From Bacillota bacterium (lineage in GTDB: Bacteria; Bacillota; Clostridia; Christensenellales; Pumilibacteraceae), in the NCBI GenBank assembly GCA_009781235.1, contig WQYM01000001.1, positions 1-56,019 on the forward strand: DNA of 56,019 bases. Direction: 5' to 3'. A model generated the notes under the pieces. The model had not been told where the DNA came from. It did not search any database and worked only from the letters and a program-made list of their open reading frames with translations. A program made the position numbers and the translations under genes. Shown piece after piece: positions 1 to 56,019 of the stretch (positions within the stretch are counted from its first letter, which is position 1; each line of letters begins with the position of its first letter).

Positions 1-3
1 AAA

Positions 4-73
4 GTGATATAATAAAACCGACACATTATGGGATTTGTGTATATATTCGCTCATGTCGGTTTTATTATATCAC
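4..73. repeat. perfect 20-bp inverted repeat (GTGATATAATAAAACCGACA / TGTCGGTTTTATTATATCAC) around a 30-nt loop
   Basis: Read directly from the sequence. The arms are 4-23 and 54-73. Confidence 0.9.
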
Positions 74-123
74 AATAAGCAGTCCGACGCAAGACGTCGG
101 GGAATAAAACCCGGAGAGATTTA
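73..123 (+). repeat. 51-nt block CAATAAGCAGTCCGACGCAAGACGTCGGGGAATAAAACCCGGAGAGATTTA, copy 1 of 2
   Basis: It matches 33917-33967 at 50 of 51 positions. It contains the hairpin CCGACG-CAAGA-CGTCGG. Confidence 0.9.
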
Positions 124-251
124 CAATTTGCAAATTTCGGATGAGATTTTGAGTATGCTGCGGAAACAGCGGCCGGAACAAAAGAACAAATATTGTGAAC
201 CCACAGACACATATCCCTAATTTGTAAATCGTAAGTTGTAAATCGTAAATC
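118..251 (+). mobile_element. heptamer-armed hairpin element, gene-less copy
   Basis: Left arm GATTTACAATTTGCAAATTT. The core starts CGGATGAGATTTTGAG and contains CCGGAACAAAAGAAC. Right arm AATTTGTAAATCGTAAGTTGTAAATCGTAAATC, partly complementary to the left arm. Confidence 0.7.
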
Positions 252-265
252 TTGAGTCGGTAAAA

Positions 266-305
266 AATCCGGATGACATTTTGCCAATGCCATCCGGATT
301 TTTTA
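266..305. terminator. bidirectional intrinsic terminator
   Basis: AAAAAATCCGGATG-loop-CATCCGGATTTTTT: a 9-bp stem with an A-run and a T-run. It lies downstream of the minus-strand gene ending at 384. Confidence 0.7.
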
Positions 306-358
306 CGTTTTCCGGCGGAGGAGCCAGGCTCCCGCTCTACGATAGATTTTTATCATAC

Positions 359-383
359 GCCGTTTTTCGTTTTTCGTTAACGG
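359..383. repeat. short CGTTTTT heptamer array abutting a stop codon
   Basis: GCCGTTTTTCGTTTTTCGTTAACGG lies directly next to the TAA of CDS 384..1358. The reverse-complement array is at 9702-9732. Confidence 0.6.
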
Positions 384-1358
384 TTAATACTCTGCCTCGT
401 CACCCGCGTCCGGCGGAATGTATTCGCCGTTGTCGTCGCTGCCGCGCGCCCACTTGCGCAGCTCGCAAAGCTTACCGTACAATGTTGTGGTATTCATGCG
501 AATCCAAACGGGCGACAACACCGCCTCGCCGGTCGCCAAATCGTCGGAATCGTACAGGTACATCGCGTATTTTTGAATGACGTTCTGCGAGTCGTTGATG
601 ACGATGCGGACGCGGTCGAAATGCAGCTTTTTAGTCTGCTCTTTGTTTTTCTTGGCCTCGGTGGAATTGTCTTTTACGGTCACGTACGGCTGTTTTAGCG
701 CTTTTTCTTTTGCAAACTCCGCGTCCGCGTCCTTTTCTAAAAGCGTCTTGGCGCGGACTCTGGCGTCGATGCCCTGATGAATCGCCGTGTATGTCGACTG
801 TTCCACAAAAACAAACTCTAGCACAAACCTTCCGGCGCCCGGCGCCTGCATATAATCCCGCAACGCCTGCTCGCTGACAACCTCGCGCTCAACCCGCTCC
901 ACCGTCTTTACGGTCTTGGTAACCTCGAGCCCTTCCTTGTTGATTTTTTTAAAGTCGTCCTTGTCGTAAACCAATTCCTCGGTCTTTACCTTTTGGGTAA
1001 TATACCTTAAATCTCCCACAAAGTTAAACTCCGCCGCGCTTCGAAGCATTGAATGCTCCGTGCCGACCAACCCTTGTTTTAAGAGCTTTGCGTACTCTTT
1101 TTCGAACGTTGACGTGTCCGCAGCCACAAGCCTCTCGTTTTTAACGCTGAGCATCGGAGTAGAGCCGCCGTTGCGGTCATACACGTTGACGTACTGGTAG
1201 CGGGTGAACGCATCGTCTGCGAGCGCCTTGTACGGAATAAACGCCATAACGGCAACGGCGACAACGATAACGGCCAGCACTGCAGCCGTACCAAGGAGCC
1301 ACCACTTTAGGGCGCCTTTTTTCTTGGTTTTTTTAACTTCGGAGATTAGTGTTTCCAT
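384..1358 (-). CDS. hypothetical single-pass membrane protein
   Basis: ORF 384..1508 trimmed to the ATG at 1358 (METLISEV), which has an AGGAAA upstream. The longer form would overlap the ftsH 3' end. Hydrophobic segment WWLLGTAAVLAVIVVAVAVMAF. Confidence 0.6.
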   Translation of the reverse strand: METLISEVKKTKKKGALKWWLLGTAAVLAVIVVAVAVMAFIPYKALADDAFTRYQYVNVYDRNGGSTPMLSVKNERLVAADTSTFEKEYAKLLKQGLVGTEHSMLRSAAEFNFVGDLRYITQKVKTEELVYDKDDFKKINKEGLEVTKTVKTVERVEREVVSEQALRDYMQAPGAGRFVLEFVFVEQSTYTAIHQGIDARVRAKTLLEKDADAEFAKEKALKQPYVTVKDNSTEAKKNKEQTKKLHFDRVRIVINDSQNVIQKYAMYLYDSDDLATGEAVLSPVWIRMNTTTLYGKLCELRKWARGSDDNGEYIPPDAGDEAEY

Positions 1359-1393
1359 AGGTGTTTTCCTTTTTGAATGCAGTAATGATTGAT

Positions 1394-3457
1394 TTATTGT
1401 ATCTTTTCGTATTTTTTCTTGAGCCTTTCCTCGAGCGCGGTTTTGACGTTCTCGACGGATTCGCCCGCCATAATCAAATCGACTTCCTCGGAGTAAATCG
1501 TTTCGCACTCTAAGAGCGTCCGCGCCATTATGTCTAATTCCTTACGGTACTTTGTTAAGACTTCCAGCGCGCGGGTGTACCCTTCCTCGACGATTCGGGC
1601 AACCTCTTTGTCGATTTCGGCAGCCATTTCTTCGGAATAATTGTGCGTCGTGCCGTAATCGCGCCCCAAAAAGACTTCCTGATCCGAGCCGTAAAACACC
1701 TGGCCGACCTTCGGGTTGCCGCTCATGCCCCATTCGGTCACCATGCGCCGCGCCAATCCGGTCACCATGCGGATGTCACCGCTTGCACCCGTCGAAATGT
1801 CCTCAATCACGATTGCTTCCGCCGCGCGCCCGCCCATCGTGGTGGCGATGTCGTCCTTAAAGCACGCTACGGTGTCCATCTGATTGTCATTGGTAGGACG
1901 CGGCCGCGTAAACCCACCCGCGCCGCCGCCGCGTGGGATGATGCTTACCTCGTGCACTTTTAGGCCGCTCTTGCAGGTTTTTGCCACAATCGCGTGCCCC
2001 GCCTCGTGATATGCCGTGACGCGCTTATCGAATTCCGTTACAACGCGCGACTTCTTTTGCGGTCCGAGCGTCGCCTTGTTGATGCCCTCGGAAATGTCGT
2101 TCATCGTGATTTCCGTGCGGTTTTCACGGGCGCAAATGATGGCGGATTCGTTTAACGTGTTGGCAATGTCCGCGCCGGTAAAGCCGTGTGTGATGCGCGC
2201 CAACGCCTGAAAGTCTACGTCTGCCGCGATGGGCTTGCTTCTTGCGTGCACCTTAAAGATGGCCTCGCGCCCCCTAACGTCCGGCAAATGGACGTGCACC
2301 TGACGGTCAAACCTGCCGGGACGCAAAAGAGCCGGGTCTAAGATGTCGGCACGGTTGGTGGCGGCCATCACGATGATGCCCTCGTTGGTCTCAAAGCCAT
2401 CCATCTGTACCAGCAACTGATTTAAAGTCTGCTCGCGCTCGTCGTGGCCTCCGCCCAAACCTGCCCCGCGGTGTCTGCCGACTGCGTCGATTTCGTCGAT
2501 AAACACGATGCACGGCATACTGCGCTTGGCTTGGTCAAACAAATCGCGCACCCTGGAGGCGCCCACGCCGACGAACATCTCCACAAAATCGGAACCGGAG
2601 ATTGAGAAGAACGGCACGTTCGCCTCGCCGGCCACGGCTTTAGCGAACAGCGTTTTTCCGGTTCCGGGAGGCCCGACCAGCAGCACGCCGCGCGGGATTT
2701 TTGCGCCCACTTTGGTGAACTTTTGCGGCGATTTAAGGAATTCGACGATTTCGGCCAATTCGACCTTTTCTTCCTCGGCGCCCGCAACGTCGGTAAATTT
2801 TACCTTAAGGTTGGCGGCCTGATGCGTTTTGGTCTTGCCAAAGCTCGTCGCCTGCTTGTTTTGGTTGGAGATCGAACGGTAGATGATGACGGCGATGATA
2901 GCAAACAGCAGCAGCGCTCCGATCGGGTAGATGAGATTCCAAATTGCGCCGTCATCCCGGTTGTTGGGGTTAATCTGGATAAACCTTCCGTCTTCCTTGC
3001 CCGCCTCCTCGCTTATTTTTCTAATATAATCCGCTTCTATCTCGCCCGCAAGCTCGGCGTACCGTTTTTTGAATTCTATCTCGCGGTCTATTCCCTCCGG
3101 GATGCCCGCCTTCTTGATTTCTTCGAGCACGTAGACGGTTGCCGCCGTCTCCACCCGGAACCGAATATCTGCCTTAATCCGATCGTTGTAATCGTCAAAT
3201 TTTGCCTCCAGATAAGCCCTGCCGTACGCAAAGGCGTCGTAACCGCTTTTCTTCGTCGAATTCCGATACTTGACCTCTACCTTATCGTTGTTAATCTTGA
3301 CTTCCTTAACGTTCCCTTTTTCCATCTCGATTAAGATGTCCGAAATCGGCACCTCTTGGGTCTGGTTCATCGAGCCGTACGTAATAAAAACAATCGTAAG
3401 AATAATGGCAATAAGAATTATCCCTGGAATAATGATTCTTGTTTTATTGGATTTCAA
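1394..3457 (-). CDS. ftsH: ATP-dependent zinc metalloprotease FtsH
   Basis: Walker A GPPGTGKT, Walker [10 protein letters not shown], zinc motif HEAGHA and two TM segments. TTG start preceded by GGAGG. Confidence 0.95.
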
Positions 3458-3570
3458 AAAAACCTCCGGCGCAACTTAAAAAATAGCCGTCCGCAAACGA
3501 CACGCTGGTAGTATATCACAACTGCCGTAAAGATATCAAGCGTTTAATACGCAAAAAAACGGAAAATCAA

Positions 3571-3603
3571 AATTATTCCGGGAATTATTCCGGGAATTAT
3601 TCC
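3571..3603. repeat. 3 x GGAATTATTCC(G) tandem repeat overlapping a stop codon
   Basis: AATTATTCCGGGAATTATTCCGGGAATTATTCC. The TAA of CDS 3597..4343 lies inside a repeat unit. Confidence 0.85.
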
Positions 3604-4343
3604 CCTTCCGAAACGTTCTTCTCGCCTTTTTCTAAAAGGTTGCCGGTCGGGATGGGGCCGCGGCGGTTGATGACCACCTTGTTGATAATCAGCTCGAAGC
3701 TGCACTGCAAAAAGCCGGCGGCCTGCTCGCACAAAACCATGCGCGATAGGTAAATTTGCAAATACTCCATCGGCGCGCTCATGGCAGTGTCCATGTAAAT
3801 AAAAAGCCGAATGACCTTTTTTTCATGATCTACCGTGATGTAATTGCGCTTTATCGAAATGTTGACGCGGGAATGGACGTCGGCAATACTTAAATTCTTT
3901 TTGCGGACGCGCGAGCGGTGCGCGTCGGACTTGTCCGCGATAATCAGCGCGGCCGAAACCGGATTGACCGGGATGCCCGTTTCTTCCTCGTGGTTGCCGA
4001 TGGCTCCGATGACGGTTGCGATTTCTTCGGCGCGCATTTTCATGCGCCTTAATATTGCGTACGCCAATACGGCGCCGGTCTGGCCGTGGTTTTTGCGGTT
4101 GACCGAATTGCCGATGTCGTGGATAAAACCGGCAATCGCGCCAAGCTCGACGGTGCGCGCGTCAAAGCCTAATTCGCGCAAAATATTGGAGGTCGTTTTG
4201 GAAGCGAACCCCACGTGCCTTAAACCGTGCTCCGTATAGCCCATAACCTCGAGGTTCTTATTGGCGGCCTCGATGAGTGCGCGAAACTCGGGGTTGGCTT
4301 TAACTTGTTCGAGGGTGACGGGTTTGATGTTCTCTTTTGGCAT
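3597..4343 (-). CDS. HD-domain metal-dependent phosphohydrolase
   Basis: HGLRHV and FIHDIGN motifs. RBS AAGAGG lies before the ATG at 4343. Confidence 0.75.
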   Translation of the reverse strand: MPKENIKPVTLEQVKANPEFRALIEAANKNLEVMGYTEHGLRHVGFASKTTSNILRELGFDARTVELGAIAGFIHDIGNSVNRKNHGQTGAVLAYAILRRMKMRAEEIATVIGAIGNHEEETGIPVNPVSAALIIADKSDAHRSRVRKKNLSIADVHSRVNISIKRNYITVDHEKKVIRLFIYMDTAMSAPMEYLQIYLSRMVLCEQAAGFLQCSFELIINKVVINRRGPIPTGNLLEKGEKNVSEGE

Positions 4344-4360
4344 AATTTTTACCTCTTAAA

Positions 4361-4516
4361 AAATTACACATTACAATGTACAAATTACAATGTACAAATT
4401 ACAATGTACAAATTACAAATGCGGACTTATTTTGATAGCGGTAGGATTGGATTTGCGAACCAAATCAAGGTACAAACGAAAATAATTCGATATTTGTAAT
4501 TTGTAATTTGTAATTT
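4361..4516 (+). mobile_element. heptamer-armed hairpin element (ATTACAA arms), gene-less copy
   Basis: Left arm 4361-4420 holds repeats of (TGTAC)AAATTACAA. The core starts GCGGACTTATTTTGATAGCGG. Right arm 4492-4516, ATTTGTAATTTGTAATTTGTAATTT, contains the stop of CDS 4515..5363. Confidence 0.75.
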
Positions 4517-5363
4517 ATTTTAGCTGTTCATGATTGCTAAAATCCTTGATTCTTTTGTAACTTTCGTCGTCCGAAAAATCTCTTGTATCCTCCACATAGC
4601 CGCCCATGCGTTCGATGGCGTTGCGGATTTCCGTATATTCGACGTAAGAGCAAGACGCAAGCTTTTTATACAGGATTTCGGCGGCGCGCTCGTCCCCATA
4701 CTTGCCCAAATACCCCGCATAAAGCGGGATATTGCCGCCGGATGTAAATAAATCCAAAAGTAATGCGTAGGTGCGCTCGTCTTTTTCGGCATGCAATAAA
4801 ATTTCGGCGCAATATTCCTTTTGACGTGCGGAAGCGTTTTTAGCCCCCTCCCACAACAGCGGCGCGGCCTCCGCCGCAAACGGTGCAAGAGCCTCGATGA
4901 TCGCATCGCAAAGCTTTGCGTCGGACGCGGGGTCGAATAAAATCCGCACATAGTCGGGAATGGGGGGAGCAATGTCGTGCTCGGAGAGGAAAGAGACAAT
5001 TTCGGTGAGGAGTGAGAGATTGTCCGCTTCTTTCTTTCCCGGATCGCTCTTTGCAATCTGCCGCTTCAATATCTCCCTGCACTCCCCCGCCGCCTCTTCC
5101 ATGCGGTCGAGCAATAAGGGACACGGGGCTTGGTTTTTGCCGTGGGTCTCGCAAAACATTTCAACCATCACCCGGGCGTCGCCGATTGCGGAAAAGTACG
5201 CGCGCGGCGAAATGCCGCCAAGACCTGCGTTCGGCGCGTCTGCCCACTCGGCGTACAAATCCCGAGCAAAATCCTCGGGCTCGCGAGCGGAATTCGCTGC
5301 CGTTTCGGCGTACTTTTTGTAGGCGCACACCAAATATTTTTCAAAATCCTTATTAAAATCCAT
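4515..5363 (-). CDS. hypothetical protein
   Basis: 282-aa ORF that overlaps the upstream gene by 11 nt, an operon-like arrangement. I recognise no family motif. Confidence 0.6.
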   Translation of the reverse strand: MDFNKDFEKYLVCAYKKYAETAANSAREPEDFARDLYAEWADAPNAGLGGISPRAYFSAIGDARVMVEMFCETHGKNQAPCPLLLDRMEEAAGECREILKRQIAKSDPGKKEADNLSLLTEIVSFLSEHDIAPPIPDYVRILFDPASDAKLCDAIIEALAPFAAEAAPLLWEGAKNASARQKEYCAEILLHAEKDERTYALLLDLFTSGGNIPLYAGYLGKYGDERAAEILYKKLASCSYVEYTEIRNAIERMGGYVEDTRDFSDDESYKRIKDFSNHEQLK

Positions 5364-7239
5364 CTTCTGACTTTTTGCCCGGCTTCGGAGTTTTCGGCGC
5401 TTTTGCCTTTTTGGGCACCTTTTTCGTTTGGGGAGCCTCCGCGTTCAATTTATCGTATAATACCATAAATTCTTCCTCGGAGCAATTAAAAACCTCGCAC
5501 GCATACGGAATCAGAGAAAAAATTTTGTTAATATGCGATTTATACGCCAAAACCGCCGCAGCCGCATTCTCGTTGCATTCCGTTACCCCGGCCGCCTCTA
5601 AGCTCTCCGATACTTTTTTATACCAAAAATTTAGTTTTCGGTCAAACCCCGAATCGATAAACGCCAACGCGCTGTAGACCTTGCGATACGCAGCCAGCAT
5701 CGTCAGGTTGCGGTACCCCTTGGCAGGGACGGCGGGGCGATACCAATGAATTTGATGGTTGACGGTCATTTGAATCTCGCGCACGCGCTCGCAGCGCAAT
5801 AGTTCAAGAAACATTTCTTTTTTGGGAATAATCGGGTAATCGGGATCCAACAGCAGCTCCCGGACAATCGGATAACCCTCCGGATCGCGCGAAAGAGCGC
5901 GGCCGAGCGCCAACGAGTACACATTCCCCGGCGTAATGCCCCACTGCACCGCTTCGGCGAGGAGCTCATCCTTTTCCATCGCGCGTACCAGCTTACCCGT
6001 TCCGGACACTCGCTCGAGCGTTTTTTCTATCAGTTCGCCGAACCGCTTTGCCTCGGCTTTGGGCAGTTCGGGAATCATTTCAAAAAAGAGTGAGGAGTGA
6101 GGAGTGAGGGGTGAGGAGTGATTGCTAGAATGGTTACCGCTCTCATCCAAAAATGTACGCTGTGCATTGCGTGTCGTGCATTTTTCCCTTCCCATCCATC
6201 GTTCCTCACTCCTCACTCCTAACTCCTCACTCTCCGTAACACCCATCGCCTTATCTATCTCCCGCGCGTAATGCCTTACGGTGATGTCGGACGGGTACAG
6301 CGTTTGCAAAATCACGGCGGCGTCCTTAGCCTCGCTAAATTTCCCGAGGTTCGCCGCCGCCAACACGAGCAAAAGAAGCAGCTCGCGGTCGTAGGGCATA
6401 AAACCCAAGGCGCGGCGAAGGTATTTGTACGCCATGCCCTGGGCGCCGACCTGCGCGGCGCACAGGGCAACCCGCGCCGTCTCGGGCCACCCGTCAAAAT
6501 CAAGGACATCTAAGGCGGCAATCGCGGCGCGTGCCTCCGCCTTGCGGCCGTCCATTTCCAGCGCCAAAATCCGGGTCGAAAGCGCGTACAGGTTTTGCGG
6601 CTCGCTTTCTAAAACGCGATTGCATACCGCAAGCCCTTCCTCCACATTCCCCTCGCCGATTTCTATCAGCGCCAGATAGTTTGACGCTTCATTGAATTGG
6701 GCGCTGGACTGGGGAACGGAGAGCAAAATCCGGCGCGCAAATTCGGTGTCGGCCGAGCATAAAAGCTGTTTGGCCGCCTGTACGGCGTGCCTCGCGTCGT
6801 CTTTTTTTAAAAGGCGAAGGTGCGGCGCGGGGTCGTCGCCACTCTTTTTTAAAAGCCCCAGGTCAATCGGCTCGAACCCGTCTTCGGGAAGCAAAATTCC
6901 CGCCTCGACGGCAAAATTTAAGTAATAGGCCGCCTGTTCGGGCATCTCCATCAACGCATAGTTTTTAACCAGCCCGTAATACACCTCGTCCAACCCGTAA
7001 TCAAACGCCGTCAAAAAGTAATATTCGCGGTTGGATTCGGGAAACAGCCCCATCTCCGAATAGATGGCGGCAATTTCAAGGCGTATCGACAAATCGTCAT
7101 CTCCGTACGGGTCGTCCGAAAGTCTTTGAGCGCGGCGCAAAAACTCCAGACTGCCGATATAATCGCCGGCGTCCGCTTTATCGATTGCTTTTTGATAATA
7201 ATACTCCGCCTCGCGCGTGAATTGTTTGAGCTTCTTCAT
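5353..7239 (-). CDS. TPR-repeat protein with unknown C-terminal domain, carrying a 48-aa repeat-element insert
   Basis: The N-terminal half has TPR-like helices. There is an ATGA-type overlap with the upstream gene at 7236-7239. The insert EELGVRSEERWMGREKCTT...PHSS is encoded by 6088-6232. Confidence 0.75.
   Translation of the reverse strand: MKKLKQFTREAEYYYQKAIDKADAGDYIGSLEFLRRAQRLSDDPYGDDDLSIRLEIAAIYSEMGLFPESNREYYFLTAFDYGLDEVYYGLVKNYALMEMPEQAAYYLNFAVEAGILLPEDGFEPIDLGLLKKSGDDPAPHLRLLKKDDARHAVQAAKQLLCSADTEFARRILLSVPQSSAQFNEASNYLALIEIGEGNVEEGLAVCNRVLESEPQNLYALSTRILALEMDGRKAEARAAIAALDVLDFDGWPETARVALCAAQVGAQGMAYKYLRRALGFMPYDRELLLLLVLAAANLGKFSEAKDAAVILQTLYPSDITVRHYAREIDKAMGVTESEELGVRSEERWMGREKCTTRNAQRTFLDESGNHSSNHSSPLTPHSSLFFEMIPELPKAEAKRFGELIEKTLERVSGTGKLVRAMEKDELLAEAVQWGITPGNVYSLALGRALSRDPEGYPIVRELLLDPDYPIIPKKEMFLELLRCERVREIQMTVNHQIHWYRPAVPAKGYRNLTMLAAYRKVYSALAFIDSGFDRKLNFWYKKVSESLEAAGVTECNENAAAAVLAYKSHINKIFSLIPYACEVFNCSEEEFMVLYDKLNAEAPQTKKVPKKAKAPKTPKPGKKSEDGF
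6088..6232 (-). mobile_element. heptamer-armed hairpin element (GAGTGAG/CCTCACT arms) inserted in frame in a CDS
   Basis: The arms are 6088-6120 and 6204-6232. The core is homologous to the one at 29451-29595. The core start on the minus strand is AACGATGGATGGG. Confidence 0.85.
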
Positions 7240-8414
7240 TTCTTCGTCTTAAATTTAAACGCCGCGTTCTTTTTTTGCGCGGACGGGTCATGCTGCGGTT
7301 TTTGAGCGTCTTTCGGCGCGACTTGGTTTTCGGCCTTCGGCTTTTGAGCCGCTTCCGTCTCCCGGTCGGATTGAAAACCGGCTTCGGATGCGGTCGGCCG
7401 GGCGTCCTTTTGCTTTTGCGCGGCTCCGACGGGAGACGCGGGCTTTTTTGCGGGCTGCCCGGCAGCTAAGGCCGCAGTTTTTCTCTTTTGCTCCGTTACG
7501 TTTTCTACCGTAGCCTGCGTTTCAAATTCCTGATGGAACACCCAATGCGCGTAAACGGTCCAAAGCAACACAATGAACGATACGGCAAACAAAATCACAA
7601 GAAACAGCACAACGAAGCTGACCAAAGCTATGCCCGACATGAGAACCATCAACAAAAGCGGCAAGCCGGAAAGCGTTAAAACAATCAGATTGCGCGGCAG
7701 ATACTTTATGGTAAACGTCAAGCTGTTTTTTAGGCGCGTCTTTAGGGGCATCTGAAACGTGACCGTAAGCGTAAAAAAGAACAGGGCAATCGTCAATAAC
7801 GCGAGCGCCAGGACACAGACGAGTATCAGTAAAATTACGGCCGCGGGAACCGGCAAAAGTGGTCCCGCAATTGAACTAAATCCGGTAAAAGAAACGGCTA
7901 AGAGGAAAAAGAGGCCGGCAAAAAGCGGGCTTAGGATTAAAAACGGCAACGCGTATTTCTTGACCCCGACAAAATAATTCTTGACGACGGGAATCACCTG
8001 GCCGCGCGCCAAGGTGCGCATCACATAAAACGCGCCGGCAAGCCCCGCGCACGCCGCCAAGACGCCGAGCGTCATCCACGCGTACATCTGCACGCTGTTT
8101 ATAAACAACATGTCCCGTGCGGCCGCTTCCGCGCCCATTACGGCGGGGTTTGGTATATACCCGAAATTCCACGACTTTGGGACATACACGCCGACGGCGC
8201 TTGCCGCCAAATTAAAAATGTAATATATGGCGAACAGCGGCGTGGCGAACAACAGCGCGCAAATGTTGACCTTTACCATCGGGCCTGCGCGCCCCAGCAG
8301 AAGGTTCAAAAATAATCCGGTGCGCTTAACCTCGCACGAAAAATCTTCCGGGTTGGAAATCAGCGGCTGCTGGTCTTGCTGCTTGTCTTTTTCGGTTGCT
8401 TGTGCTTGGGACAT
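7236..8414 (-). CDS. multi-pass membrane protein, YesL/DUF624-like, with Lys/Ala/Pro/Gln-rich C-terminal tail
   Basis: It has 5-6 hydrophobic segments and a GGAG RBS. The family assignment is by resemblance only. Confidence 0.6.
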   Translation of the reverse strand: MSQAQATEKDKQQDQQPLISNPEDFSCEVKRTGLFLNLLLGRAGPMVKVNICALLFATPLFAIYYIFNLAASAVGVYVPKSWNFGYIPNPAVMGAEAAARDMLFINSVQMYAWMTLGVLAACAGLAGAFYVMRTLARGQVIPVVKNYFVGVKKYALPFLILSPLFAGLFFLLAVSFTGFSSIAGPLLPVPAAVILLILVCVLALALLTIALFFFTLTVTFQMPLKTRLKNSLTFTIKYLPRNLIVLTLSGLPLLLMVLMSGIALVSFVVLFLVILFAVSFIVLLWTVYAHWVFHQEFETQATVENVTEQKRKTAALAAGQPAKKPASPVGAAQKQKDARPTASEAGFQSDRETEAAQKPKAENQVAPKDAQKPQHDPSAQKKNAAFKFKTKK

Positions 8415-8436
8415 GGTGTGCTCCTTTGTCGCTAAT

Positions 8437-8478
8437 GCAGTAATGAATGCAGTAATGCATTCATTACTGCATTACTGC
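8437..8478. repeat. GCAGTAAT-repeat hairpin without core, overlapping a stop codon
   Basis: GCAGTAATGAATGCAGTAATG-CATT-CATTACTGCATTACTGC. The TAA of CDS 8472..9653 lies in the arm. It probably acts as a terminator-like hairpin. Confidence 0.75.
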
Positions 8479-9653
8479 TCCAAGATTCTCATGAAAAATT
8501 CAACCCCGTACAATAGGGCACTCTCGGAAAACCCGAACGTGTCCGAATGCAAGGGAGAAGAAAATTCGGCGTCTTTGATGCCAAGCCACGTAAGGCTGCC
8601 CGGGATTCTTGTCAAAAAGCAGGCAAAATCCTCCGCCGTATAACGCGGCGCGGCCGCTTTAAGATTCGGCGCGGCGAGACGCACGCGGGCAAGCGCCGGA
8701 GCGGCATTAATAAGCGGCGGGCAAACCGCGTCGGTACGGAGCTCGTGCGACGTTCCGAATTCCGCGTCGGTTCTCTTAAGAAATTCCTCAAGCCGCGCCA
8801 TGTGCGCCTCGTAATCCGAAAAGTATCTTAGCGTGCAGAGAGCCTCGCTTGAGCCCGCAACGACGTTGCGCGCTGTTCCGCCGGTAACGGCGCCCACGTG
8901 GAAGAGCGTTGACAGCGGTTGGATTTTTTCCGGTAGTTGGTGATTGGTGGTTGGTGGTTGGTCGGCAGATGGACTTGATGGATGCGAATCCAAAACCTTT
9001 TCACCATTTGCCATCCACCATTCACCATCTACCAATTGCGCCAGCGGCTTCAGCGCGTCTATCCCCTTCTCTTTCTCGGCGCAATGGGCGGCACAGCCGC
9101 GAAACTTTATCGAAAGCTCCACAGCGCCCGCCATCATCGCGCCGACACAAGAGGCAAACTCGCCGACGTATAAGGTTGGGTCGAGATGCAGCGCGTAGAT
9201 TTCGGATACCCCTTCAAGCGCTCCTCCGGCAATCATTTGCTCGGCGCCGCGCGCGCCCTCCTCGCCGAATTGGAAAATCGCGCGGATGTTTTGCGGGGGC
9301 TTTTCTTGGGTCAAGATGTCGCACAGCGTTAACAGGATGGCGGTGTGCCCGTCGTGTCCGCACGCGTGCATATTGCCGCTTTGGGAGGCAAAGGGGAGCC
9401 CCGTTTTTTCGGCAATCGGCAGCCCGTCGATATCGGCACGAAAAGCTATGGCATTGGAGGTATCTCGCCCTTCAAAATCCGCGATAACGCCCGTCAGGAT
9501 TTTGCGGTACCGGATTCCGCGCGCCTCTAAAAACGCGCAAATATAGCCTTGCGTCTCTACCTCGTAGCCGCAAAGCTCCGGGATGACATGAAGCTCACGC
9601 CTAACCTGCGTACAAAGCTCCGCTCTATCCAAAACGGATGGACGAATCTCCAC
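8472..9653 (-). CDS. M20D-family amidohydrolase (N-acyl-amino acid amidohydrolase-like) with an in-frame repeat insert
   Basis: MHACGHDGH motif and a LH..PEL start region. The start is uncertain (GTG at 9653 proposed). The longer ORF to 9860 runs through REP-like repeats. Confidence 0.75.
   Translation of the reverse strand: MEIRPSVLDRAELCTQVRRELHVIPELCGYEVETQGYICAFLEARGIRYRKILTGVIADFEGRDTSNAIAFRADIDGLPIAEKTGLPFASQSGNMHACGHDGHTAILLTLCDILTQEKPPQNIRAIFQFGEEGARGAEQMIAGGALEGVSEIYALHLDPTLYVGEFASCVGAMMAGAVELSIKFRGCAAHCAEKEKGIDALKPLAQLVDGEWWMANGEKVLDSHPSSPSADQPPTTNHQLPEKIQPLSTLFHVGAVTGGTARNVVAGSSEALCTLRYFSDYEAHMARLEEFLKRTDAEFGTSHELRTDAVCPPLINAAPALARVRLAAPNLKAAAPRYTAEDFACFLTRIPGSLTWLGIKDAEFSSPLHSDTFGFSESALLYGVEFFMRILEQ
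8933..9035 (+). mobile_element. heptamer-armed element (TTGGTGG / CCACCAT arms) inside the amidohydrolase CDS
   Basis: The arms are 8933-8962 and 9002-9035. The core is CGGCAGATGGACTTGATGGATGCGAATCC. It is translated antisense to the element as DGEWWMANGEKVLDSHPSSPSADQPPTTNHQLPEKIQ. Confidence 0.7.
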
Positions 9654-9701
9654 AACTGCATTATACCCTATTGCCGCCGTCTTGTCAACGAATCCGCAGG
9701 A

Positions 9702-9732
9702 GCGAAAACAAAAAACGAAAACGAAAAACGAG
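9702..9732. repeat. CGAAAAC/CGAAAAA heptamer array
   Basis: GCGAAAACAAAAAACGAAAACGAAAAACGAG, the reverse complement of the array at 359-383. Confidence 0.6.
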
Positions 9733-9779
9733 GGATGGGATTGGGAAGCCGAAAAGCATGGGCGTCCGTAAACCCAACC

Positions 9780-9864
9780 GTAGGGGTCGCAAGTCCACTG
9801 TGCGGCCCGCACCTCATGAAAAAATTGATTCCGGCGGGTCGCACAGTGGACTTGCGACACCTAC
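9780..9864. repeat. REPIN-like doublet: GTAGGGGTCGCAAGTCCACTGTGCG ... CGCACAGTGGACTTGCGACACCTAC
   Basis: Two inverted palindromic units bounded by GTAGGGG and CCTAC. Confidence 0.8.
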
Positions 9865-9906
9865 GAGGCAGTGTCCTGAGAGAATGATTTTTGATGCCGA
9901 CACCTC

Positions 9907-10013
9907 GTAGGGGCGGATTGCAACCCGCCCGAAAACGCAGTGGAGCAGGCTATCATTTGGGCCAATGAAAGCGCATTTCTCATAATTGCGGGCGGATTGC
10001 CATCCGCCCCTAC
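9907..10013. repeat. REPIN-like doublet: GTAGGGGCGGATTGCAACCCGCCC ... GGGCGGATTGCCATCCGCCCCTAC
   Basis: Inverted palindromic units. The same unit recurs inside mfd at 32709-32782. Confidence 0.8.
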
Positions 10014-10040
10014 AATGGGTTTAACAGCCACCGTTTTTCG

Positions 10041-11459
10041 CTAAATTCTAAGCAGCTTTTTGATGTTATTATAGCAAATGTCCTCACAAAGCTTAAAGGC
10101 GTCCGAGGCGGAATATTCGCCCGCGTCCACCTTTTGGCCGACAAAGGTGCATAGGATGCGGCGGAAAAAGTCAAACCGCGAGTATGAGAGAAACGACCGC
10201 GAATCGGTGAGCATCCCAAGGTTTGTGCCAAGCGCCGCATATTCGGCCACGGTGGAGAGGTGCTTGCGGATTCCCTCGAGTGAATCGTTAAACCACCATG
10301 CCGCGCCGATGTACACGTTTCTAAACGCGCCCGAGATATTTGCAAGCGGCGCGATTGCGCCCGGGTTTAGGGAATATAGGATGATGGGCGAGGGCGATCC
10401 CGACGAAGGGAGAAAACTAAACAAATTTGCATAACTGCATTCGGGGCTCATAACATCGAATCCGGAATTCGAGCCGATTTCTTCCCACATCCATATATTC
10501 ACGTTACGTCGAACCGAAAAATGATACTGGATTGCTATGCCGCGCTTTTGGTACATTTGACGGAGCTTCGCCATCAGATTATAGCGCAATCCCTCTTCCT
10601 CGTCCTCGCTTAGTTTGGGAATATCGCAGGAATTCAAATGCAGCATACTGTTCCTTTTGACAAGCCTTTCAAAATTCTCCGCCGCCGACGTGTTGCTGCA
10701 ATACGCACTGCACTCCTTGGGAAAATCCGCAAACGCATGGTCGGAAATGCGGCAACCTTTTGAAATAAAGTAATCCAACCGTTTTTCGAGCGCATCCTGC
10801 AAATCGCCGTATGTCTTAATTTTAATTCCCGCCGCCCTCCCGAGGTTTTCGATATATTCGGGGATGAAAGAAAAAACCTCGTCGGGGCGAAACGTGGGCA
10901 CAACCGTCGTTTTGCCGTATTGCCCGTGATCGGCAAGATCGTCGATGGGGTCGTCGGTCGTCGCGATATATTCGACGTTGAATTTTTCTAAGAGCTTGCG
11001 GACGGAAAGGGTTTTAAGTTTTTCGTTGGCTTCGGCATAAATTTCCTCGGCGGTGTCGGCACTAAGGGGTTTTGTAATGCCGAAAACCTGCTTTAATTCG
11101 AGATGCGAAAAATAGTAAAGGGGGTTGCCAAAGAGTTTTGGCATTATTTCGGCATACTTTAAAAACCGCTCCTTCCAAGTAGTCGGCCTCGCTTTCCCCC
11201 GCTTTTCCCCCGCCGATTCAAACGACGTTTTGCCGGTAATATACCGCTCCTCCACGCCGCAAAGACGCATGGCGCGCCACTTGTAATGGTCGGAGCCAAG
11301 CCACAACTCGCCGATGTCGGCGAATTGTTTATCCGCGGCGATATCGGCTTGATTTAGGTGGCAATGGTAATCGATAATGGGCAGGCCTTTTACCCTGTCG
11401 TAGAGCGCGAGGGCGGAGTCGCCTTCTAACAATATATTATCATGAAAAAACGATTTCAT
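10041..11459 (-). CDS. uxaC: glucuronate isomerase
   Basis: The N-terminus is MKSFFHDNILLE and the IIDYHCHL motif is present. ATG at 11459 with a GGAGG RBS. The longer ORF form is rejected. Confidence 0.9.
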   Translation of the reverse strand: MKSFFHDNILLEGDSALALYDRVKGLPIIDYHCHLNQADIAADKQFADIGELWLGSDHYKWRAMRLCGVEERYITGKTSFESAGEKRGKARPTTWKERFLKYAEIMPKLFGNPLYYFSHLELKQVFGITKPLSADTAEEIYAEANEKLKTLSVRKLLEKFNVEYIATTDDPIDDLADHGQYGKTTVVPTFRPDEVFSFIPEYIENLGRAAGIKIKTYGDLQDALEKRLDYFISKGCRISDHAFADFPKECSAYCSNTSAAENFERLVKRNSMLHLNSCDIPKLSEDEEEGLRYNLMAKLRQMYQKRGIAIQYHFSVRRNVNIWMWEEIGSNSGFDVMSPECSYANLFSFLPSSGSPSPIILYSLNPGAIAPLANISGAFRNVYIGAAWWFNDSLEGIRKHLSTVAEYAALGTNLGMLTDSRSFLSYSRFDFFRRILCTFVGQKVDAGEYSASDAFKLCEDICYNNIKKLLRI

Positions 11460-11518
11460 AAAAACCTCCGGTTTTAACAGTTTCCAATTATCAGTCTCGC
11501 CTTGCAAAAGCGTTTATC

Positions 11519-11632
11519 GTAGGGGCGAGGCGTGCCTCGCCCCTAACTTTGGATGTGCGACACATGCTTTGAGGGGCATAAAATATCGTGTTCCGGCACA
11601 AACCGATTGGGCGAGGCACGCCTCGCCCCTAC
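11519..11632. repeat. REPIN-like doublet: GTAGGGGCGAGGCGTGCCTCGCCCCTAAC ... GGGCGAGGCACGCCTCGCCCCTAC
   Basis: Inverted palindromic units separated by about 65 nt, in the uxaC upstream region. Confidence 0.85.
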
Positions 11633-11706
11633 GAAATTCGGCAACAATAGCAAAACCCCTTCATGTCCGACAACTTGCCAATTGACAACTGAAAGCTTTC
11701 AACTGC

Positions 11707-12534
11707 CTACACGCCCGCGTATGCGTGGAAGCCGCCGTCTACGGGAACAACCACGCCGGTAACAAAGCCGGACGCCTCGCCCGATGCCAGCCACAAAAGC
11801 GTGCCGATTAAGTCGGAAACCTCGCCAAATTTGCGCTGCGGGGTGTGCGAGAGGATTTTTTCCGTGCGGGCGGTGGGAACTCCGTCTTTGTACAAAAGCT
11901 CACGGTTTTGGCTGGTCACGAAAAACCCCGGCGCGATACCGTTGACGCGGATGTTGCACGGCGCAAAATGCACCGCCATCCACTCGGTGAGGTTCGACAC
12001 GCCCGCCTTTGCCGCGCTGTACGCCGGGATTTTGGTGAGCGGCTTAAACGCGCTCATCGACGAAATATTGATGATATTGCCGCCCGAGCCTACCATATCT
12101 GCGGCAAACACCTGGGTCACCAAAAACGCGGTGACTAAGTTTAGATCGAACACGAACTTAAAGCCCGCCTCATCGAGCGCGAAAAAGTCCTTAACGCCGA
12201 CTAAATCCGGCGTCATCAGTTCGTTATCCGTCGTCGCCTTGGGGCTGTTGCCGCCCGCGCCGTTGATTAAAAAATTCACGGCTCCAAACGCGTCGTTTAC
12301 CGTCTTTTTTGCCGCCAAAAGGTCCTGCTTGTTTAAGCAGTCCGCTTTGACGCCGATTGCGTTTTTGCCTATCTTTTCGGCCGCGGCCTTTACGGCGGCC
12401 TCGTTGATGTCCAACAGCGCAACTTTGGCTCCGCACGCGGCCAGCGCTGCGGCAAAGTCGCTCATTAAAACTCCGCCCGCGCCGGTAACAACGGCGACGG
12501 TGCCTGAAAGATCGATTTTAAAGGGTAAGACCAT
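11707..12534 (-). CDS. SDR-family oxidoreductase (possibly hexuronate-pathway reductase)
   Basis: TGAGGVLMS nucleotide-binding motif and YSAAKAG catalytic motif. GGAG RBS. Adjacent to uxaC. Confidence 0.85.
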   Translation of the reverse strand: MVLPFKIDLSGTVAVVTGAGGVLMSDFAAALAACGAKVALLDINEAAVKAAAEKIGKNAIGVKADCLNKQDLLAAKKTVNDAFGAVNFLINGAGGNSPKATTDNELMTPDLVGVKDFFALDEAGFKFVFDLNLVTAFLVTQVFAADMVGSGGNIINISSMSAFKPLTKIPAYSAAKAGVSNLTEWMAVHFAPCNIRVNGIAPGFFVTSQNRELLYKDGVPTARTEKILSHTPQRKFGEVSDLIGTLLWLASGEASGFVTGVVVPVDGGFHAYAGV

Positions 12535-12579
12535 TGTATATACTCCTTATGGGTACTAATTATATCACACCTCTCTCAT

Positions 12580-12609
12580 AAAAAAAAGCCCTTTGCGGGC
12601 TTTTTTTTA
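12580..12609. terminator. bidirectional intrinsic terminator
   Basis: AAAAAAAAGCCC-TTTGC-GGGCTTTTTTTT, 17 nt after the stop of the GH3 gene. Confidence 0.8.
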
Positions 12610-12625
12610 TGCTTTATCAAAATAC

Positions 12626-15600
12626 TTATCCTTTCATAATACCTTTCTTAAGCAAAACGCCTAAAACCACGAAAACCACGAACGCCGCCGCCGAAAGCGC
12701 AAACGGAATCCAAACCGGCCCTTGCCATGCTTTTACGGTATTCACCCAGCCGGCGTCGCCCTCTACGTCGACCCAAACGTCAACCCAATACCGCTCTCCT
12801 TCCGTACCGCCCTTATAACTTCCGCCGACGCTCGTCCAGCCCTTGACCGACCAGCTGTCGGCGACCGAGTAGCAAATGCGGTGCGTCGATTCACGCATCG
12901 CCCACGCAACCTCGCCGCTGACATTCGCGCCGCCCGGTTGGTGTCGGTTAAGCTTTAACGTGCCGATAGTTCCGTCAGGCAAATCGTTGCCCGCAATCAT
13001 GGTGCGGGAAAGTTGCATATAATAATTCTCGTTGTCGGCGTTCCTCTCCGGGATACCGTCATGCCACCAGTCGGTAACCGTATGCCCTTGGAAGCCCGCC
13101 TCGCCGCGCAGCCAATCGGTATTAAGCGCCTTGCACGCGGGGCCGTATTCTACGCCGATGCGGTTTAAACAACCCATAATCGCCCGCGCATCGCCAAGCT
13201 CAATCGGAATCGCAAACGCGCGCAGGTAAAGCTCGCGGAACGCCTGTTCATTGAGGAACGTGTTGATGCCAAAGCGGCTCAATTCCTGCTCATTTAAAGC
13301 AAAGTGCTTGTTGTAAACCAAAACGCCCTTGGCTTGGCAGCCTCTCGACCAATAGGCAATCATGTAGCCCGCCAAAAACCCGTCCTCGCTATAGTACTCA
13401 AAGCAGCGTCCTTGGTGCGGCGTGCGAATCAGGTTGGCGCCTGTTCCGTAGATGCCGTTGTAGCCGCCCCATTGCCCATCCTCGCCGATCATGTCGCCCA
13501 CCTTTTCGGCAAGCTCGGTATTATAGGTGGCCGCCAGGATGGGGTTGGACGGGAACGCCGTCGGGTACGCCTGACGGTCGGGGTCGAGCACCGGCGTCGA
13601 GCTGGGAACATAGTAACCGTCCGCACCCTTTACATAATTCCCGCTCGCATCCTTTTGGATGCCGATTCTCGATAAGCCCGAGAATCCCGCGTGCTTATCG
13701 CCGCTAAAGTCGGAGGTGCCTGAGTCGCCATACTTATGGATAAAGCCTACCGGGCCGTTGTGGTCCAGCGTGGTGGGCTTGCCTACGCTGGCGATACTGC
13801 CGGTACGGCGCACGCCGTTAGAGAGCAGCGCCACCATCTCGGCCCATGAAATCTGGTCTAAAAAGTCCTGCCACTTGGGGTCGTCGTAGCCATAAATCAG
13901 CTTGCCGTCCTCGCCGCGTGTCGCCATTTCGGCCAACATGATTTGATTGGCGCCGTTTTGTTTGCCCATGGTGGGGTATGCAATGTCATCCCGCGGCACA
14001 AACGCCTTGTTGGTGTTTTGGTCGGCCTGCATAGCTGTGGTTCTAGTAATGACCGCCGAACAATTCTGACTACCCACCGCCACGGCGGGATTGATGAATT
14101 TTGCCGTCCCCTGCCAATTAGAGCGGGAAATGTATTCCACCCTATTGTCGTTGGCGCCGCCGCCCCTAGCCGCTTGATAGAGGTTAGGGTCGGCATTATT
14201 GAATAAGTTGGTAACCTCTCTACCCGTCACGTCCGAATACTTATACTTGGTTAAATTCTGCTCGAGCGTTATCTTGTGGGCAAAGGCCGCGGTACCGTTG
14301 GCGGTCATGCCGTTCGCGGTTGTCTTGCCTTTTGCCGCCAAGATGTTATTCAACGCATCGTGCGCGTCCTTGCCGACTGCCAAATAATAATCGCCCGCCG
14401 TAATCACGTTGGTTTTGGCACCGTACGCATCAAAGGCGGCGAAGTATTTTTCGTCCACCGTAATAGTCAGCGTTTCAACCTCGCCCGGCGCTAACACCTT
14501 GGTTTTGGCAAAGCCCACCAGCTCTACGGACGGCTTTTCGATTTTGTTTGTTTTATCGTAGTCTCCGTAGGGGCGCTGCATATAGATTTGAGCGACCTCT
14601 TTGCCGGACTTGGTTTGCCCTATGTTCTTTACGTCGACGGTCACGGTGTATTCGGTTTTAGAAATGGACCGCTCTTTATCGTTCGCCCGGTATTCCCAGC
14701 CGCCCTTGACGTTGATGGCGTTGACCGTTTTAAAGGGCTTTGCCGTGGAATCCTTTTTTTCTACCTTGTAGTTTGAGAATTCAAAGTTCGTGTAAGAACC
14801 GCCGTAACCGAACGGGTAAGCAACCACCTTATCATACTCAAAGGTGCCGGTATTGGGCGTACCCAATACGATGTCCTCGTAGCGCGTTTCCGCATAGCGG
14901 TAGCCGACGTACATGCCCTCCTGATAGGTGACGTAGCGGTTCGCCGGCGTGCCCTCATTCGTGTTCATGCGGCCCGTACCGAAATCGAACGAACCGAAAT
15001 TCGCGTAGACGGGGTTGTCCACATGCTTGTTCCAATACATGTACGGCAGCTTGCCCGAAGGGCTGGTTTTGCCCGACAAAATATCGGCGATGCCATCCAA
15101 ACCGTCTTGGCCGATGCCGCCGACCCACAACGCCGCGTCAAAATTATAGCGGTTGTCCGTCAACCAATCGAGTTCCGGAGGGTTTGAGGAGTTGATGACT
15201 AAAATCAGCTTTTTAATCGTGGTAGCCGTGCGCATGGCTTTTAACTGTCCCAGCACGCCCTGCTCCTTAGTGGAAAGCTGCAGGTACGATTTGGACGCGT
15301 TGCCGGCCGCCGTAGATTCGGACCAATCGATGATATTACGGTCCACTGTCTCGCCGCCGATGCGACCCATCACAAAAATCGCGGCATCGCAAGCGTTGTT
15401 CTTTGAGGTGCCCGGAATATCGTTCCACGCCGTGCCGCCGATGGTCGGCAAACCCGCCCAACCGGAACCGGAACCGTTGGCACGCTTTTCGGATGCCGGA
15501 CGGCCGTTATAGGCGTTCCACAGATCGTCGTTTACCCGAAAGCCTGCGGCTTTGAGCGCCTTGGGGAACGTGGGGTAATTTGCGGTGCCCGCATATGTTG

Positions 15601-16072
15601 CCCCGCCGTACGCGCCGTCGGAGCCCGAGGACGCGCCGGTCACGTACGCCTGCCCCGAGCCGACGCCGCCCCAAATGGGGATAACGGATGTGATGTCATA
15701 TAAGCTTATCATGTCGTTAGCCGCCAGCGGGAGGGCGTTGTTTTCGTTCATGAGAAGCACCGAGCCCTCGGCCTGTACGTCGCGGCTGACCTTATGCGAC
15801 GTTTCCTTTAAATTAGCAATCGTCGTATACTCCGTGCCGTAATGCGCCGTGGGTACCGGAAGGATTGTGCCCGGTTCGAAAGTGCCCTCCGTACCCGGGA
15901 TGTCCACCCAATAGCCGTCGTTACGGACGCTGGTGATGCCTAAAGCCGCGTTGATACTGCTTTCGCTGGCAAGTACGATCGGAGCCGCCGCCGAGTAAAG
16001 GCCGGCAATCCACCCGAACATCACCGTGCATATTGTTGCGATTAATGTACCTAACTTAACAACTTTTTTCAT
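12626..16072 (-). CDS. glycoside hydrolase family 3 protein, N-terminal signal anchor and C-terminal TM anchor
   Basis: KHFALNEQE and TVTDWW motifs, and an FnIII-like region (YGGSYTNFEFS). The C-terminal segment is hydrophobic (AAAFVVFVVLGVLL). Confidence 0.85.
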   Translation of the reverse strand: MKKVVKLGTLIATICTVMFGWIAGLYSAAAPIVLASESSINAALGITSVRNDGYWVDIPGTEGTFEPGTILPVPTAHYGTEYTTIANLKETSHKVSRDVQAEGSVLLMNENNALPLAANDMISLYDITSVIPIWGGVGSGQAYVTGASSGSDGAYGGATYAGTANYPTFPKALKAAGFRVNDDLWNAYNGRPASEKRANGSGSGWAGLPTIGGTAWNDIPGTSKNNACDAAIFVMGRIGGETVDRNIIDWSESTAAGNASKSYLQLSTKEQGVLGQLKAMRTATTIKKLILVINSSNPPELDWLTDNRYNFDAALWVGGIGQDGLDGIADILSGKTSPSGKLPYMYWNKHVDNPVYANFGSFDFGTGRMNTNEGTPANRYVTYQEGMYVGYRYAETRYEDIVLGTPNTGTFEYDKVVAYPFGYGGSYTNFEFSNYKVEKKDSTAKPFKTVNAINVKGGWEYRANDKERSISKTEYTVTVDVKNIGQTKSGKEVAQIYMQRPYGDYDKTNKIEKPSVELVGFAKTKVLAPGEVETLTITVDEKYFAAFDAYGAKTNVITAGDYYLAVGKDAHDALNNILAAKGKTTANGMTANGTAAFAHKITLEQNLTKYKYSDVTGREVTNLFNNADPNLYQAARGGGANDNRVEYISRSNWQGTAKFINPAVAVGSQNCSAVITRTTAMQADQNTNKAFVPRDDIAYPTMGKQNGANQIMLAEMATRGEDGKLIYGYDDPKWQDFLDQISWAEMVALLSNGVRRTGSIASVGKPTTLDHNGPVGFIHKYGDSGTSDFSGDKHAGFSGLSRIGIQKDASGNYVKGADGYYVPSSTPVLDPDRQAYPTAFPSNPILAATYNTELAEKVGDMIGEDGQWGGYNGIYGTGANLIRTPHQGRCFEYYSEDGFLAGYMIAYWSRGCQAKGVLVYNKHFALNEQELSRFGINTFLNEQAFRELYLRAFAIPIELGDARAIMGCLNRIGVEYGPACKALNTDWLRGEAGFQGHTVTDWWHDGIPERNADNENYYMQLSRTMIAGNDLPDGTIGTLKLNRHQPGGANVSGEVAWAMRESTHRICYSVADSWSVKGWTSVGGSYKGGTEGERYWVDVWVDVEGDAGWVNTVKAWQGPVWIPFALSAAAFVVFVVLGVLLKKGIMKG

Positions 16073-16074
16073 AA

Positions 16075-16521
16075 TTACGCCTTAGCCTCCGTTTTGTCTT
16101 TTTTGATTACTTTAATGAAGATTCCGGCAGTACCCGCCAGCGCGGTGATTAAAAAGAACGCCGCAGAAACGAAAAACGCAGGGTCAAGCCGTGTGGTGCC
16201 GATGTTGTTTTTGGAAACATAATTGTATGCCGTCGGCATATACAAGCACAACGCGATGAAAGCCGCAGCCCCGATGATGAAGGGTGCGGCCGGTAAGAGC
16301 CAACCCTTTAAGGAAGGCACAAACATCGGAAGCACCAAGCACGCCGCGCCCAGAATAAACCCGAGCAACAAAAACGTAAAGGCACCCCACGAGACGGCGA
16401 CCTCCTTATCAATTGCCGGAAAGATCCCCACGTACATGAGCGCGGTAATAAAGCCGAGTACCGCTACGGCGAGCGCGACGTAAAAGCCGATCGCCTTGTC
16501 ATCTAAATACTTTTTAATCAT
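16075..16521 (-). CDS. small 4-TM membrane protein
   Basis: 148-aa hydrophobic ORF, 2 nt from the downstream GH3 start. Confidence 0.6.
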   Translation of the reverse strand: MIKKYLDDKAIGFYVALAVAVLGFITALMYVGIFPAIDKEVAVSWGAFTFLLLGFILGAACLVLPMFVPSLKGWLLPAAPFIIGAAAFIALCLYMPTAYNYVSKNNIGTTRLDPAFFVSAAFFLITALAGTAGIFIKVIKKDKTEAKA

Positions 16522-16554
16522 AACTTCTCCTTTTTTTATAGTTTTTTAATATAC

Positions 16555-16587
16555 TAAGCGAAGCCCGCCTAAAACGGGCTTCGCTTA
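16555..16587. terminator. 13-bp GC-rich hairpin without clear U-tract
   Basis: TAAGCGAAGCCCG-CCTAAAA-CGGGCTTCGCTTA, located after the stop at 16598. Confidence 0.35.
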
Positions 16588-16597
16588 ATGACATATT

Positions 16598-18151
16598 TTA
16601 GTTGCCGTCGGATTCGTCGTCGGATTTAGACTCCGTCCAGACGCCCTCCTCGTAAGGCACCTCTTCCCAAACGGTATCGTCGACGGGAGCCTCCTTAGCA
16701 ACCTTTTCTACGGCCTCCTCAACCACCGGCTCGGGAGGCGGCACGTACGCCACGCCCTTTTTGGCGGCGATGTGGCGGTCGTATTCCTCTTTGATTGCGG
16801 GGAAATCGAGGAGCGCCTGCTCGCGGTCGGCCACGAGGTCCGAAACCGCCTGCCGACGCTTGGGAACATTTTCTTTGCAGACCTTTAAGTGGTCCTTAGC
16901 GTTTTTCAGCTTTTTGGTGCCGAACGCCGTGCGCTGCAGATGCTCTACCTTGGCGTCCGCTTCCTCTAAGGATTTAATCGCCGCAAAATACGCGATCGCC
17001 CTGCCGTTTAACTGCGAAGAGGATTTAGAGAGGAACTTTTCGGCATTGGAGTACTTGGCACGGATTTGAACATCCTTGTAGTCCGCCTCAGCTTTGGCGA
17101 TTAATTCGCGGGGCGCGCCCCCGGCAATCAGCGTCTTTAGTTTGGCAAGCTTCTTTTTCTCTATCTTGCTATAGTCGGGGAAGATAATCAGGAATATCGG
17201 GAAGAACACCGCCATGGAAATTCCGCCCGTGACAAAGGTCTTAAATAAGTCGATACCGACCTTCGGCCATTGCCAGTACAGCACCGCCGGATTGCAGATG
17301 CCCCAAAGCGCGTTGACGCCGATGGAGATAAGTACCCAGCCGATAAAATACCACATCGCCTGAATGTAGGGGTTGCCGTGCGAACGGAAGGTGATGTTGC
17401 GTTGCAGCGGGAAGTTGATGCATTGGGCGGTAAATACAGCGATTTCGAACGCGATAAAGTTGCCTACGCCGCCGAACGCCAACTCATAACCTTCCTCGAG
17501 GTACTGGTCTACATCCTCTTGAATGAACGCCAAGAGGTTGGGTTCGCCCTTTACGCCCGATAAAAACTGAACGGGCTCGTTAAAAATGGCATAATACAGC
17601 GTCATATCGCCTTCCCACCATGGCAGCTCGACGGCGGGCCATACGAACAATACGTCCCACGAGCCTTGGAAAGCGTACGGCAAAACGAACATGACTAAAA
17701 ACTGCCAAATCGTTACGCCCTGGGAGAACACGATGAAAAACACCAGCATGTACATCCACTTAGCGGCCGTCGGGTGCTTATCCGAAAACCCGTACCACCA
17801 CGCCAAATAGCTGCGCCAAAGCCTTTGGAAAAACGCGACAAAGCCGTTCTCGGAGAGCGGCTTAATCTGCGCCTTAATCTCGGCGGGCGAAAGCAGCGGG
17901 GCGGGCACGTACTTTTTCTTTTTTGCCGGCTCGTCCAGCGCCTTTAGCGCCGCCGTCGTCTCGACTTTGGACGCCTCCGCCGCCGCGGCTCGTTCTGCCG
18001 CCGCAGCCGCTTGAGCGGCCTCGCGCTTGGCCGCTTTTTCCGCAAACTCCGCAGCTTCGGCCGCCCGGGCCTCGGCTTCTGCCTCGGCTATCGCCATCGC
18101 TTCCATTTCTTCCATCGAAAGCTCCGGCTGTTTGACTTCTTCTTCTTCCAT
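16598..18151 (-). CDS. membrane protein with Ala/Glu-rich N-terminus, polytopic core (weakly GtrA-like) and coiled-coil C-terminus
   Basis: 517-aa ORF. The NFPLQRNITF motif resembles the GtrA family. The product call is tentative. Confidence 0.55.
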   Translation of the reverse strand: MEEEEVKQPELSMEEMEAMAIAEAEAEARAAEAAEFAEKAAKREAAQAAAAAERAAAAEASKVETTAALKALDEPAKKKKYVPAPLLSPAEIKAQIKPLSENGFVAFFQRLWRSYLAWWYGFSDKHPTAAKWMYMLVFFIVFSQGVTIWQFLVMFVLPYAFQGSWDVLFVWPAVELPWWEGDMTLYYAIFNEPVQFLSGVKGEPNLLAFIQEDVDQYLEEGYELAFGGVGNFIAFEIAVFTAQCINFPLQRNITFRSHGNPYIQAMWYFIGWVLISIGVNALWGICNPAVLYWQWPKVGIDLFKTFVTGGISMAVFFPIFLIIFPDYSKIEKKKLAKLKTLIAGGAPRELIAKAEADYKDVQIRAKYSNAEKFLSKSSSQLNGRAIAYFAAIKSLEEADAKVEHLQRTAFGTKKLKNAKDHLKVCKENVPKRRQAVSDLVADREQALLDFPAIKEEYDRHIAAKKGVAYVPPPEPVVEEAVEKVAKEAPVDDTVWEEVPYEEGVWTESKSDDESDGN

Positions 18152-18197
18152 ATGTTTTTAGGTTCCTCCTAATTTTTTGCTTGGTAACTTGGAAAAC

Positions 18198-18404
18198 TAT
18201 TGAATATTCCATATTAGACTTGTTCGGAAACTCCCTCGAACTTTTCAAAAAACAGTTTTTGAAACGTCTCGTAGGGGTCGATTTACAAATCGACCCGCCA
18301 AATGTACTTGTTTTAAAGGTTGCGGGTCGATTTGTAAATCGACCCCTACGTTGCATTTCGGTTTTTTAAATCGTGACAGGGTTTCCGAACAAGTCTATTC
18401 AATA
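18198..18404. repeat. nested hairpin: outer 24-34 nt inverted repeat enclosing a REPIN-like doublet (18271-18349)
   Basis: The outer arms are CTATTGAATATTCCATATTAGACTTGTTCGGAAAC and GTTTCCGAACAAGTCTATTCAATA. The inner units are GTAGGGGTCGATTTACAAATCGACCC ... GGGTCGATTTGTAAATCGACCCCTAC. Confidence 0.85.
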
Positions 18405-18406
18405 AG

Positions 18407-21298
18407 CTACTTCTTGCTTTGCTTCTCCTCGAACTTCTTCTGCCACGCTTCGTACTTTGCGTCAATCTTGGCAAGCTTTGCTTTTACCGCATCGATTTGC
18501 ATTTCGGTCTCTAAGATTTGCGCCCGGCTGGCGGGCATCCCGGACCATTTTTTAATGTCCGCCTCTAAGCTTGCGATTAATTCCTTGTTTTTCTCCGCGC
18601 CCTTTTTCTTTAATTTGCCGATTCTCTTTTCCGCTTTCCAAATATCAAACTCGTGCGCACCCTTAAGCTTTAGGTTCATGAGCCGTCCCTCTAAGGACTT
18701 AAGCTTCCCTTCCTTAAAGAATTTAGAAAGGTCGCCCATCAAGGCTGCGGGCAAAAGCCCGAAAATGAGGGCGGGAATCGACAATATGAGACCCGGCAAC
18801 GCCAGCAGCGCGCCCGGAACGATGGTTTTGGGGCCGATGACTTTTTTGGCGGGCAGTAAAAACAGCGGCGCAACCGTACACGTGGCGGTGGCAAGGCCGA
18901 TGGTGAAAATTTTAGAAATTTTGCGCGTCCCGCCGTTAAAGATGCGGCGCAGCCCGTCCACCTGGCCTAAACTCATCGGGCCGCCAAAGCGCACTAAGGC
19001 GCGCAAGGGCATCTCGTCCATGCCGAGTATCATAAACTTGCCGCCGACGGAGGCAAACAATCGGCCGATCCAGCCGCGCGCGTATTTGAGTTCCGAAATC
19101 GCCGTGTTACGCTCTGCCAGCATTCTGCCGGGCTTGTAGAATGGGTACGCGGGGTCGGGGATGTCTTTGCCGTAGAGCGCCTTGAATTCCGCGAACGGTA
19201 CGTTGGCGGTTTTGGCGGAGGGCTTTGCGTACGTGGGCAATTTGGCCATATCGTAAGGAATGACGTCGGTCGTCCCCTCTTTCTTTAAAAGGCCTTTGAG
19301 TTTAATATCGGCGTCCGCGCAAGACGAGCCGATCAAAATATCGTACGTGCCTGCCTCGGTTTCCCACTTGTCGGTTTTTACGTTAAAATAACGGAAGGAG
19401 TACTCGTCGAACGGGATGGTGACGGATTTACTCTCTCCCGGCTGCAGGAAAATCTTTTTAAAGCCCTTGAGCTCTTTTTTGGCGCGGAAAATTTTGCTGC
19501 CCGGCAGCCCTATGTACAATTGCGCAACCTCGGCACCCGCAACGGCGCCCGTATTTTTAATCGTAAACGTCGCGCCCGACTCCCCTACTAAAAGATCCGA
19601 GAACGCAAACGCCGTGTAGCTGAGCCCAAAGCCGAAGGGGTACTTGACGGGGATGCCCGCCGCGTCGTAATAACGGTAGCCGACATATATGCTCTCGCGG
19701 TATTCGACGTTGCGCACGGGTTTTTCTTGGCCGTCGTGCGGGGAGCAGGGAAAATTAGATGCGGAAGAGCAATCCTCGTAGCGCAAGGGGTAGGATTCGG
19801 ACAATTTTCCGGACGGCGAAACCTTTCCCGTCAACACGTTAAGCATCGCGCCCGCGCCGGCCTGTCCGCCCAAATAGCCGTGGATAAGCGCGTCGCAGTT
19901 TTCCGAAAAATCGACCTCGAGCGCCGCGCCGCACGAGAGCACGGCGATAATTTTTTTACCGGTCGCCTTTAATGCTGCCAGCAACTCTTTTTGGTTGTCG
20001 GGCAGCTTCATGTTTTTGCGGTCGCCGCCCTCGGACTCGATATTTTCGCCTAAGCCAAGGTAGACCAACACCGTGTCGGCCGCCGCCGCAAACTCGACCG
20101 CTTTTTTCTTGAGCCCCTCGTTCTTTTTGCCGAAGCGCTCAAAGCCCGGCTGAAAGCCCACATAGGAGAGGCCGTAATCCTTGCCGGCGCTTTTTTCGAT
20201 TAATTGCAGCGTCGTGTCGATTTTGGTCGGGTTGACGCCGGACGAGCCCGCGCCCTGGTAGCGCGATTTTTGCGCGAAGTCGCCGACAAGGGCGACCTTT
20301 TCGCCCGCCTTTAGCGGCAGCGCGTTATTCTTGTTTTCGAGTAAGACGATGCAATCCTCCGCCGCCTTTAAGGCGAGCGCGTGGTGCGCGTCTTTATCAA
20401 ACTTGCGATCCTTGACCCTAAAGACGTCCTCGGTATCAAAGACAAGCTTTAAGAGGCGCTCGACCGCCTCGTCCACCACCTTAACGTCGAGCTCCTTTGC
20501 GAGCACCGCCTTGTACACGTCGCGGTTGCCCTCGCCGCCGGAGGTGGGCATCTCTAATTCCGCGCCTACTTTCATCGCCGCGACGCGGTCGTTGTCTCCA
20601 CCCCAGTCCGAAACGATGACGCCCGGGAACTTCCAGTCGTCGCGCAAAACGTCTACAAGCAGGTGCTTGTTCTCATTGGCGTATTCGCCGTTGATTTTAT
20701 TGTAGGCGGACATGATGGTTTTGGTGCCGCCCTCTTTGACGCCGATTTCAAAGTTCGTTAAATAGATTTCACGCAAAGCGCGCTCGTCCACGATGGTGTC
20801 TACGACCATGCGGCGGGTTTCCTGGTTGTTGGCGGCGTAGTGCTTTAAACACGACGAAACGCCGTTGCTTTGGATGCCGCGCGCATAAGAGGCTGCCATC
20901 TTGCCGGCAAGATACGGGTCTTCGGAAAAATATTCAAAGTTGCGCCCGCATAAGGGGTTGCGTTTAACGTTAAGCCCCGGGCCAAGCAGCACGTTGACCT
21001 TTTGGACAACCGCCTCTCTGCCTAAAGCTACGCCGACTTGTTCGCCGAGCTCGATATTAAAGCTGTTTGCCATCGTTGCGGCCGTCGGGAAGCAGGTGGC
21101 TTTTAGGCTTTCGTTTAGGCCGAGGTGGTCGCCCTCGCCCGCTTGCTTGCGGATGCCGTGCGGGCCGTCGGCTAAAAATGCGGATGGTATTTTAAACGAC
21201 GCATTAGCGATATCCATTGTTTCCCAAAATGATTTTCCGCTGAGCATCGAGCATTTTTGTTCGAGTGTCATCCGGCCGACTAGATCTTTTAAATCCAT
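18407..21298 (-). CDS. GH3 beta-glucosidase-like enzyme with about 230-aa C-terminal membrane/coiled-coil extension
   Basis: GPHGIRKQ, KHYAANNQE, VIVSDWGG and FGLSYT motifs. The C-terminus has a hydrophobic stretch (PGLILSIPALIFGLLPAAL) followed by a Lys-rich coiled coil. Confidence 0.9.
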   Translation of the reverse strand: MDLKDLVGRMTLEQKCSMLSGKSFWETMDIANASFKIPSAFLADGPHGIRKQAGEGDHLGLNESLKATCFPTAATMANSFNIELGEQVGVALGREAVVQKVNVLLGPGLNVKRNPLCGRNFEYFSEDPYLAGKMAASYARGIQSNGVSSCLKHYAANNQETRRMVVDTIVDERALREIYLTNFEIGVKEGGTKTIMSAYNKINGEYANENKHLLVDVLRDDWKFPGVIVSDWGGDNDRVAAMKVGAELEMPTSGGEGNRDVYKAVLAKELDVKVVDEAVERLLKLVFDTEDVFRVKDRKFDKDAHHALALKAAEDCIVLLENKNNALPLKAGEKVALVGDFAQKSRYQGAGSSGVNPTKIDTTLQLIEKSAGKDYGLSYVGFQPGFERFGKKNEGLKKKAVEFAAAADTVLVYLGLGENIESEGGDRKNMKLPDNQKELLAALKATGKKIIAVLSCGAALEVDFSENCDALIHGYLGGQAGAGAMLNVLTGKVSPSGKLSESYPLRYEDCSSASNFPCSPHDGQEKPVRNVEYRESIYVGYRYYDAAGIPVKYPFGFGLSYTAFAFSDLLVGESGATFTIKNTGAVAGAEVAQLYIGLPGSKIFRAKKELKGFKKIFLQPGESKSVTIPFDEYSFRYFNVKTDKWETEAGTYDILIGSSCADADIKLKGLLKKEGTTDVIPYDMAKLPTYAKPSAKTANVPFAEFKALYGKDIPDPAYPFYKPGRMLAERNTAISELKYARGWIGRLFASVGGKFMILGMDEMPLRALVRFGGPMSLGQVDGLRRIFNGGTRKISKIFTIGLATATCTVAPLFLLPAKKVIGPKTIVPGALLALPGLILSIPALIFGLLPAALMGDLSKFFKEGKLKSLEGRLMNLKLKGAHEFDIWKAEKRIGKLKKKGAEKNKELIASLEADIKKWSGMPASRAQILETEMQIDAVKAKLAKIDAKYEAWQKKFEEKQSKK

Positions 21299-21523
21299 AA
21301 ATACCTATCCTTTTAAGGGCGATACGATTCTTCATTACAGTATAACAGAAAAGTTTTAAAATTCAAAGCGAAATAGCCTATATTTTTATAGGAAAATTGC
21401 AATCAATCAAAGCTTTTTGTTGCCAAAAAACTCCAATTGATTGCATTTTTTGCGTCCTTGTATTTGTCAATCTGTTTTTATGCCTTCTTTTTGCGTCGTC
21501 TTGAGCGAGCCGCGGGACGCCAA

Positions 21524-21697
21524 CTTGTCGGGGGGACGGACTCATCGACAAGTTTGCAGCACCAAAGCGCAACGGCCGATCGGTCAAGCTGCCGACAACA
21601 TGTCGGGGTTGTCGATGAGTCCGTCCCCCCGACAACTCCGACAACCGACGCGATGATAACATACTCAACTTATCGATGAGTCCGTCCCCCCGACAAG
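21524..21697. repeat. three TTGTCGGGGGGACGGACTCATCGACAA palindromic units (one forward, two inverted)
   Basis: The units are at 21524-21552, 21609-21635 and 21669-21697. The last one abuts the dus stop codon. Confidence 0.85.
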
Positions 21698-22720
21698 CTA
21701 TATCGGCGCGGATTCTATCGCCGCAATCAGCGTTTTGGCGTCTGTGATGCGGCACAATTCGGCTTTTAAGTCTTTGACGCCGGGGATGCCTTTTAGGTAA
21801 TAGACGAAGTGTTTGCGGAGCGAGGTAACGACATAGCGCTCGGGAAAGGCTTCGAGGGCGTACCCGATGTGGCGCAGGAGGTTTTTTTTAGTTGACGGTT
21901 GACGGTTGACGGTTGACGGTTGTGCCTTGCCAGTTGATATGCTATCATCCCCATCCAATAACTGTCCACTATCCACTGTCCACTGTCCACTTAAAAAAAT
22001 CCCCGGGTTGCCTATCGCTCCCCGCCCGACTATCACCCCCGCGACACCGTAATCTTTTATGCGATCCATCGCTTCCTCACGGCTTGACACGTCGCCGTTG
22101 CCGATTACAGGGACTTTTAGCGCGGCGGCCACCGTCCCGATAGCCTCCCAATCCGCTGCCCCTCCATACAATTGCTTTACAGTGCGTCCGTGTACCGCTA
22201 CGGCGGACGCGCCGGCGGATTCTAAGGCGCGGCAAAAATCGACGGTGTTTTGTTTATCGGAAATCCCGAGGCGCGTCTTTACGGTTACGGGGCGCCCCGA
22301 TATTTGCGTGCTCTTTACGCACGCCTCCACGATCTCCGCCGCCAATTTCGGATTTTTTAAGAGCTCCGAGCCGTCGCCGTTACGCGTAATTTTGGGCATC
22401 GGGCAGCCCATGTTAATATCAATTATATCGAATTTCTCCAGCGCTGGCAAAGAGAGCGCGGCGGAAAAATCGGCCGGGTCGGAGCCGAATAATTGCACGC
22501 ACGACGGCGTTTCGTTGTCGGCCAACGCCAAAAGCTGCGCGGTGTTTTTGCTGTTGTGCACAAAGCCGCGCACCGAAACCATTTCGGTCGTGGTGAGCCC
22601 CGCGCCCGCATCCCTGCAAAGCCGCCGGAACGCAAGGTCGGTATAGCCCGCCATGGGAGCGAGCAAAAGGTTAGACGGGAGCGTGACGGCTCCGATTTTG
22701 ATAGGTTTAATATAGTTCAT
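21698..22720 (-). CDS. dus: tRNA-dihydrouridine synthase with in-frame repeat insert
   Basis: LAPMAGYTD and DINMGCP motifs. ATG at 22720 (MNYIKPIK) is preferred over the TTG at 22747. Confidence 0.88.
   Translation of the reverse strand: MNYIKPIKIGAVTLPSNLLLAPMAGYTDLAFRRLCRDAGAGLTTTEMVSVRGFVHNSKNTAQLLALADNETPSCVQLFGSDPADFSAALSLPALEKFDIIDINMGCPMPKITRNGDGSELLKNPKLAAEIVEACVKSTQISGRPVTVKTRLGISDKQNTVDFCRALESAGASAVAVHGRTVKQLYGGAADWEAIGTVAAALKVPVIGNGDVSSREEAMDRIKDYGVAGVIVGRGAIGNPGIFLSGQWTVDSGQLLDGDDSISTGKAQPSTVNRQPSTKKNLLRHIGYALEAFPERYVVTSLRKHFVYYLKGIPGVKDLKAELCRITDAKTLIAAIESAPI
21883..21999 (-). mobile_element. two-array element (4 x GTTGACG ... 4 x CTGTCCA) inside dus, bounded by TTTTTTTA / TAAAAAAA
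   Basis: The arrays are 21891-21922 and 21961-21991 and are not complementary. The core on the minus strand contains TTGGATGGGGATGA. It is translated as LSGQWTVDSGQLLDGDDSISTGKAQPSTVNRQPSTKK. Confidence 0.7.
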
Positions 22721-22745
22721 TTTGTTCACCAATGATGTCGCGAAC

Positions 22746-22875
22746 AAAATTATAAAATATAAAATATTAAATATAAATTATGGATGAATATTTGAGTAAA
22801 ACAAGTGTTTTTGACAAATAACACGGCAATCAGCAGCCTAAATTTATATTATATATTTTATATTTTATATTTTTT
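22746..22875 (+). mobile_element. heptamer-armed hairpin element (ATAAAAT arms), gene-less copy
   Basis: The arms are 22746-22779 and 22840-22875. The core starts ATGGATGAATATTTGAGTAAAAC. It fills the dus-mazG intergenic gap. Confidence 0.75.
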
Positions 22876-22877
22876 GT

Positions 22878-23531
22878 TTATTGTTTGCCTTTTTCTTTCG
22901 TTTTTGCGTTGTTCCACATTCTCAACGCCTCTTCCGCATTCGCCGCCTTGTCGGAGCCGAACACGTGCGTGTGGCGCGACACAAGCTTTTTACAAAGCCG
23001 GTCGATTACGTCATATATGGTAAACTCGCCCGCGCGGCGCGCAATATCGCCGTGGAACACGCCCTGCAGCAGCACGTCCCCCGATTCCTCTAAGATGTTG
23101 TCGACGTCGTTTGCCTCTATGGCCGCAACAAGCTCGGCTGCTTCCTCCGTCGCGTTCTTCGCGATAGAGGCGTGCGTTTGCACCTGATCCCACGGGCAGC
23201 CGTCCGGCGCGGTGAGGCGCTCGGTGATGCGCACCAAATCCGCGAACCCGTAGCGCGGCTTTATAAAGCCGGATTGGGCGGGAATTATGGCCGAAAAGTC
23301 GCGGCCGTACCCCTGTTGCTTGTCCAGTTTTGATAACGCGACATGGCAAATTTCGGCATCCTCTCCGCTTTTTAGCGAAATTTCCAATCCGCCTGCATAG
23401 TGATTAAGTAACCACTTTTTTATGCGCGTCGCCCTCGACTTAGTGATTATGCCCGTAATCACCAACGTAACGGAGGTGTCCGGCTGAAAATCCGGCTCGA
23501 GCTTGCTTCCGGATGCAAAAATAACAGTCAT
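22878..23531 (-). CDS. mazG: MazG-family nucleoside triphosphate pyrophosphohydrolase (single MazG domain with N-terminal extension)
   Basis: EEAAELVAAIE and ESGDVLLQ motifs. Confidence 0.75.
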   Translation of the reverse strand: MTVIFASGSKLEPDFQPDTSVTLVITGIITKSRATRIKKWLLNHYAGGLEISLKSGEDAEICHVALSKLDKQQGYGRDFSAIIPAQSGFIKPRYGFADLVRITERLTAPDGCPWDQVQTHASIAKNATEEAAELVAAIEANDVDNILEESGDVLLQGVFHGDIARRAGEFTIYDVIDRLCKKLVSRHTHVFGSDKAANAEEALRMWNNAKTKEKGKQ

Positions 23532-23569
23532 GGCGCCAGTATGGCACAGGTAGAGGAAAAAGTCAAGAT

Positions 23570-23688
23570 AAATTACAAATTACAAATTACAAATAAGGCT
23601 CTTGCACTACTTCACTACCGCACTATTGCACTACTGCACTACCGCACTATTGCACTACCGCACTACCGCACTACCGCACTACCGCACT
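23570..23688. repeat. two different heptamer arrays side by side (3 x ATTACAA, then about 12 x GCACTAC/GCACTAT) without core or partner arm
   Basis: AAATTACAAATTACAAATTACAAAT-AAGGCTCTT-GCACTACTTCACTACCGCACTATTGCACTACTGCACTACCGCACT... Confidence 0.9.
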
Positions 23689-23833
23689 CAAACTCAAAAT
23701 AGTCCAGCCCGCTGACGCCCGGGGGTAAAACGCCGCCCTTTAAGACGCGGACGGAGCCCAAAAGCGTTCCGTCCGCGGATACGACGCGGTAATCGCCCGA
23801 TTCGGGCGCGATATCAAAAGAGGATAACAGCAT
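23663..23833 (-). CDS. possible 56-aa ORF or gene remnant terminating inside the GCACTAC array
   Basis: My own translation is MLLSSFDIAPESGDYRVVSADGTLLGSVRVLKGGVLPPGVSGLDYFEFECGSAVVR. The composition looks coding, but there is no convincing RBS. Confidence 0.25.
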   Translation of the reverse strand: MLLSSFDIAPESGDYRVVSADGTLLGSVRVLKGGVLPPGVSGLDYFEFECGSAVVR

Positions 23834-23899
23834 AAAAGTATTTTGAACTTCGGCACTGAAAAATATTTATCCCCTACAAAAGGTTCTCTCCGTTAAATG

Positions 23900-24065
23900 A
23901 CCGGTATCATACCCCAGGGCACCTCGCCTCTCTAGGTTTTGCTGTCGCAAAGCCAGCAGCCCGCAAGCGGGCTGTACTTCGTGATTCTTCGAATACGGCT
24001 CGGTTGCCCTGGACCCGCCGCTTCGCGGTTTTCCGCCCGCAAGGCGAGCGGAGTATGATACAATC
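23900..24065 (+). ncRNA. candidate structured small RNA (class unknown)
   Basis: The ends pair (GTATCATAC 23904-23912 with GTATGATAC 24053-24061). There is internal pairing CCAGGGCA / TGCCCTGG. On the plus strand there are GCAA-capped hairpins CAGCCC-GCAA-GGGCTG and TCCGCCC-GCAA-GGCGAGCGGA. A terminator follows on the plus strand. There is no plausible ORF. Confidence 0.3.
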
Positions 24066-24075
24066 GGACGGAATC

Positions 24076-24120
24076 AAAAATCCCAAAAAGCGGTTTGCCT
24101 TTTGGGATTTTGTGTTTATT
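24076..24120. terminator. bidirectional intrinsic terminator
   Basis: AAAAATCCCAAAA-loop-TTTTGGGATTTTGTGTTT. It sits after the DUF58 stop on the minus strand and after the sRNA candidate on the plus strand. Confidence 0.75.
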
Positions 24121-24134
24121 CATTTTATCGGTGT

Positions 24135-25043
24135 TTAGCGGATGACATCCAGCTCGTACAGGCGGTTGAACAGAATCTTTTCAATCGGCTCGTCGGAGCG
24201 GGCGGTGATGAAGTCGACGCCGCGGGAGGTGGCGAAATTCTTGATGTCCTCTTTAAAGTCCGCCATCGCCGCCAAATACGCCCGGTAGTGCGACTTGGTA
24301 ATCCGCAATTTTAAATTCCGGCCGTCCATGATGTCTAAAGCTTCGGCATCGCGCATAAACGTCCTTCCGTTGTAGCGCGGGTCAAGCTCTTCTTCCATGA
24401 GTACCTGAATTAAGAGAATCTGCTTTTTGCGGTACAGCAGATAATCTACGGCTTTTTTCCAATTGTTTTCGGTCATGAAGTCAGAAATAATCACGACCAG
24501 CCCGTCGTTATACCCGGGACTGTGCGCATTGATAACCGCCGTCGACAAATCGGAATCGCCGAAGAATTTTACTTTTTCTAACTCGCCCACGCCGCGGAAA
24601 AACGCGCTCTTGCCGACCATCGTCCCGCAAAGGTCGTCGGCCTGCTTGCCGCGGATAATCTTAAACGAGGTTTTGTCCATGTTGTCCACAGCCAAAAACC
24701 CGAGTGACGCCGCCACGCGCATTGCGAACAGGGCTTTTTCCGGATAGTCCATCGAAGCGGAACAATCCAGGAAAATTTGAATGTGCATTTGACGCTCGTC
24801 AACGAACTGCTTGATAAAATACTTTTCGAAGCGGCTGTACAGGTTCCAGTCGATACGACGGATGTCGTCGCCGAATTGATACTCGCGGTAATCGGCAAAT
24901 TCTACCGTGTTACCGTATATCCTCGTGCGATGGTTACCGCCGAACCAGCCGTTCATGTAGTTTTTTAGGTGCAACGAAAATGCTTCCATGCGGTCGATAA
25001 AAGCGTCGTCAACAATTTTATTGTTTCTCATTTCACTATCCAA
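24135..25043 (-). CDS. DUF58 (vWA-like) protein, MoxR partner
   Basis: FADYREYQFGDDIRRIDW motif. It lies directly downstream of the MoxR ATPase. Confidence 0.85.
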   Translation of the reverse strand: MDSEMRNNKIVDDAFIDRMEAFSLHLKNYMNGWFGGNHRTRIYGNTVEFADYREYQFGDDIRRIDWNLYSRFEKYFIKQFVDERQMHIQIFLDCSASMDYPEKALFAMRVAASLGFLAVDNMDKTSFKIIRGKQADDLCGTMVGKSAFFRGVGELEKVKFFGDSDLSTAVINAHSPGYNDGLVVIISDFMTENNWKKAVDYLLYRKKQILLIQVLMEEELDPRYNGRTFMRDAEALDIMDGRNLKLRITKSHYRAYLAAMADFKEDIKNFATSRGVDFITARSDEPIEKILFNRLYELDVIR

Positions 25044-25104
25044 TGGAACGGACGCCGGGTTGCCGCGGCGTGTTCCGCTTTAAATTTTTGGAACGGATTA
25101 GATC

Positions 25105-26211
25105 TTATTTCCTCTTTTTCTTGCCGTCAAAGTCTTCTTGGGCGACGGGGGCGGGCTCTTCGAGGTTGCGGGCCTTAGAGGACTGCGAGGTGGTCTGACC
25201 CATCTCTTTGATGATGGCGCAGACGATATCGTCGGTCGTGATACGCTCGGTAACGGCCTCAAAGTTCGCCTTAACACGGTGACGTAGCACGGGGCAAGCC
25301 AACTCGTTGATGTCGCCGTAGGAGACGTTGAAGCGGCCGTTCATGAGCGCGCGTACCTTGGCGCAGGAAATTAAAGCCTGACCGGCACGGGGGGAGGCGC
25401 CGAAACGGAGGTACTTTTTGGCGGCGTTGGAAGCAAACTCGCTGTCCGGATGCGTAGCCAAAACAAGCTTCATCGCGTACGTCATAACGTCGGAAGCGAC
25501 CGGGATCGCCTTGGCGGTTTCGCGCATCGCAAGGAGCTGATCGCCCGTACAGGCGGCGTCCGCGATTTCGTCCATCGTCTTTTGGGTGATGTTAACGACC
25601 TCGACGAGCTCTTCAAACGTAGGCAGGCCCATCAAAAGCTTTAACATAAAGCGGTCCATCTGCGCTTCGGGCAGCGGGTACGTACCGTCTTGCTCGATGG
25701 GGTTCTGGGTGGCCAGAACGAAGAACGGCTCGTTCATCTTGCGCGACACACCCATAACGGTTACCTTGTGCTCCTGCATGGCTTCGAGCAACGCGGATTG
25801 CGTTTTCGGCGTGGCGCGGTTGATTTCGTCCGCGAGGATGATGTTGCTGAAAATCGGGCCGGGCTTGAAGTCAAACTTCGAGTTACCCTTGTCGTCTTTT
25901 ACGACGATGTTGGTACCGGTGATATCGGCAGGCATCAGGTCGGGGGTGAACTGGATTCTCGAGAACGGCAGCTCGAATACGCGCCCTAAGGAACGCACCA
26001 AACGCGTTTTACCGATACCGGGAACACCCTCTAAAAGCACGTTGCCGCCCGCAATCATCGAGATTACGGTACCTTCGACTACGTCTTTTTGACCGATCAA
26101 GTCGCGGCCAAGCTGAATGAAAATGTTTTCACACACCTTGGTAAATTGCGACAAGCTTTCTTCGGTTACGTCGCCGGCCTGGGAAGTACCGGCAGTTCTG
26201 TCATCTTTCAT
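25105..26211 (-). CDS. MoxR-family AAA+ ATPase
   Basis: Walker A LLEGVPGIGKT and Walker B ILADEINRA. GGAG RBS. Confidence 0.9.
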   Translation of the reverse strand: MKDDRTAGTSQAGDVTEESLSQFTKVCENIFIQLGRDLIGQKDVVEGTVISMIAGGNVLLEGVPGIGKTRLVRSLGRVFELPFSRIQFTPDLMPADITGTNIVVKDDKGNSKFDFKPGPIFSNIILADEINRATPKTQSALLEAMQEHKVTVMGVSRKMNEPFFVLATQNPIEQDGTYPLPEAQMDRFMLKLLMGLPTFEELVEVVNITQKTMDEIADAACTGDQLLAMRETAKAIPVASDVMTYAMKLVLATHPDSEFASNAAKKYLRFGASPRAGQALISCAKVRALMNGRFNVSYGDINELACPVLRHRVKANFEAVTERITTDDIVCAIIKEMGQTTSQSSKARNLEEPAPVAQEDFDGKKKRK

Positions 26212-26266
26212 TTCTTTACTCCAACTTTGTTTTATTTATATAATATGCATTATATACGATTTGGGA

Positions 26267-26301
26267 GGGGCTAGGGGCTAGGGGTTAGGGGCTAGGGGTT
26301 A
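26267..26301. repeat. orphan array 5 x GGGGCTA/GGGGTTA
   Basis: GGGGCTAGGGGCTAGGGGTTAGGGGCTAGGGGTTA, 56 nt upstream of the MoxR start. There is no complementary arm in the window. Confidence 0.9.
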
Positions 26302-26347
26302 GAACCCGTTGTAAGAGGACACCACCAAAACATATCTTGTTACTTTT

Positions 26348-26486
26348 TAGCGAATAGCGAATAGCGATGGATTATTTGTATTAGAATCAAAGTTTTATCG
26401 CAAAAAAATTGAAGTGTGCTACCTGCTTTTGATACTAACTAAGAATCATCCGAAGCTATTCGCTATTCGTTATTCGCTATTCGCTA
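26348..26486 (+). mobile_element. heptamer-armed hairpin element (TAGCGAA arms), gene-less copy
   Basis: The arms are 26348-26366 and 26455-26486. The core starts ATGGATTATTTGTATTAG. Confidence 0.8.
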
Positions 26487-26704
26487 AAAATAGCTTAGCA
26501 GACAATATCGCGGTTGTCCAAGCCGAGACTTATTTATAAAACCCGAGCCCAAACACCATTCGACCGTTATTTATTTTATTTCTTTGATTCAAAGCACCTT
26601 GACAAAACATTAGAAAAACACAGTTTTATACACTATAGCATATAATAAAGCTTTTGGCAATCCTTTTGCAGAACTTTTTTTCAAAATTTTTTTGGAAAAA
26701 TTGG

Positions 26705-26783
26705 AAAGGACTTGAAAATGTAAAATGTAAAATGTAAAATGCAAAAAGGACTTGAAAATGTAAAATGTAAAACGTAAAATTGC
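26705..26783. repeat. direct duplication of an about 38-nt unit AAAGGACTTGAAA(ATGTAAA)n
   Basis: The units are 26705-26742 and 26745-26783. They end 4 nt from the stop of CDS 26787..28382. Confidence 0.85.
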
Positions 26784-26786
26784 GGG

Positions 26787-28382
26787 TTACGTCCGGATGA
26801 ACGGGATGAACGGCAATTCCGGATGGTCGAGGTATTTTTGCAGGGTGTCTTTTTCTAATTGCCCCGCCTCGGAAAGCGCCTTTTTAAAGCGCTTTAGGTA
26901 CTTTGCCCTCTCCTTTTCGTCACTTGTGTACTTCCACAACAAAAACGCGGCGGAGGGGTCGCCCGTGTTGCGGTTAAGCGCCTTTAGCGCGCGCGCCCTG
27001 TCAAACCGCGCGTCGTCGCCCTCGAACGCCATCATCGCATAAATGCCGTCCTGGTCGGAGTCCTTTCCGCGCTTGCGCATACATTCCAGCAGTAAATTTT
27101 TCGCTTTTTCCTTGTCGGGCGGCGTGCCGATGCCAAAATAGTAGGCATAGGCGCAAAACAGCGCGCCGCAGCCGCAGGAATCGTCATAGTGCAGGTGCGC
27201 GAGCTCATAATACGAAAAAGCTTTCTCGGGATCCGGCGGCACGCCGATGCCGCACTCGTGCAATTTGCCCAGCATCGTGTAGGTGCAGTCGCGGTTCGGG
27301 TCGCTTAATAAGTCTTTTTCTAAAATTTTGACGCATTGGCCGGTGTCGTACTTATAAAATGCCCCGTACATGACCATTTGCACCGCGCTCCAGTGATCCG
27401 GCTCGTCGTCTGTAACAAACCCCTCGAGAATTTCTAAACACCGCTTTACGTCCTTTTTTGTGCCCCCTCTGAGGCTGCGCCAAAGAAGCTCGCGCGCGGC
27501 CTCTATGTCACCGCCAAGGGCATACGCGTTTTCAAGCAGCGCGAGCCATTCCTTCGCGCCGAAATATTCGTCGTATTCGCAAAGTGCGGATATGTCCAGC
27601 GGGAAACGCTCGGCGTAGCGTTTTACGTAGTTTTTGCGCTCCTTTGCCGATTTATCCTCTAATAATACGTCCATGATGTTAAAAAACAGCCGCTCGCGGT
27701 CGTCCTTGTCTTCCGTTTGATCCAACAGCGCGTCCGCAAGCTGAAAGGCAGGCCCGTTTTCGCCCTTTTGCACATGGTAAGAAATCCGCTTGTCCGTCCA
27801 TGCCGCGGCGTGCTCGGGGTGGGCGTGGGCGCAAAAATCAAGCAGATCCAAGGCCTCGTCAAACCGCCCCGCCGCCACCAAAAGGTCGACTTTTACCGAC
27901 GCCCCCCGCAAAAAATCGCCCGTCTTTAAATATTCGTCGATAAAACGCAGGCCCTTTTGCGGCTCGTCGTCCGTAATGCCGCGCTCGACGCAAATGCCCT
28001 GGTACGCGTGCGCCGCCAAGTACGCGGCCTCCGTATCGTCATAATGCGTCTCGTAAAACTCCAAGGCGTAGGGTTCCGCTTCACAATAGCAATCTAACCT
28101 TATCAGCGCATACGCGGCCATATGCAGTAGATGCGGGTAATACGGATCCTTTTTTTTGCGTTTTAAGAGCGGCTTAACCGTTGCGGCGGCCTCGTGATAC
28201 CGCCCGTAGTCCGTAACCCCTTCCGTGGCGTCGGCCAGCGTCAGCAGCATTTCCGCCTTCATAATCAGCAAGTCGTCGTCGGGCTTTTTGCCTTGCAGCT
28301 TTATGGCGTTGCGGACTTGTTCGACGGCTTCTTCAAGCGGCATGTCCTTGATTTTTTCTTGTATGTCGTAAATCGTATTCAT
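26787..28382 (-). CDS. TPR/Sel1-like repeat protein
   Basis: Helical-repeat composition with Sel1-like stretches (GIGVPPDPEKAFSYYELA, GIGTPPDKEKAKNLL). The start is uncertain (ATG 28382 or TTG 28418). Confidence 0.7.
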   Translation of the reverse strand: MNTIYDIQEKIKDMPLEEAVEQVRNAIKLQGKKPDDDLLIMKAEMLLTLADATEGVTDYGRYHEAAATVKPLLKRKKKDPYYPHLLHMAAYALIRLDCYCEAEPYALEFYETHYDDTEAAYLAAHAYQGICVERGITDDEPQKGLRFIDEYLKTGDFLRGASVKVDLLVAAGRFDEALDLLDFCAHAHPEHAAAWTDKRISYHVQKGENGPAFQLADALLDQTEDKDDRERLFFNIMDVLLEDKSAKERKNYVKRYAERFPLDISALCEYDEYFGAKEWLALLENAYALGGDIEAARELLWRSLRGGTKKDVKRCLEILEGFVTDDEPDHWSAVQMVMYGAFYKYDTGQCVKILEKDLLSDPNRDCTYTMLGKLHECGIGVPPDPEKAFSYYELAHLHYDDSCGCGALFCAYAYYFGIGTPPDKEKAKNLLLECMRKRGKDSDQDGIYAMMAFEGDDARFDRARALKALNRNTGDPSAAFLLWKYTSDEKERAKYLKRFKKALSEAGQLEKDTLQKYLDHPELPFIPFIRT

Positions 28383-28435
28383 AGTCCCATTGTAATCGAC
28401 GGGGCGCCGGGTTGTCAACCGTTTGGCGACAGCAA

Positions 28436-28705
28436 CTAAAACTCATAATGCGACCATACACTGTGAATCAAAACCTCTTTTGCGCTCTCGTCCACCGAAT
28501 AGACCAACCTGTGTTGGATATTGATTCTACGGGAAAAACAGCCGGTCAGGTCACCGAGCAGCTTTTCGAACGGCGGCGGGTTTTGATAGGGGTCAACTTT
28601 TAGAATCTCAACAATATTGCTTGCGTTTTTCAGCAACGACTTTTTTTGCGCCAATAGCCCCAATCCTTTTAGAGCTTCTTTAGAAAAAAGGATTTTATAG
28701 CTCAT
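28436..28705 (-). CDS. yoeB: YoeB/Txe-family toxin
   Basis: FSRRINIQHRLVY...HY motif region. It overlaps the antitoxin gene by 11 nt. Confidence 0.85.
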   Translation of the reverse strand: MSYKILFSKEALKGLGLLAQKKSLLKNASNIVEILKVDPYQNPPPFEKLLGDLTGCFSRRINIQHRLVYSVDESAKEVLIHSVWSHYEF

Positions 28706-28967
28706 CTTGCATCAATTCCTCTAAAGTGCGGTTCCCCAACTCCGTAAATTCGCCTCTAGGCGAGGATAGACTTTGGGCGATTCTAGCTTTTAATCCGGGG
28801 ACGCTCTCGATATAAAGCGTTTCCATTAAGCTGCGGTAATCCTGCTCGCTTAATACTACGACATTTCCGTTCTTAGTAGAAATGTTGAGCGGCTCGTTAA
28901 ATTTTGCCACTTGGTCAAGGTAGCCGAACAGTTCTTTTCTAAAACCGGTTACATTTATATTGGTCAT
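28695..28967 (-). CDS. yefM: Phd/YefM-family antitoxin
   Basis: MTNINVTGFRKELFGYLDQV...VVLSEQDYRSLMETL. The start was trimmed to the ATG at 28967. Confidence 0.8.
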   Translation of the reverse strand: MTNINVTGFRKELFGYLDQVAKFNEPLNISTKNGNVVVLSEQDYRSLMETLYIESVPGLKARIAQSLSSPRGEFTELGNRTLEELMQDEL

Positions 28968-29044
28968 GACGGGCTCCTCTAGGCTTATACTATGTACATT
29001 ATAGCGTACGCGGAGACGTTTGTCAACCGTTTTCAATTAAAATT

Positions 29045-32000
29045 TCACCCCAGCAAAAACTTCAGCATCCCCGCCCGATCGGCGCCGAACAGGACGCGGG
29101 AGGCGATGGGGTCGATTTTTGCGCCCTTAAAACGGGCGGCGGAGGGCGGGATATCGGCGGTTTTTCTAAACTTTACAAAGGCCTCGGCACGCTTGACCGT
29201 TACGCCCTCGGCTCGAAGGCGGGCGGCGAGGTTTTTAAGGAGGGCGATTAAGATTAGGTTTTCGGTCGGATGCGGGATGGGGCCGTAGATGTCTTTTAGC
29301 TCGGCCATCAGTCTTTTACGCTCGTCCATCGACGCGGTTTGGCTGATGCGGGTGTAGACGCGGACGCGCAAAGCCTTGTCGGCGATATAGTCGTCGGGGA
29401 TAAAGGCGTTGAAGTCGGTAGTGACCTTGACGTCGGGGAGAAAACCCGACGAGTGAGGAATGAGGAGTGAGGAGTGAGGAACGGTGGAAGAACTGCCCTC
29501 TTTTTCATCCGACATTGTGCGCTGCGTTTCGCGCGTTGTGCATTCGTTGTCATCCATCCATCGTTCCTCACTCCTCACTCCTAACTCCTCACTCCACCCG
29601 CCAAGCTCGGCTACCGCTTCCGCTAGTATCCTTGCGTACATCTCATACCCTACCCGCTCGATGTGGCCGTGCTGCTCGCGCCCCAAAATATTGCCGGCGC
29701 CCCTGATTTCCAAATCCCGCATCGCGATTTTAAAGCCGCTGCCAAACTCGGTGAATTCCGTAATCGCGGCGAGGCGCTGGTACGCGCTTTCGGTAAGGAC
29801 TTTATGACCGTCGAACGTAAAATACACGTGCGCAAGCCGGTTGGAGCGGCCGACGCGGCCGCGCAATTGATAGAGCTGTGCAAGGCCGAAGTGGTCGGCG
29901 TCGATGACCACCATCGTGTTGGCATTGGGCATGTCGATGCCGTTTTCGATGATGGAGGAAGCCACCAAAACGCCGTACTTCCCCGCCGTAAACGCCTCCA
30001 CCGTGTTCTCTAAGCTTTCGGCCGCCATCTGCCCGTGGGCAACCGCGACCCGAACCTCCGCGCCCAGCATGTTTTTAACCTGCGCGGCGAATTTGTCGAT
30101 CGACGCGACGCGGTTATAGACGATAAAGGTTTGGCCGCCGCGCCCCGTTTCGCGCAAAACGGCGTCGGCCAGCAGGCTTTCGGCGTACTCGGTAACGTAG
30201 GTTTTAATCGGCAGGCGCTGCTCCGGCGGGGTGTCAAGCACGCTGATATCGCGGATGTGCGAGAGCGAAAAATGCAGCGTGCGCGGGATGGGCGTCGCCG
30301 AAAGCGTCAGCACGTTTACGTCGCTTTTCAGCGATTTTATCTTTTCCTTGTCCGCGACGCCGAACCGCTGCTCCTCGTCGAGAATCAATAAACCGAGGTC
30401 GCGAAATGCCACGTCTTTTGAGAGCATACGGTGCGTGCCGCATACGATGTCGGCGCGCCCGTTTTGCAGGGATTCGAGCGCGGCGGCGATTTCCTTAGGG
30501 GCGTCGAACCTTGTAAGGCTCACGGCATTCACGCCGAACGGTTCCATGCGGTTTTTTACCGTGTTAAAATGCTGGCGCGCGAGGATGGTAGTCGGGGAAA
30601 GAAACGCGACCTGCTTGCCGTCCGCGATTACCTTGTACGCGGCGCGCAGGGCGACCTCGGTTTTGCCGTAGCCCACATCCCCGCACAACAGCCGATCCAT
30701 CACCTTGCCCCGCTCCAAATCTTTTAGGCACTCGTCCGTCGCGGTTAGCTGGTCCTCCGTCTCGTTGTAGGGGAACGCCGCGGCAAATTCGTCGTCAAGT
30801 TCGCGGTTTTTCGGGTATTGGTGTCCCTTTGCCGCCGCGCGCACCGCATACAATTCGGTTAAATCGACCGCCATTTTTGCGACGGACGCTTTTACGCGCT
30901 CCTTGACGCGCGCAAATTCCGCGCCGCCAATCTTTGAGAGCTTGGGTTCCGCTTCGCCTTCGCCGAAAGCAGAGAGGCTGTCCATGTTTTCGACTGGCAC
31001 GTACAGGGTGTCGCCGCCCGCGTAACGGATGACGGCGTAATCGCGCTCCGCCCCGCCCAATTTCAGGCGCGTAACGGATTCGCAAAAGCCGATGCCGTGG
31101 TAGGCGTGCACGACATACGCGCCGATCGCGGGTTCGGTGAACGGGTCGCGCTTGCCCCGCCGTATCACCTTTTTTTGCCCGCCGCCCGGCGCAATCGACT
31201 TGGTGCCGATCAAAACCAGCTTTTCGTCGTGGAAAATGGCACCCTCGATTAGCTTTTCGGCGACGACGTCAAGTTTGCCTTTGCCGCCCGTATTGAAAGG
31301 CCGCAAAGACGCGAAAAATCCCGTCATTTTTTCCTGCGCCGCCGGACTCCCGCAGAAAATAACGACGCGGTAACCGTTGGACATCCACGCCCTAACGTCG
31401 TCCGCAAGGGCGTTAAAATCGCGGTGATAGGCGGGAAAATCGAGCGAGGATTTAAAGTTGAAGAGGACTTGGGGCTTAAAAAGCCGGTTTTGGCTGTCCA
31501 CCGCATGGAACGCGAGCTTTGGACACGCAAATGCAAGCGCAGATTCCTTTGGCGCGAGTTGGCGAATTGAGGATTTTAACACCTCTCCCTTTGAGAGCCC
31601 CGCCTTGTAACGGTTTTCGTGCTCGGTGTAGATGAGGTTGAGTTGGTCGGCAACTTGCTTTGCGTCGTCAAAAATGACGCGTGCGGGTTTAAAAAAATCC
31701 GCAAAGCCGCAGTGATTGAAAAGCGGCATCAAAAACGACAACCGCATATCGTGGGAACCGGAGGTGAGGTCGGAGGTGAGGTGGGAACGGAGGGTATGGT
31801 ATGCGTCCGCGTCTCGGGGTTCGGAGCTCGGGGGACGGGGTTCGAAGTTTTCAGTGAAGGTATCAGGGCACAAGGCACAAGGCGCAGGTACCGGATGAGC
31901 AAAATCTCCTTTATCTGTGCCTTGTGCCTTGTGCCCTGATACCTTTTCTCTCGTATCCAGCTCCGCCAGCGCGCGCGTCAATATCTCGTCCACCTCGGAT

Positions 32001-32947
32001 TCGCTGTAAAAAACCTCGGTATTGGGGGGAATAAAAATGCGCTCTAATGCCTCTTTTGACGTTAAATCGAACGCGTCAAAGGCTTTAATGCTCTCGACTG
32101 TGTCGCCGAAAAATTCGACGCGCACGCCAGTTTCCCTATCCAGCGGAAACACGTCCAAAATATCGCCGCGCAAACTAAACTGTCCCCGCGCCGCCGCTAG
32201 GCTTTCGCGGCGGTAGCCCGACTGCACCAGCCGTTTTGCCAATTTCTGCGGGTCGTAGTCTTTCCCCGCTTCGATCGTGATAAAATGCGCCTCGAACTGT
32301 TCCCGCAGCGGAAACAACTGGCACACCGCCTCGACGGTGGTTACCACAATGCAAGTAGGATTTTGCACCGCCGCCGCCATCGCACTAAGCCTGGCCGCAT
32401 GGTTTTCGGATGAGCTTAAACGCCGATAGTTTAAAACGTCGTCCTTTGCGGGAAGGAGAATACAATTAGGAATGAGGAGTGAGGAATTAGGAATTGCGGA
32501 TGATTTTGATTCCGATTCCCCGTAGGGGTCGCCGTCCCCGGCGACCCGCCCATCCGATTCCCCGTAGGGGTCGCACGGCGTGCGACCCGCCCCCATGGGC
32601 GGCGATTGGCTCGTCAAACACAAAAACTGCTCGCACGCCCTTTTTGCCGCCAATTCGTCCGCGCAAACGTATATTGTGGGGGATAAAGCGTGGGGAGCAC
32701 CAATCCCCGTAGGGGCGGAGGGCCATCCGCCCGCAGTCCGTGCATTGCCCATATGTTCGGGCGGATTGCCATCCGCCCCCACAAAATTATTCTTTTCCCC
32801 GACCCATTCCCCATTCCCCAACTCCGCCGCCAAAACCGTTCGTGCGCCAAACGACAGCGAAAAAGCCGAGATATTTTTATCCCGGGCACTCTCGAGCAAT
32901 TTTTTTGCTTCTCCTTTAAATTCGATTGGGTGATTATTTGGGAGCAT
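29045..32947 (-). CDS. mfd: transcription-repair coupling factor Mfd carrying several in-frame repeat inserts (1300 aa)
   Basis: Walker A GDVGYGKTEVA, DEEQRFG box, RGRVGRS motif and a CarD-like region (VVHAYHGIG). The inserts are at 29451-29595, 31758-31943, 32465-32597 and 32691-32820. Confidence 0.95.
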   Translation of the reverse strand: MLPNNHPIEFKGEAKKLLESARDKNISAFSLSFGARTVLAAELGNGEWVGEKNNFVGADGNPPEHMGNARTAGGWPSAPTGIGAPHALSPTIYVCADELAAKRACEQFLCLTSQSPPMGAGRTPCDPYGESDGRVAGDGDPYGESESKSSAIPNSSLLIPNCILLPAKDDVLNYRRLSSSENHAARLSAMAAAVQNPTCIVVTTVEAVCQLFPLREQFEAHFITIEAGKDYDPQKLAKRLVQSGYRRESLAAARGQFSLRGDILDVFPLDRETGVRVEFFGDTVESIKAFDAFDLTSKEALERIFIPPNTEVFYSESEVDEILTRALAELDTREKVSGHKAQGTDKGDFAHPVPAPCALCPDTFTENFEPRPPSSEPRDADAYHTLRSHLTSDLTSGSHDMRLSFLMPLFNHCGFADFFKPARVIFDDAKQVADQLNLIYTEHENRYKAGLSKGEVLKSSIRQLAPKESALAFACPKLAFHAVDSQNRLFKPQVLFNFKSSLDFPAYHRDFNALADDVRAWMSNGYRVVIFCGSPAAQEKMTGFFASLRPFNTGGKGKLDVVAEKLIEGAIFHDEKLVLIGTKSIAPGGGQKKVIRRGKRDPFTEPAIGAYVVHAYHGIGFCESVTRLKLGGAERDYAVIRYAGGDTLYVPVENMDSLSAFGEGEAEPKLSKIGGAEFARVKERVKASVAKMAVDLTELYAVRAAAKGHQYPKNRELDDEFAAAFPYNETEDQLTATDECLKDLERGKVMDRLLCGDVGYGKTEVALRAAYKVIADGKQVAFLSPTTILARQHFNTVKNRMEPFGVNAVSLTRFDAPKEIAAALESLQNGRADIVCGTHRMLSKDVAFRDLGLLILDEEQRFGVADKEKIKSLKSDVNVLTLSATPIPRTLHFSLSHIRDISVLDTPPEQRLPIKTYVTEYAESLLADAVLRETGRGGQTFIVYNRVASIDKFAAQVKNMLGAEVRVAVAHGQMAAESLENTVEAFTAGKYGVLVASSIIENGIDMPNANTMVVIDADHFGLAQLYQLRGRVGRSNRLAHVYFTFDGHKVLTESAYQRLAAITEFTEFGSGFKIAMRDLEIRGAGNILGREQHGHIERVGYEMYARILAEAVAELGGWSEELGVRSEERWMDDNECTTRETQRTMSDEKEGSSSTVPHSSLLIPHSSGFLPDVKVTTDFNAFIPDDYIADKALRVRVYTRISQTASMDERKRLMAELKDIYGPIPHPTENLILIALLKNLAARLRAEGVTVKRAEAFVKFRKTADIPPSAARFKGAKIDPIASRVLFGADRAGMLKFLLG
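29451..29595 (-). mobile_element. heptamer-armed hairpin element (GAGTGAG/CCTCACT arms) in frame in mfd
   Basis: It is homologous to 6088-6232 in both arms and core, and is read in the same element frame (SEELGVRSEERWM...). Confidence 0.85.
31758..31847. repeat. two-array insert (2 x GGAGGTGAGGT(C) ... CGGGGTTCG-like) in mfd
   Basis: CCGGAGGTGAGGTCGGAGGTGAGGTGGG - core - CTCGGGGTTCGGAGCTCGGGGGACGGGGTTCGAAG. Confidence 0.6.
31859..31943 (+). mobile_element. short heptamer-armed hairpin (GGCACAA arms) in frame in mfd
   Basis: The 29-nt arms are 31859-31887 and 31915-31943 and are nearly perfectly complementary. The 27-nt loop contains CCGGATGAGCAAAATC. Confidence 0.85.
32465..32597 (+). mobile_element. 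composite insert in the mfd N-terminal domain: AGGAATT/GAGTGAG arm + GCGGATGATTTTGA core start + two GTAGGGGTCGC palindromes
   Basis: Read directly from the sequence. It is translated as QSPPMGAGRTPCDPYGESDGRVAGDGDPYGESESKSSAIPNSSLLIPN. Confidence 0.7.
32691..32820. repeat. REPIN-like doublet (GTAGGGGCGGAGGGCCATCCGCCC ... GGGCGGATTGCCATCCGCCCCC) plus CATTCCC repeats inside mfd
   Basis: It is the same unit family as 9907-10013. It is translated as NGEWVGEKNNFVGADGNPPEHMGNARTAGGWPSAPTGIGAPHALS. Confidence 0.7.
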
Positions 32948-33070
32948 TTTCTTGACGGAGCGGTACTATAGCGCGACAAAAACTCTTGTCGCATCTTAAT
33001 ATTATCACTTCCCGCCGCTACCGTCAAGCTAACTTTTCATTTTTTGTTCAAAAATTTTTCCGCCGCCCTC

Positions 33071-33099
33071 TTGACAAAATTTGGAGGAGGGTATATAAT
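33071..33099 (+). promoter_or_regulatory. sigma70-type promoter
   Basis: TTGACA - 17 nt - TATAAT, upstream of the lipoprotein gene. Confidence 0.6.
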
Positions 33100-33172
33100 A
33101 ATATCGTTAAACTGTCGCTATTTTTGTTTTTGCATATTTTCGGTTGAATCCATTTCGAAGGGAAGAATCTTT

Positions 33173-35190
33173 ATGACAAAAAGACTTTTAAAACTCCTCA
33201 CGGTTTTTGGTATCGCTCTGCTTTTAGCGTTTTCCGTTATGGCGTGCGGCATCAATATTCAATCACCCGCGGATATCACCGTTACGTTTTCCTCCAACGT
33301 CCAAACATACGCGACGGTCAAAGTCAAGCCGGGCGCGGTTATGCCGGATGAACCGGAAAAAGAGGGGCTTGTATTCATCGGCTGGTTTAAAGACGATGGG
33401 GTTTTTACGCAGCCGTTTACCGGATTTTCGGGCGTGTCGGCTAGTATAACGGTGTACGCCAAGTGGATGCCCGCAGTACAAGAACCGCCGAACAAAACGG
33501 AAGCGGACATCTTTATCGCTCTGGTTAACGCGCTGCCCTTAACCGATGTATTAGCGAACGAAGACAAAATTACAGAAGCGCGCGCGTATTACGAAACGCT
33601 CTCGGCAACAATGAAAAACGCGACGGATGTCACAAAAGCGCTTGCATTGTTGGAGACGATAGAAAAGCTACTGAGTGAAACGGTGGCTTTGATTATTATC
33701 GTCGACGCGTCTACCAGCACGTGCGCGCCGGTTAGACCCAGCGCAAGTCATAAAATGCCCTATGACGAAGATATGCTGGGTAGTCGGCTTTGGGCTGAAG
33801 TTGAGGGCGCGAGAGCAGCCGTGAACGCGTTGGACGACAATGATTATGTCGGGATAATTTCAATGAATCTCCCCGAGGCAAGACCTCGGGGTATCCCCCT
33901 CAGCTCACTGCGTTCGCAATAAGCAGACCGACGCAAGACGTCGGGGAATAAAACCCGGAGAGATTTAACCATTCTGCTACGCTCCGGCTGGGGTTTACGC
34001 CCGTAGCCCGTACCGCCGAGATTGACGAGGCTCTCGGCAGTATAACCACCTCTCAAGGCACAATATACGATAGTGCGGTTTCGATGGCACAAGCGACTTT
34101 TAGCAATGTTAAAGTCGGGTGTAAAAAGCACATACTCTTTGTGACCGACGGCATACCGCTGGATGGCGATATGTGGCAATGGACGGTCAATAATACCATT
34201 AAGAATATGGCGAAAAGCGGCATCACATTCTCTGCCATCGGCGTCGGACGCGAGGCAGACAGTACGAGCGTAAAGATACCTCTGCTAGAAATGGCGACCA
34301 ACGGCGGCGGAGTATTTTATCCGATACCCGAAGTCACATGGATTTCCGATACCGTGGTGCAAGACGTCATGCAAAGAGAAGTCGAATATTTAAAAACAAG
34401 AACCAACTTTAAAACTATCGAGATTCCGAACGGAACGACAAGTATCGCCGCCTACGCTTTTGCCCGTTATGACAAGCTTAAGAGCATCATAATACCTGCT
34501 TCCGTAACAAGCATCGGAAAGTTGGCGTTCTACGGTTGCGGCGATCTAGAAAGCATCACAGTAATAAGCGGAAACTCCGCATACAAAGCCGACGGGAATT
34601 GCTTGATACGGATAGCGGATAAGGCGTTGATAGCGGGCTGCAATGCAAGCGTTATCCCGGATTATGTGGAAAGTATCGATGAATACACTTTTTCCAAGTG
34701 TGCGAGACTACAGAGTATTGAAATCCCAGACAATGTAAAAATCATCGGCATCGGCGCGTTTGCCGGCTGCAGCGAATTAGAAAACTTTACGATACCGTTT
34801 TTAGGAAAAACAGCCGATGGAAATGCGAGATTTTCATATTTTTTTGGTTATGCCGACAACAGTATTCCACCATCACTGAAAACGATTGCCGTTACGGGTG
34901 GCAGCACTATCGGGGATTTTGCTTTCAGCGGTTGCAGCGGAGTAACGAGCATCACGCTGCCCAACAGTGTGACGAATATCTACCAATCTGCTTTTACCAA
35001 CTGCGTCGGGCTTAAGAGTATAATCCTTCCGTCCGGTTTAACGAGCATTGGTTTCAATGCTTTTTATGGTTGCGCCGAGTTGACAGATGTATACTTTAGA
35101 GGAACTCAAAGCGAATGGGACGCAATAAATAAAAGCAGCTCAAGTTTTCCAATCGAAACAACGATACATTACAACTACATCGGAGAATAA
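33173..35190 (+). pseudogene. surface lipoprotein (Listeria-Bacteroides repeat + vWA + BspA-type LRR_5) interrupted within the vWA domain
   Basis: Signal and lipobox-like MTKRLLKLLTVFGIALLLAFSVMACG. The vWA start is IIIVDASTS. Frame 2 stops at 33922, and the vWA continues in frame 1 from 33952 (TAEIDEALGSITTSQGTIYDSAV ... ILFVTDGIP). LRR_5-like repeats follow (IPASVTSIGKLAFYGC). Confidence 0.7.
33869..33975 (+). mobile_element. about 107-nt hairpin-bearing insertion splitting the vWA gene (boundaries approximate)
   Basis: It contains the hairpins CCCCGAGG-CAAGA-CCTCGGGG and CCGACG-CAAGA-CGTCGG, plus the 51-nt block shared with 73-123. An insert length of 2 mod 3 would restore the frame. Confidence 0.55.
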
Positions 35191-35207
35191 ATCGTATCCC
35201 CTACTCT

Positions 35208-35732
35208 CTACCCTCCAATAATCTCCATTGCTTTGTCAGCGGCGGCTTCGATGGCCTTAACAAAAATCGGACGGTCGTCTTTGGGGATGACGGAAAGCAC
35301 GTAAGAGGCTAAATCCTGCCCCTCGCGCGGGCGGCCGGCGCCGATGCGGATACGTTTGAATTCCTCGCCGACGTACAACACAATGTCGCGCATCCCGTTG
35401 TGCGTGCCGGAGGAGCCCGTTTCGCGGTAGCGGATGGTGCCTTTTTCGATATCCACATCGTCGTATATGACGATTAAATCGGACAGAGCGCATTTATAGT
35501 ACCCCAGCAGTTTTTGGACGGCAAGTCCAGAGCGGTTCATCATGGTTTGCGGCTTTGCCAAAATCACGCGCTCGCCATTAAATTCGGCATGCGCGGTAAC
35601 AGAGCCGCATTCTTTTTTAGTGAATGCGGCTTTTAATCGGGCGGCCAAGCATTCGGCCGTTAAAAACCCTAAATTGTGGTACGTATGCGCGTACCCGTCG
35701 CCTATGTTACCGAGGCCTACGATTATTTTCAT
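35208..35732 (-). CDS. pth: peptidyl-tRNA hydrolase
   Basis: MKIIVGLGNIG..Y..TYHNLGF and GTHNGMRD motifs. Confidence 0.92.
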   Translation of the reverse strand: MKIIVGLGNIGDGYAHTYHNLGFLTAECLAARLKAAFTKKECGSVTAHAEFNGERVILAKPQTMMNRSGLAVQKLLGYYKCALSDLIVIYDDVDIEKGTIRYRETGSSGTHNGMRDIVLYVGEEFKRIRIGAGRPREGQDLASYVLSVIPKDDRPIFVKAIEAAADKAMEIIGG

Positions 35733-35750
35733 GGTTTCCTTTATGAAATA

Positions 35751-35845
35751 TTGTCGGGGAGACGGTGGTATTTGACAACTTTTCCAAGTGTCGCTGTTTT
35801 TGCACTATAGAATAAATTGTCAAATACCACCGTCCCCCTGACAAC
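35751..35845. repeat. inverted doublet TTGTCGGGGAGACGGTGGTATTTGACAA ... TTGTCAAATACCACCGTCCCCCTGACAA
   Basis: The units are 35751-35778 and 35818-35845. It belongs to the same family as 21524-21697. Confidence 0.85.
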
Positions 35846-35850
35846 TTTTC

Positions 35851-36051
35851 TTATACTCCTGCCACGGCGTTCAGCTTAGCGACAAGCTCGCCGGCATCCG
35901 CGCCGTGCGCCGCAGCCGCTTGCTCGACCGTCTCATTGCGCGACATCGGGCAGCCCAAACAATGCATCCCCAGCGACAAGAACACGGGCGCGGCGTCCGG
36001 GCAAAGGGTTAACACCTCGTGAATGGTCATATCCTTATGAATTTTTGACAT
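35851..36051 (-). CDS. DUF1858-type small redox/disulfide protein
   Basis: MTIHEVLTLCPDAAPVFLSLGMHCLGCPMSRNETVEQAA pattern. Confidence 0.75.
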   Translation of the reverse strand: MSKIHKDMTIHEVLTLCPDAAPVFLSLGMHCLGCPMSRNETVEQAAAAHGADAGELVAKLNAVAGV

Positions 36052-36083
36052 ATAAAATTAGCCCCTCCAACAAGGCTAAAAAG

Positions 36084-36112
36084 AATATACCACTTCTCTT
36101 GTCCCTTGTCAA
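36084..36112 (-). promoter_or_regulatory. sigma70-type promoter
   Basis: On the minus strand: TTGACA - 17 nt - TATATT, followed by a GGAGGGG RBS and the ATG at 36051. Confidence 0.55.
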
Positions 36113-36147
36113 GCGGCGAACGGCTTTTCACAGGAAAACCTGCTCTT

Positions 36148-36210
36148 GGGCGAGGCACGAGGGCGAGGCACGAGGGCGAAGCACGAGGGCGAGGCACGCC
36201 TCGCCCCTAC
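36148..36210. repeat. 3 x GGGCGAGGCACGA tandem units ending in a GGGCGAGGCACGCCTCGCCCCTAC palindrome
   Basis: It has the same REP unit as 11519-11632, here with one half-site amplified. Confidence 0.85.
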
Positions 36211-36240
36211 GGAAATCGGCCAATCAAAAAAAGCGGCTAG

Positions 36241-36266
36241 AAAAAAACGCCTTGCGGCGTTTTTTT
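36241..36266. terminator. bidirectional intrinsic terminator
   Basis: AAAAAAACGCC-TTGC-GGCGTTTTTTT, 12 nt after the GH2 stop. Confidence 0.8.
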
Positions 36267-36277
36267 CATGGGAACTG

Positions 36278-38266
36278 TTACTTCTTTTCCCAGCTGTAAT
36301 TGTTGCCCTTGTTTTTCTTGTTAAGCGTATAGCTTGGATCGGGCGATTCGACCTTGTGGAATACCGCCGCAGCGAACATCTCTCCGCTCCGAACGATAAT
36401 CTCGTTGCGCTTTTTGTCGATATCGGTGAGGATTGAGAACGTGTGCACGTGCTGGTTATTCTCTAATTTTATATTTTCTTTCAGCTTTCCGTTGACGCTG
36501 AGCGACAAGTTTTTGCAATTCGTGTACACCTTTACATTCAATATGTCACCCACGCGGTTTTTGAATCTTTCACCCGCGATGTGTATCATGGGCTCCTTTG
36601 ACCAATACGCTTTGTACAGATAAAACGCGTCCTTCTTAATCTTGCGGTCAAAGGTGACTAAGCCCTTGTGGTTTTTGCCCGGATCCCCGCCTTGGTTGCG
36701 GCCGTCGGAGCCGAAGTCAAAAAGGTTCCATACGTGTGTCGCCCAACACCCGGGGTAGTCCTTCATCAACTCTAGATGCTTTTCGTGGTAGATGCACTGA
36801 TATTCCTCGGTGTTGTCGAGACGCTTAGGCTTAGCGGAATGCAAATTGGGCATACCCTCGGCGCCGTACTCGCTAAGCCCGACCGGCTTTTTTAATTTAT
36901 TTGACGCACCCTTAATCCGGTTGAACGCCCCTTTTGCCGGAAGCGGCGCGTACCACCCGTAGTAGAGGTTCCACGACGCCAAATCCGTCACGCGCGCGGT
37001 GGGGTTGCCGCTGCCGCACATCGCATAGCACGCAACCACGGTATAGCGCTCCGGATCTTCCTTTTTACAAAAGTCATGCAGTTGCTGGTGCGACGCCACA
37101 ACGGACTTTATGGGCTTGGCCTTAATTGTTATCTCATTAGAGACGCCCCAGCAAACAATCGACGGATGGTTGAAGTTTTGACTCACCAATTCGCGCATCT
37201 GCGAGAGCGCATTCTCGTCACCGTTCGGCAGATACTCCGAGATGTACGGGATCTCCGCCCACACGACCAACCCTTTCTCGTCGCACAAGTCGTAAAAATA
37301 TTGGTCGTGCTGGTAGTGCGCCAGCCGGACGGTATTGGCGCCCATCTCTAAGATGATGTCCATATCCTCATCCTGATCTTCCTTTGAGATGGCGTTGCCG
37401 ACCTCCGGGCGATCCTGATGGCGGCACACACCGCGCAAGGGATAGGACTTGCCGTTAAGGAAAAACCCTTTTTTCGGGTCGATTTCCACCGACCGAAAGC
37501 CGCAGCGCTCGACCACCTCGTCCACTACCTCCGAGGCGACGATCAGCTCCGCCTTAACGGTATATAGGAACGGGTCGTCTAAGCCGTTCCAAAGGCGCAC
37601 ATTCGGGAACTCAAACACGGTGCCCGCGCGGCCTTGCGCAATCTCTTTATCGCCCTCGTAGACGGTAATGCGCGTATCGCCCCGGGCTTTGGGGAACGTG
37701 GCCGCCGTCAGGATGCCGAAGCTAATCATGTTGGATCCGCCCAACTGGATGTCGACCACCTCGCGCACCTCGACCTTGGTCGAAAGTTTTAAGGGGACGC
37801 CTCCGTCCGGGCCGAATTCAAAGCAGTCCTTGGGCAGAATAACCATGTAAACGTCGCGGTAGATGCCGCCGTAAAACGTAAAATCCGCCCGCTGGGGATA
37901 CACGCGGTCATTCGGCTCGTTAGAAACCTTGACCGTCAAAATATTGGTGCCCATTTTAAGCGCCGGGGTAATGTCGGCGTTAAACGTCGAATACCCGCCC
38001 TCATGCTTTGCGACGGACTCGTCGTTTAAAAAAACCTCGCACTCGGAGTTGACCCCGCGGAACTGAATGTACACGGTGTCGCCCGGGGCTATCTCGGGGC
38101 GCTGCAACCTTTTGGTATACGTACAGGTCATACGCTCGTAATCGCCGCCGCCGCTTTGGCCGTCGACGCCGTTCCACGTATGCGGGAGATTTACCGGCTC
38201 GGGATCCGAATAGGGTTTCCCGCTGGTCCATGTCCATCCGTCATTAATCAATTCAACCTTTCTCAT
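36278..38266 (-). CDS. glycoside hydrolase family 2 (beta-galactosidase/beta-glucuronidase-like)
   Basis: NTVRLAHY, WGVSNE (acid/base) and LSEYGAEG (nucleophile) motifs. Confidence 0.88.
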   Translation of the reverse strand: MRKVELINDGWTWTSGKPYSDPEPVNLPHTWNGVDGQSGGGDYERMTCTYTKRLQRPEIAPGDTVYIQFRGVNSECEVFLNDESVAKHEGGYSTFNADITPALKMGTNILTVKVSNEPNDRVYPQRADFTFYGGIYRDVYMVILPKDCFEFGPDGGVPLKLSTKVEVREVVDIQLGGSNMISFGILTAATFPKARGDTRITVYEGDKEIAQGRAGTVFEFPNVRLWNGLDDPFLYTVKAELIVASEVVDEVVERCGFRSVEIDPKKGFFLNGKSYPLRGVCRHQDRPEVGNAISKEDQDEDMDIILEMGANTVRLAHYQHDQYFYDLCDEKGLVVWAEIPYISEYLPNGDENALSQMRELVSQNFNHPSIVCWGVSNEITIKAKPIKSVVASHQQLHDFCKKEDPERYTVVACYAMCGSGNPTARVTDLASWNLYYGWYAPLPAKGAFNRIKGASNKLKKPVGLSEYGAEGMPNLHSAKPKRLDNTEEYQCIYHEKHLELMKDYPGCWATHVWNLFDFGSDGRNQGGDPGKNHKGLVTFDRKIKKDAFYLYKAYWSKEPMIHIAGERFKNRVGDILNVKVYTNCKNLSLSVNGKLKENIKLENNQHVHTFSILTDIDKKRNEIIVRSGEMFAAAVFHKVESPDPSYTLNKKNKGNNYSWEKK

Positions 38267-38297
38267 GGTACAATGCTCCTATTTTATTACAAGTACC

Positions 38298-38326
38298 ATA
38301 ATAACACATCAGATTCGCCTTGTCAA
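38298..38326 (-). promoter_or_regulatory. sigma70-type promoter for the GH2 gene
   Basis: On the minus strand: TTGACA - 17 nt - TATTAT, followed by an AGGAG RBS. Confidence 0.6.
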
Positions 38327-38374
38327 CAAGATAAAATATGAAATACAAAATATAAAATATGTTTTTTGGACTTC

Positions 38375-40276
38375 TTATTCGCGTTTGGCGGCCCAAAGCC
38401 CGGAATTCGCGGCTTTAGATTCGTCGCGCATCTTAACCGTCGAGACGTTGCGCTCTTTTGTAACCGTAAAATGCGAGACGGCATTCGGAGCGTCCGGCAA
38501 GGCTGCGATCGTTTCGGCATAAAAACGGGCGTTGTGCGTCAACACAAAAAGCTGCTTAACGCGACAAGCTTGCGCGGGGAGCTCAAAGCCGTCTTGGCCT
38601 TGTAGGCAATCCGCAAGGCAGTCCTCCGCTATACGGCAAACGGCATCGGCGACGAGCGAAACGGTATCGTCGTCCAAGCCCGAAACCGGGTCGTCGATTA
38701 CCACAATTGTATCCGCGGCGGCGCCGTCGTCCGCAAAGCTCCCCCGGACAAGATGACAAAAGTAAAAGAACGCGATAAAGCCGCGCTCGCCCTCGCTAAG
38801 ATTGTCCGCGACGGAGCCGTCCTCGCGGACGACCTCGTAAACGCTTGCTTTGCCCGCCTTTGGGCGCAAATAAAAGCCGGAAAAATCCGCATCCCGCAGC
38901 ATTCCGTTTATGCCCTCCACCGCCGGTGCGGCGCTTATGACGCTTTTATTGAGCGCGGATATTTCTGCATCCAGCACGCGGAAGCGCTCCGCGCCGTCGG
39001 AGATTTGCCGGGATAGCACGGCAATCTCCCCTTCGAGGTTGTTTTGGTTTGTCCTAAAATACGCAAGCTCGCTTTTGAGCGCATGCGCGATGTGCTGCCA
39101 CACTTTTTGTGTGCACTCCGCCTTTTTTTCCCTTTTTGCGGCGACGACGGCGTTGCTTGTGCGGATTTGCCGGTTAAACCCCTCGATTAGCCCGTTAAGC
39201 TCGGCGCGAAGCGGTTTTAGATTTTCAAGCCCGATAACCTGCGACGGCTCTTTTATTTTATCTGCAATCCGCTTTAAATTCACCTCGACCGCTTGCTCAA
39301 ACAATTCGAGTTTTGACTTGTATTCGGCAAGCTCCAATTTTGGAAACGCGCCTTGCAGATTTTCGCGCAAAACGCTTATAAATTCCCGCATATCGCCGGC
39401 ATACGCGCTTTGAAAACTTTTTAATGCCTCAACCTCCGCTTGATACTGCCCGTCGAAAGCCCCCGCAAATTGCGCGTCAAAATCGTCCGGCAGTTCCTCT
39501 TGGCAATACGGGCACTTCCCGCCTGCAAGCGGCGCATAGCGCGCATGGCCCGCGCGTACCCAGTCCGCAGCGCTTATCGCGTTTATAAAGCGGGAAAATT
39601 CCGTCCCGCCGCTTCCGGTGATGACCTTTGCCAGTAATTCGTTGCCCCGGGTGCCCTTGAGCCTTATCACCTCTCCGACCAGCCGGAATTCCGGGTACTC
39701 GGCGGCGCGCGGGTCAAACGCCGCGTCGCAGAGAACCGCCAAAGCGTCCTCGTCATGCTCTTGCGGATTTTGCGTCTCCAGCGCTTTTTGGGCGAACGAC
39801 GCCTTGAGCTTAGCGCCTGACAGTGCCGCACCGAACCGTTCGCGTAAAGTTTTTGCCCCGACCCAGCAGCTTTCCTGAAAAAATCCGGCCAGCGCGTTTT
39901 TCTCGGATGCTTTTTGCTCCCTTTGGGTAGTTTTTTCTATCGTCGAACGCTCAAGCTCTGCGCGTTCGTCGGACTTTTGCGCAATCTTGCTTTGAATTTC
40001 GGCGTTGTGCTTGCCGACGGTGAATACGCCTTTAAGGTTGCCGTAGCCCCGGAAATTTTCCGCGATAAACTCTTGGTTGAACACAAGCGCGGAATAGTCG
40101 GCGGCGGATTTGCCCGGCAAAAAGGTTAAGCCCTCGGCGCGCCCGACCGCGCTTGCTATGGTGGATTTTCCGGTGCCGTTGCCGCCGTAAAAAAAGCTGA
40201 CGGCGGTCGGCATAAAGCTAACGCCGCTGAAGGTTGCGGCGTTGAGCGTGATTTTTTGAATGGGGCTAGTACGCAT
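38375..40276 (-). CDS. AAA_13-type (RloC/PrrC-like, Rad50-like) ABC ATPase without recognisable nuclease domain
   Basis: Walker A FFYGGNGTGKST, a coiled-coil insert with CPYCQ, signature LSEGERGFIAFFYF, Walker B IVVIDDPVSGLD, and H-loop LTHN. Confidence 0.8.
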   Translation of the reverse strand: MRTSPIQKITLNAATFSGVSFMPTAVSFFYGGNGTGKSTIASAVGRAEGLTFLPGKSAADYSALVFNQEFIAENFRGYGNLKGVFTVGKHNAEIQSKIAQKSDERAELERSTIEKTTQREQKASEKNALAGFFQESCWVGAKTLRERFGAALSGAKLKASFAQKALETQNPQEHDEDALAVLCDAAFDPRAAEYPEFRLVGEVIRLKGTRGNELLAKVITGSGGTEFSRFINAISAADWVRAGHARYAPLAGGKCPYCQEELPDDFDAQFAGAFDGQYQAEVEALKSFQSAYAGDMREFISVLRENLQGAFPKLELAEYKSKLELFEQAVEVNLKRIADKIKEPSQVIGLENLKPLRAELNGLIEGFNRQIRTSNAVVAAKREKKAECTQKVWQHIAHALKSELAYFRTNQNNLEGEIAVLSRQISDGAERFRVLDAEISALNKSVISAAPAVEGINGMLRDADFSGFYLRPKAGKASVYEVVREDGSVADNLSEGERGFIAFFYFCHLVRGSFADDGAAADTIVVIDDPVSGLDDDTVSLVADAVCRIAEDCLADCLQGQDGFELPAQACRVKQLFVLTHNARFYAETIAALPDAPNAVSHFTVTKERNVSTVKMRDESKAANSGLWAAKRE

Positions 40277-41882
40277 CGTCGTCGTCCCCTTGAATGGCGG
40301 GATTGTGGGTTCGGGGCTCGGAATTCGGGGCTCGGGATTCGGGGTTCGGGATTCGGGGTATTAAGTTGTCTTCCTTTAACTGACCACCGACCACCGACCA
40401 CTGACCACTCTCCTCGGGGTTCGGGATTCGGGGTATTAACTCGTCTTCCTTTAACTGACCGCTGGCCACTGGCCACTGACCACTGACCCCCATAGGAGCC
40501 GATGCCCTCGCTGGCCCGCCGTCCCCTGTCCCTACGGTATCTATCCGTTGTTCACCGGCCATCCCTTCTCTCCGCAATTCCTCACTCCTAATTCCTAATT
40601 CCTCATTCGCCTCATTCGCCTCGTTCTCACCTGCCTCGTCCTCCATGGCCGGCAGCGCCAAAATCTCACGTCCGGCGATGCCTTCTAAGTCGCCGCTCAT
40701 GCCGCAGAGGCTTTTAGAAACCTTTTCGATGATTTTTTCCTGCGCCGCCCAACGCTTCTGCGCCTGCTTTTTTTCGAGCGCGAGCTGGCGCGCCATTTCG
40801 TCGTAGGACTCGATGACGCTGCGGATCCGGGAGGCGAATTCCCCGCCCGTCAGATAATTGTACATCATCTCTATTTTGACGTCCTTGCCGCTTGCGTTCC
40901 GGTTGGCGACAAAAACTCTTACGCACACCTCGCGCAAAAGCGAGGCAAGCATCACGGCATAGCGGGGCTTGACCATCCAAATGTTGCCCTCAATCTGCTT
41001 AAAGTCCTCACCGCCGCCGTCGGTCGGGCGAAACACCAAAACGCCGATTTGCGCTTTTTCTTCCGCCATGACGTCTTTGAGTTTTTCGAGCCATTTAGGG
41101 GAATACGCCTTGGCGTTTTTACATTCCCATACAATCAGGCCGCAGTTTTGATAAAATTGTTCGTTTACGGTTTGGCGGACGTCGGAACCTTGCTCGCCTT
41201 TTTTAACCTCTCTAACCGAGTCATAAGGAAAATGGGCACGCAAGGATTGCTCTAAGTCAAGCTCTAAAATTTCACCCTGCGCCTGCTGCGAGCCTTGTTC
41301 GGCCACCTGCTTTGCCGCCGTCAGTTGCTCGCGCAATTTAGAAATGGTTTCTTGCTGTTCGCGGATTTGCGTATAAAAGTCCTCGGACGCCGCCCTTACC
41401 GCCTCCTCGCGGATGAGCTTTTCTTTTGAGAGCAGCTCCTTGCGGGCGGCAAGCTCGGCGTCTTTTTTTGCCTCGGCGGCTTTCGACAATTCCTCGAGCA
41501 GCCCTTTTTGCTGCTCGCGCAATCTGTCCGCGCTGTCTTGGGCGTTTTTGGCCTCGCGGCGGAGCTTCTCGTTTTCGAGCTCGGTGGATTGCTTGGCGTT
41601 TTCCAGCGCCAGCTCCGTCGCTTGCTTGGTTCTCTCTAATTCAAGCTTGGCGTTTTGGCGTTCACGTAAAAGCTTTTGCTCCGCCGCTTGCTCCGCCTCG
41701 CGCACGGCCGATAACACCGCCTGCTTCTCGTTTTCCTCGGCGCGCGACAAAAACTCCCGGCGCAAATTTTCTTCCTGCCCGGCCTTGGCTTTTGTCAGCT
41801 CGTCCTCTATTTGGCGCTGAATGGCGTCGGTTATTTCAAAAGGATTTTTGCAATTTGGGCAAACGATTACGGTTCCGCTCAT
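40266..41882 (-). CDS. DUF2130-like protein: N-terminal CPNC zinc-ribbon-like motif, long coiled coil, PD-(D/E)xK-like core, repeat-derived C-terminal tail
   Basis: MSGTVIVCPNCKNPF. There are about 190 aa of E/K/Q/A-rich heptads. GSDV...IVWECKNAK (D...ExK). From about aa 405 the tail is encoded by repeat elements. Confidence 0.75.
   Translation of the reverse strand: MSGTVIVCPNCKNPFEITDAIQRQIEDELTKAKAGQEENLRREFLSRAEENEKQAVLSAVREAEQAAEQKLLRERQNAKLELERTKQATELALENAKQSTELENEKLRREAKNAQDSADRLREQQKGLLEELSKAAEAKKDAELAARKELLSKEKLIREEAVRAASEDFYTQIREQQETISKLREQLTAAKQVAEQGSQQAQGEILELDLEQSLRAHFPYDSVREVKKGEQGSDVRQTVNEQFYQNCGLIVWECKNAKAYSPKWLEKLKDVMAEEKAQIGVLVFRPTDGGGEDFKQIEGNIWMVKPRYAVMLASLLREVCVRVFVANRNASGKDVKIEMMYNYLTGGEFASRIRSVIESYDEMARQLALEKKQAQKRWAAQEKIIEKVSKSLCGMSGDLEGIAGREILALPAMEDEAGENEANEANEELGIRSEELRREGMAGEQRIDTVGTGDGGPARASAPMGVSGQWPVASGQLKEDELIPRIPNPEESGQWSVVGGQLKEDNLIPRIPNPESRAPNSEPRTHNPAIQGDDDDAY
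40307..40488 (-). repeat. two tandem copies of a two-array element ((GGTCAGT)n - GTTAAAGGAAGAC - (CCCCGAA)n) in the DUF2130 tail
   Basis: The copies are 40307-40409 and 40413-40488, homologous to 44565-44660. They are translated as SGQW.V.GGQLKED.LIPRIPNPE. Confidence 0.8.
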
Positions 41883-43777
41883 GTGAGCTCAGCCTTTCCC
41901 GCGAACTCGGCAGGGATGGGAACCGCATTCACCGACGGCTCGGCAATCTTTGCCTCAGAACGCGTCCAAATCTTTTTGTATAATTTGTCTAAAAAATTGT
42001 CTTTTATGGGCGGCAGCTCCTTACCCGTCTTTTTGTCGATACGCGGCTTTTTGACGGGAATGAATTCGGGGGGGACCTGGTCAATTGTCTGCCAGGTTGC
42101 CATCGCTTGTTCCATGCTCATGCCGCCCGTAACCGCCGCTTTGCGCACCGCGTTTACCGCCTGTACTTCGGCGATTTTTTTGCCCGAAAGTTTGTAGCGC
42201 GTCATGCAAAAAAGCGTAATCAGCCACGTTGCCATCGGGATGATGCAGAATGTTACAATCGCGGCGAGCTCCATGCCGGGCATATAGGGCGTGACCTCTC
42301 CGGGCAGGGCGTTGAGCCCCGGCACCATAAAGACGATGAACAACTGTAAGAGCAGTACTTGCAAGGAGGAAATCAATTTGTCGATGAACGAAAACATCGT
42401 GGACACGATGCCGGGCACAAACTTGCCGCTCCGGTACGTTTCGTAGTCGATGATATCGGCCACCATCGGAATCGTCATTTGATCCGTCACGTTAAACGCG
42501 CCGTAGCCGCACCCGTATAATATGATGAACAAAATCGTGTAGAAGTTTATGGTAAGCTTAAAGCCGCCCTCTAAGGTGTACAACGACAAATAGGTCGCGG
42601 GATTGTCGTGATTATACAGGGCAAGCAATACCGTTACGCCGATATAGAAAATAATCGCAAACAACGCAAACTGCGTGACGGCGCGCTTTTGACCCTTGCG
42701 GCCGCCCGTTTTGGCACCCCACACCAAAAACACGCCCATAAAAATGAAGCATAGCGCGTAAAACGGAATAAACAGGCCGTTGTAGTCGTCCATTAAACAA
42801 CCGAATAACAGGAACGCAACCGCAGCGCTGGTGGCGATGGTTGAGCCTAATTTGTTAAAACCGGCGGAGAGCACCAGCCAACGCAGTTCCTTATTCCCTT
42901 TGACCACGCCGAGGTAATCCTTCGCTTTGACGGGCTCCTTCGACACGCCCCAAAACTCGGGCTTATCCTTGTCCTTGATTGCCATAACCGCCATAAACGT
43001 ATAAACCGCGGAGAGGCCCACAATCAGCGGCACCATGATGAAATAAAACGTCGAGCCGTACGCCGCGCCGAACAGTCTTACGGTTTCGCCCGCGTGCTCA
43101 TACAAAATCTCGCCTTTCAGCCCGACGGGCAAAACACCCGGCAGCAGCCCCATCGCCACGACGTTGACCAGCACGATGCTGCCGAGCATTCCGATGGTGT
43201 TCCACATCCCGAATTGCGAACGCTGCTTGGGGTCGTTGGTCAAGCAGGATTGGCCCGCGCGCGTGACTGCCGTTTGAAAGCTGTAAAAGCACACAAACAT
43301 GATATAGCCCAAAATGAATACCAGCCAGCGCGCCCACATAACGGAGGCGGGCACCAGCATCGAGCCGAATATCATGAATATTACCGAGATCGCAAGCGTG
43401 GCGTTGCCGAAAACCATGAACGGGCGGAATTTGCCGAACTTGGTTTTGGTGCGATCCAACAGCCCGCCGACAAAAACGTCGGTGATGCCGTCCAGCACGC
43501 GCATACAAGGCGCAAAAATACTGACGAACGTGCTGACGCCGATGACCAACGCGCCGGATAATACCGCGCCTGCAACGGCCGCGCCCATACTGCCCGTCAG
43601 CGACATCGTGGCGAAAAACACAAAGAATTGCACGAACGCAAAGTATAAATTCGTCGCCGCGTTGTTAAACGGAAACAGCGCAATCTGCCATTGCTTTGCC
43701 CGATGAAGCCCCTGTACGGTTGCTCCGGCCGCCGGGGACGATGCTGCCGCCGGGGACGATGCCGTTTTTTCTTCCAT
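41879..43777 (-). CDS. GPH/MFS-type sugar:cation symporter with about 90-aa cytoplasmic C-terminal extension
   Basis: It has 12-ish hydrophobic segments. The start was trimmed to ATG 43777 (MEEKTASS), which has a GGAG RBS. Its stop overlaps the DUF2130 ATG (ATGA). Confidence 0.75.
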   Translation of the reverse strand: MEEKTASSPAAASSPAAGATVQGLHRAKQWQIALFPFNNAATNLYFAFVQFFVFFATMSLTGSMGAAVAGAVLSGALVIGVSTFVSIFAPCMRVLDGITDVFVGGLLDRTKTKFGKFRPFMVFGNATLAISVIFMIFGSMLVPASVMWARWLVFILGYIMFVCFYSFQTAVTRAGQSCLTNDPKQRSQFGMWNTIGMLGSIVLVNVVAMGLLPGVLPVGLKGEILYEHAGETVRLFGAAYGSTFYFIMVPLIVGLSAVYTFMAVMAIKDKDKPEFWGVSKEPVKAKDYLGVVKGNKELRWLVLSAGFNKLGSTIATSAAVAFLLFGCLMDDYNGLFIPFYALCFIFMGVFLVWGAKTGGRKGQKRAVTQFALFAIIFYIGVTVLLALYNHDNPATYLSLYTLEGGFKLTINFYTILFIILYGCGYGAFNVTDQMTIPMVADIIDYETYRSGKFVPGIVSTMFSFIDKLISSLQVLLLQLFIVFMVPGLNALPGEVTPYMPGMELAAIVTFCIIPMATWLITLFCMTRYKLSGKKIAEVQAVNAVRKAAVTGGMSMEQAMATWQTIDQVPPEFIPVKKPRIDKKTGKELPPIKDNFLDKLYKKIWTRSEAKIAEPSVNAVPIPAEFAGKAELT

Positions 43778-43907
43778 AATAAAAACTCCTTTGTCATTTG
43801 CGTTAAACAGAGTCGGAAAAAATATTAAGACGATTTTATCATATAAATTCGCCAAAGTCAATTCAATTAATTGAAAAAAATTTTGTTGATTTCTTGCCAA
43901 AAAATGT

Positions 43908-43936
43908 TTGCCTTTAAAAACTATACGTGTTATACT
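43908..43936 (+). promoter_or_regulatory. sigma70-type promoter
   Basis: TTGCCT - 17 nt - TATACT, with a TG immediately upstream of the -10 (TGTTATACT). Confidence 0.55.
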
Positions 43937-43972
43937 GAATATATCAATATTTTTTGGAGGTATATAACACTT

Positions 43973-44203
43973 ATGGCAGGAAAAAAAAGTAGAGGCAAGG
44001 GCTTTTTGGGGCTCGGATGGCTGATTACACTTATTTTGGTCATTCTTGCGCCGTTTGGCTGGATTCTCGGCACGATCGAGCGGCTTTTACGCGGGAATCT
44101 TCTGGGAGCGATCGTTAATTTCTTAGGTTATGGGTTCGGCATCTTATGGATTTGCGACATTGTGACGCTGATACTGTCCAAAGACATAAGAATCCTAGCC
44201 TAA
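43973..44203 (+). CDS. small 2-TM membrane protein
   Basis: MAGKKSRGKGFLGLGWLITLILVILAPFGW... GGAGG lies 12 nt upstream. A terminator follows. Confidence 0.6.
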   Translation: MAGKKSRGKGFLGLGWLITLILVILAPFGWILGTIERLLRGNLLGAIVNFLGYGFGILWICDIVTLILSKDIRILA

Positions 44204-44222
44204 CCGGGCAAAAGCGGTTCGC

Positions 44223-44264
44223 AAAAAAACGGCCCCGAAAAACAATGTTTTTCGGAGCCGTTTG
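44223..44264. terminator. intrinsic terminator
   Basis: AAAAAAACGGCCCCGAAAAACA-A-TGTTTTTCGGAGCCGTTT. Confidence 0.7.
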
Positions 44265-44303
44265 CCTTGCATGAATTTAACACTACCAAAACCTAAAATT
44301 TAC

Positions 44304-44357
44304 GCCGAAGGTGTAAAGCATGGGCAGCCCGGGGTGAGCGTAAGCGTAACAGCGGGG
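44304..44357. repeat. single half-copy of the GGGTAACCCGGGG palindrome family
   Basis: GCCGAAGGTGTAAAGCATGGGCAGCCCGGGGTGAGCGTAAGCGTAACAGCGGGG is homologous to the reverse complement of 51069-51120. Confidence 0.65.
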
Positions 44358-44387
44358 AAAATGCTACTCCCTAATCGAACCCTGGAA

Positions 44388-44458
44388 GTGACCCGGTCAA
44401 TGCGTGTCCCGTGACCCGGTCAATGCGTGTCCCGTGACCCGGTCACCGTGCACGGGAC
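44388..44458. repeat. 2.5 tandem copies of the 23-mer GTGACCCGGTCAATGCGTGTCCC ending in a hairpin
   Basis: The copies are 44388-44410, 44411-44433 and a partial copy at 44434-44458 (GTCCCGTG...CACGGGAC). Confidence 0.85.
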
Positions 44459-44484
44459 ATTATTCGCTTTTGACATTGCGTGTT

Positions 44485-44557
44485 CCGATGCCCTCGCTGG
44501 TCCGCACCGCATAGTCCGTGTCGATGACGGCGGGTCAGCGAGGGCATCGACCCCTAC
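44485..44557. repeat. REPIN-like doublet CCGATGCCCTCGCTGGTCCGC ... GCGGGTCAGCGAGGGCATCGACCCCTAC
   Basis: Inverted units. A related half-unit occurs in the DUF2130 tail (about 40497-40530). Confidence 0.75.
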
Positions 44558-44564
44558 GAGAATT

Positions 44565-44660
44565 CAGTTTTCAGTTTTCAGTTGTCGGTTGTCAGTTGAA
44601 AGAAGATGGATTTGTATCCTGTCCCCCGAGCCCCGAATCCCGAACCCCGAACCCCGAAAA
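44565..44660 (+). mobile_element. two-array element ((CAGTTTT/CAGTTGT)n - GAAAGAAGATGGATTTG - (CCCCGAA)n)
   Basis: The arrays are 44565-44597 and 44623-44660. It ends 8 nt from the stop of the acyl-CoA synthetase gene. Confidence 0.75.
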
Positions 44661-44667
44661 TCGCCCC

Positions 44668-46332
44668 CTACGCCGTTACAATGCCCGCCGCTTTTTCTAA
44701 GCCAAGCTCCTTGACCGCCTGCTCGCGCAGCAAGTACTTTTGAATCTTGCCGCTGGCGGTTTTGGGAAAGTCGTCGATAAACAGCACCTTAGCGGGCATC
44801 TTGTGCTTGGCTAAATTGTTGCCGACGTATTTTTTGATATCGTCCTCCGTCGCCTTTTTCCCATGCTTCAAAATAACGAACGCGCAGGCTTCCTCGCCGT
44901 AGGTTTTGGACGGAATCGAAACGACCGCGACGTCGGAAACGCTCGGGTGCGTGTAGATAAAGTCCTCGATTTCCTTGGGGGAAATGTTTTCGCCGCCACG
45001 GATAATCATGTCCTTGATGCGCCCCGTGATTTTATAGTAGCCGTCCTCATCGACCCGCGCCAAATCCCCGGTGTGCAGCCAGCAGTCGGAATCGATGGCC
45101 GCGGCCGTCGATTCGGGCAATTTGTAGTAGCCTTTCATTACGTTGTAGCCGCGCACGCAAAACTCGCCGTCCACGCCGGGCGGCACTTCTTTTCCCGTTT
45201 CCGGGTCGATTATTTTGCATTCCATGTGCGGCAAAGCGCGGCCCACCGTGTTGACGCGCTTCTCTAAAGAGTCGTCGGTCGTCGTTTGCGTACACCCGGG
45301 GGACGCCTCGGTTTGGCCGAATACGATGGTAATCTCGCGCATGTTCATCTTGTCCGCGACGTCCTGCATCACTTTTACCGGACAGGGGCTGCCGGCCATG
45401 ATGCCGGTACGCAAAGAAGAGTAATCGTATTTGGCAAAATCACGGTGCTCCAAAATCCCGATAAACATCGTGGGCACGCCGTGCACCGCCGTCGCTTTCT
45501 CGTACTCGATGACGTGCATGACCTTCATCGGCGTGTACCACAATAGCGGCAGCATCGTCGCGCCGTGCGTAACGGAAGCCATAATCGCCAAAACGAGCCC
45601 AAAGCAATGGAAAAACGGCACCGGGATGCACAAACGGTCGTTTTCCGTGAACTTCATGCAATCGCCGATGCTAAGGCCGTTGTTGACGAGGTTTTTATGC
45701 GTCAGCATCACGCCCTTCGGGAATCCCGTGGTACCGGAGGTGTACTGCATGTTGATTACGTCGTCGGGGTCAAGGCTTGCTTTCCGTTTTTCAAATTCGC
45801 ATTCGGAAACCAAAATGGCAAAGTTCTCAATATCGTTCCAATGATACATCCCATCGTAACGGTTATCAAACGAAACAACGGTTTTGAGCATCGGCAGCTT
45901 TTTAGATTTCAGCTCGCCCTTTTTGCAATTTTTTAACTCCGGGCAAATCGAATAGATGATTTTCTCGCAGTCAATGTCTTTGAGCCCGTCACACACAAAA
46001 AGCGCTTTAGCGTCCGATTGCGCTAATAAAAACTCCAGCTCGTTTTCCTTATAGCTGGTGTTGACCGTCACCAAAACGACGCCGATGCGCGCGGTGGCAA
46101 ACAACAACACCAGCCATTGCGGATAGTTGGTCGCCCACACCGCGGCGTGGTCGCCCTTTTTAAAACCCATGCCCATAAGGCCCTTTGCGATACTGTCCAC
46201 CTTTTGGTTAAACTCGTAATAGGTTTTGTCAAACTTCATTTCGATGTATTTTACCGCCTGATGCGTGGGGAATTTGCGCGCGGTTTCCTCGAGCATTTGC
46301 CCGACGGTAATGTTTTTGAGGGGGGTGGTCAT
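44668..46332 (-). CDS. AMP-forming acyl-CoA synthetase
   Basis: YTSGTTGFPKGV AMP-binding motif and a C-terminal ...GKIQKY. GGAG RBS. Confidence 0.9.
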   Translation of the reverse strand: MTTPLKNITVGQMLEETARKFPTHQAVKYIEMKFDKTYYEFNQKVDSIAKGLMGMGFKKGDHAAVWATNYPQWLVLLFATARIGVVLVTVNTSYKENELEFLLAQSDAKALFVCDGLKDIDCEKIIYSICPELKNCKKGELKSKKLPMLKTVVSFDNRYDGMYHWNDIENFAILVSECEFEKRKASLDPDDVINMQYTSGTTGFPKGVMLTHKNLVNNGLSIGDCMKFTENDRLCIPVPFFHCFGLVLAIMASVTHGATMLPLLWYTPMKVMHVIEYEKATAVHGVPTMFIGILEHRDFAKYDYSSLRTGIMAGSPCPVKVMQDVADKMNMREITIVFGQTEASPGCTQTTTDDSLEKRVNTVGRALPHMECKIIDPETGKEVPPGVDGEFCVRGYNVMKGYYKLPESTAAAIDSDCWLHTGDLARVDEDGYYKITGRIKDMIIRGGENISPKEIEDFIYTHPSVSDVAVVSIPSKTYGEEACAFVILKHGKKATEDDIKKYVGNNLAKHKMPAKVLFIDDFPKTASGKIQKYLLREQAVKELGLEKAAGIVTA

Positions 46333-46370
46333 TGTGGGAACTCCTTATATCGTGCGTTAGAGCTTTTATT

Positions 46371-46720
46371 AGTGCAGTAGTGCAATAGTGCAATAGTGCA
46401 ATAGTGCAGTAGTGATGGTTTCTATTCTGTCGTTGTATTTTTAGATAGCAAATAAAATCTTGTTTATTTCTGCACAACCTCTTTTTATGTCATAATACGA
46501 TTGGGCATCTATATATCCCGTCGCATACAGTAGCTCAATCCAATACTCACACTCCGTCGCTTCTTTTAAAGCAATACCAATCTTATTCGCAAAGTCTCTC
46601 TTGCTAACCGCGCGATTTGCTTCAAATACATTTGCGCCGACACTCGTTCCGGAACGTACAAGTTGTTATTGTCACTCACTTTTCATCCTCCACTACTGCA
46701 CTACTGCACTATTGCACTAG
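46371..46720 (-). mobile_element. heptamer-armed element (AGTGCAG/GCACTAC arms) carrying a truncated four-helix-bundle gene
   Basis: The arms are 46371-46414 and 46691-46720 and are complementary. On the minus strand the interior starts GAGGATGAAAAGTGAGTGA (RBS, ATG, 3 codons, stop). Confidence 0.8.
46441..46665 (-). pseudogene. N-terminally truncated four-helix-bundle (23S rRNA IVS-protein family) gene
   Basis: My own translation is QLVRSGTSVGANVFEANRAVSKRDFANKIGIALKEATECEYWIELLYATGYIDAQSYYDIKRGCAEINKILFAI*. It matches the family pattern RSxTSIGANxxEA...SKxDFxxKxxIALKEAxETxYWLxLL. Confidence 0.75.
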
Positions 46721-47778
46721 ATTTTGTACGTCCACCCGAACTTGTCGAGTTCCCTTCCCCACTGCAAACCCGTCAGCATATCATACAACTCTTGCGTAGT
46801 TTTGCCGATTTGTCTGCCGTTTACGGTGTAGGACTTGCCAAGGTGAAAAAATTCGCCAATCGGCGAAATCACCGCCGCCGTGCCCGTGCCGAAGGCTTCC
46901 TCTAACGTGCCGGCGCCGTGCGCCGCGATAATCTCGTCAAACGAAACGGGGCGCTCGGTCACCTTGATGCCGGACGCACGCAAAAGCTCGATGCAGGAGG
47001 AGCGGGTGATGCCGGGCAGGATAGAGCCGGAGAGCTCGGGGGTGACGACTTCGCCCGCGATTTTAAACATCACGTTCATCGCGCCGACTTCTTCGATGTA
47101 TTTGCGGTTCACCCCGTCGAGCCATAGCACCTGGGCGCACTTTTCGCCGATGGCGCGCTTTCCGGCACGCAAACTCGCCGCGTAATTGCCGCCGCATTTG
47201 GTGTATCCGGTGCCGCCCTTGACCGCGCGCACGTCGTCGCATTCGACCATGATGCGCACGGGGCTAAGCCCGCCCGCATAGTAGGCGCCGACCGGCGATC
47301 CAATCAGCATAAATACCGCGGAATCCACTGGATGCACGCCCAAAAACTCGTCGTTGCCGAATAGGTACGGGCGCAAATAGAGGGAGGTTCCGGGTAAAGA
47401 CGGCACCCAATCTTGCTCAAGCCGCACGAATTCGGTGAGGATTTGCATAAAATCTGCCTCCGGAACCGTCGGCAGGCACATACGCTCACACGATACGTTC
47501 ATGCGCTTGGCGTTTTCTTGGGGACGGAATAGTTGAATCCCGCCGTCTTTTGTCCGGTATGCCTTGAGCCCCTCGAACACCTCCGCACCGTAGTGCAGCA
47601 CGGTGGACGCCGGGTGAATCAAAAAAGGCGCAAACGGCACGATACGGGGGTTGACCCACTTGCCCGACGTATATTCGGATACGAACATGTGGTCGGAAAA
47701 GAACTTGCCAAAGCCGAGTACTTCCGGATTGGGCTTTTCTTTGGGGGCGGATGTTTTTGTGATTGTTATGTTTAACAT
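46717..47778 (-). CDS. ilvE: branched-chain amino acid aminotransferase
   Basis: Class IV aminotransferase pattern: EGLKAYR and GGTGYTKCGGNYAASL. GGAG RBS. The TAG stop lies in the element arm. Confidence 0.9.
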   Translation of the reverse strand: MLNITITKTSAPKEKPNPEVLGFGKFFSDHMFVSEYTSGKWVNPRIVPFAPFLIHPASTVLHYGAEVFEGLKAYRTKDGGIQLFRPQENAKRMNVSCERMCLPTVPEADFMQILTEFVRLEQDWVPSLPGTSLYLRPYLFGNDEFLGVHPVDSAVFMLIGSPVGAYYAGGLSPVRIMVECDDVRAVKGGTGYTKCGGNYAASLRAGKRAIGEKCAQVLWLDGVNRKYIEEVGAMNVMFKIAGEVVTPELSGSILPGITRSSCIELLRASGIKVTERPVSFDEIIAAHGAGTLEEAFGTGTAAVISPIGEFFHLGKSYTVNGRQIGKTTQELYDMLTGLQWGRELDKFGWTYKI

Positions 47779-47889
47779 GGTGACTCCTTTTTCACTTAAA
47801 ACTTAAAAATGAAAACTTAAAAATGTTGAATGATTATGGATAAGGAGACAAAAAACATCCTCCATTTTTCAGTTTTAAGTTTTAAGTTT

Positions 47890-48411
47890 TCATTGACTCT
47901 TCCCTATCCTAAACGCCTTCATATTCAGCTCAATCATGTCCGCGCGCTTGGCGGAAATGGCTTTTACGAGGGCGGCTTTGACGGTTTCTTCGTCCTCCGC
48001 CGCCAAAACCTTGCCCATCATGATGATGTTGGCTAGGCTTGCCATTCCGTTATCGGAGGCCAATTGCGTTGCCGGCACGTACACGGCGCAGACGTCGGCG
48101 CGGTTCACTTTGCGGCCGATCAGCGTGGAATCGACAAAAATGGTGCTGCCGGGCTTTGCCGCAGACTCGAACTTATCGAGCGAGGGCAAATTCAGCGCAA
48201 CCAACACGTCGGAAGCGTTGACAATGGGCGAACCGACCGGATCGTCCGAAATAATTACCGAGCAATTCGCGGTTCCGCCGCGCATCTCCGGGCCGTAGGA
48301 TGGCAGCCAACTGACCTGTTTGCCCTTGGTCAGCCCTAAATACGCTAAAAATTTACCGGCGAACAATACGCCTTGGCCGCCGAACCCGGCGAGTAGGTAT
48401 TGGGTAGTCAT
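47890..48411 (-). CDS. 2-oxoacid:ferredoxin oxidoreductase gamma subunit
   Basis: The N-terminus carries GFGGQGV. The start was trimmed to ATG 48411, which has a GGAG RBS. Confidence 0.85.
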   Translation of the reverse strand: MTTQYLLAGFGGQGVLFAGKFLAYLGLTKGKQVSWLPSYGPEMRGGTANCSVIISDDPVGSPIVNASDVLVALNLPSLDKFESAAKPGSTIFVDSTLIGRKVNRADVCAVYVPATQLASDNGMASLANIIMMGKVLAAEDEETVKAALVKAISAKRADMIELNMKAFRIGKSQ

Positions 48412-48463
48412 GGTGATAATCTCCTTTTTCAATACGATAATCAATCCTTAGTGCACTATTGCA

Positions 48464-49210
48464 CTATTGCACTTTACTGCGGTCTTTGTACACTCCCACC
48501 GGGTAATACGGCAACATTTTTTCCTCTAACCACTTTAGGGCGGCCGTCGGGGCGAGGCCCCAGTTGGTGGTGCAGGTGGAAAGCACCTCGATTAGAGAAA
48601 AGCCTTTGTTGTTTACTTGGTTTTCGAACGCCTTTTTAATCGCCTTTTTGGCGCTACGCACGAATTTAACGTTGTGGACGGAAACGCGCTCCAAATACTC
48701 CGGGCCGTCTAACGTTGCCAGCATTTCGCACACTTTTATCGGGTAACCGCAAAGCGAGGGGTTGCGGCCGTAGGGAGAGGTCTGCGTGACTTGGCCCGGG
48801 AGGCTGGTGGGCGCCATTTGGCCGCCCGTCATGCCGTAAATCGTGTTGTTGATAAAAATAATCGTGATATTTTCGCCCCGCGCCGCCGCGTGCACGGTTT
48901 CCGCCATGCCGATGGACGCCAAATCGCCGTCGCCCTGATAGGTAAAGACGATGTTGTTAGGGTCGGCGCGTTTAATGCCCGTGGCCACCGCCGGAGCCCG
49001 ACCGTGCGCAGCTTGCGCCATATCAAAATTGTAGTACTCATAAATGAGCACCGCGCAGCCGACCGGCGCGACGCCGATTGTTTTGCCCTCGATACCGAGT
49101 TCGTCCACGGCTTCGGCTACAAGGCGATGCACGATGCCGTGCGTACAGCCCGGGCAATAGTGCAGGGGCACGTTTGAGAGGGATTTGGGTTTTTCAAAAA
49201 CTGTTTTCAT
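48464..49210 (-). CDS. 2-oxoacid:ferredoxin oxidoreductase beta (TPP-binding) subunit
   Basis: YCPGCTHG and YQGDGD motifs. The start was trimmed to ATG 49210 (MKTVFEKP), which has a GGAG RBS. The longer ORF runs into the repeat arm. Confidence 0.9.
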   Translation of the reverse strand: MKTVFEKPKSLSNVPLHYCPGCTHGIVHRLVAEAVDELGIEGKTIGVAPVGCAVLIYEYYNFDMAQAAHGRAPAVATGIKRADPNNIVFTYQGDGDLASIGMAETVHAAARGENITIIFINNTIYGMTGGQMAPTSLPGQVTQTSPYGRNPSLCGYPIKVCEMLATLDGPEYLERVSVHNVKFVRSAKKAIKKAFENQVNNKGFSLIEVLSTCTTNWGLAPTAALKWLEEKMLPYYPVGVYKDRSKVQ

Positions 49211-49228
49211 AGAATAATCTCCATTTTG

Positions 49229-49399
49229 AATGATAAATGATAAATTATAAATGATAAATGTCGGATGGGTTGACTTCCGGAACAAAAGAATTACGCTCTT
49301 TCACAAGCATACAACATCAATAATTTATCATTTATCATTTATCATTTATCATTTGTCTATCATTTATCATTTATCATTTATCATTTATCATTTATCATT
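49229..49399 (+). mobile_element. heptamer-armed hairpin element (ATGATAA/TTATCAT arms) between the alpha and beta subunit genes
   Basis: The arms are 49229-49260 and 49324-49399. The core starts TCGGATGGGTTGACTTCCGGAACAAAAGAA. The right arm encodes the last residues and the stop of the alpha subunit. Confidence 0.85.
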
Positions 49400-50442
49400 A
49401 ACTCTTCTATCTTCCCCACCACTTCCTCCGGCGACGGGATGACGCCGCCCGAACGGCAAACCAGGTGAATGGGCTTAGAAAATTCGGTGGCGAGCTTTAC
49501 GTCCTCAATCATTTGGCCCATCGAGCACTCGACGCAAATAAACGCCTTAACCTTTTTTGCCGCGGCTTTTAATGCGGCATCGGGGAACGGCCATAGGGTG
49601 ACCGGGCGGATTAGGCCTACCTTTATTCCCTTGGCGCGCGCCGCATTCACCGCGCTGCGCGCCACGCGCGAGGATATCCCGAAGCCGACCACGCAAATTT
49701 CTGCGTCGTCCATAAGATACTCTTCGCACATTACCTCGTTTTGCTCGGCCGCTTTATAGCGTTCATAGCGCGCGAGGATTTTTTGTTCCAGCTTTTCCGC
49801 CACCAGATGTAGCGAGTTTACAACATTCTTGGGGCGCGCGCATTTCGTCCCCGTCAACGCCCACGGTTTTTCAAAAACCTGCTGCTGCGGAAAATCGAGC
49901 GAAACGGGCTCCATCATCTGCCCGAGCGTTCCGTCGGAGAGAATCATCACCGGCGTTAAGTACCGGTCGGCGAGTTCAAACGCCTTGACCGTCAAGCTTG
50001 CCATTTCCTGCACCGACGCGGGCGCCAGCACGATGAGCTTATAGTCGCCGTGCCCGCCGCCCTTGACGGCCTGAAAATAGTCGGCCTGCGAAGGCTGAAT
50101 GCCGCCTAAGCCCGGCCCGCCGCGCTGGATGTTGACGATAACGGCAGGCAAATCCGCGCCCGCCGCGTAAGAAATGCCCTCGGCCTTCAGCGAAATGCCG
50201 GGGCTTGACGAGCTGGTCATCACCCTCTTGCCCGCGCCTGCGACGCCGTACACCATATTGATGGCGGCCACCTCGCTTTCGGCCTGCAAAAATACGCCGC
50301 CGACTTTTGGCATGCGCTTAGACATATACGCGCCGATTTCGTTTTGCGGCGTGATGGGATAGCCGAAATAGTGCCGGCATCCCGCCGCGATGGCGGCCTC
50401 GGCAATGGCTTCGTTGCCTTTCATGAGTACTTTATCGCTCAT
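49381..50442 (-). CDS. 2-oxoacid:ferredoxin oxidoreductase alpha subunit
   Basis: MKGNEAIAEAAIAAGCRHYFGYPITPQNE pattern. GGAG RBS. The C-terminal MINDK* is encoded by repeat units. Confidence 0.9.
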   Translation of the reverse strand: MSDKVLMKGNEAIAEAAIAAGCRHYFGYPITPQNEIGAYMSKRMPKVGGVFLQAESEVAAINMVYGVAGAGKRVMTSSSSPGISLKAEGISYAAGADLPAVIVNIQRGGPGLGGIQPSQADYFQAVKGGGHGDYKLIVLAPASVQEMASLTVKAFELADRYLTPVMILSDGTLGQMMEPVSLDFPQQQVFEKPWALTGTKCARPKNVVNSLHLVAEKLEQKILARYERYKAAEQNEVMCEEYLMDDAEICVVGFGISSRVARSAVNAARAKGIKVGLIRPVTLWPFPDAALKAAAKKVKAFICVECSMGQMIEDVKLATEFSKPIHLVCRSGGVIPSPEEVVGKIEELMINDK

Positions 50443-50477
50443 TGAATATCTCTCCTTATAAACGTGACGGGCAGCAC

Positions 50478-50631
50478 ATTTACAATTTACGATTTAAAAT
50501 TTACAAATTAGGGATAAGTGTTTTTCGGTTTAAAAGCAAAGTTCTTTTGTTCCGGGCACTCTTATCGGGCTGCCGCAAAAAATCCGTCAATAGTTTGTAA
50601 ATTGTAAATCGTAAATCGTAAATCGTAAATT
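50478..50631 (-). mobile_element. heptamer-armed hairpin element (ATTTACG arms), gene-less copy
   Basis: The arms are 50478-50509 and 50594-50631. The reverse complement of the core aligns with the core of 118-251 (shared CCGGAACAAAAGAAC, CGGAT and TATCCCT). Confidence 0.8.
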
Positions 50632-50657
50632 GGCCACGACCGTTTTTGGTAATTCGA

Positions 50658-50864
50658 CTATTTTTGGACACTGATCACGCAATCAGGGCACATCGTCGCA
50701 CAAAAAGCGCACGAAATACACAGCTCTTCGTCCAACACGACCGCCGGGTGGTGGCCTTTTGCGTTAATCGCGTGTTTTGCGATCCCGATAATTTTTTTCG
50801 GGCACGCCTCGATGCACAGGCCGCAGCCCTTGCATAAATCCGTTTGAATGATTACTTTTGACAT
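50658..50864 (-). CDS. 2 x [4Fe-4S] ferredoxin-type delta subunit
   Basis: CKGCGLCIEACP and CISCAFCATMCP. Confidence 0.88.
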   Translation of the reverse strand: MSKVIIQTDLCKGCGLCIEACPKKIIGIAKHAINAKGHHPAVVLDEELCISCAFCATMCPDCVISVQK

Positions 50865-50897
50865 GTGGTTATACCTCTCTAAAATCTTTCAACCTCT

Positions 50898-51125
50898 CCG
50901 CACCGGAGGTGCGGAATGTGGGTAACCCGGGGTTAAGCGTAGCGCAACCCCGGGTGAAGGAAAACGCCCTCTCTTGCGCACCGTAGGTGCGCGACCGGTG
51001 GTATGTTTTGTTGCTTACCGGATTTCGGGTCGCGCACCTACGGCGCGCAAGGCCGCCGTTCGACCGCGCCCCGGGTTACGCTACGCTCACCCGGGGTTAC
51101 CCACATTATACGCCTTCGGCGCATT
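50898..51125. repeat. about 230-nt compound palindrome (outer GGGTAACCCGGGG... arms, inner GCGCACCGTAGGTGCGC units)
   Basis: The outer arms are 50916-50954 and 51069-51106. The inner units are 50974-50996 and 51028-51050. Flanking hairpins are CCGCACC-GGA-GGTGCGG and GCC-TTC-GGC. Confidence 0.8.
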
Positions 51126-51172
51126 GTAAGGTTTGGCGCTACGAAGCACCGAAGGTATAATTCCTAGGGCAT

Positions 51173-51474
51173 AAAAAAATCCCCACGCAAAACACGTAGG
51201 GACGAATTTTTTATCCGCGGTACCACCCAAATTGACGCATCGCTTTTACAGCGAAACATCCGACTCATTCGACCGATAACGGAGTCAACCCGGATTTGCT
51301 TACTGACCCTCTTGCAGACCGACGATGGCATCGGCCCCTACAAAAACTGTTCGGCAATCTGCTAAAAAAGGGAGAAATCCTAAGAACTTTGCACCGCCTT
51401 TCACCAAGCAGCGGCTCTCTTTGGCTAAAATAACAAAGGATTTATGGCTTTTGTCAAGCGCATTTGATATTGTG
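51173..51474 (-). promoter_or_regulatory. T-box riboswitch leader
   Basis: Minus-strand motifs in order: AGAGAG (51415-51420), GGTGAAA (51399-51405), AGTA, F-box CCGTTA (51277-51282), T-box TTTGGGTGGTACCGCGG (51215-51231), then the terminator TCCCTACG-TGTTTTG-CGTGGGGATTTTTTT (51173-51203). Confidence 0.8.
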
Positions 51475-51480
51475 AATACA

Positions 51481-51509
51481 ATATTACACTGAATTTTTAG
51501 ATTTGTCAA
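51481..51509 (-). promoter_or_regulatory. sigma70-type promoter of the T-box leader
   Basis: On the minus strand: TTGACA - 17 nt - TAATAT. Confidence 0.65.
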
Positions 51510-51535
51510 GCGAAAACAAAAAGATTTTCTTAGGA

Positions 51536-51766
51536 CTAGTCAATTAAATCTTCAAAAGAACAATTAAAAAAATCCATGAGCAAGCATATTTTCGTTAAAG
51601 TCGGTTCACTTTCGCCTCTTAGCCAAGCAGACACTGTTGTTTGATCAACTGAAACTTTCGATGCCAATACTGTTTGACTTATATTATTATCATTCATAAA
51701 TGCTTTCAAGTTTTCGATGAACGCCCGTTGATAGTCTTTCATGTAACTTATTATAGGGAAAAGCAC
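51536..51766 (-). CDS. XRE-family HTH protein
   Basis: ISQTVLASKVSVDQTTVSAWLRGESEP helix-turn-helix. The start is uncertain (GTG 51766 or ATG 51742). Confidence 0.7.
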   Translation of the reverse strand: MLFPIISYMKDYQRAFIENLKAFMNDNNISQTVLASKVSVDQTTVSAWLRGESEPTLTKICLLMDFFNCSFEDLID

Positions 51767-51835
51767 CTAAACCTGTTGACCTAGGGAAAATTCCCTGATA
51801 TAATAAGCATAGAAAGATATGAGCGTTTTTATTGC

Positions 51836-52060
51836 TTAATTCTCCTTGCCCAAAAGATAGTCAATCGTAATATTCAAAGCCGTTGAAATCCTGACCAGCA
51901 TTTCACAATCGGGCTCCCGGTGATTTTTTCCTATCGCCTCATAATTTTGATACGCTCGTAAAGGAATATCGAGCATTTGCGCCAATTTTTTCTGCGTTAG
52001 GCCGTTACATAACCTTTCTTCCTTTAGTCGAATTGAAACAATCTCCATAAACAGTTGCAT
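51836..52060 (-). CDS. XRE-family HTH protein
   Basis: LTQKKLAQMLDIPLRAYQNYE helix-turn-helix. There is no clear RBS, so it may be leaderless. Confidence 0.7.
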   Translation of the reverse strand: MQLFMEIVSIRLKEERLCNGLTQKKLAQMLDIPLRAYQNYEAIGKNHREPDCEMLVRISTALNITIDYLLGKEN

Positions 52061-52139
52061 TATAACTCAAATTGAGTCATAATGCTTTTATGCCGCTCAG
52101 TTTGAGCGATATAAAACCACCATGGAAGGAGAACTGCAA

Positions 52140-52370
52140 ATGAACAAACAAATGTGTAAAGCAATCGCCAAAAAGCACAGCGTAAGCGTAGAAGAAATAA
52201 AAAAAGAAATGCAAGCGGCAATTGACGCCGCTTATGTTTTCCCCACGCCCGAGGCTATGCAAATACCGCGCAAAGGCGAAATTCCAACCATTGATGAATT
52301 TATCGAATATGTGGCGAAACAAGTGGTTGCGGAGCGCAATACGGACGATAAAAACGGAAACGATTTGTAA
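52140..52370 (+). CDS. small Spo0A_C-like protein
   Basis: MNKQMCKAIAKKHSVSVEEIKKEMQAAIDAAY...PTIDEFIEYVAKQV resembles the Spo0A C-terminal domain pattern. AGGAG lies 8 nt before ATG 52140. It is divergent from the XRE gene. Confidence 0.55.
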   Translation: MNKQMCKAIAKKHSVSVEEIKKEMQAAIDAAYVFPTPEAMQIPRKGEIPTIDEFIEYVAKQVVAERNTDDKNGNDL

Positions 52371-52489
52371 ACAAACCGTTCCCGCTCAACCGCAATTGTT
52401 TTTTGTAATCTGACTTAGTAAAACCCTGGGGGCCGCACTTCCCGAGCGACCCGCTACGGATTTCCGCGCACTTTTCCTTTTTCATTTTT

Positions 52490-53245
52490 TTACCCGAATC
52501 TTCCCGTAATATAATCGTTTGTCCTCTTGTCTTTCGGGGCCGAGAAGACCGACGAGCAGACGCCTTCCTCGATGAGGTCGCCTTTCAGCATAAACGCAAC
52601 GCGGTCGGAGACGCGCACCGCCTGCTGGGTGTTGTGCGGCGCGAGGATTACGGTAAGGCGGGATTTTAATTGCGTCAGGGCTTCCTCGATTTTTGCCGTA
52701 GAGATGGGGTCGAGCCCCGAACACGGGCGGTCTAATAATATTACCTCCGGGTCAAGCGCCAAAACCGTGGCGATGCACAGTCGCTGCTGCTGGCCGCCGG
52801 AAAGCGAGCCGGAGGGCAGCTTTAGCCGGTCGTTTACCTCGTCCCACAGCGCGGCCGTCGTCAACGCTTTTTCCACTATTTCTGAAAGCTTTTGCTTGTT
52901 TTTGATGCCGCTGCGGCGCGGGCCGTAAGAGACAAAATCGAAAATCGACAACGGAAGCGGCCGGGGGATGTCGAACACCATGCCCACTTTACGCCGCAGC
53001 TCCGTTACCACGCAGTCCGGAGCAAAAATATTTTCGCCGTTCAACAAAATCTCGCCCGTGTGGCGCGCCTCATGGTTTAGGTCGCACAGGCGGTTTATCG
53101 AGCGCAGCAACGTGGAAATCCCGCTGTTGGCAGGACCGATTACCGCCAAAATGGCGTTAGACTCGACCGTCAAGTTCAAATTCTTGATGACTTGCTTGTC
53201 GCCGTAGTAGAAGTTGAAATCTTTGATAACTATTTTAGGCATCAT
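52490..53245 (-). CDS. pstB: PstB-like phosphate ABC ATPase with degenerate catalytic motifs
   Basis: It is collinear with PstB (FYYG, LSGGQQQRLCIA, DYITGRFG). However Walker A reads GPANSGIS (no Lys) and Walker B reads ILLDRPCSGLD (Glu to Arg). The start was trimmed to ATG 53245. Confidence 0.85.
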   Translation of the reverse strand: MMPKIVIKDFNFYYGDKQVIKNLNLTVESNAILAVIGPANSGISTLLRSINRLCDLNHEARHTGEILLNGENIFAPDCVVTELRRKVGMVFDIPRPLPLSIFDFVSYGPRRSGIKNKQKLSEIVEKALTTAALWDEVNDRLKLPSGSLSGGQQQRLCIATVLALDPEVILLDRPCSGLDPISTAKIEEALTQLKSRLTVILAPHNTQQAVRVSDRVAFMLKGDLIEEGVCSSVFSAPKDKRTNDYITGRFG

Positions 53246-53291
53246 TGTGTGAGTCAATCTCCATTTGCAAAACATTGGCATTCGGTATCGT

Positions 53292-53736
53292 CGGGGTTCG
53301 GGGTTCGGGATTCGGAATTCGAAATTAGTTTTATGTATCAAGTTTTTTAATTAAGGCGTTTATCATTTGACCGATTCGGGCTACAAGACACAAGCAATCC
53401 TCAATATCAGTATCTGACAAATATCCTACATCTACACAAAGAAGACATTGAGTCTCCAGCTCGCAACTTGAGCTTCTTGATATGGCTAAAAACTGAATGT
53501 ATTCTTTCGTTGAGTTTCTAGAATGCCCTTCTGCAATATTCGACGGTATAGATACCGCGGCACGACACATTTGGCTTGTTAATCCGTATTGTTCGTTGCG
53601 CGGCAACCTCTTTGTAAGCAAATATACTCTTTTTACAAGTTCTCTACTTACTTGCCAAACTTCAAGCTCCTTGTAGTTTTTTATCACTTCTGAATCTCCC
53701 TAAATTCGAATCCCGAATCCCGAACCCCGAACCCCG
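53292..53736 (-). mobile_element. heptamer-armed element (GGGGTTC/CCCCGAA arms) carrying an intact four-helix-bundle gene
   Basis: The arms are 53292-53326 and 53702-53736, with 24 perfectly complementary bp plus a partial extension. It fills the pstA-pstB gap and ends 2 nt from the pstCA stop. Confidence 0.85.
53331..53687 (-). CDS. four-helix-bundle protein (23S rRNA intervening-sequence protein family)
   Basis: YKELEVWQ, YGLTSQMCRAAVSIPSNIAEGHSR, EYIQFLAISRSS..ELETQ. GTG start with an AGGGAGA RBS. Confidence 0.88.
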   Translation of the reverse strand: MIKNYKELEVWQVSRELVKRVYLLTKRLPRNEQYGLTSQMCRAAVSIPSNIAEGHSRNSTKEYIQFLAISRSSSCELETQCLLCVDVGYLSDTDIEDCLCLVARIGQMINALIKKLDT

Positions 53737-53738
53737 AC

Positions 53739-55880
53739 TTACCCCGCCTTCAAAAGCCTCTTCTTGCCCTTTTTGGTCGCCCGCGCATCGCGCCCCACAA
53801 AGCGGTTAAGAAGCGCGTTGAAACCAACGTTGATAATTAAAATTAAAATGATTAAGAGCGCGGCGGTTCCGTACGCCTTTTCCATCGAAATCCCCTCGTC
53901 CGCAAGGATAAAGAAATGGCTCGCCATCGTTCGCATCCTTAGCGCGGAGCCCGCCGTCAAAATGACGGCGGCGGTCTCGGCAACGCAGCGGCCGATTCCC
54001 AAAATTACGCCGTTCACAATGCCCCGAAGCGCCGTCGGGAACACCGCGTACAAAACCGTTTGCCACTTAGACGCGCCCAAACTAAAACTCGTTTCACGAT
54101 AGGAGTTCGGCACGGTTTTTATCGCCTCCTCAGACGTGCGGATGACGGTGGGCAATACCATAATCGCAAGCGTCAGCCCGCCGGACAGTGCGGAGAAGCC
54201 GAAAGCGGAAACAAATATGATGAAGCCGAACAACCCGTATACGATCGAGGGGATGCCCGCCAGCGACTCTACGGAAAAGCGGATGACGCGGGTCCAAATG
54301 TTCTCTTTTGTGTATTCCGCCAAATAAAACGCCGAACCTATGCCGAACGGTATTGATATAAGGAGCGCAAGCCCCGTAACCACAAACGTACTGACTATGG
54401 TGGCCGCAACGCCGCCCTCGCGCCCCATATCGCGCGGGTTTTGGGTGAGGAATTCCCAAGTAAGCTCGGGTACGCCCATAATCAAAAGATATACAATAAT
54501 CGCTATCAAAACCGCTAACACTAATACTGCGGCCGCCCAAATGATAACTTTAGCTGCCCTTTGCGTCGCGCGCGGGCTGGCGCGACGGCCGGCCTTATCG
54601 CCGGACGAAATTAAGGGCTGGGGGCGCGGCGGGCCTTGCGGCGCGGATTGCAACTGTGACGCCGAAATCTGCGGGGCGCCCGATGGGCCGCCCCCTACAA
54701 CGGCGGGGGCAAGGCCGCGCCCTACGGTTCCCGCATCCGCGTTTACATTTTGCGAAATCCCCGCGGTTTCCGTATCCGCATTTGTAGTTTGCGGATTGTA
54801 ATTTGTGATTTGCGCTTCCGGAGGCACTCCTCCGGCAACCGCGACCGCTAAGCTCGGCTTCTTTTTCCTCTTTTTCGCCGCCCCTTTCAGCTTATCGCGG
54901 GTAATATATTGGGCAATGCTGTTAATGAGCATGATAATCACAAACAACACGACGCCCGTCGCAAAAAGCGCCTGCTGGTGCTTACCCTCGGCATACCCCA
55001 TCTCAAGCCCGATATTGGTCGTCAAGGTACGCATCGGCGCCAAAATCGATTCGGGAAAAGCGGTTGCATTGCCGAGCACCATAATAACTGCCATCGTCTC
55101 GCCCACGGCGCGGCCGACGCCCAAAATAATGGAGGCGATGATGCCGGACTTTGCCGCCGGGATTTGGACGCGCCATATCGATTGCCATTGCGTCATCCCC
55201 AGTGCCAGCGCGCCCTCCTTATAGGGCTTCGGGAGCGACAGCAACGCGACCTCCGAAATGCTGATGACGGTGGGCAAAATCATAATCGCCAAAACGACGG
55301 AGCCCGCAAGCATACTAAGCCCCGGTCCGCCGATGAATTCACGGATAAAGGGGACGACAAAGATAAGGCCCACAAAGCCGTAGACCACCGACGGGATGCC
55401 GGCCAACAACTGAATCGCGGGGCGAAACGCGTTGCGGACTTTGTCCGGAGCGAATTCCGCCAAAAATATCGCGCAAGCCACCCCGATCGGGACGCCGATC
55501 ACAATCGCGCCCAACGTGACGAACAGGGTGCCTACGATCATGGGCAATATGCCGAATCCCCCTTTGGTGGGCGACCACTTAGAGCCGAACAAAAAGTCCC
55601 ACAGGCTGACCTCGCCAAAAAAGCCGGCTGCTTGCACGATAATAAATATGGTAATGAGCGCAAGCGCGGAAAGCGCGGAAAGCGCAAGCAAAAAGAAAAT
55701 GCGCCCGCTCAATTTCTCCTTAAACTTTCGGAAGCCTCCGGCGGGTTTTGTCGTTTGACCCGTCTCCGCCTTTTCGATGCCCACCGATTTAAGGTCTTGG
55801 CGCAGGGAAGAAACAAGCATGGCGACAAACGCCGCGCCGATAAGGCCTATGATTACCCACATCCACCATAATTTCATCAT
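53739..55880 (-). CDS. PstC-PstA fusion permease (713 aa) joined by a low-complexity, repeat-containing linker
   Basis: There are two permease halves, each with an EAA-like loop (first half EGALALGMTQWQSIWRVQIPAAKSGI; second half ETSFSLGASKWQTVLYAVFPTALRGI). The linker is at about 54569-54875. Confidence 0.85.
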   Translation of the reverse strand: MMKLWWMWVIIGLIGAAFVAMLVSSLRQDLKSVGIEKAETGQTTKPAGGFRKFKEKLSGRIFFLLALSALSALALITIFIIVQAAGFFGEVSLWDFLFGSKWSPTKGGFGILPMIVGTLFVTLGAIVIGVPIGVACAIFLAEFAPDKVRNAFRPAIQLLAGIPSVVYGFVGLIFVVPFIREFIGGPGLSMLAGSVVLAIMILPTVISISEVALLSLPKPYKEGALALGMTQWQSIWRVQIPAAKSGIIASIILGVGRAVGETMAVIMVLGNATAFPESILAPMRTLTTNIGLEMGYAEGKHQQALFATGVVLFVIIMLINSIAQYITRDKLKGAAKKRKKKPSLAVAVAGGVPPEAQITNYNPQTTNADTETAGISQNVNADAGTVGRGLAPAVVGGGPSGAPQISASQLQSAPQGPPRPQPLISSGDKAGRRASPRATQRAAKVIIWAAAVLVLAVLIAIIVYLLIMGVPELTWEFLTQNPRDMGREGGVAATIVSTFVVTGLALLISIPFGIGSAFYLAEYTKENIWTRVIRFSVESLAGIPSIVYGLFGFIIFVSAFGFSALSGGLTLAIMVLPTVIRTSEEAIKTVPNSYRETSFSLGASKWQTVLYAVFPTALRGIVNGVILGIGRCVAETAAVILTAGSALRMRTMASHFFILADEGISMEKAYGTAALLIILILIINVGFNALLNRFVGRDARATKKGKKRLLKAG

Positions 55881-56019
55881 TCGACGCCCGCCTCTTCTAT
55901 GATAATCAGCCCTTCTTTTCTCAGTATGTCTCTACCCGTTTCGGAAAGCACATAGTCGACAAATTCTTTTGCAAGCCCCACCGGCTCTTTTAAACAAACA
56001 AACAAAAACGGCCTCGAGA
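55877..56019 (-). CDS. pstS: phosphate-binding protein PstS, 3' end only (runs off the window)
   Basis: My own translation is ...SRPFLFVCLKEPVGLAKEFVDYVLSETGRDILRKEGLIIIEEAGVE*. Its TGA overlaps the pstC ATG. Confidence 0.7.
   Translation of the reverse strand, partial: SRPFLFVCLKEPVGLAKEFVDYVLSETGRDILRKEGLIIIEEAGVE

Follow-up and report, generated by a model that had tools for sequence, protein, structure and literature searches.

A leucine T-box leader before an oxidoreductase, IlvE and acyl-CoA ligase operon: a candidate route for isovalerate salvage in Clostridia

Results and Discussion

The window analysed here, the whole stretch of 56,019 nucleotides of contig WQYM01000001.1 from a Pumilibacteraceae bacterium, carries on its minus strand a T-box leader and its terminator followed by six genes, namely the delta, alpha, beta and gamma subunits of a 2-oxoacid:ferredoxin oxidoreductase, IlvE and an acyl-CoA ligase (Table 1). 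This arrangement had been proposed from the sequence alone, and the strong promoter TTGACA-17-TAATAT, the ordered T-box hallmarks (all found where they had been called on the minus strand) and the gene set, including a class IV aminotransferase and an AMP-forming acyl-CoA synthetase, were borne out by a consensus scan, the covariance model, Pfam and NCBIfam. The alpha subunit reached 540.7 bits against the VorB model NF005507 (cutoff 399), compared to 327 and 261 bits against the 2-oxoacid/2-oxoglutarate alpha-subunit models PRK08659 and PRK09627. It is the only oxidoreductase subunit passing a family cutoff, as beta, gamma and delta matched 2-oxoacid or 2-oxoglutarate models below the cutoffs. 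IlvE passed both equivalog cutoffs (NF009897, 452.9 bits, cutoff 307; TIGR01123, 377 bits, cutoff 250), and the best NCBIfam match of the ligase was PRK12583 with 738 bits, under the cutoff of 832.

Table 1: Features of the leader and operon in window coordinates.
Feature	Position	Strand	Evidence or remark
Sigma-70-type promoter TTGACA-17-TAATAT	51481..51509	-	sequence reading and consensus scan, 10/12 positions match
T-box leader (Stem I, Stem II region, F-box, Stem III, antiterminator)	51195..51467	-	RF00230; orthologous to L081 Leu T-box
Stem I	51361..51460	-	covariance model and related leaders
Specifier codon CUC (Leu), then C51371	51372..51374	-	homology, spacing, lower-stem covariation
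Lineage-specific insert of ~40 nt, Stem II region	51310..51348	-	insertion vs Rfam model; missing in L081
T-box sequence AAUUUGGGUGGUACCGCGG	51215..51233	-	RF00230 search and reading; invariant window vs L081
Leader intrinsic terminator	51172..51203	-	hairpin (51203-51179), then seven U
G+C-rich nested palindrome, ~280 nt, between leader terminator and delta ribosome-binding site	50885..51165	-	fold and L081 comparison
Delta subunit, 68 aa, two [4Fe-4S] motifs	50658..50864	-	Pfam Fer4 twice; ribosome-binding site GAGAGG
Inverted pair of tandem heptamers (ATTTACA / GTAAATC), delta-alpha gap	50478..50632	-	
Alpha subunit, 353 aa, VorB family	49381..50442	-	NF005507, POR_N, PFOR_II
Inverted pair of tandem heptamers (AATGATA / ATTTATC), alpha-beta gap	49227..49401	-	
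Beta subunit, 248 aa, TPP motif GDGD-X-NN, four Cys	48464..49210	-	Pfam TPP_enzyme_C; true start ATG 49210 and ribosome-binding site by reading
Single octamer-repeat arm (AGTGCAAT), beta-gamma junction	48441..48481	-	overlaps beta stop codon
Gamma subunit, 173 aa	47890..48411	-	Pfam POR; true start ATG 48411 by reading
Inverted pair of tandem heptamers (ACTTAAA), gamma-ilvE gap	47794..47894	-	hairpin -26.4 kcal/mol, z -3.8
IlvE, type II branched-chain amino acid aminotransferase, 353 aa	46717..47778	-	NF009897, TIGR01123
Inverted octamer repeats (TAGTGCAA) around truncated pseudogene, ilvE-ligase gap	46368..46719	-	
Truncated 23S_rRNA_IVP (four-helix-bundle) pseudogene	46444-46662		PF05635, 67 bits, profile positions 36-105 of 106
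AMP-forming acyl-CoA ligase, 554 aa, candidate isovalerate-CoA ligase	44668..46332	-	Pfam AMP-binding and AMP-binding_C
3' UTR repeats: heptamers; 23-mer tandem; palindrome arm	44564-44658; 44388-44445; 44303-44342		
Operon-ending intrinsic terminator	44222..44265	-	-31.7 kcal/mol, z -6.2, then seven U

The leader matches the whole Rfam T-box model (RF00230, model positions 1-219 of 219) with 79.5 bits and E-values of 2.8e-17 in a local search and 1.3e-15 over the whole window, far beyond chance. As this score falls below the Rfam 15 gathering score of 93, a default scan at that threshold does not report RF00230 for the window and the match appears in the E-value search only; the orthologous leaders of relatives score above it with 122–131 bits. 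Along the minus strand follow the AG bulge AGAGAG (51420-51415), GGTGAAA (51405-51399), AGTA within CAGTAAGC (~51305), the F-box CCGTTA (51282-51277) and the T-box sequence AATTTGGGTGGTACCGCGG, and the antiterminator bulge UGGU would pair with the tRNA 3' end ACCA. Stem I consists of the 5' K-turn strand UUGAC, a lower stem in which AAAAG (51452-51448) pairs with CUUUU (51370-51366), the distal loop UGGUGAAA and the 3' K-turn strand UUAGC (51365-51361), which deviates from NGAGC and counts against the leucine T-box reading. Folded alone by minimum free energy, Stem I is no better than shuffled sequence (z 0.13, not significant), and its architecture therefore rests on the covariance model and the related leaders.

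The specifier is strongly supported as the leucine codon CUC, which would pair with the anticodon of tRNA-Leu(GAG). It aligns with CUC or CUG in about 30 related leucine T-boxes and sits 24 nt from the distal loop, where the family range, drawn from 100 parsed T-boxes in this gene neighbourhood, is 22–31 nt. The register is fixed by nine different complementary lower-stem pairs that covary across the leaders, and the orthologous leader L081 also has GAUUU-CUC-C, with an unambiguous GAAG/CUUC stem after it. Thus, the original prediction was right in preferring leucine, but its CUU codon within AAAGUUCUUA (51381-51390) has to be rejected as this segment is a 3' bulge higher in Stem I, only 14 nt from the distal loop. 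The alternative register GUU (Val) is likewise excluded by the alignment of related leaders, lower-stem covariation and spacing. The base 3' of CUC is a C and not a purine, which counts against our reading, and the Rfam alignment has a low posterior probability in the specifier loop, where, taken at face value, it would make UCU the codon.

A context survey of 80 genomes placed the oxidoreductase-IlvE cassette behind Val T-boxes (GUA, GUC or GUG; 32 leaders) and Ile T-boxes (AUC; 42 leaders), in each case together with a separate MbcS-like ligase. The ligase family of the window was found behind Leu T-boxes at 18 metagenome and 8 genome loci, which holds for every case parsed. In other lineages it adjoins a TIM-barrel protein, a LeuA-like protein or an enoyl-CoA hydratase and not an oxidoreductase, so that its substrate could be another leucine-related acid. 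The same delta-alpha-beta-gamma-ilvE cassette under the same mode of control is present in Oscillospirales-like MAG operons (L026, L027, L081 and others; alpha identity 61–79%), and the relatives are rumen, caecum and gut Clostridia MAGs. Most of these operons carry an MbcS-like HTH-cupin-AMP-ligase fusion and a ParA-like gene between T-box and delta, and the Leu-linked ligase of the relatives lies in a separate Leu-T-box unit with LeuA-like and TIM-barrel genes, whereas the window has a single Leu unit including the ligase.

The operon probably acts anabolically, in the supply of branched-chain amino acids, because induction by an uncharged tRNA makes sense only for amino acid supply and because an AMP-forming ligase is an activation enzyme. 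The association of the cassette with Val and Ile T-boxes and of the window-type ligase with Leu T-boxes in the relatives strengthens this reading, which had already been advanced in the original prediction and survives together with the T-box and the operon make-up, the specifier position being the part that did not hold. More specifically, we consider it fairly probable that the six-gene operon is governed by a Leu T-box and serves the salvage of isovalerate upon leucine starvation, with the biochemistry as we infer it. Following the established T-box mechanism, uncharged tRNA-Leu would stabilise the antiterminator in competition with the terminator, transcription would continue and the read-through transcript would cross the inserted 280-nt palindrome before reaching the genes. 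The ligase would then convert isovalerate into isovaleryl-CoA, the VorB-type four-subunit oxidoreductase would carboxylate it reductively with reduced ferredoxin to 4-methyl-2-oxopentanoate (2-oxoisocaproate), and IlvE would transaminate this 2-oxoacid to leucine.

The B. subtilis ilv-leu leader is a Leu T-box whose specifier is CUC (Marta, Ladner and Grandoni 1996, cited in PMC5794164 and PMC2494555), which like that of the window acts by transcription antitermination and turns on branched-chain amino acid supply genes when tRNA-Leu is uncharged. It controls de novo ilvBHC-leuABCD and not a ferredoxin-dependent oxidoreductase, IlvE and a ligase, and the window leader differs from it by two lineage-specific insertions and the variant 3' K-turn strand. 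Methanothermobacter VorABC is also a TPP- and Fe-S-containing 2-oxoacid:ferredoxin oxidoreductase and has been described as an anabolic 2-oxoisovalerate synthase working in the carboxylating direction on isobutyryl-CoA and CO2 (Tersteegen et al. 1997, cited in PMC3087415). It is archaeal, has three subunits including fused ones and has no known link to a riboswitch, ilvE or a ligase; Vor has been described to date in archaea only (PMC7238569). The proposed chemistry is that of rumen anaerobes from the same kind of habitat, which carboxylate isovalerate, isobutyrate and 2-methylbutyrate reductively to leucine, valine and isoleucine (Allison and co-workers; PMC7356843, PMC2812497), with leucine arising from isovalerate in the rumen (PMC7356843) and isoleucine from 2-methylbutyrate in a rumen methanogen (PMC2812497). 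This is known from physiology and labelling, and our literature search found no paper assigning genes or a regulator to it, nor one on a T-box governing an operon of this kind. With the leader and operon, a route known so far mainly from rumen physiology becomes accessible to genetics and regulation studies.

A less likely possibility is that the oxidoreductase and IlvE form a core serving several branched-chain substrates, as implied by the control of the same cassette by Val T-boxes in one set of genomes and by Ile T-boxes in another; Wels et al. argue likewise for T-box-controlled branched-chain amino acid transporters (PMC2494555). The window encodes no second ligase, which fits such a core, but other ligases may be encoded elsewhere in the genome, and the strict segregation of ligases and specifiers (MbcS-like fusions with Ile/Val, the window family with Leu only) suggests specific ligases.

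We regard as improbable that the operon provides branched acyl-CoA to prime membrane fatty acid synthesis, with IlvE and the oxidoreductase working oxidatively from leucine and the ligase scavenging isovalerate. The model for this is S. aureus MbcS (methylbutyryl-CoA synthetase), an AMP-forming ligase for short branched-chain acids like our candidate, which serves branched-chain fatty acid synthesis (PMC10026030, PMC11167679) without known T-box control. Among NCBIfam models it is the one that the Ile- and Val-linked ligases of the relatives match best. Moreover, a Bacteroides fragilis mutant in a related multi-subunit oxidoreductase is rescued by oleate or Tween 80 (PMC11304471). However, a switch activated by uncharged tRNA-Leu would drain leucine just when it is scarce, T-boxes are known to control genes for aminoacyl-tRNA synthetases and for the biosynthesis and transport of amino acids (PMC3766115), and the window ligase, only 25% identical to the MbcS-like ligases, represents a different branch of the family.

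Slightly more improbable still is a relic T-box, uncoupled from the genes by the palindrome, with expression from another promoter or by independent processing. The T-box sequence is separated from the delta start codon by 351 nt that include the -173.5 kcal/mol hairpin (z -12.4), and the Stem II insert and the sub-gathering score could also point to decay. Coupling of the leader to the genes is supported by L081, where the palindrome is missing and the same leader stops about 25 nt short of the delta start codon. Moreover, the scan found neither a promoter-like nor a terminator-like minus-strand site between leader terminator and delta, including the palindrome, which no U-run follows. The core motifs, specifier and terminator remain intact and do not differ from those of L081, in contrast to the diverged flanks, and 48 of 887 T-boxes lie 300–480 nt from the start codon (Wels et al., PMC2494555).

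Least credible is a 2-oxoglutarate or pyruvate synthase that would provide glutamate or carbon in general, or a breakdown of leucine by oxidation (Stickland-type): alpha homologues are named 2-oxoglutarate oxidoreductase (alpha subunit) by JGI, the next-best NCBIfam and PDB matches are 2-oxoacid or 2-oxoglutarate enzymes and delta fits OGOR_delta best, though under the cutoff, yet alpha passes the VorB cutoff only, the cassette is tied to IlvE, short branched-acid-type ligases and Ile/Val/Leu T-boxes in dozens of genomes, leucine starvation would not induce catabolism, and a catabolic route is expected to use ADP-forming or kinase routes instead of an AMP-forming ligase.

Apart from its function, the operon is remarkable for its many lineage-specific palindromic repeat insertions, an oddity of their own. 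Repeats had been noted in the first three intergenic gaps and are indeed present there, but also occupy the other two gaps, the leader and the 3' UTR, where about 400 nt of repeats precede the final terminator. The last approximately five codons of alpha and its stop codon fall inside a heptamer repeat. The Stem II insert contains GTAGGGGCCGATGCCATCG, which by eye resembles a repeat at ~44555-44535, and the palindrome arm in the 3' UTR is related to the 280-nt palindrome.

Results and Discussion

Every leader element listed in the original prediction, i.e. promoter, ordered motifs, F-box, T-box sequence and terminator, was found on the minus strand (Table), and the leader contains both an antiterminator with a UGGN bulge and a mutually exclusive intrinsic terminator downstream of it. 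Stem I shows a lower stem AAAAG/CUUUU, the AG bulge AGAGAG, the distal loop UGGUGAAA and the strands UUGAC...UUAGC, which form a variant K-turn with a 3' strand that does not carry the usual G. The comparison with the Rfam model RF00230 was divided, as a scan of the 56-kb window at gathering thresholds returned zero matches but an E-value search gave a full-length match (model positions 1–219) at 51195–51467 on the minus strand. This match reaches 79.5 bits (E-value 2.8e-17 locally and 1.3e-15 window-wide) and stays below the gathering score of 93 bits, since the leader has 40 inserted nt and its specifier loop aligns poorly. The orthologous leaders score 86.5 bits (L081, the closest relative by its alpha subunit), 122.7 bits (L027) and 130.6 bits (L106), and T-boxes of the same neighbourhood in relatives range from 76.5 to 130.6 bits, straddling the threshold. 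The T-box element is real, yet overlooked by the default pipeline, and by itself we rate the leader as an ordinary T-box. No tRNA gene was found in the window.

Judged from the compared leader sequences, the specifier very probably encodes leucine, and homology, the register of the lower stem and spacing together place it as CUC at 51374–51372 on the minus strand. An unanchored alignment of the whole leaders from the window and eight related genomes puts GGAUUU-CUC-C-CUUUU-UUAGCAG opposite AAAGU-CUC-R-UUCC-GGAGCAG, and the orthologous leader of L081 (alpha subunit 79% identical) reads GAUUU-CUC-C-CUUC-CUAGCAG with an unambiguous 4-bp lower stem GAAG/CUUC. The lower stem, which lies 3' of the codon, fixes its register. 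The lower stems of the Leu leaders comprise nine different complementary pairs, namely AAAAG/CUUUU in the window as well as GGAA/UUCC, GGAG/CUCC, AGAG/CUCU, AGGG/CCCU, GAGG/CCUC, AAAG/CUUU, GCGA/UCGC and GCGG/CCGU. These pairs were tabulated explicitly because RNAalifold, applied to a MAFFT alignment of Stem I, recovered the distal helix alone and the minimum free energy of Stem I alone was no better than that of shuffled sequence. The CUC codon also matches the genes downstream, which include IlvE and a member of a ligase family that is linked to Leu T-boxes elsewhere.

Two further registers had to be weighed. The Rfam alignments of high-scoring relatives have CUC at the model codon positions with a purine next, and the alignment of the specifier loop in the window has a low posterior probability and would literally read UCU; with a 4-bp lower stem the codon would be UCC. 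The unambiguous stem of L081 and the 5-bp pairing AAAAG/CUUUU speak against both. The base following the window codon is C and not a purine; in this clade the Ile leaders, too, often carry C behind AUC. The specifier originally placed within AAAGUUCUUA (51381–51390, CUU or GUU in GUUCUUA) is ruled out by homology and by spacing, since the distance from distal loop to codon is 22–31 nt in 100 parsed T-boxes, 24 nt for CUC and 14 nt for this CUU; leucine as the amino acid stood, its position had to be moved and the valine alternative (GUU) is excluded.

Pfam and NCBIfam agree with the predicted gene content of the operon. Among the oxidoreductase subunits alpha alone passes a family cutoff, and its scores with the 2-oxoacid and 2-oxoglutarate alpha models (327 and 261 bits) are both under the cutoffs of these models; beta, gamma and delta reach no NCBIfam cutoff. 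The best NCBIfam match of the ligase is PRK12583 (738 bits versus a cutoff of 832), so that no named subfamily is reached, and the PDB offered neither for alpha nor for the ligase a relative close enough to decide the substrate. A good ribosome-binding site precedes every gene of the operon, including the corrected starts of beta and gamma. Branched-chain amino acid genes outside the operon were not found in the window, nor was a second ligase or a gene of the LeuA-like or TIM-barrel type; the remaining genes encode glycoside hydrolases, UxaC, FtsH, Mfd, Dus and Pst proteins.

Table. Positions of the leader elements, operon genes and repeat elements in the window.
Feature	Position	Strand	Remarks
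Promoter TTGACA-17-TAATAT	51509–51481	-	10/12 consensus positions
AG bulge AGAGAG	51420–51415	-	sequence reading
GGTGAAA	51405–51399	-	sequence reading
Leader motif CAGTAAGC		-	present in leader
F-box CCGTTA	51282–51277	-	sequence reading
T-box sequence AATTTGGGTGGTACCGCGG (= AAUUUGGGUGGUACCGCGG)	51233–51215	-	UGGU bulge complementary to ACCA
Terminator hairpin, then seven U	51203–51179	-	5' arm overlaps 3' side of antiterminator
delta	50658–50864	-	68 aa; two [4Fe-4S] motifs; two Fer4 domains
alpha	49381–50442	-	NF005507 'VorB', 540.7 bits (cutoff 399)
beta	start ATG 49210	-	start moved by sequence reading; TPP_enzyme_C; GDGD...NN and four Cys read from sequence
gamma	start ATG 48411	-	start moved by sequence reading; POR domain
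IlvE, class IV type II		-	NF009897 452.9 (cutoff 307); TIGR01123 377.4 (cutoff 250); Pfam Aminotran_4
AMP-forming acyl-CoA ligase	44668–46332	-	Pfam AMP-binding 327.5 bits, AMP-binding_C 75.5 bits
Operon-end terminator	~44265–44222	-	-31.7 kcal/mol, z -6.2, then seven U
Inverted repeat pairs 1–7	119–258, 4357–4518, 6086–6232, 8937–9028, 22747–22886, 26348–26486, 29448–29603		
Inverted repeat pairs 8–13	31864–31938, 46368–46719, 47794–47894, 49227–49401, 50478–50632, 53291–53737		
Arrays in Mfd ORF (29045–32947)	29448–29603, 31864–31938		
Array in ORF 5353–7239	6086–6232		
Array in M20 peptidase ORF (8472–9860)	8937–9028		
Array in Dus ORF (21698–22747)	21891–21991		
Truncated 23S_rRNA_IVP pseudogene (four-helix bundle, PF05635)	46444–46662	-	profile positions 36–105 of 106

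A rival explanation concerns the coupling of the leader to these genes, as the T-box sequence and the delta start codon are 351 nt apart in the window, whereas in L081 delta starts within ~25 nt of the terminator U-run. The leaders of both loci are co-linear in the alignment, and relative to L081 the window carries an extra block of ~287 nt between terminator and delta and a second one of ~40 nt in the Stem II region. The larger of the two is a palindrome, nested and rich in G+C (-173.5 kcal/mol, z -12.4), and no U-run follows it. A promoter-like site on the minus strand was not found between the leader terminator and delta. Moreover, the window and L081 share core T-box motifs, specifier and terminator without any difference despite diverged flanks, which argues for continued selection. 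From these comparisons we conclude that the T-box probably still controls the operon, and the residual doubt about this control is kept as the rival.

To place the operon among its relatives, 80 genome loci around alpha homologues were compared and their genes and T-boxes typed. The closest alpha homologues (74–79% identical) come from metagenome contigs and from MAGs labelled Acutalibacteraceae, Oscillospiraceae or Clostridia; they are named VorB by NCBI in those MAGs and 2-oxoglutarate enzymes by JGI. The closest ligase homologues (77–92% identical) are found on JGI metagenome contigs. In the common layout an Ile T-box (AUC) precedes a first ligase, and a Val T-box (GUA, GUC or GUG) precedes a second ligase, a ParA-like gene, delta-alpha-beta-gamma and ilvE. 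Frequently there is a third unit, with a Leu T-box (CUC) in front of a LeuA-like gene, an AP_endonuc_2 TIM-barrel gene and an orthologue of the window ligase, and in some genomes the oxidoreductase-IlvE cassette stands directly behind the Ile T-box instead. The codons read from 91 leaders were AUC (42), GUA/GUC/GUG (32) and CUC (6, with two more CUC read by eye); codon labels from a relaxed parser were shifted by one base and not used, the gene-order table from the same parsing being usable. In more than 50 loci the oxidoreductase is accompanied by ilvE, by short-acid ligases and by T-boxes for Ile, Val or Leu, a context that favours its predicted activity with branched-chain 2-oxoacids and acyl-CoAs, and the oxidoreductase-IlvE core sits under whichever branched-chain T-box the lineage uses.

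The window and L081 represent a variant with the Leu T-box directly before delta, and among the loci examined the window alone has a Leu-linked ligase closing the same operon. A locus with the order delta-alpha-beta-gamma-ligase (L082) is without ilvE, and no T-box was detected in it. The locus with the closest ligase (L115, 92% identity) has the order gamma-ilvE-ligase and is uninformative on the leader because the gene upstream is an unrelated subtilase gene.

The first and second ligases are fusions of HTH_19, Cupin_2 and AMP-ligase domains (755–808 aa), which the gene callers also give as one protein. Their best NCBIfam match is MbcS, the methylbutyryl-CoA synthetase of Staphylococcus aureus, with ~440 bits and under the cutoff. 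The Ile- and Val-linked ligases are close paralogues (71% identity between and 74–76% within the classes), and in 71 of 76 cases the nearest neighbour shares the class. Scanning metagenomes with the window ligase gave 61 loci, 18 of them with a T-box directly upstream at 53–72% ligase identity, and all 18 were Leu T-boxes (CUC 16, CUG 2). Thus, by these counts the three ligase groups sort strictly by specifier. From the exclusive link of its orthologues to Leu T-boxes we infer isovalerate as the probable substrate of the window ligase. In other lineages the Leu-linked ligase stands beside a TIM-barrel, amidohydrolase or enoyl-CoA hydratase gene and not beside an oxidoreductase, so its substrate could also be another leucine precursor.

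The HTH-cupin fusions with MbcS-like ligase domains, the HTH being XRE-type, are located at 1176–3443 and 3722–6103 in L026, 3663–6089 in L027, 4527–6794 in L081 and 5005–7296 in L082. We know of no precedent for this architecture, which suggests a second, protein-based sensing layer. A small HTH gene upstream of the operon in the window (51536–51766) has no relation to the HTH-cupin domain of these ligases. The Leu T-box unit of a LeuA-like gene, AP_endonuc_2 (a xylose-isomerase-like TIM barrel) and the ligase orthologue is conserved in many Firmicutes-like contigs (L027, 10793–14694; L012, L016, L029, L032, L046, L052, L106 and L108). TIM barrel and ligase form one ORF in L027, and an enoyl-CoA hydratase gene follows the ligase in L093.

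In T-box regulation the uncharged tRNA pairs with the specifier and the UGGN bulge and thereby stabilises the antiterminator. The operon would be switched on when tRNA-Leu is uncharged, and such an induction fits leucine supply and not consumption. In the proposed route the ligase would convert isovalerate into isovaleryl-CoA, the oxidoreductase together with reduced ferredoxin would carboxylate it to 4-methyl-2-oxopentanoate, and IlvE would transaminate this to leucine. Leucine salvage from isovalerate is the predicted function that we favour with moderate confidence; its weak points are the family cutoff passed by alpha alone, the 2-oxoglutarate naming of alpha homologues by JGI, the distance of the solved structures and the other neighbours of the Leu-linked ligase. 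The core of the original prediction, a T-box-controlled supply of branched-chain amino acids, is supported once the specifier is corrected. The three steps match the published physiology of carboxylation of isovalerate, 2-methylbutyrate and isobutyryl-CoA: rumen microbes form leucine from isovalerate by carboxylation and amination (PMC7356843), Methanobrevibacter ruminantium forms isoleucine from 2-methylbutyrate (PMC2812497), and an anabolic synthase of Methanothermobacter converts isobutyryl-CoA into 2-oxoisovalerate (PMC3087415).

The specifier codons of the related loci point to a wider reading, which in our view is evenly poised between right and wrong, namely a modular isoacid-assimilation system in uncultured Clostridia of the gut, rumen and similar habitats. 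One shared core of VorB-type oxidoreductase and IlvE would be fed by substrate-specific acyl-CoA ligases, each under the control of the tRNA for its own product (2-methylbutyrate for Ile, isobutyrate for Val and isovalerate for Leu). The window would be a streamlined, leucine-only version, and in its ligase family anaerobes would have their long-missing isovalerate-CoA ligase. That anaerobic fibre degraders of the rumen and gut require or assimilate branched short-chain acids is long established, and the reductive-carboxylation route was described physiologically in the 1960s. To our knowledge the genes for the use of these acids in such anaerobes, and their control, are poorly defined. If true, the modular system would for the first time assign genes and a regulator to this route, with the specifier codon labelling each ligase with its product amino acid and so turning physiology into testable genes. 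It would also add ferredoxin-driven salvage to a T-box regulon that so far spans de novo synthesis, transport and tRNA charging, and it would provide markers for isoacid use in metagenomes of animals on isoacid supplements. The target pathway and the three-way match of specifier and ligase in relatives make an old question of anaerobe physiology directly testable.

The nearest regulatory precedent is the ilv-leu leader of Bacillus subtilis, which is also a CUC Leu T-box (Marta et al. 1996, as cited in PMC5794164 and PMC2494555) but governs de novo synthesis. The T-box surveys PMC2494555 and PMC3766115 name neither ferredoxin oxidoreductases nor acyl-CoA ligases as targets, and we found no published T-box-controlled oxidoreductase or ligase operon in the literature, where an earlier mention may exist. 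According to PMC7238569, descriptions of Vor enzymes have so far come from archaea alone, and bacterial ones are hardly studied. A multi-subunit 'Kor2' oxidoreductase with an unassigned essential function, reported from Bacteroides fragilis and rescued by oleate (PMC11304471), serves as a lead only. In our view the switch is of a standard kind, and the pathway under its control, with the specifier-coded ligases, is a new form of something already known.

Repeats and other features of the window

At least 13 inverted pairs of tandem heptamers, sometimes octamers, are present in the 56 kb and fill most intergenic gaps, and each pair would be expected to form a long hairpin in the polycistronic mRNA. 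The operon is expanded to an unusual degree: the intercistronic gaps measure 10–40 nt in the relatives and are larger in the window (up to ~385 nt), where they carry such pairs, each with its own unit; the beta-gamma gap is an exception, being short with one octamer arm only. The coding sequences of alpha and beta run into two of the repeats, which provide their final codons and stop codons. A similar inverted element with a different unit (ACGCACA) lies between ilvE and the ligase gene in L115. The 23S_rRNA_IVP pseudogene lies between inverted octamer arms in the ilvE-ligase spacer, an arrangement that resembles an rRNA intervening sequence. G+C-rich nested palindromes of REP- or MITE-like character are also present, one of ~280 nt (50885–51165) being inserted between the T-box terminator and delta, with a related arm downstream of the ligase gene (44303–44342). 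The shorter repeat GTAGGGGYCGATGCCMTCG occurs in the Stem II region of the T-box (~51310–51348) and in the 3' UTR (44470–44555).

Heptamer arrays are also found inside long ORFs with the reading frame unbroken (Table), and in Mfd and ORF 5353–7239 three inverted pairs were measured, with lengths of 147, 156 and 75 nt that are each a multiple of 3. The GAGTGAG/TCCTCAC element encodes an almost identical peptide (SEELGVRSEERWM...PHSS) in Mfd and an unrelated ORF. It resembles a mobile, palindromic element whose insertions keep the frame, which we take to be reminiscent of the Rickettsia palindromic elements.

A 713-aa ORF (53739–55880, minus strand) upstream of pstB (52490–53341) matches both PstC and PstA permeases and is an apparent fusion. 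A GH3-family protein of 1148 aa (12626–16072, minus strand) shows a permuted order of its Pfam domains, with Glyco_hydro_3_C at residues 105–391 and the N-terminal domain Glyco_hydro_3 at residues 838–1003.

Follow-up and report, generated by a model that had tools for sequence, protein, structure and literature searches.

A Decaying Four-Helix-Bundle Gene between Inverted Octamer Arrays in the ilvE–acs Spacer of a Termite-Gut Clostridial Genome

Introduction

In a stretch of clostridial DNA of 56,019 nucleotides, which was analyzed as a whole and is called the window below, the spacer between a branched-chain aminotransferase gene and an acyl-CoA synthetase gene holds the remains of a small gene enclosed by complementary repeat arrays. 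With moderate confidence we interpret this region as an inactivated hairpin cassette: a PF05635/TIGR02436 gene, placed between inverted tandem arrays of 7- or 8-mers, that is apparently selfish and resembles the intervening sequences (IVS) of rRNA. Cassettes of this kind are widespread, barely described, and related to rRNA intervening sequences.

Two questions meet at this locus. One concerns the role of S23p/four-helix-bundle proteins and the origin of IVS; the other concerns the cause of genomes littered with heptamer arrays. S23p/four-helix-bundle genes, including Avd, belong to the most common of the small bacterial genes that lack an explanation. The remnant described here presents the cassette design outside rRNA, in an ordinary operon, with the gene being lost and the stem intact.

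Results

The element is delimited by two tandem arrays, called 5′ and 3′ arm below according to the direction in which the operon and the remnant are read (minus strand). Tandem Repeats Finder resolved the 5′ arm (46691–46719) into 3.6 and the 3′ arm (46370–46414) into 5.6 octamers of period 8, with 95 and 94% matches, respectively. The minus strand of the 5′ arm reads TAGTGCAA TAGTGCAG TAGTGCAG TAGTG, and the octamers of the 3′ arm are CACTACTG / CACTATTG. The unit is therefore the octamer GCACTAYT and not the heptamer GCACTAC implied by the title of an earlier note on this DNA, which had been made from the letters alone. That note had also described complementary repeat arms around a truncated gene, and this description holds: an inverted-repeat scan paired 46386–46414 with 46691–46719 over 29 nt at a spacing of 276 nt, with 28 of 29 positions complementary (97%). 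Since the 3′ arm is 16 nt longer than the 5′ arm, several pairing registers are possible. Minimum free energy folding of the element as RNA predicted a 30-bp stem without interruption (z = −5.2), directly 3′ of which lies AAUAAAAGCUCU. A promoter/terminator scan for GC-rich stems with a U run behind them and for promoters detected no terminator-like site within 46340–46720 and no promoter-like site within the element. No Rfam family covers the element, and neither rRNA nor any other family reached its gathering score in the window.

The body of the enclosed pseudogene (46441–46671, minus strand) consists of CAA, TAA, and then 74 open codons (46665–46444) that correspond to helices 2–4 of PF05635/TIGR02436; a second TAA at 46443–46441 closes the open stretch. 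The 74-residue translation matched PF05635 with E = 1.9e-19 (70.3 bits; cut-off 33.8), TIGR02436 with E = 5e-21 (74.8 bits; cut-off 24), and PDB entry 2RLD with E = 4e-21 (residues 41–114 of 121). Coverage of PF05635 extends only over profile positions 34–105 of 106, and helix 1 is absent. The alignment to this model, proposed in the earlier note as a way to define the missing helices, thus gave a significant match and supports the claim of a truncated four-helix-bundle gene.

Comparison with homologues, which are longer by about 36 N-terminal and 7 C-terminal residues, confirmed that the domain is incomplete. The nearest relatives are 69–72% identical to the remnant, comprise 116–128 aa, and begin with MKENVIK.KSF.FAVRIVKLY.FL...KKEYIMSKQL(M)R.GTS. 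In a DNA alignment the homology of the remnant starts at the KQL codons. About 29–31 N-terminal codons (∼90 nt) are missing, which amounts to helix 1 and the leader or part thereof. The TAA at 46668–46666 replaces a Lys codon of the homologues, and the final TAA stands where they have Ser and continue. Since no open reading frame was listed at this position, the remnant frame lacks an ATG, GTG, or TTG start. Because the start is lost, in-frame stop codons are present, and the C-terminal stop is premature, no four-helix-bundle protein can arise from this sequence. The remnant is a pseudogene under either reading of the 5′ junction discussed below. The surviving 74 codons nevertheless score 70.3 bits, compared to 69.5–77.2 bits for the same segment in seven intact homologues. 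Judging from this similarity in score, the gene was probably inactivated recently.

The sequence next to the 5′ arm (46672–46690, minus strand) reads GGAGGATG AAA AGT GAG TGA, with ATG at 46686–46684, TGA at 46674–46672, and the pentamer GGATG 2 nt from the arm. The earlier note had read this junction as a ribosome-binding site, an ATG, three codons, and a stop. As a literal reading this is correct, but the ATG may not be the ancestral start because the Shine–Dalgarno sequence (SD) adjoins it without a spacer and because the same bases fit an internal VEDEK segment equally well (GTG GAG GAT GAA AAG versus GTC GAG GAC AAA AAA in the homologous locus L182, 12/15 nt). The missing spacer also argues against a functional start. 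Judging from these alternative alignments, the SD, the ATG, and three codons may have been retained ahead of an internal deletion, or the arm may have been fused to the VEDEK segment with small indels to follow. Since the two alignments are about equally good, they do not fix the deletion end points exactly.

The element lies in sense orientation in the ilvE–acs spacer of an operon with the gene order fdx, three 2-oxoacid:ferredoxin oxidoreductase subunit genes, ilvE, and acs. The upstream cistron (46717–47778, minus strand; ORF list and Pfam) encodes an ilvE-like branched-chain aminotransferase (PF01063). The 5′ arm opens with the TAG stop codon of this gene. This overlap agrees with the earlier observation that the right arm provides the stop of ilvE, since CTA at 46717–46719 is the last plus-strand triplet of that arm. 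The downstream cistron acs (44668–46332, minus strand) encodes an AMP-binding acyl-CoA synthetase and has its own SD (AAGGAG, 46346–46341) outside the element, the 3′ arm of which ends about 38 nt before the ATG at 46332. A T-box leader (RF00230; 51195–51467, minus strand) was recognized upstream by the full Rfam model with E = 2e-16, although the score of 79.5 bits falls below the gathering score of 93, and promoter-like and terminator-like sites were found at the expected places by this T-box. The T-box-controlled operon of the earlier note is therefore well founded. Since the T-box lies upstream and the element itself contains no terminator-like or promoter-like site, we infer from the sequence that the element is co-transcribed in the polycistronic operon RNA.

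To judge the reality of the sequence we turned to independent data. An independent ENA assembly has the same locus without any difference; its one mismatch to the window in 7062 nt falls outside the element (near window position 49264). The element sequence also occurs in Logan contigs from two termite-gut runs of 2017 and 2019, and no RNA run was found to contain the locus. Repeats in general can mislead assemblers, but nothing further speaks for an assembly artefact or a chance similarity. Since the same sequence recurs in independent assemblies and runs, since matches to curated models have E-values of 1e-19 to 1e-21, and since shuffling renders the window essentially array-free (0–1 arrays in each of 20 shuffles versus 36 in the window), we consider the probability of either to be negligible. 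In metagenomic depth the interior of the element is single-copy, and the words of its arms are about 50–90 times deeper. Contigs from four termite-gut runs yielded no variants with or without the element; short unitigs and the repeated arms made the joints uninterpretable.

The host is an unrepresented termite-gut lineage of Clostridia. Among GTDB genomes, its best IlvE relatives come from metagenome-assembled Oscillospiraceae, Acutalibacteraceae, and Eubacteriales. Because these proteins are only 64–68% identical, a comparison of empty and filled sites is impossible. One candidate for an orthologous site, locus L088 with a four-helix-bundle gene after ilvE, was rejected: a terminator precedes the gene, arms are absent, and the downstream gene is a different one. 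This arrangement probably arose independently of the window locus.

An intact cassette in the same window (53290–53738, minus strand) served as comparison. It is situated between a pst permease gene and pstB, and contains a 118-aa four-helix-bundle gene (53331–53687) between heptamer arms of GGGGTTC/GGGATTC that are 95% complementary. Its predicted RNA fold comprises a 34-bp stem (z = −8.6). Such G-rich units also occur at 40298–40357. The intact product is closest to NF008911/PRK12275 and shows no BLASTP similarity to the remnant, although both match TIGR02436. The assignment of the two genes to different subfamilies in the earlier note is consistent with this result.

The window contains 6.4 arrays per 10 kb, compared to 0.08 per 10 kb in 623 kb of related Clostridia. 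The period is 7 in 31 of the 36 arrays and 8 in the arms of the remnant element. Besides the two gene-carrying copies, at least 13 gene-less hairpins with loops of 11–110 nt occur within the 56 kb. An array element sits in every intercistronic gap of the ilvE–acs operon. Within coding sequences, gene-less copies keep the frame and contain no stop codon in four cases, namely mfd, dus, an M20 peptidase gene, and an ORF of unknown function. The insertion in mfd was confirmed against Mfd from M. smegmatis. These in-frame copies suggest that the array hairpins are insertional. Non-complementary or lone arrays also occur (23570–23688 and 44564–44658), and one solo octamer array (48452–48473) has a 10-nt palindromic junction, TAGTGCACTA.

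We compared the interior of these hairpins with the four-helix-bundle genes. The gene-less loops are largely dissimilar to one another, and 16 of them showed no similarity to 14 four-helix-bundle genes (best score 24.3 bits; shuffled sequences up to 30.2). A six-frame HMM scan of the window found no remnant beyond the two known copies. The only interior feature common to the remnant and the gene-less loops is GGATG. This motif is present in 12 of 15 gene-less loops (18 occurrences versus 2.1 expected, P about 1e-11). With each element oriented such that the motif reads GGATG, its distance from the inner end of the 5′ arm is always 0–17 nt. It is absent from the intact 53290–53738 copy. The element at 47792–47896 contains the same octamer as the remnant junction, GGAGGATG. 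The gene-less elements at 49227 and 50478 share a core, CCGGAACAAAAGAA, which is unrelated to the four-helix-bundle gene. The arm units AATTAGG/AATGAGG/AGTGAGG of gene-less copies also surround genes in Monoglobus and at locus L190.

The design of a four-helix-bundle gene bracketed by arrays is general across phyla. Inverted tandem 7- or 8-mers surround the genes at L002, L004, L182, L186, and L125. L002, L004, L182, and L186 are close relatives of the remnant from other metagenomes. L002 and L004 have heptamers of the CAATGNN type; L182 lies between DHH and truB genes, and L186 between hsdS and hsdR. Inverted tandem arms also flank each of the six plasmid-borne genes that were examined, which come from four phyla. 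These genes are found in Nostoc punctiforme, N. flagelliforme, Anabaena cylindrica (between cas2 and cas1), Bernardetia, Treponema saccharophilum, and Monoglobus pectinilyticus (between hsdS and hsdR). Viral contigs from IMG/VR gave no match to a single-protein query, whereas an alignment-based scan gave 21 loci, chosen by protein similarity only and compared with 300 control positions. Arrays were present on at least one side in 12 of these loci (2% of controls) and on both sides in 7 (0 in controls), and the inverted-repeat score exceeded the 95th percentile of the controls in 13. Roughly 40% of four-helix-bundle genes are without arms. Next to the elements neither a transposase nor a reverse transcriptase was found, and the annotations and gene calls around the homologous genes include no reverse transcriptase and no template/variable repeats. 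The description of the remnant as a decaying copy is borne out, and decay recurs among its relatives: nonsense codons interrupt the N-terminal third of L182 and L186, the Monoglobus copy has two stops, and at L184 unrelated sequence stands in place of the N-terminus.

The search for relatives with the same arm type, also suggested in the earlier note, was carried out as a metagenome scan for the arm GCACTAYTGCACTAYTGCACTA. It returned 85 loci, nearly all of them lone arrays with unrelated surroundings. This arm type is paired with a four-helix-bundle gene only in L125 and, loosely, in L158; in L125 the GCACTAYT octamers enclose a gene of the other subfamily. Since most of the 85 loci are solo arrays, the arm type alone is not diagnostic.

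Two further comparisons bear on the level at which the arms may act. Arm mismatches in 24 cassettes were G·U-compatible in the sense strand in 23 cases and in the antisense strand in 24, with 41 others. In the absence of a sense-strand G·U bias, these data do not favor an RNA stem over a DNA-level structure, and arm pairing may be maintained at the DNA level or by the mode of arm generation. Target-site duplications were not detected: the longest word shared by the flanks averaged 3.46 nt for 13 elements, compared to 3.30 nt for 2000 random positions.

Discussion

Our preferred explanation, an inactivated hairpin cassette in which only the stem would still be active, would work as follows. The element would be transcribed together with the operon, and base pairing of its arms would yield an RNA duplex of about 30 bp in which the ilvE stop codon is contained. 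In the rRNA-borne members RNase III cuts the stem; by analogy, this duplex would probably be cut by RNase III or act as a 3′-end stabilizer. In either case the ilvE and acs portions of the mRNA would become uncoupled, and the host would pay little for it. At the DNA level, extrusion of a hairpin or cruciform by the arms would be the probable route of insertion and would also account for the likeness of the arms. From the sequence we infer that the cassette is mobile. Several findings weigh against this explanation: the G·U-compatible mismatches are not biased to the sense strand, neither target-site duplications nor an empty site were found, many four-helix-bundle genes are armless, and the arms may persist simply because the copy is young. 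Alternatively, the hairpin could have been domesticated, in which case selection would keep a stem that adjusts the level of ilvE relative to that of acs, be it through RNase III processing, protection of the 3′ end, or uncoupling of translation, and the dead gene would be mere filler. The stem has remained 97% complementary while the ORF has collected several lesions, each intercistronic gap of the operon contains an array element, and the authors of the Coxiella study rank the RNA part above the protein (PMC4990558). On the other hand, the surviving ORF segment is uneroded too, so that intact arms need no selection. The scarcity of arrays in related Clostridia implies that the operon works without them, and the presence of the same elements in frame inside coding genes implies indiscriminate insertion. 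Given also the missing G·U bias, we regard domestication as unlikely.

Two other scenarios concern the relationship between gene-carrying and gene-less hairpins. According to the earlier note, the remnant is an intermediate in a deletion series that leads from gene-carrying copies to gene-less hairpins of roughly 150 nt. On this view the gene-less hairpins of the genome, of about 100–170 nt, would be MITE-like internal-deletion derivatives. Both kinds share the architecture of inverted tandem arms plus loop, and both contain GGATG (12 of 15 gene-less loops), in the case of 47792–47896 as part of the whole GGAGGATG octamer. Arm families of gene-less copies recur around genes in Monoglobus and L190, as does GCACTAYT in L125. 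Pseudogenization and deletions are frequent in the family (see also PMC4990558), and the palindromic junction TAGTGCACTA at 48452–48473 resembles a loop-less end point. However, the best loop-to-gene score stays below the shuffled maximum, the HMM scan yielded only the two known copies, GGATG is missing from the intact window copy, and some gene-less loops have a core of their own (CCGGAACAAAAGAA). Moreover, the remnant is a single intermediate, and its loss is small (about 90 of 370 nt) and confined to one side. Because the loops are dissimilar to the genes and further remnants are lacking, a deletion series is not demonstrated, and we consider it possible but rather doubtful. The reverse order, in which the hairpins came first, either mobile or made by slippage, and the four-helix-bundle genes are cargo in their loops that is here being lost again, appears less probable still. 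This order would fit the preponderance of gene-less copies in the window (at least 13 versus 2), the occurrence of one arm type around two gene subfamilies (the window copy and L125), the intact arms around a decaying gene, and the solo arrays and non-complementary pairs at 23570–23688 and 44564–44658. Xanthomonas also has inverted heptamer pairs for which no enclosed genes are mentioned (PMC4692102). The hairpin-first order is at odds with the absence of insertion scars and target duplications, with the arms of intact cassettes, which sit so tight against SD and stop codon that they resemble parts of one unit more than the outcome of a random insertion into a loop, and with related genes that keep related arms (Monoglobus, L190).

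More broadly, one could speculate that all hairpin cassettes made of a PF05635 gene and inverted heptamer or octamer arrays belong to a single selfish class of wide distribution. The 23S IVS would be the rRNA-resident case of this class; STRR, GGGAATC, and gene-less hairpins would be footprints or non-autonomous derivatives, and an Avd-like protein would spread or maintain the hairpin. We offer this unification tentatively and think it more doubtful than not. The proposed class would range over Cyanobacteria, Bacteroidota, Spirochaetota, Bacillota, and viral contigs. If the link is true, arms plus gene would constitute a testable unit for hairpin mobility, for mRNA processing by RNase III, and for the genesis of arrays. 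It would also imply a warning for annotation, since arrays of this sort resemble CRISPR-like repeats and can join ORFs or break them up. Taken alone, the remnant is of modest interest; follow-up is warranted for the cassette design across phyla and for its possible connection with heptamer arrays.

A full-text literature search found no statement that inverted tandem arrays bracket PF05635 genes outside rRNA; the texts searched did not include Elhai et al. 2008. The papers on heptamer arrays draw no connection to four-helix-bundle genes: PMC4679880 uses none of the terms "S23", "helix bundle", and "intervening", and PMC4692102 does not use "S23".

Relation to Known Systems

The 23S IVS of Coxiella burnetii, Leptospira, Brucella, and Xanthomonas resemble the remnant in that a PF05635/S23p ORF resides in the loop of a long stem made by terminal inverted repeats (PMC4990558). 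In both cases the ORF is dispensable and decaying, and the IVS are regarded as selfish and horizontally acquired (PMC4990558). The IVS of C. burnetii is a 428-nt element in helix 45 of 23S rRNA with an S23p ORF in the stem loop, and its stem is cut by RNase III (PMC4990558). Two or three tandem heptamers lie by this ORF, in numbers that vary between strains, and the ORF undergoes reductive evolution, with a 176-bp deletion in one strain; the authors concluded that the RNA part is more important than the protein (PMC4990558). In contrast to the IVS, the remnant lies between two mRNA cistrons instead of in helix 25 or 45 of 23S rRNA, and its arms are wholly tandem octamer arrays, whereas those of the IVS form a unique inverted repeat. 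Cutting by RNase III has been shown for Coxiella and others, and for the remnant it would be expected by analogy.

Inverted pairs of heptamer simple sequence repeats (SSRs), GGGAATC, have been described for Xanthomonas (PMC4692102), and heptamer SSRs/STRR for Nostoc/cyanobacteria and Beggiatoaceae (PMC4679880, citing Mrazek 2007). As in the window, these tandem heptamers follow the upstream ORF at a short distance in intergenic spacers, and many occur as convergent pairs that could form stem-loops. The arrays described in these papers have one dominant unit per genome, whereas the elements of the window each have their own.

Rickettsia palindromic elements (RPE) were reportedly described by Ogata et al. 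in 2000, and Elhai et al. (cited in PMC3116915) are said to have reported in 2008 small dispersed repeats embedded in heptamer arrays of Nostoc. The gene-less window copies are similar to RPE and MITEs as palindromes of about 100–150 nt that occupy spacers and also lie in frame in mfd, the M20 peptidase gene, and dus. They share with the Nostoc repeats a hairpin core flanked by tandem heptamers. Unlike RPE and MITEs, the window elements showed neither a target-site duplication nor a conserved body sequence, their arms are tandem arrays of element-specific units, and the large versions contain a four-helix-bundle gene instead of a transposase.

The genes neighboring the remnant are metabolic. 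The model for Avd, the accessory protein of diversity-generating retroelements (NF033474), does not match the remnant and scores 32 bits against the intact window copy, compared to a cut-off of 80. Avd binds RNA stem-loops, and in its RNA the template is flanked on both sides by segments complementary to each other (bioRxiv 10.1101/2023.10.23.563531). The likeness lies in the four-helix-bundle fold, which is pentameric and positively charged (bioRxiv 10.1101/2023.10.23.563531). Characterized relatives of the protein encoded by intact cassettes form a pentameric, Avd-like RNA-binding barrel.

Array Elements in the T-Box Operon

Array elements occupy all intercistronic gaps of the T-box operon (minus strand). 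The elements of this operon are located at 44564-44658, 46370-46720, 47792-47896, 48452-48473, 49227-49399 and 50478-50630. The upstream oxidoreductase gene takes its final codons and its stop (..MINDK, stop) from the array at 49323-49399. The solo octamer array at 48452-48473 contains a 10-nt palindromic junction (TAGTGCACTA), and resembles a hairpin whose loop is gone. Downstream of the operon, 2.5 copies of a 23-nt unit (GTGACCCGGTCAATGCGTGTCCC) form a perfect tandem repeat at 44388-44445, adjacent to the element at 44564-44658. The T-box leader (51195-51467, minus strand) matches the full Rfam model with E = 2e-16, but its 79.5 bits fall short of the gathering score (93). Since its 273 nt exceed the 219 model positions, this leader may carry an insertion.

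In the termite-gut sequencing runs X1 and X2, words over the octamer arms of the element at 46370-46720 (46337-46403 and 46672-46738) are approximately 50-90 times as deep as those from the flanking genes. Many contigs connect an array resembling the left arm with one resembling the right arm. Therefore, GCACTAYT-armed hairpins are abundant in these metagenomes.

Pairing, Loops and a Second Repeat Class

Examination of the elements at 44564-44658, 21891-21991, 23570-23688 and 40298-40626 established that some array pairs lack complementarity. Registers checked by hand allow pairing of TCAGTTG with CCCCGAA arrays at only about three of seven positions, and a stricter ungapped scan found at most five contiguous complementary bases; GTTGACG and ACTGTCC arrays pair at five of seven positions. 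At 23570-23688 two unlike arrays adjoin, and 40298-40626 is a composite in which a 75-nt block of two array types is duplicated.

The pentamer GGATG is about 9-fold enriched in the element loops of the window (18 occurrences, 2.1 expected), and is found in the elements at 6087, 8932, 21891, 22746, 26348, 26781, 29448, 31857, 32464, 40489, 47792 and 49227. The motif lies 0-17 nt inward of the 5' arm and thereby lends the hairpins a polarity. GGATG could be the relic of a Shine-Dalgarno sequence plus start codon, or else a recognition or cleavage signal.

The window also holds a second repeat class unrelated to the arrays, namely REP-like palindromes tagged GTAGGGG (CGTAGGGGTCGC...GCGACCCGC) at 9779-9865, 9900-10020, 18261-18359, 21524-21697, 32500-32800 and 35742-35853. 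Several of these palindromes are nested in the loop of the array element at 32464-32820.

Comparison with Cassettes and Palindromic Elements Elsewhere

In a distant relative (Acutalibacteraceae MAG JAZNWJ010000017.1), ilvE is followed after 250 nt by an intact four-helix-bundle gene (5313-5669, 118 aa), whose position resembles that of the copy at 46370-46720. Tandem arms are absent from this gene, a terminator precedes it and small ATGAAG-tagged palindromes surround it; its insertion was probably independent of the window copy. Type I restriction systems provide a recurrent site for four-helix-bundle cassettes in the hsdS-hsdR gap with two independent cases, both pseudogenes: L186 and the unannotated L177 (Monoglobus pectinilyticus NZ_OY725736.1, 80876-81217) with two in-frame stops. 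The cas2-cas1 gap of Anabaena cylindrica pANACY.01 (L181) also houses such a cassette.

Long ORFs of the window host gene-less array hairpins in frame and without stop codons: 29448-29595 and 31857-31945 in ORF 29045-32947 (minus strand), 6087-6233 in 5353-7239, 8932-9039 in 8472-9860, and 21891-21991 in 21698-22747. Of these host ORFs, one is mfd-like, one codes for an M20 peptidase, one is dus and one is an unknown gene. Mfd gains about 40 residues from the insert, placed between its translocase module and its C-terminal domain (query 232-288 versus Mycobacterium smegmatis 1047-1063). The peptides encoded by the two GAGTGAG-armed copies resemble each other (SEELGVRSEERWM..ECTTR..). This in-frame, stop-free residence of gene-less hairpins inside ORFs is reminiscent of the Rickettsia palindromic elements.

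Follow-up and report, generated by a model that had tools for sequence, protein, structure and literature searches.

The window analysed here, a stretch of 56,019 nucleotides of a Bacillota bacterium (contig WQYM01000001.1), carries on its minus strand a pst operon in which a pstC-pstA fusion gene (pstCA) and pstB are separated by a gene for a four-helix-bundle (4HB) protein. The three genes have the same orientation, and the 4HB gene lies between two inverted repeat arms (Table 1). The initial annotation had seen in this arrangement a gene of the 23S rRNA intervening sequence (IVS) protein family within a stem of heptamer repeats, placed in the context of an mRNA.

Table 1. Features of the pstCA-pstB region and of the second cassette in the window; arm sequences of the pst element are given in transcript sense
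Feature	Position	Strand	Description and basis
Upstream host gene, pstC-pstA fusion, 713 aa	53739..55880	minus	TIGR02138, TIGR00974, PF00528 twice
5' arm	53700..53738	minus	GTC GGGGTTC GGGGTTC GGGATTC GGGATTC GAATTTAG; period-7, paired in MFE and centroid structures
Shine-Dalgarno-like GGAG	53696..53699	minus	8 nt upstream of GTG, on the loop side of the stem base: UAG-GGAG-AUUCAGAA-GUG; read from the sequence
Intact PF05635 / TIGR02436 4HB gene, 118 aa	53331..53687	minus	GTG start, TAA stop; profile searches, homolog alignment
3' arm	53290..53328	minus	CTAATTTCGAATTCCGAATCCCGAACCCCGAACCCCGAC; extends from 2 nt past the stop of the open reading frame to 44 nt short of the pstB ATG
Downstream host gene, pstB, 251 aa	52490..53245	minus	TIGR00972, E 2.5e-96, 321.8 bits, just under the curated cut-off of the model (343.2); assignment also rests on the operon position
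Second, decayed cassette	46370..46719	minus	Tandem 8-mer arms TAGTGCAA / CACTACTG; Shine-Dalgarno plus ATG stub at the 5' side

The affiliation of the 118-aa open reading frame (ORF) to the 23S rRNA IVS protein family was borne out by profile searches, in which both models matched at full length and above their cut-offs. PF05635 gave an E-value of 2.8e-38 and 130.8 bits (cut-off 33.8) over profile positions 1-106 of 106, and TIGR02436 an E-value of 1.2e-36 and 125.2 bits (cut-off 24). In an alignment of 28 sequences, the window protein and 27 homologs, all 18 of the 18 invariant columns are kept in the window protein, including S46, P48-G54, R57 and E76-Q80, and the core motif S-I-P-S-N-I-A-E-G ... 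R is present together with G-S..E-L-E-T-Q. The nearest solved structure is XCC0516 (PDB 2GSC, five chains in the entry), with an E-value of 4.5e-24 over residues 5-111; this homology suggests a homopentameric toroid fold for the 118-aa protein. The exact protein was present elsewhere on just two short metagenome contigs, both with the identical junction, and the next most similar protein had an identity of 63 %. No consensus promoter was matched inside the element upstream of the ORF, and promoter-like sites in the region did not exceed those in shuffled sequences.

The two arms have a length of 39 nt each, are 95 % complementary and lie 371 nt apart. TRF found a period of 7 in both, in agreement with the earlier description of stem arms built of heptamer repeats, and the heptamer variants (GGGGTTC, GGGGTTC, GGGATTC, GGRATTC, GAAWTTAG) are mirrored between the arms. 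The anticipated stem formed in the predicted fold as well: the minus-strand RNA of 53280-53750 has a folding energy of -166.5 kcal/mol (z = -9.7), none of 100 shuffles was as stable, and the terminal stem occurs in the MFE and in the centroid structure. Two distances of the initial annotation have to be corrected. The position between pstCA and pstB stands, a separation of 2 nt from the pstCA stop does not: the outer arm abuts the stop codon (53739-53741), and 2 nt result only for an arm that ends at 53736. Likewise, the 46 nt to the pstB start are right when counted from position 53292, and the extended arm end at 53290 leaves 44 nt.

Eighty loci encoding relatives of the window PstB, the closest of them from termite-gut metagenomes, were compared for the state of the junction. 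In none of the about 75 related loci with a readable junction was a PF05635 gene located between pstA and pstB; tight spacing is the norm. The nearest relative (locus L083), 91 % identical to the window in the C-terminus of PstA and 80 % in PstB, has a spacer of 73 nt. The ~40 nt before pstB are homologous between this locus and the window, and the place of the cassette is taken there by no more than a small hairpin of heptamer-like units (CTTAAAA...TTTTAAG). The element presents a GC content of 0.39-0.44 versus 0.55-0.60 in the flanking pst genes. Because about 75 related junctions lack the gene and the GC content is below that of the flanks, the stretch 53290-53738 may be taken as shown, at the level of sequence comparison, to be a lineage-specific insertion. 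The possibility that it is an ordinary conserved spacer fails against the tight, gene-free junctions of the relatives, and the reading as an IVS-like stem with ORF in an mRNA context is upheld. A target-site duplication was not seen at 53290/53738, nor were recent identical copies of the 4HB element found, one intact copy being present in the window; we therefore only infer the mobility of the ORF-bearing form. The genes adjoining the cassette include no identified transposase, RAYT-type or recombinase gene. Rfam, rRNA and tRNA scans of the window gave no match.

Stem and gene as a common build of the subfamily

A scan seeded on the motif SIPSNIAEG, with each species represented by one genome and only that subfamily of PF05635 sampled, yielded 80 loci with relatives of 41-55 % identity. 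They originate from Akkermansia, Clostridia, Bacteroidota, Nitrospirae, Omnitrophota, Acidobacteriota, Planctomycetes, CPR bacteria, a cyanobacterium, Pseudoxanthomonas and others, and none of the 80 was located in rRNA. For each gene, the 200 nt upstream and the 200 nt downstream were aligned as pairing partners with a threshold score of 30; RNAduplex on the 200-nt flanks had been set aside, nearly everything was paired by it. The arms were chosen by their complementarity, so that a covariation count would be circular, and control placements in the same loci served as baseline. Inverted arms with a score of at least 30 flanked 63 of 79 homologous genes and 3 of 112 control placements, with median scores of 40 and 19, respectively (Mann-Whitney p = 1e-26). 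The repeat period of the arm pairs was 7 in 53 of 64 cases and 8 in a further 8, and the arms had a median length of 33.5 nt, about 4-6 units.

Almost every locus has a repeat unit of its own; a dinucleotide AG, mostly as YAG, is nevertheless present in 45 of 52 period-7 units. Conservation within the arms is highest at AG (CT in the opposite arm), with 0.86-0.93 versus 0.72-0.82 elsewhere. At both ends of the element, the purine-rich strand is without exception the one that enters it 5'->3', and the 5' arms contain 796 G and 690 A versus 324 C. A role of the phased YAG as stop codons in three frames was considered and rejected, as TAG occurs in only about half of the units. A test for specific recognition of the unit by the protein gave little: the co-variation between protein and unit is a weak correlation (rho 0.11), and only proteins of more than about 70 % identity have units in common.

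Median distances are 4 nt from the upstream stop codon to the first arm and 17 nt from the second arm to the following start codon, and most cassettes have a Shine-Dalgarno-like run between arm and start codon. The closest homolog, located between pyrG and glnA, presents the same stem-plus-gene build. It recurs on phage-like contigs and in tightly packed type I restriction-modification (R-M) and BREX operons, with arms that extend into the adjacent ORFs. The 4HB gene was co-oriented with both neighbours in 77 % of the cases versus 60 % for other genes of the same loci (p = 0.009); the strong co-orientation that raw counts of 61 versus 3 seemed to offer shrinks to this difference against the baseline of the same loci. 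Thus, stem and gene together are shown to be the rule for the sampled, SIPSNIAEG-bearing subfamily of PF05635 in many phyla and no peculiarity of pst.

Heptamer palindromes elsewhere in the window

The pst element is not the only repeat-armed structure of this DNA. The second cassette (Table 1) encloses a PF05635 remnant at about 46441-46665, which is truncated at the N-terminus and matches profile positions 36-105 with an E-value of 1.8e-18. The truncated remnant within kept arms demonstrates that decay of the ORF inside a retained stem does occur.

In total, 32 period-7 tracts were detected in the window, a density of 0.57 per kb; the pstB loci have 0.03 per kb and the surroundings of other 4HB genes 0.10. 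Periods of 5, 6, 8 and 9 are almost absent in the window, the 4HB loci and the pstB loci alike. Most of the period-7 tracts of the window form inverted pairs with loops of 27-100 nt, and units recur among the hairpins. Two hairpins that enclose no ORF, 6087-6233 and 29451-29594, share 84 % identity, loops included, in unrelated flanks; they are a dispersed repeat, and a target-site duplication was seen at neither of them. The motif GGATG beside the arms of ORF-less hairpins had been tried as a start-codon remnant that would give an orientation, and was discarded: it is one half of a symmetric inner stem, GGATG...CATCC, and indicates no orientation.

Palindromic elements are found inside a coding frame as well. 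The Mfd ORF has 1300 aa with four extra blocks that are missing from five relatives of 1114-1121 aa. The blocks coincide exactly with the palindromic elements 32464-32820, 31857-31945 and 29451-29594, all of which keep the reading frame and contain no stop codon. Among named Mfd homologs, the nearest belong to MAGs designated 'Firmicutes/Clostridiales'. We consider the pst cassette to be one of a group of palindromic heptamer-repeat elements that have multiplied in this genome.

Proposed transcript processing and competing explanations

ORF-bearing IVSs have been described in the 23S rRNA of Leptospira and in helix 45 of the 23S rRNA of Coxiella burnetii (Ralph & McClelland 1993; Warrier et al. 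2016, PMC4990558). The Coxiella IVS comprises 428 nt with a terminal stem of 28 bp and an S23p (PF05635) ORF on the sense strand, and contains the heptamer GACAGAT in three tandem copies, a number that varies among strains (PMC4990558). RNase III excises it by cutting the stem at the first of the heptamers, as observed in vitro and by RACE, and the authors termed it a selfish element (PMC4990558). Rotated, GACAGAT matches the pattern NNNNYAG. The pst element resembles the rRNA IVSs in size (about 430-450 nt), in the terminal stem of 28-39 bp, in the sense PF05635 ORF within the loop, in the tandem heptamers of the stem region (Coxiella; a parallel that the initial annotation had not drawn), in a GC content below that of the host and in the reliance on host transcription. 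The host is different, an mRNA operon with pstCA and pstB instead of helix 9, 25 or 45 of 23S rRNA. Also, the Shine-Dalgarno motif of the pst element lies inside the loop and would be spared by a cut in the stem, and its ORF is intact, whereas that of Coxiella is decaying. By these sequence features, the pst element has the build of an ORF-bearing IVS while sitting in an mRNA. According to the literature, PF05635 genes also occur in rRNA insertions of CPR bacteria.

We regard it as fairly probable that the element is a lineage-specific palindromic cassette of the IVS type, which is co-transcribed with its host operon, cut by RNase III and carried along as a selfish or near-neutral passenger, and not a dedicated regulator of pst. 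The cassette fills the spacer between pstCA and pstB in operon orientation with a ribosome-binding site of its own and without a detectable promoter of its own. Since it is on the same strand as its neighbours and has no promoter-like site upstream of the ORF, it would be co-transcribed with pstSCAB. The transcript could then form an almost mismatch-free duplex of about 39 bp, and RNase III would cut this duplex as it does the stems of the homologous 23S rRNA IVSs of Coxiella and Leptospira. The cut would place pstSCA and pstB on separate RNAs, possibly still joined by a stub of the outer stem, and would release a 'panhandle' mRNA with the Shine-Dalgarno motif and the ORF in its loop. Due to this position in the loop, the 4HB protein could still be made after the cut. 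Excision by RNase III is proven for rRNA IVSs, and from the likeness of the two elements we infer that the pst transcript is likely cut as well; within the 56 kb of the window, no RNase III of this organism was seen. A processed heptamer hairpin in an mRNA has a precedent in the 5'-UTR of hmw1A of H. influenzae, where a long hairpin with a heptamer-repeat arm is processed by RNase III (Rapun-Araiz et al. 2025, PMC12721329). Changes in the number of hmw repeats require RNase III and transcription (PMC12721329). That hairpin, however, is the 5'-UTR regulator of a single adhesin with phase-variable repeats; it encloses no ORF, and its sequence is unrelated.

Some observations limit the role of the RNA. 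The mismatches in 64 stems comprise 119 G·T (G·U in RNA) and 113 A·C pairs, without an excess of wobble pairs on the sense strand; the complementarity therefore looks strand-symmetric, as expected of a process at the DNA level and not where the sense RNA is under selection. A further point against a purely RNA-level reading is the modest size of the co-orientation bias. Cleavage cannot be unconditional, because similar hairpins lie inside the mfd frame, where an obligatory cut would destroy the mRNA. The many ORF-less heptamer hairpins, including those in frame in mfd, speak for a palindromic element that is selfish or neutral rather than for a dedicated regulator, and together with the decayed copy and the dispersed, 84 % identical ORF-less copies, the in-frame insertions indicate that the element is probably selfish.

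The same data have to be weighed for a palindromic mobile element that acts purely at the DNA level. Dispersed palindromes in intergenic spacers are known as REP/REPIN-RAYT systems and as Rickettsia palindromic elements; the RAYT gene itself is flanked by palindromes, and the Rickettsia elements also occur as in-frame insertions within coding genes, as the mfd insertions of the window do. For a member of this kind (MITE, REPIN or Rickettsia palindromic element), the RNA stem would be a by-product without a role, mobilising or repair machinery would act on the arms as single-stranded DNA hairpins or cruciforms, and the 4HB protein would be cargo or an accessory factor that binds DNA. We hold this to be unlikely. 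In its favour are the strand symmetry of the stem mismatches, the purine-rich strand that enters the element from both sides, the ORF-less copies at 6087 and 29451 in unrelated flanks, and the stop-free mfd copies that five relatives do not have. A fast turnover of the units with pairing kept, seen in unit similarity that is confined to proteins above about 70 % identity, points in the same direction. Against it stand the lack of an identified transposase, RAYT-type or recombinase gene next to the cassette and of a visible target-site duplication, and the variation of the arms from copy to copy, unlike the ends recognised by transposases. In contrast to REPIN-RAYT, the protein enclosed is a small helical bundle and no transposase-like enzyme, and the arms are tandem 7-mers with a copy-specific unit instead of one conserved REP sequence. 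The RNA stem of the homologous rRNA IVS, moreover, is a proven substrate of RNase III (PMC4990558). Mobility at the DNA level is compatible with a processing of the RNA and does not exclude it.

A host-selected device between the cistrons is improbable in our view. The stem might be a REP-like stabiliser or insulator or an element of translational coupling, which protects the 3' end of pstSCA or sets the ratio of pstSCA to pstB. Its position would suit such a function, as the stem abuts the upstream stop codon and shortly precedes the next start codon in pst and across the subfamily, but the short intercistronic spacers account by themselves for the closeness of the arms to these codons. In Xanthomonas (GGGAATC) and Nostoc (GGGGAYT), intergenic heptamer repeats, often in convergent inverted pairs that can form stem-loops, have been reported; those of Xanthomonas lie near the stop of the ORF before them, in positions conserved between species (Rehm et al. 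2015, PMC4692102). Such positions would be consistent with selection by the host. These repeats share with the pst arms the G-rich tandem units of 7 nt, the vicinity to the upstream stop and the inverted pairing, and are themselves mostly intergenic and transcribed; they have been read as G-quadruplexes (G4) without a link to PF05635, whereas the arms described here enclose a PF05635 gene. The small heptamer-like hairpin of the nearest pst relative at the same junction could be counted for a host function as well. About 75 relatives, however, do with a tight junction, cassettes of this type are also located in the unrelated operons of pyrG-glnA, type I R-M and BREX, hairpins of the same type lie inside coding frames, and the mismatches carry no G·U signature of selection at the RNA level.

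A regulatory repeat in which the G-rich arm (GGGGTTCGGGGTTCGGGATTCGGG) folds as a G4 in DNA or RNA, so that the G4 and not the hairpin were functional, is very improbable. The arm does possess four G-tracts of at least 3 Gs with a spacing of 4 nt, and GGGAATC repeats form G4 in vitro (Rehm et al., PMC4692102). Most units of the subfamily, unlike those of Xanthomonas and Nostoc, have no G-tracts (e.g., TGGTTAG, ATGCCAG, CGTTACA, TATCAAG), the loci have the complementarity of the arms and the phased AG in common and not G-runs, and the complementary C-rich arm competes with G4 folding. An equally remote reading assigns the protein, with the repeats, to a diversity-generating retroelement (DGR) as an Avd-like accessory protein, or to another defence system. 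The Avd of DGRs (bAvd, PDB 4DWL) has a homologous 4HB fold, forms pentamers and binds nucleic acid and the reverse transcriptase, and a weak similarity was indeed recorded (PF22296 29.7 bits, NF033474 32.2 bits, PHROG 3206 E 1.7e-12), yet both specific models remained below their cut-offs (40 and 80, respectively). The immediate neighbours of the pst element are pstCA and pstB, without an adjacent reverse transcriptase, variable-protein gene or template repeat. Relatives inside type I R-M and BREX operons and PF05635 genes recorded in association with cas loci (PMC3936711, PMC10910872) agree with a role in defence, but PADLOC gave no match, and the insertion of a cassette into any operon explains a presence in defence operons equally well.

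Implications for the PF05635 family

The '23S rRNA IVS protein' family comprises thousands of proteins, to our knowledge none with a known function; what the IVSs mean biologically has been a question since about 1990. The ORF-bearing IVS is already known as a type of element. New are the setting in an mRNA operon, the heptamer stem outside rRNA throughout the subfamily, the phased AG and the link to heptamer hairpins distributed over a genome. Literature that connects PF05635 genes outside rRNA to heptamer stems was not found within an incomplete coverage, which is absence of evidence only. The element of the window and the 79 homologous genes suggest a broader cassette, composed of a heptamer stem and a 4HB gene, that is mostly located between genes of ordinary operons and has the rRNA IVS as one of its landing sites. 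The intergenic excess of heptamers in Xanthomonas, Nostoc and others would thereby be tied to a definable family of elements. If RNase III cuts such stems in mRNA, many operons have a built-in processing site, and if the protein acts on the repeats, the cassette could represent a new kind of mobile element.

A farther reading, which we regard as rather improbable and put forward as a speculation, makes the PF05635 pentamers the trans-acting factor of ubiquitous, transposase-free palindromic elements of heptamer repeats, the phased arrays of which they read and propagate. If true, the gene-bearing cassettes would be the autonomous form and the ORF-less hairpins the non-autonomous form. The protein would read AG-phased 7-nt arrays, about five repeats per arm for five subunits of the toroid, in the way TRAP reads phased triplets. 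Spread or maintenance could run via the panhandle RNA excised by RNase III and a reverse transcriptase of the host, as the homolog Avd works with the DGR reverse transcriptase. Such a system would explain jointly the origin of the rRNA IVSs, the function of PF05635 and the excess of heptamer simple-sequence repeats in bacterial genomes.

Heptamer hairpins and related arrays in the window

A tandem-repeat scan detected 32 period-7 tracts in the window (0.57 per kb), a density about 6 to 20 times that of the comparison loci, i.e., the surroundings of other genes for four-helix-bundle (4HB) proteins of the PF05635/TIGR02436 family and pstB loci. Periods of 5, 6, 8 and 9 were almost absent. Tandem heptamers arranged as inverted pairs without an ORF were scattered throughout the window. 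Their units varied from site to site, yet the families GAGTGAG, AAATTAC/GTAAATC and GGGGTTC recurred, and the loops of many of these hairpins contained an inner GGATG...CATCC stem.

Repeat elements and affected coding frames in the window
Feature	Position	Strand	Size
ORF-less heptamer inverted pairs (examples)	218-250; 4361-4516; 6087-6233; 8932-9039; 21891-21991; 22746-22874; 26344-26490; 29451-29594; 31857-31945; 47798-47890; 49229-49399; 50478-50630		
Octamer arrays TAGTGCAA / GCACTACC	46370-46719; 23602-23688; 48452-48473		
Compound arrays	40298-40488; 44559-44658		
Palindromic family with ends CGTAGGGG...CCCCTACG	9779-9865; 9907-10013; 11517-11634; 18270-18350; 32521-32779; 36204; 44551; 44665; 50973-51051		
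mfd ORF (transcription-repair coupling factor)	29045-32947	minus	1300 aa
Elements coinciding with additional Mfd blocks	29451-29594; 31857-31945; 32464-32820		
M20 peptidase ORF	8472-9860		
ORF with heptamer hairpin	5353-7239		628 aa
Perfect tandem repeat, unit GTGACCCGGTCAATGCGTGTCCC	44388-44445		23 nt, 2.5 copies
Direct repeat	70-123; 33914-33967		54 nt

The two compound arrays have the structures (TTCGGGG)n-spacer-(ACTGACC)n and (GTCAGTT)n-spacer-(CCCCGAA)n; they are mutual reverse complements, separated by 4.2 kb, and enclose two genes, one with a DUF2130 domain and one for an MFS transporter. A duplication with a period of 75 nt is present within the first array, and both arrays have the GGGGTTC unit in common with the cassette in the pst operon, a PF05635 gene in heptamer-repeat arms between pstCA and pstB. 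An octamer pair surrounds a truncated PF05635 gene, which is flanked by genes for an AMP-binding enzyme and an aminotransferase; the same octamer recurs in an array of 10 copies at 23.6 kb and in a short one at 48.45 kb. For the second palindromic family, 13 CGTAGGGG sites were observed versus 1.2 expected. Other repeats in the window were a perfect tandem repeat and a direct repeat, the copies of the latter being 96 % identical and 33.8 kb apart.

Arms around four-helix-bundle genes and the pstA-pstB junction

Across phyla, the repeat units at 80 loci with 4HB relatives (one genome per species) followed the pattern NNNNYAG in the 5' arm and CTRNNNN in the 3' arm. AG/CT was the best-conserved portion, and the purine-rich strand was directed into the element in all cases. 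Among further loci (L164-L183), identical 4HB proteins were encoded within type I restriction-modification operons, ahead of hsdR, and within BREX operons, between brxC and a methyltransferase gene. The heptamer arms remained recognisable around these genes: the upstream gene has its stop codon at the initial TAG of the 5' array, and the 3' array overlaps both the 4HB ORF, at its end, and the next gene, at its start. In the nearest relative of the window's pst locus (L083), the pstA-pstB spacer of 73 nt (L083:445-519) carries a small hairpin of heptamer-like units (CTTAAAA / TTTTAAG, TTTTCAT) at the position matching that of the cassette. Thus, one pstA-pstB junction holds differing repeat elements in related lineages.

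Hairpins in coding frames and a dispersed repeat family

Mfd has four additional blocks of about 40, 47, 37 and 46 aa that are absent from five relatives (1114-1121 aa). They coincide exactly with palindromic repeat elements, and all preserve the reading frame and contain no stop codon. Some elements of the CGTAGGGG...CCCCTACG family are located within these blocks. The blocks are insertions within a coding gene that resemble Rickettsia palindromic elements. Two further heptamer hairpins were located in long open frames: 8932-9039 inside the M20 peptidase ORF, within the dimerisation-domain match, and 6087-6233 inside the 628-aa ORF, for which no Pfam matches were obtained. The hairpin elements at 6070-6250 and 29435-29610 share 84 % identity across approximately 145 nt, loops included, with a 5' arm identical over 41 nt, while their flanks are unrelated. 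This combination of identity and unrelated flanks indicates that the pair belongs to a dispersed repeat family, which is presumably mobile.
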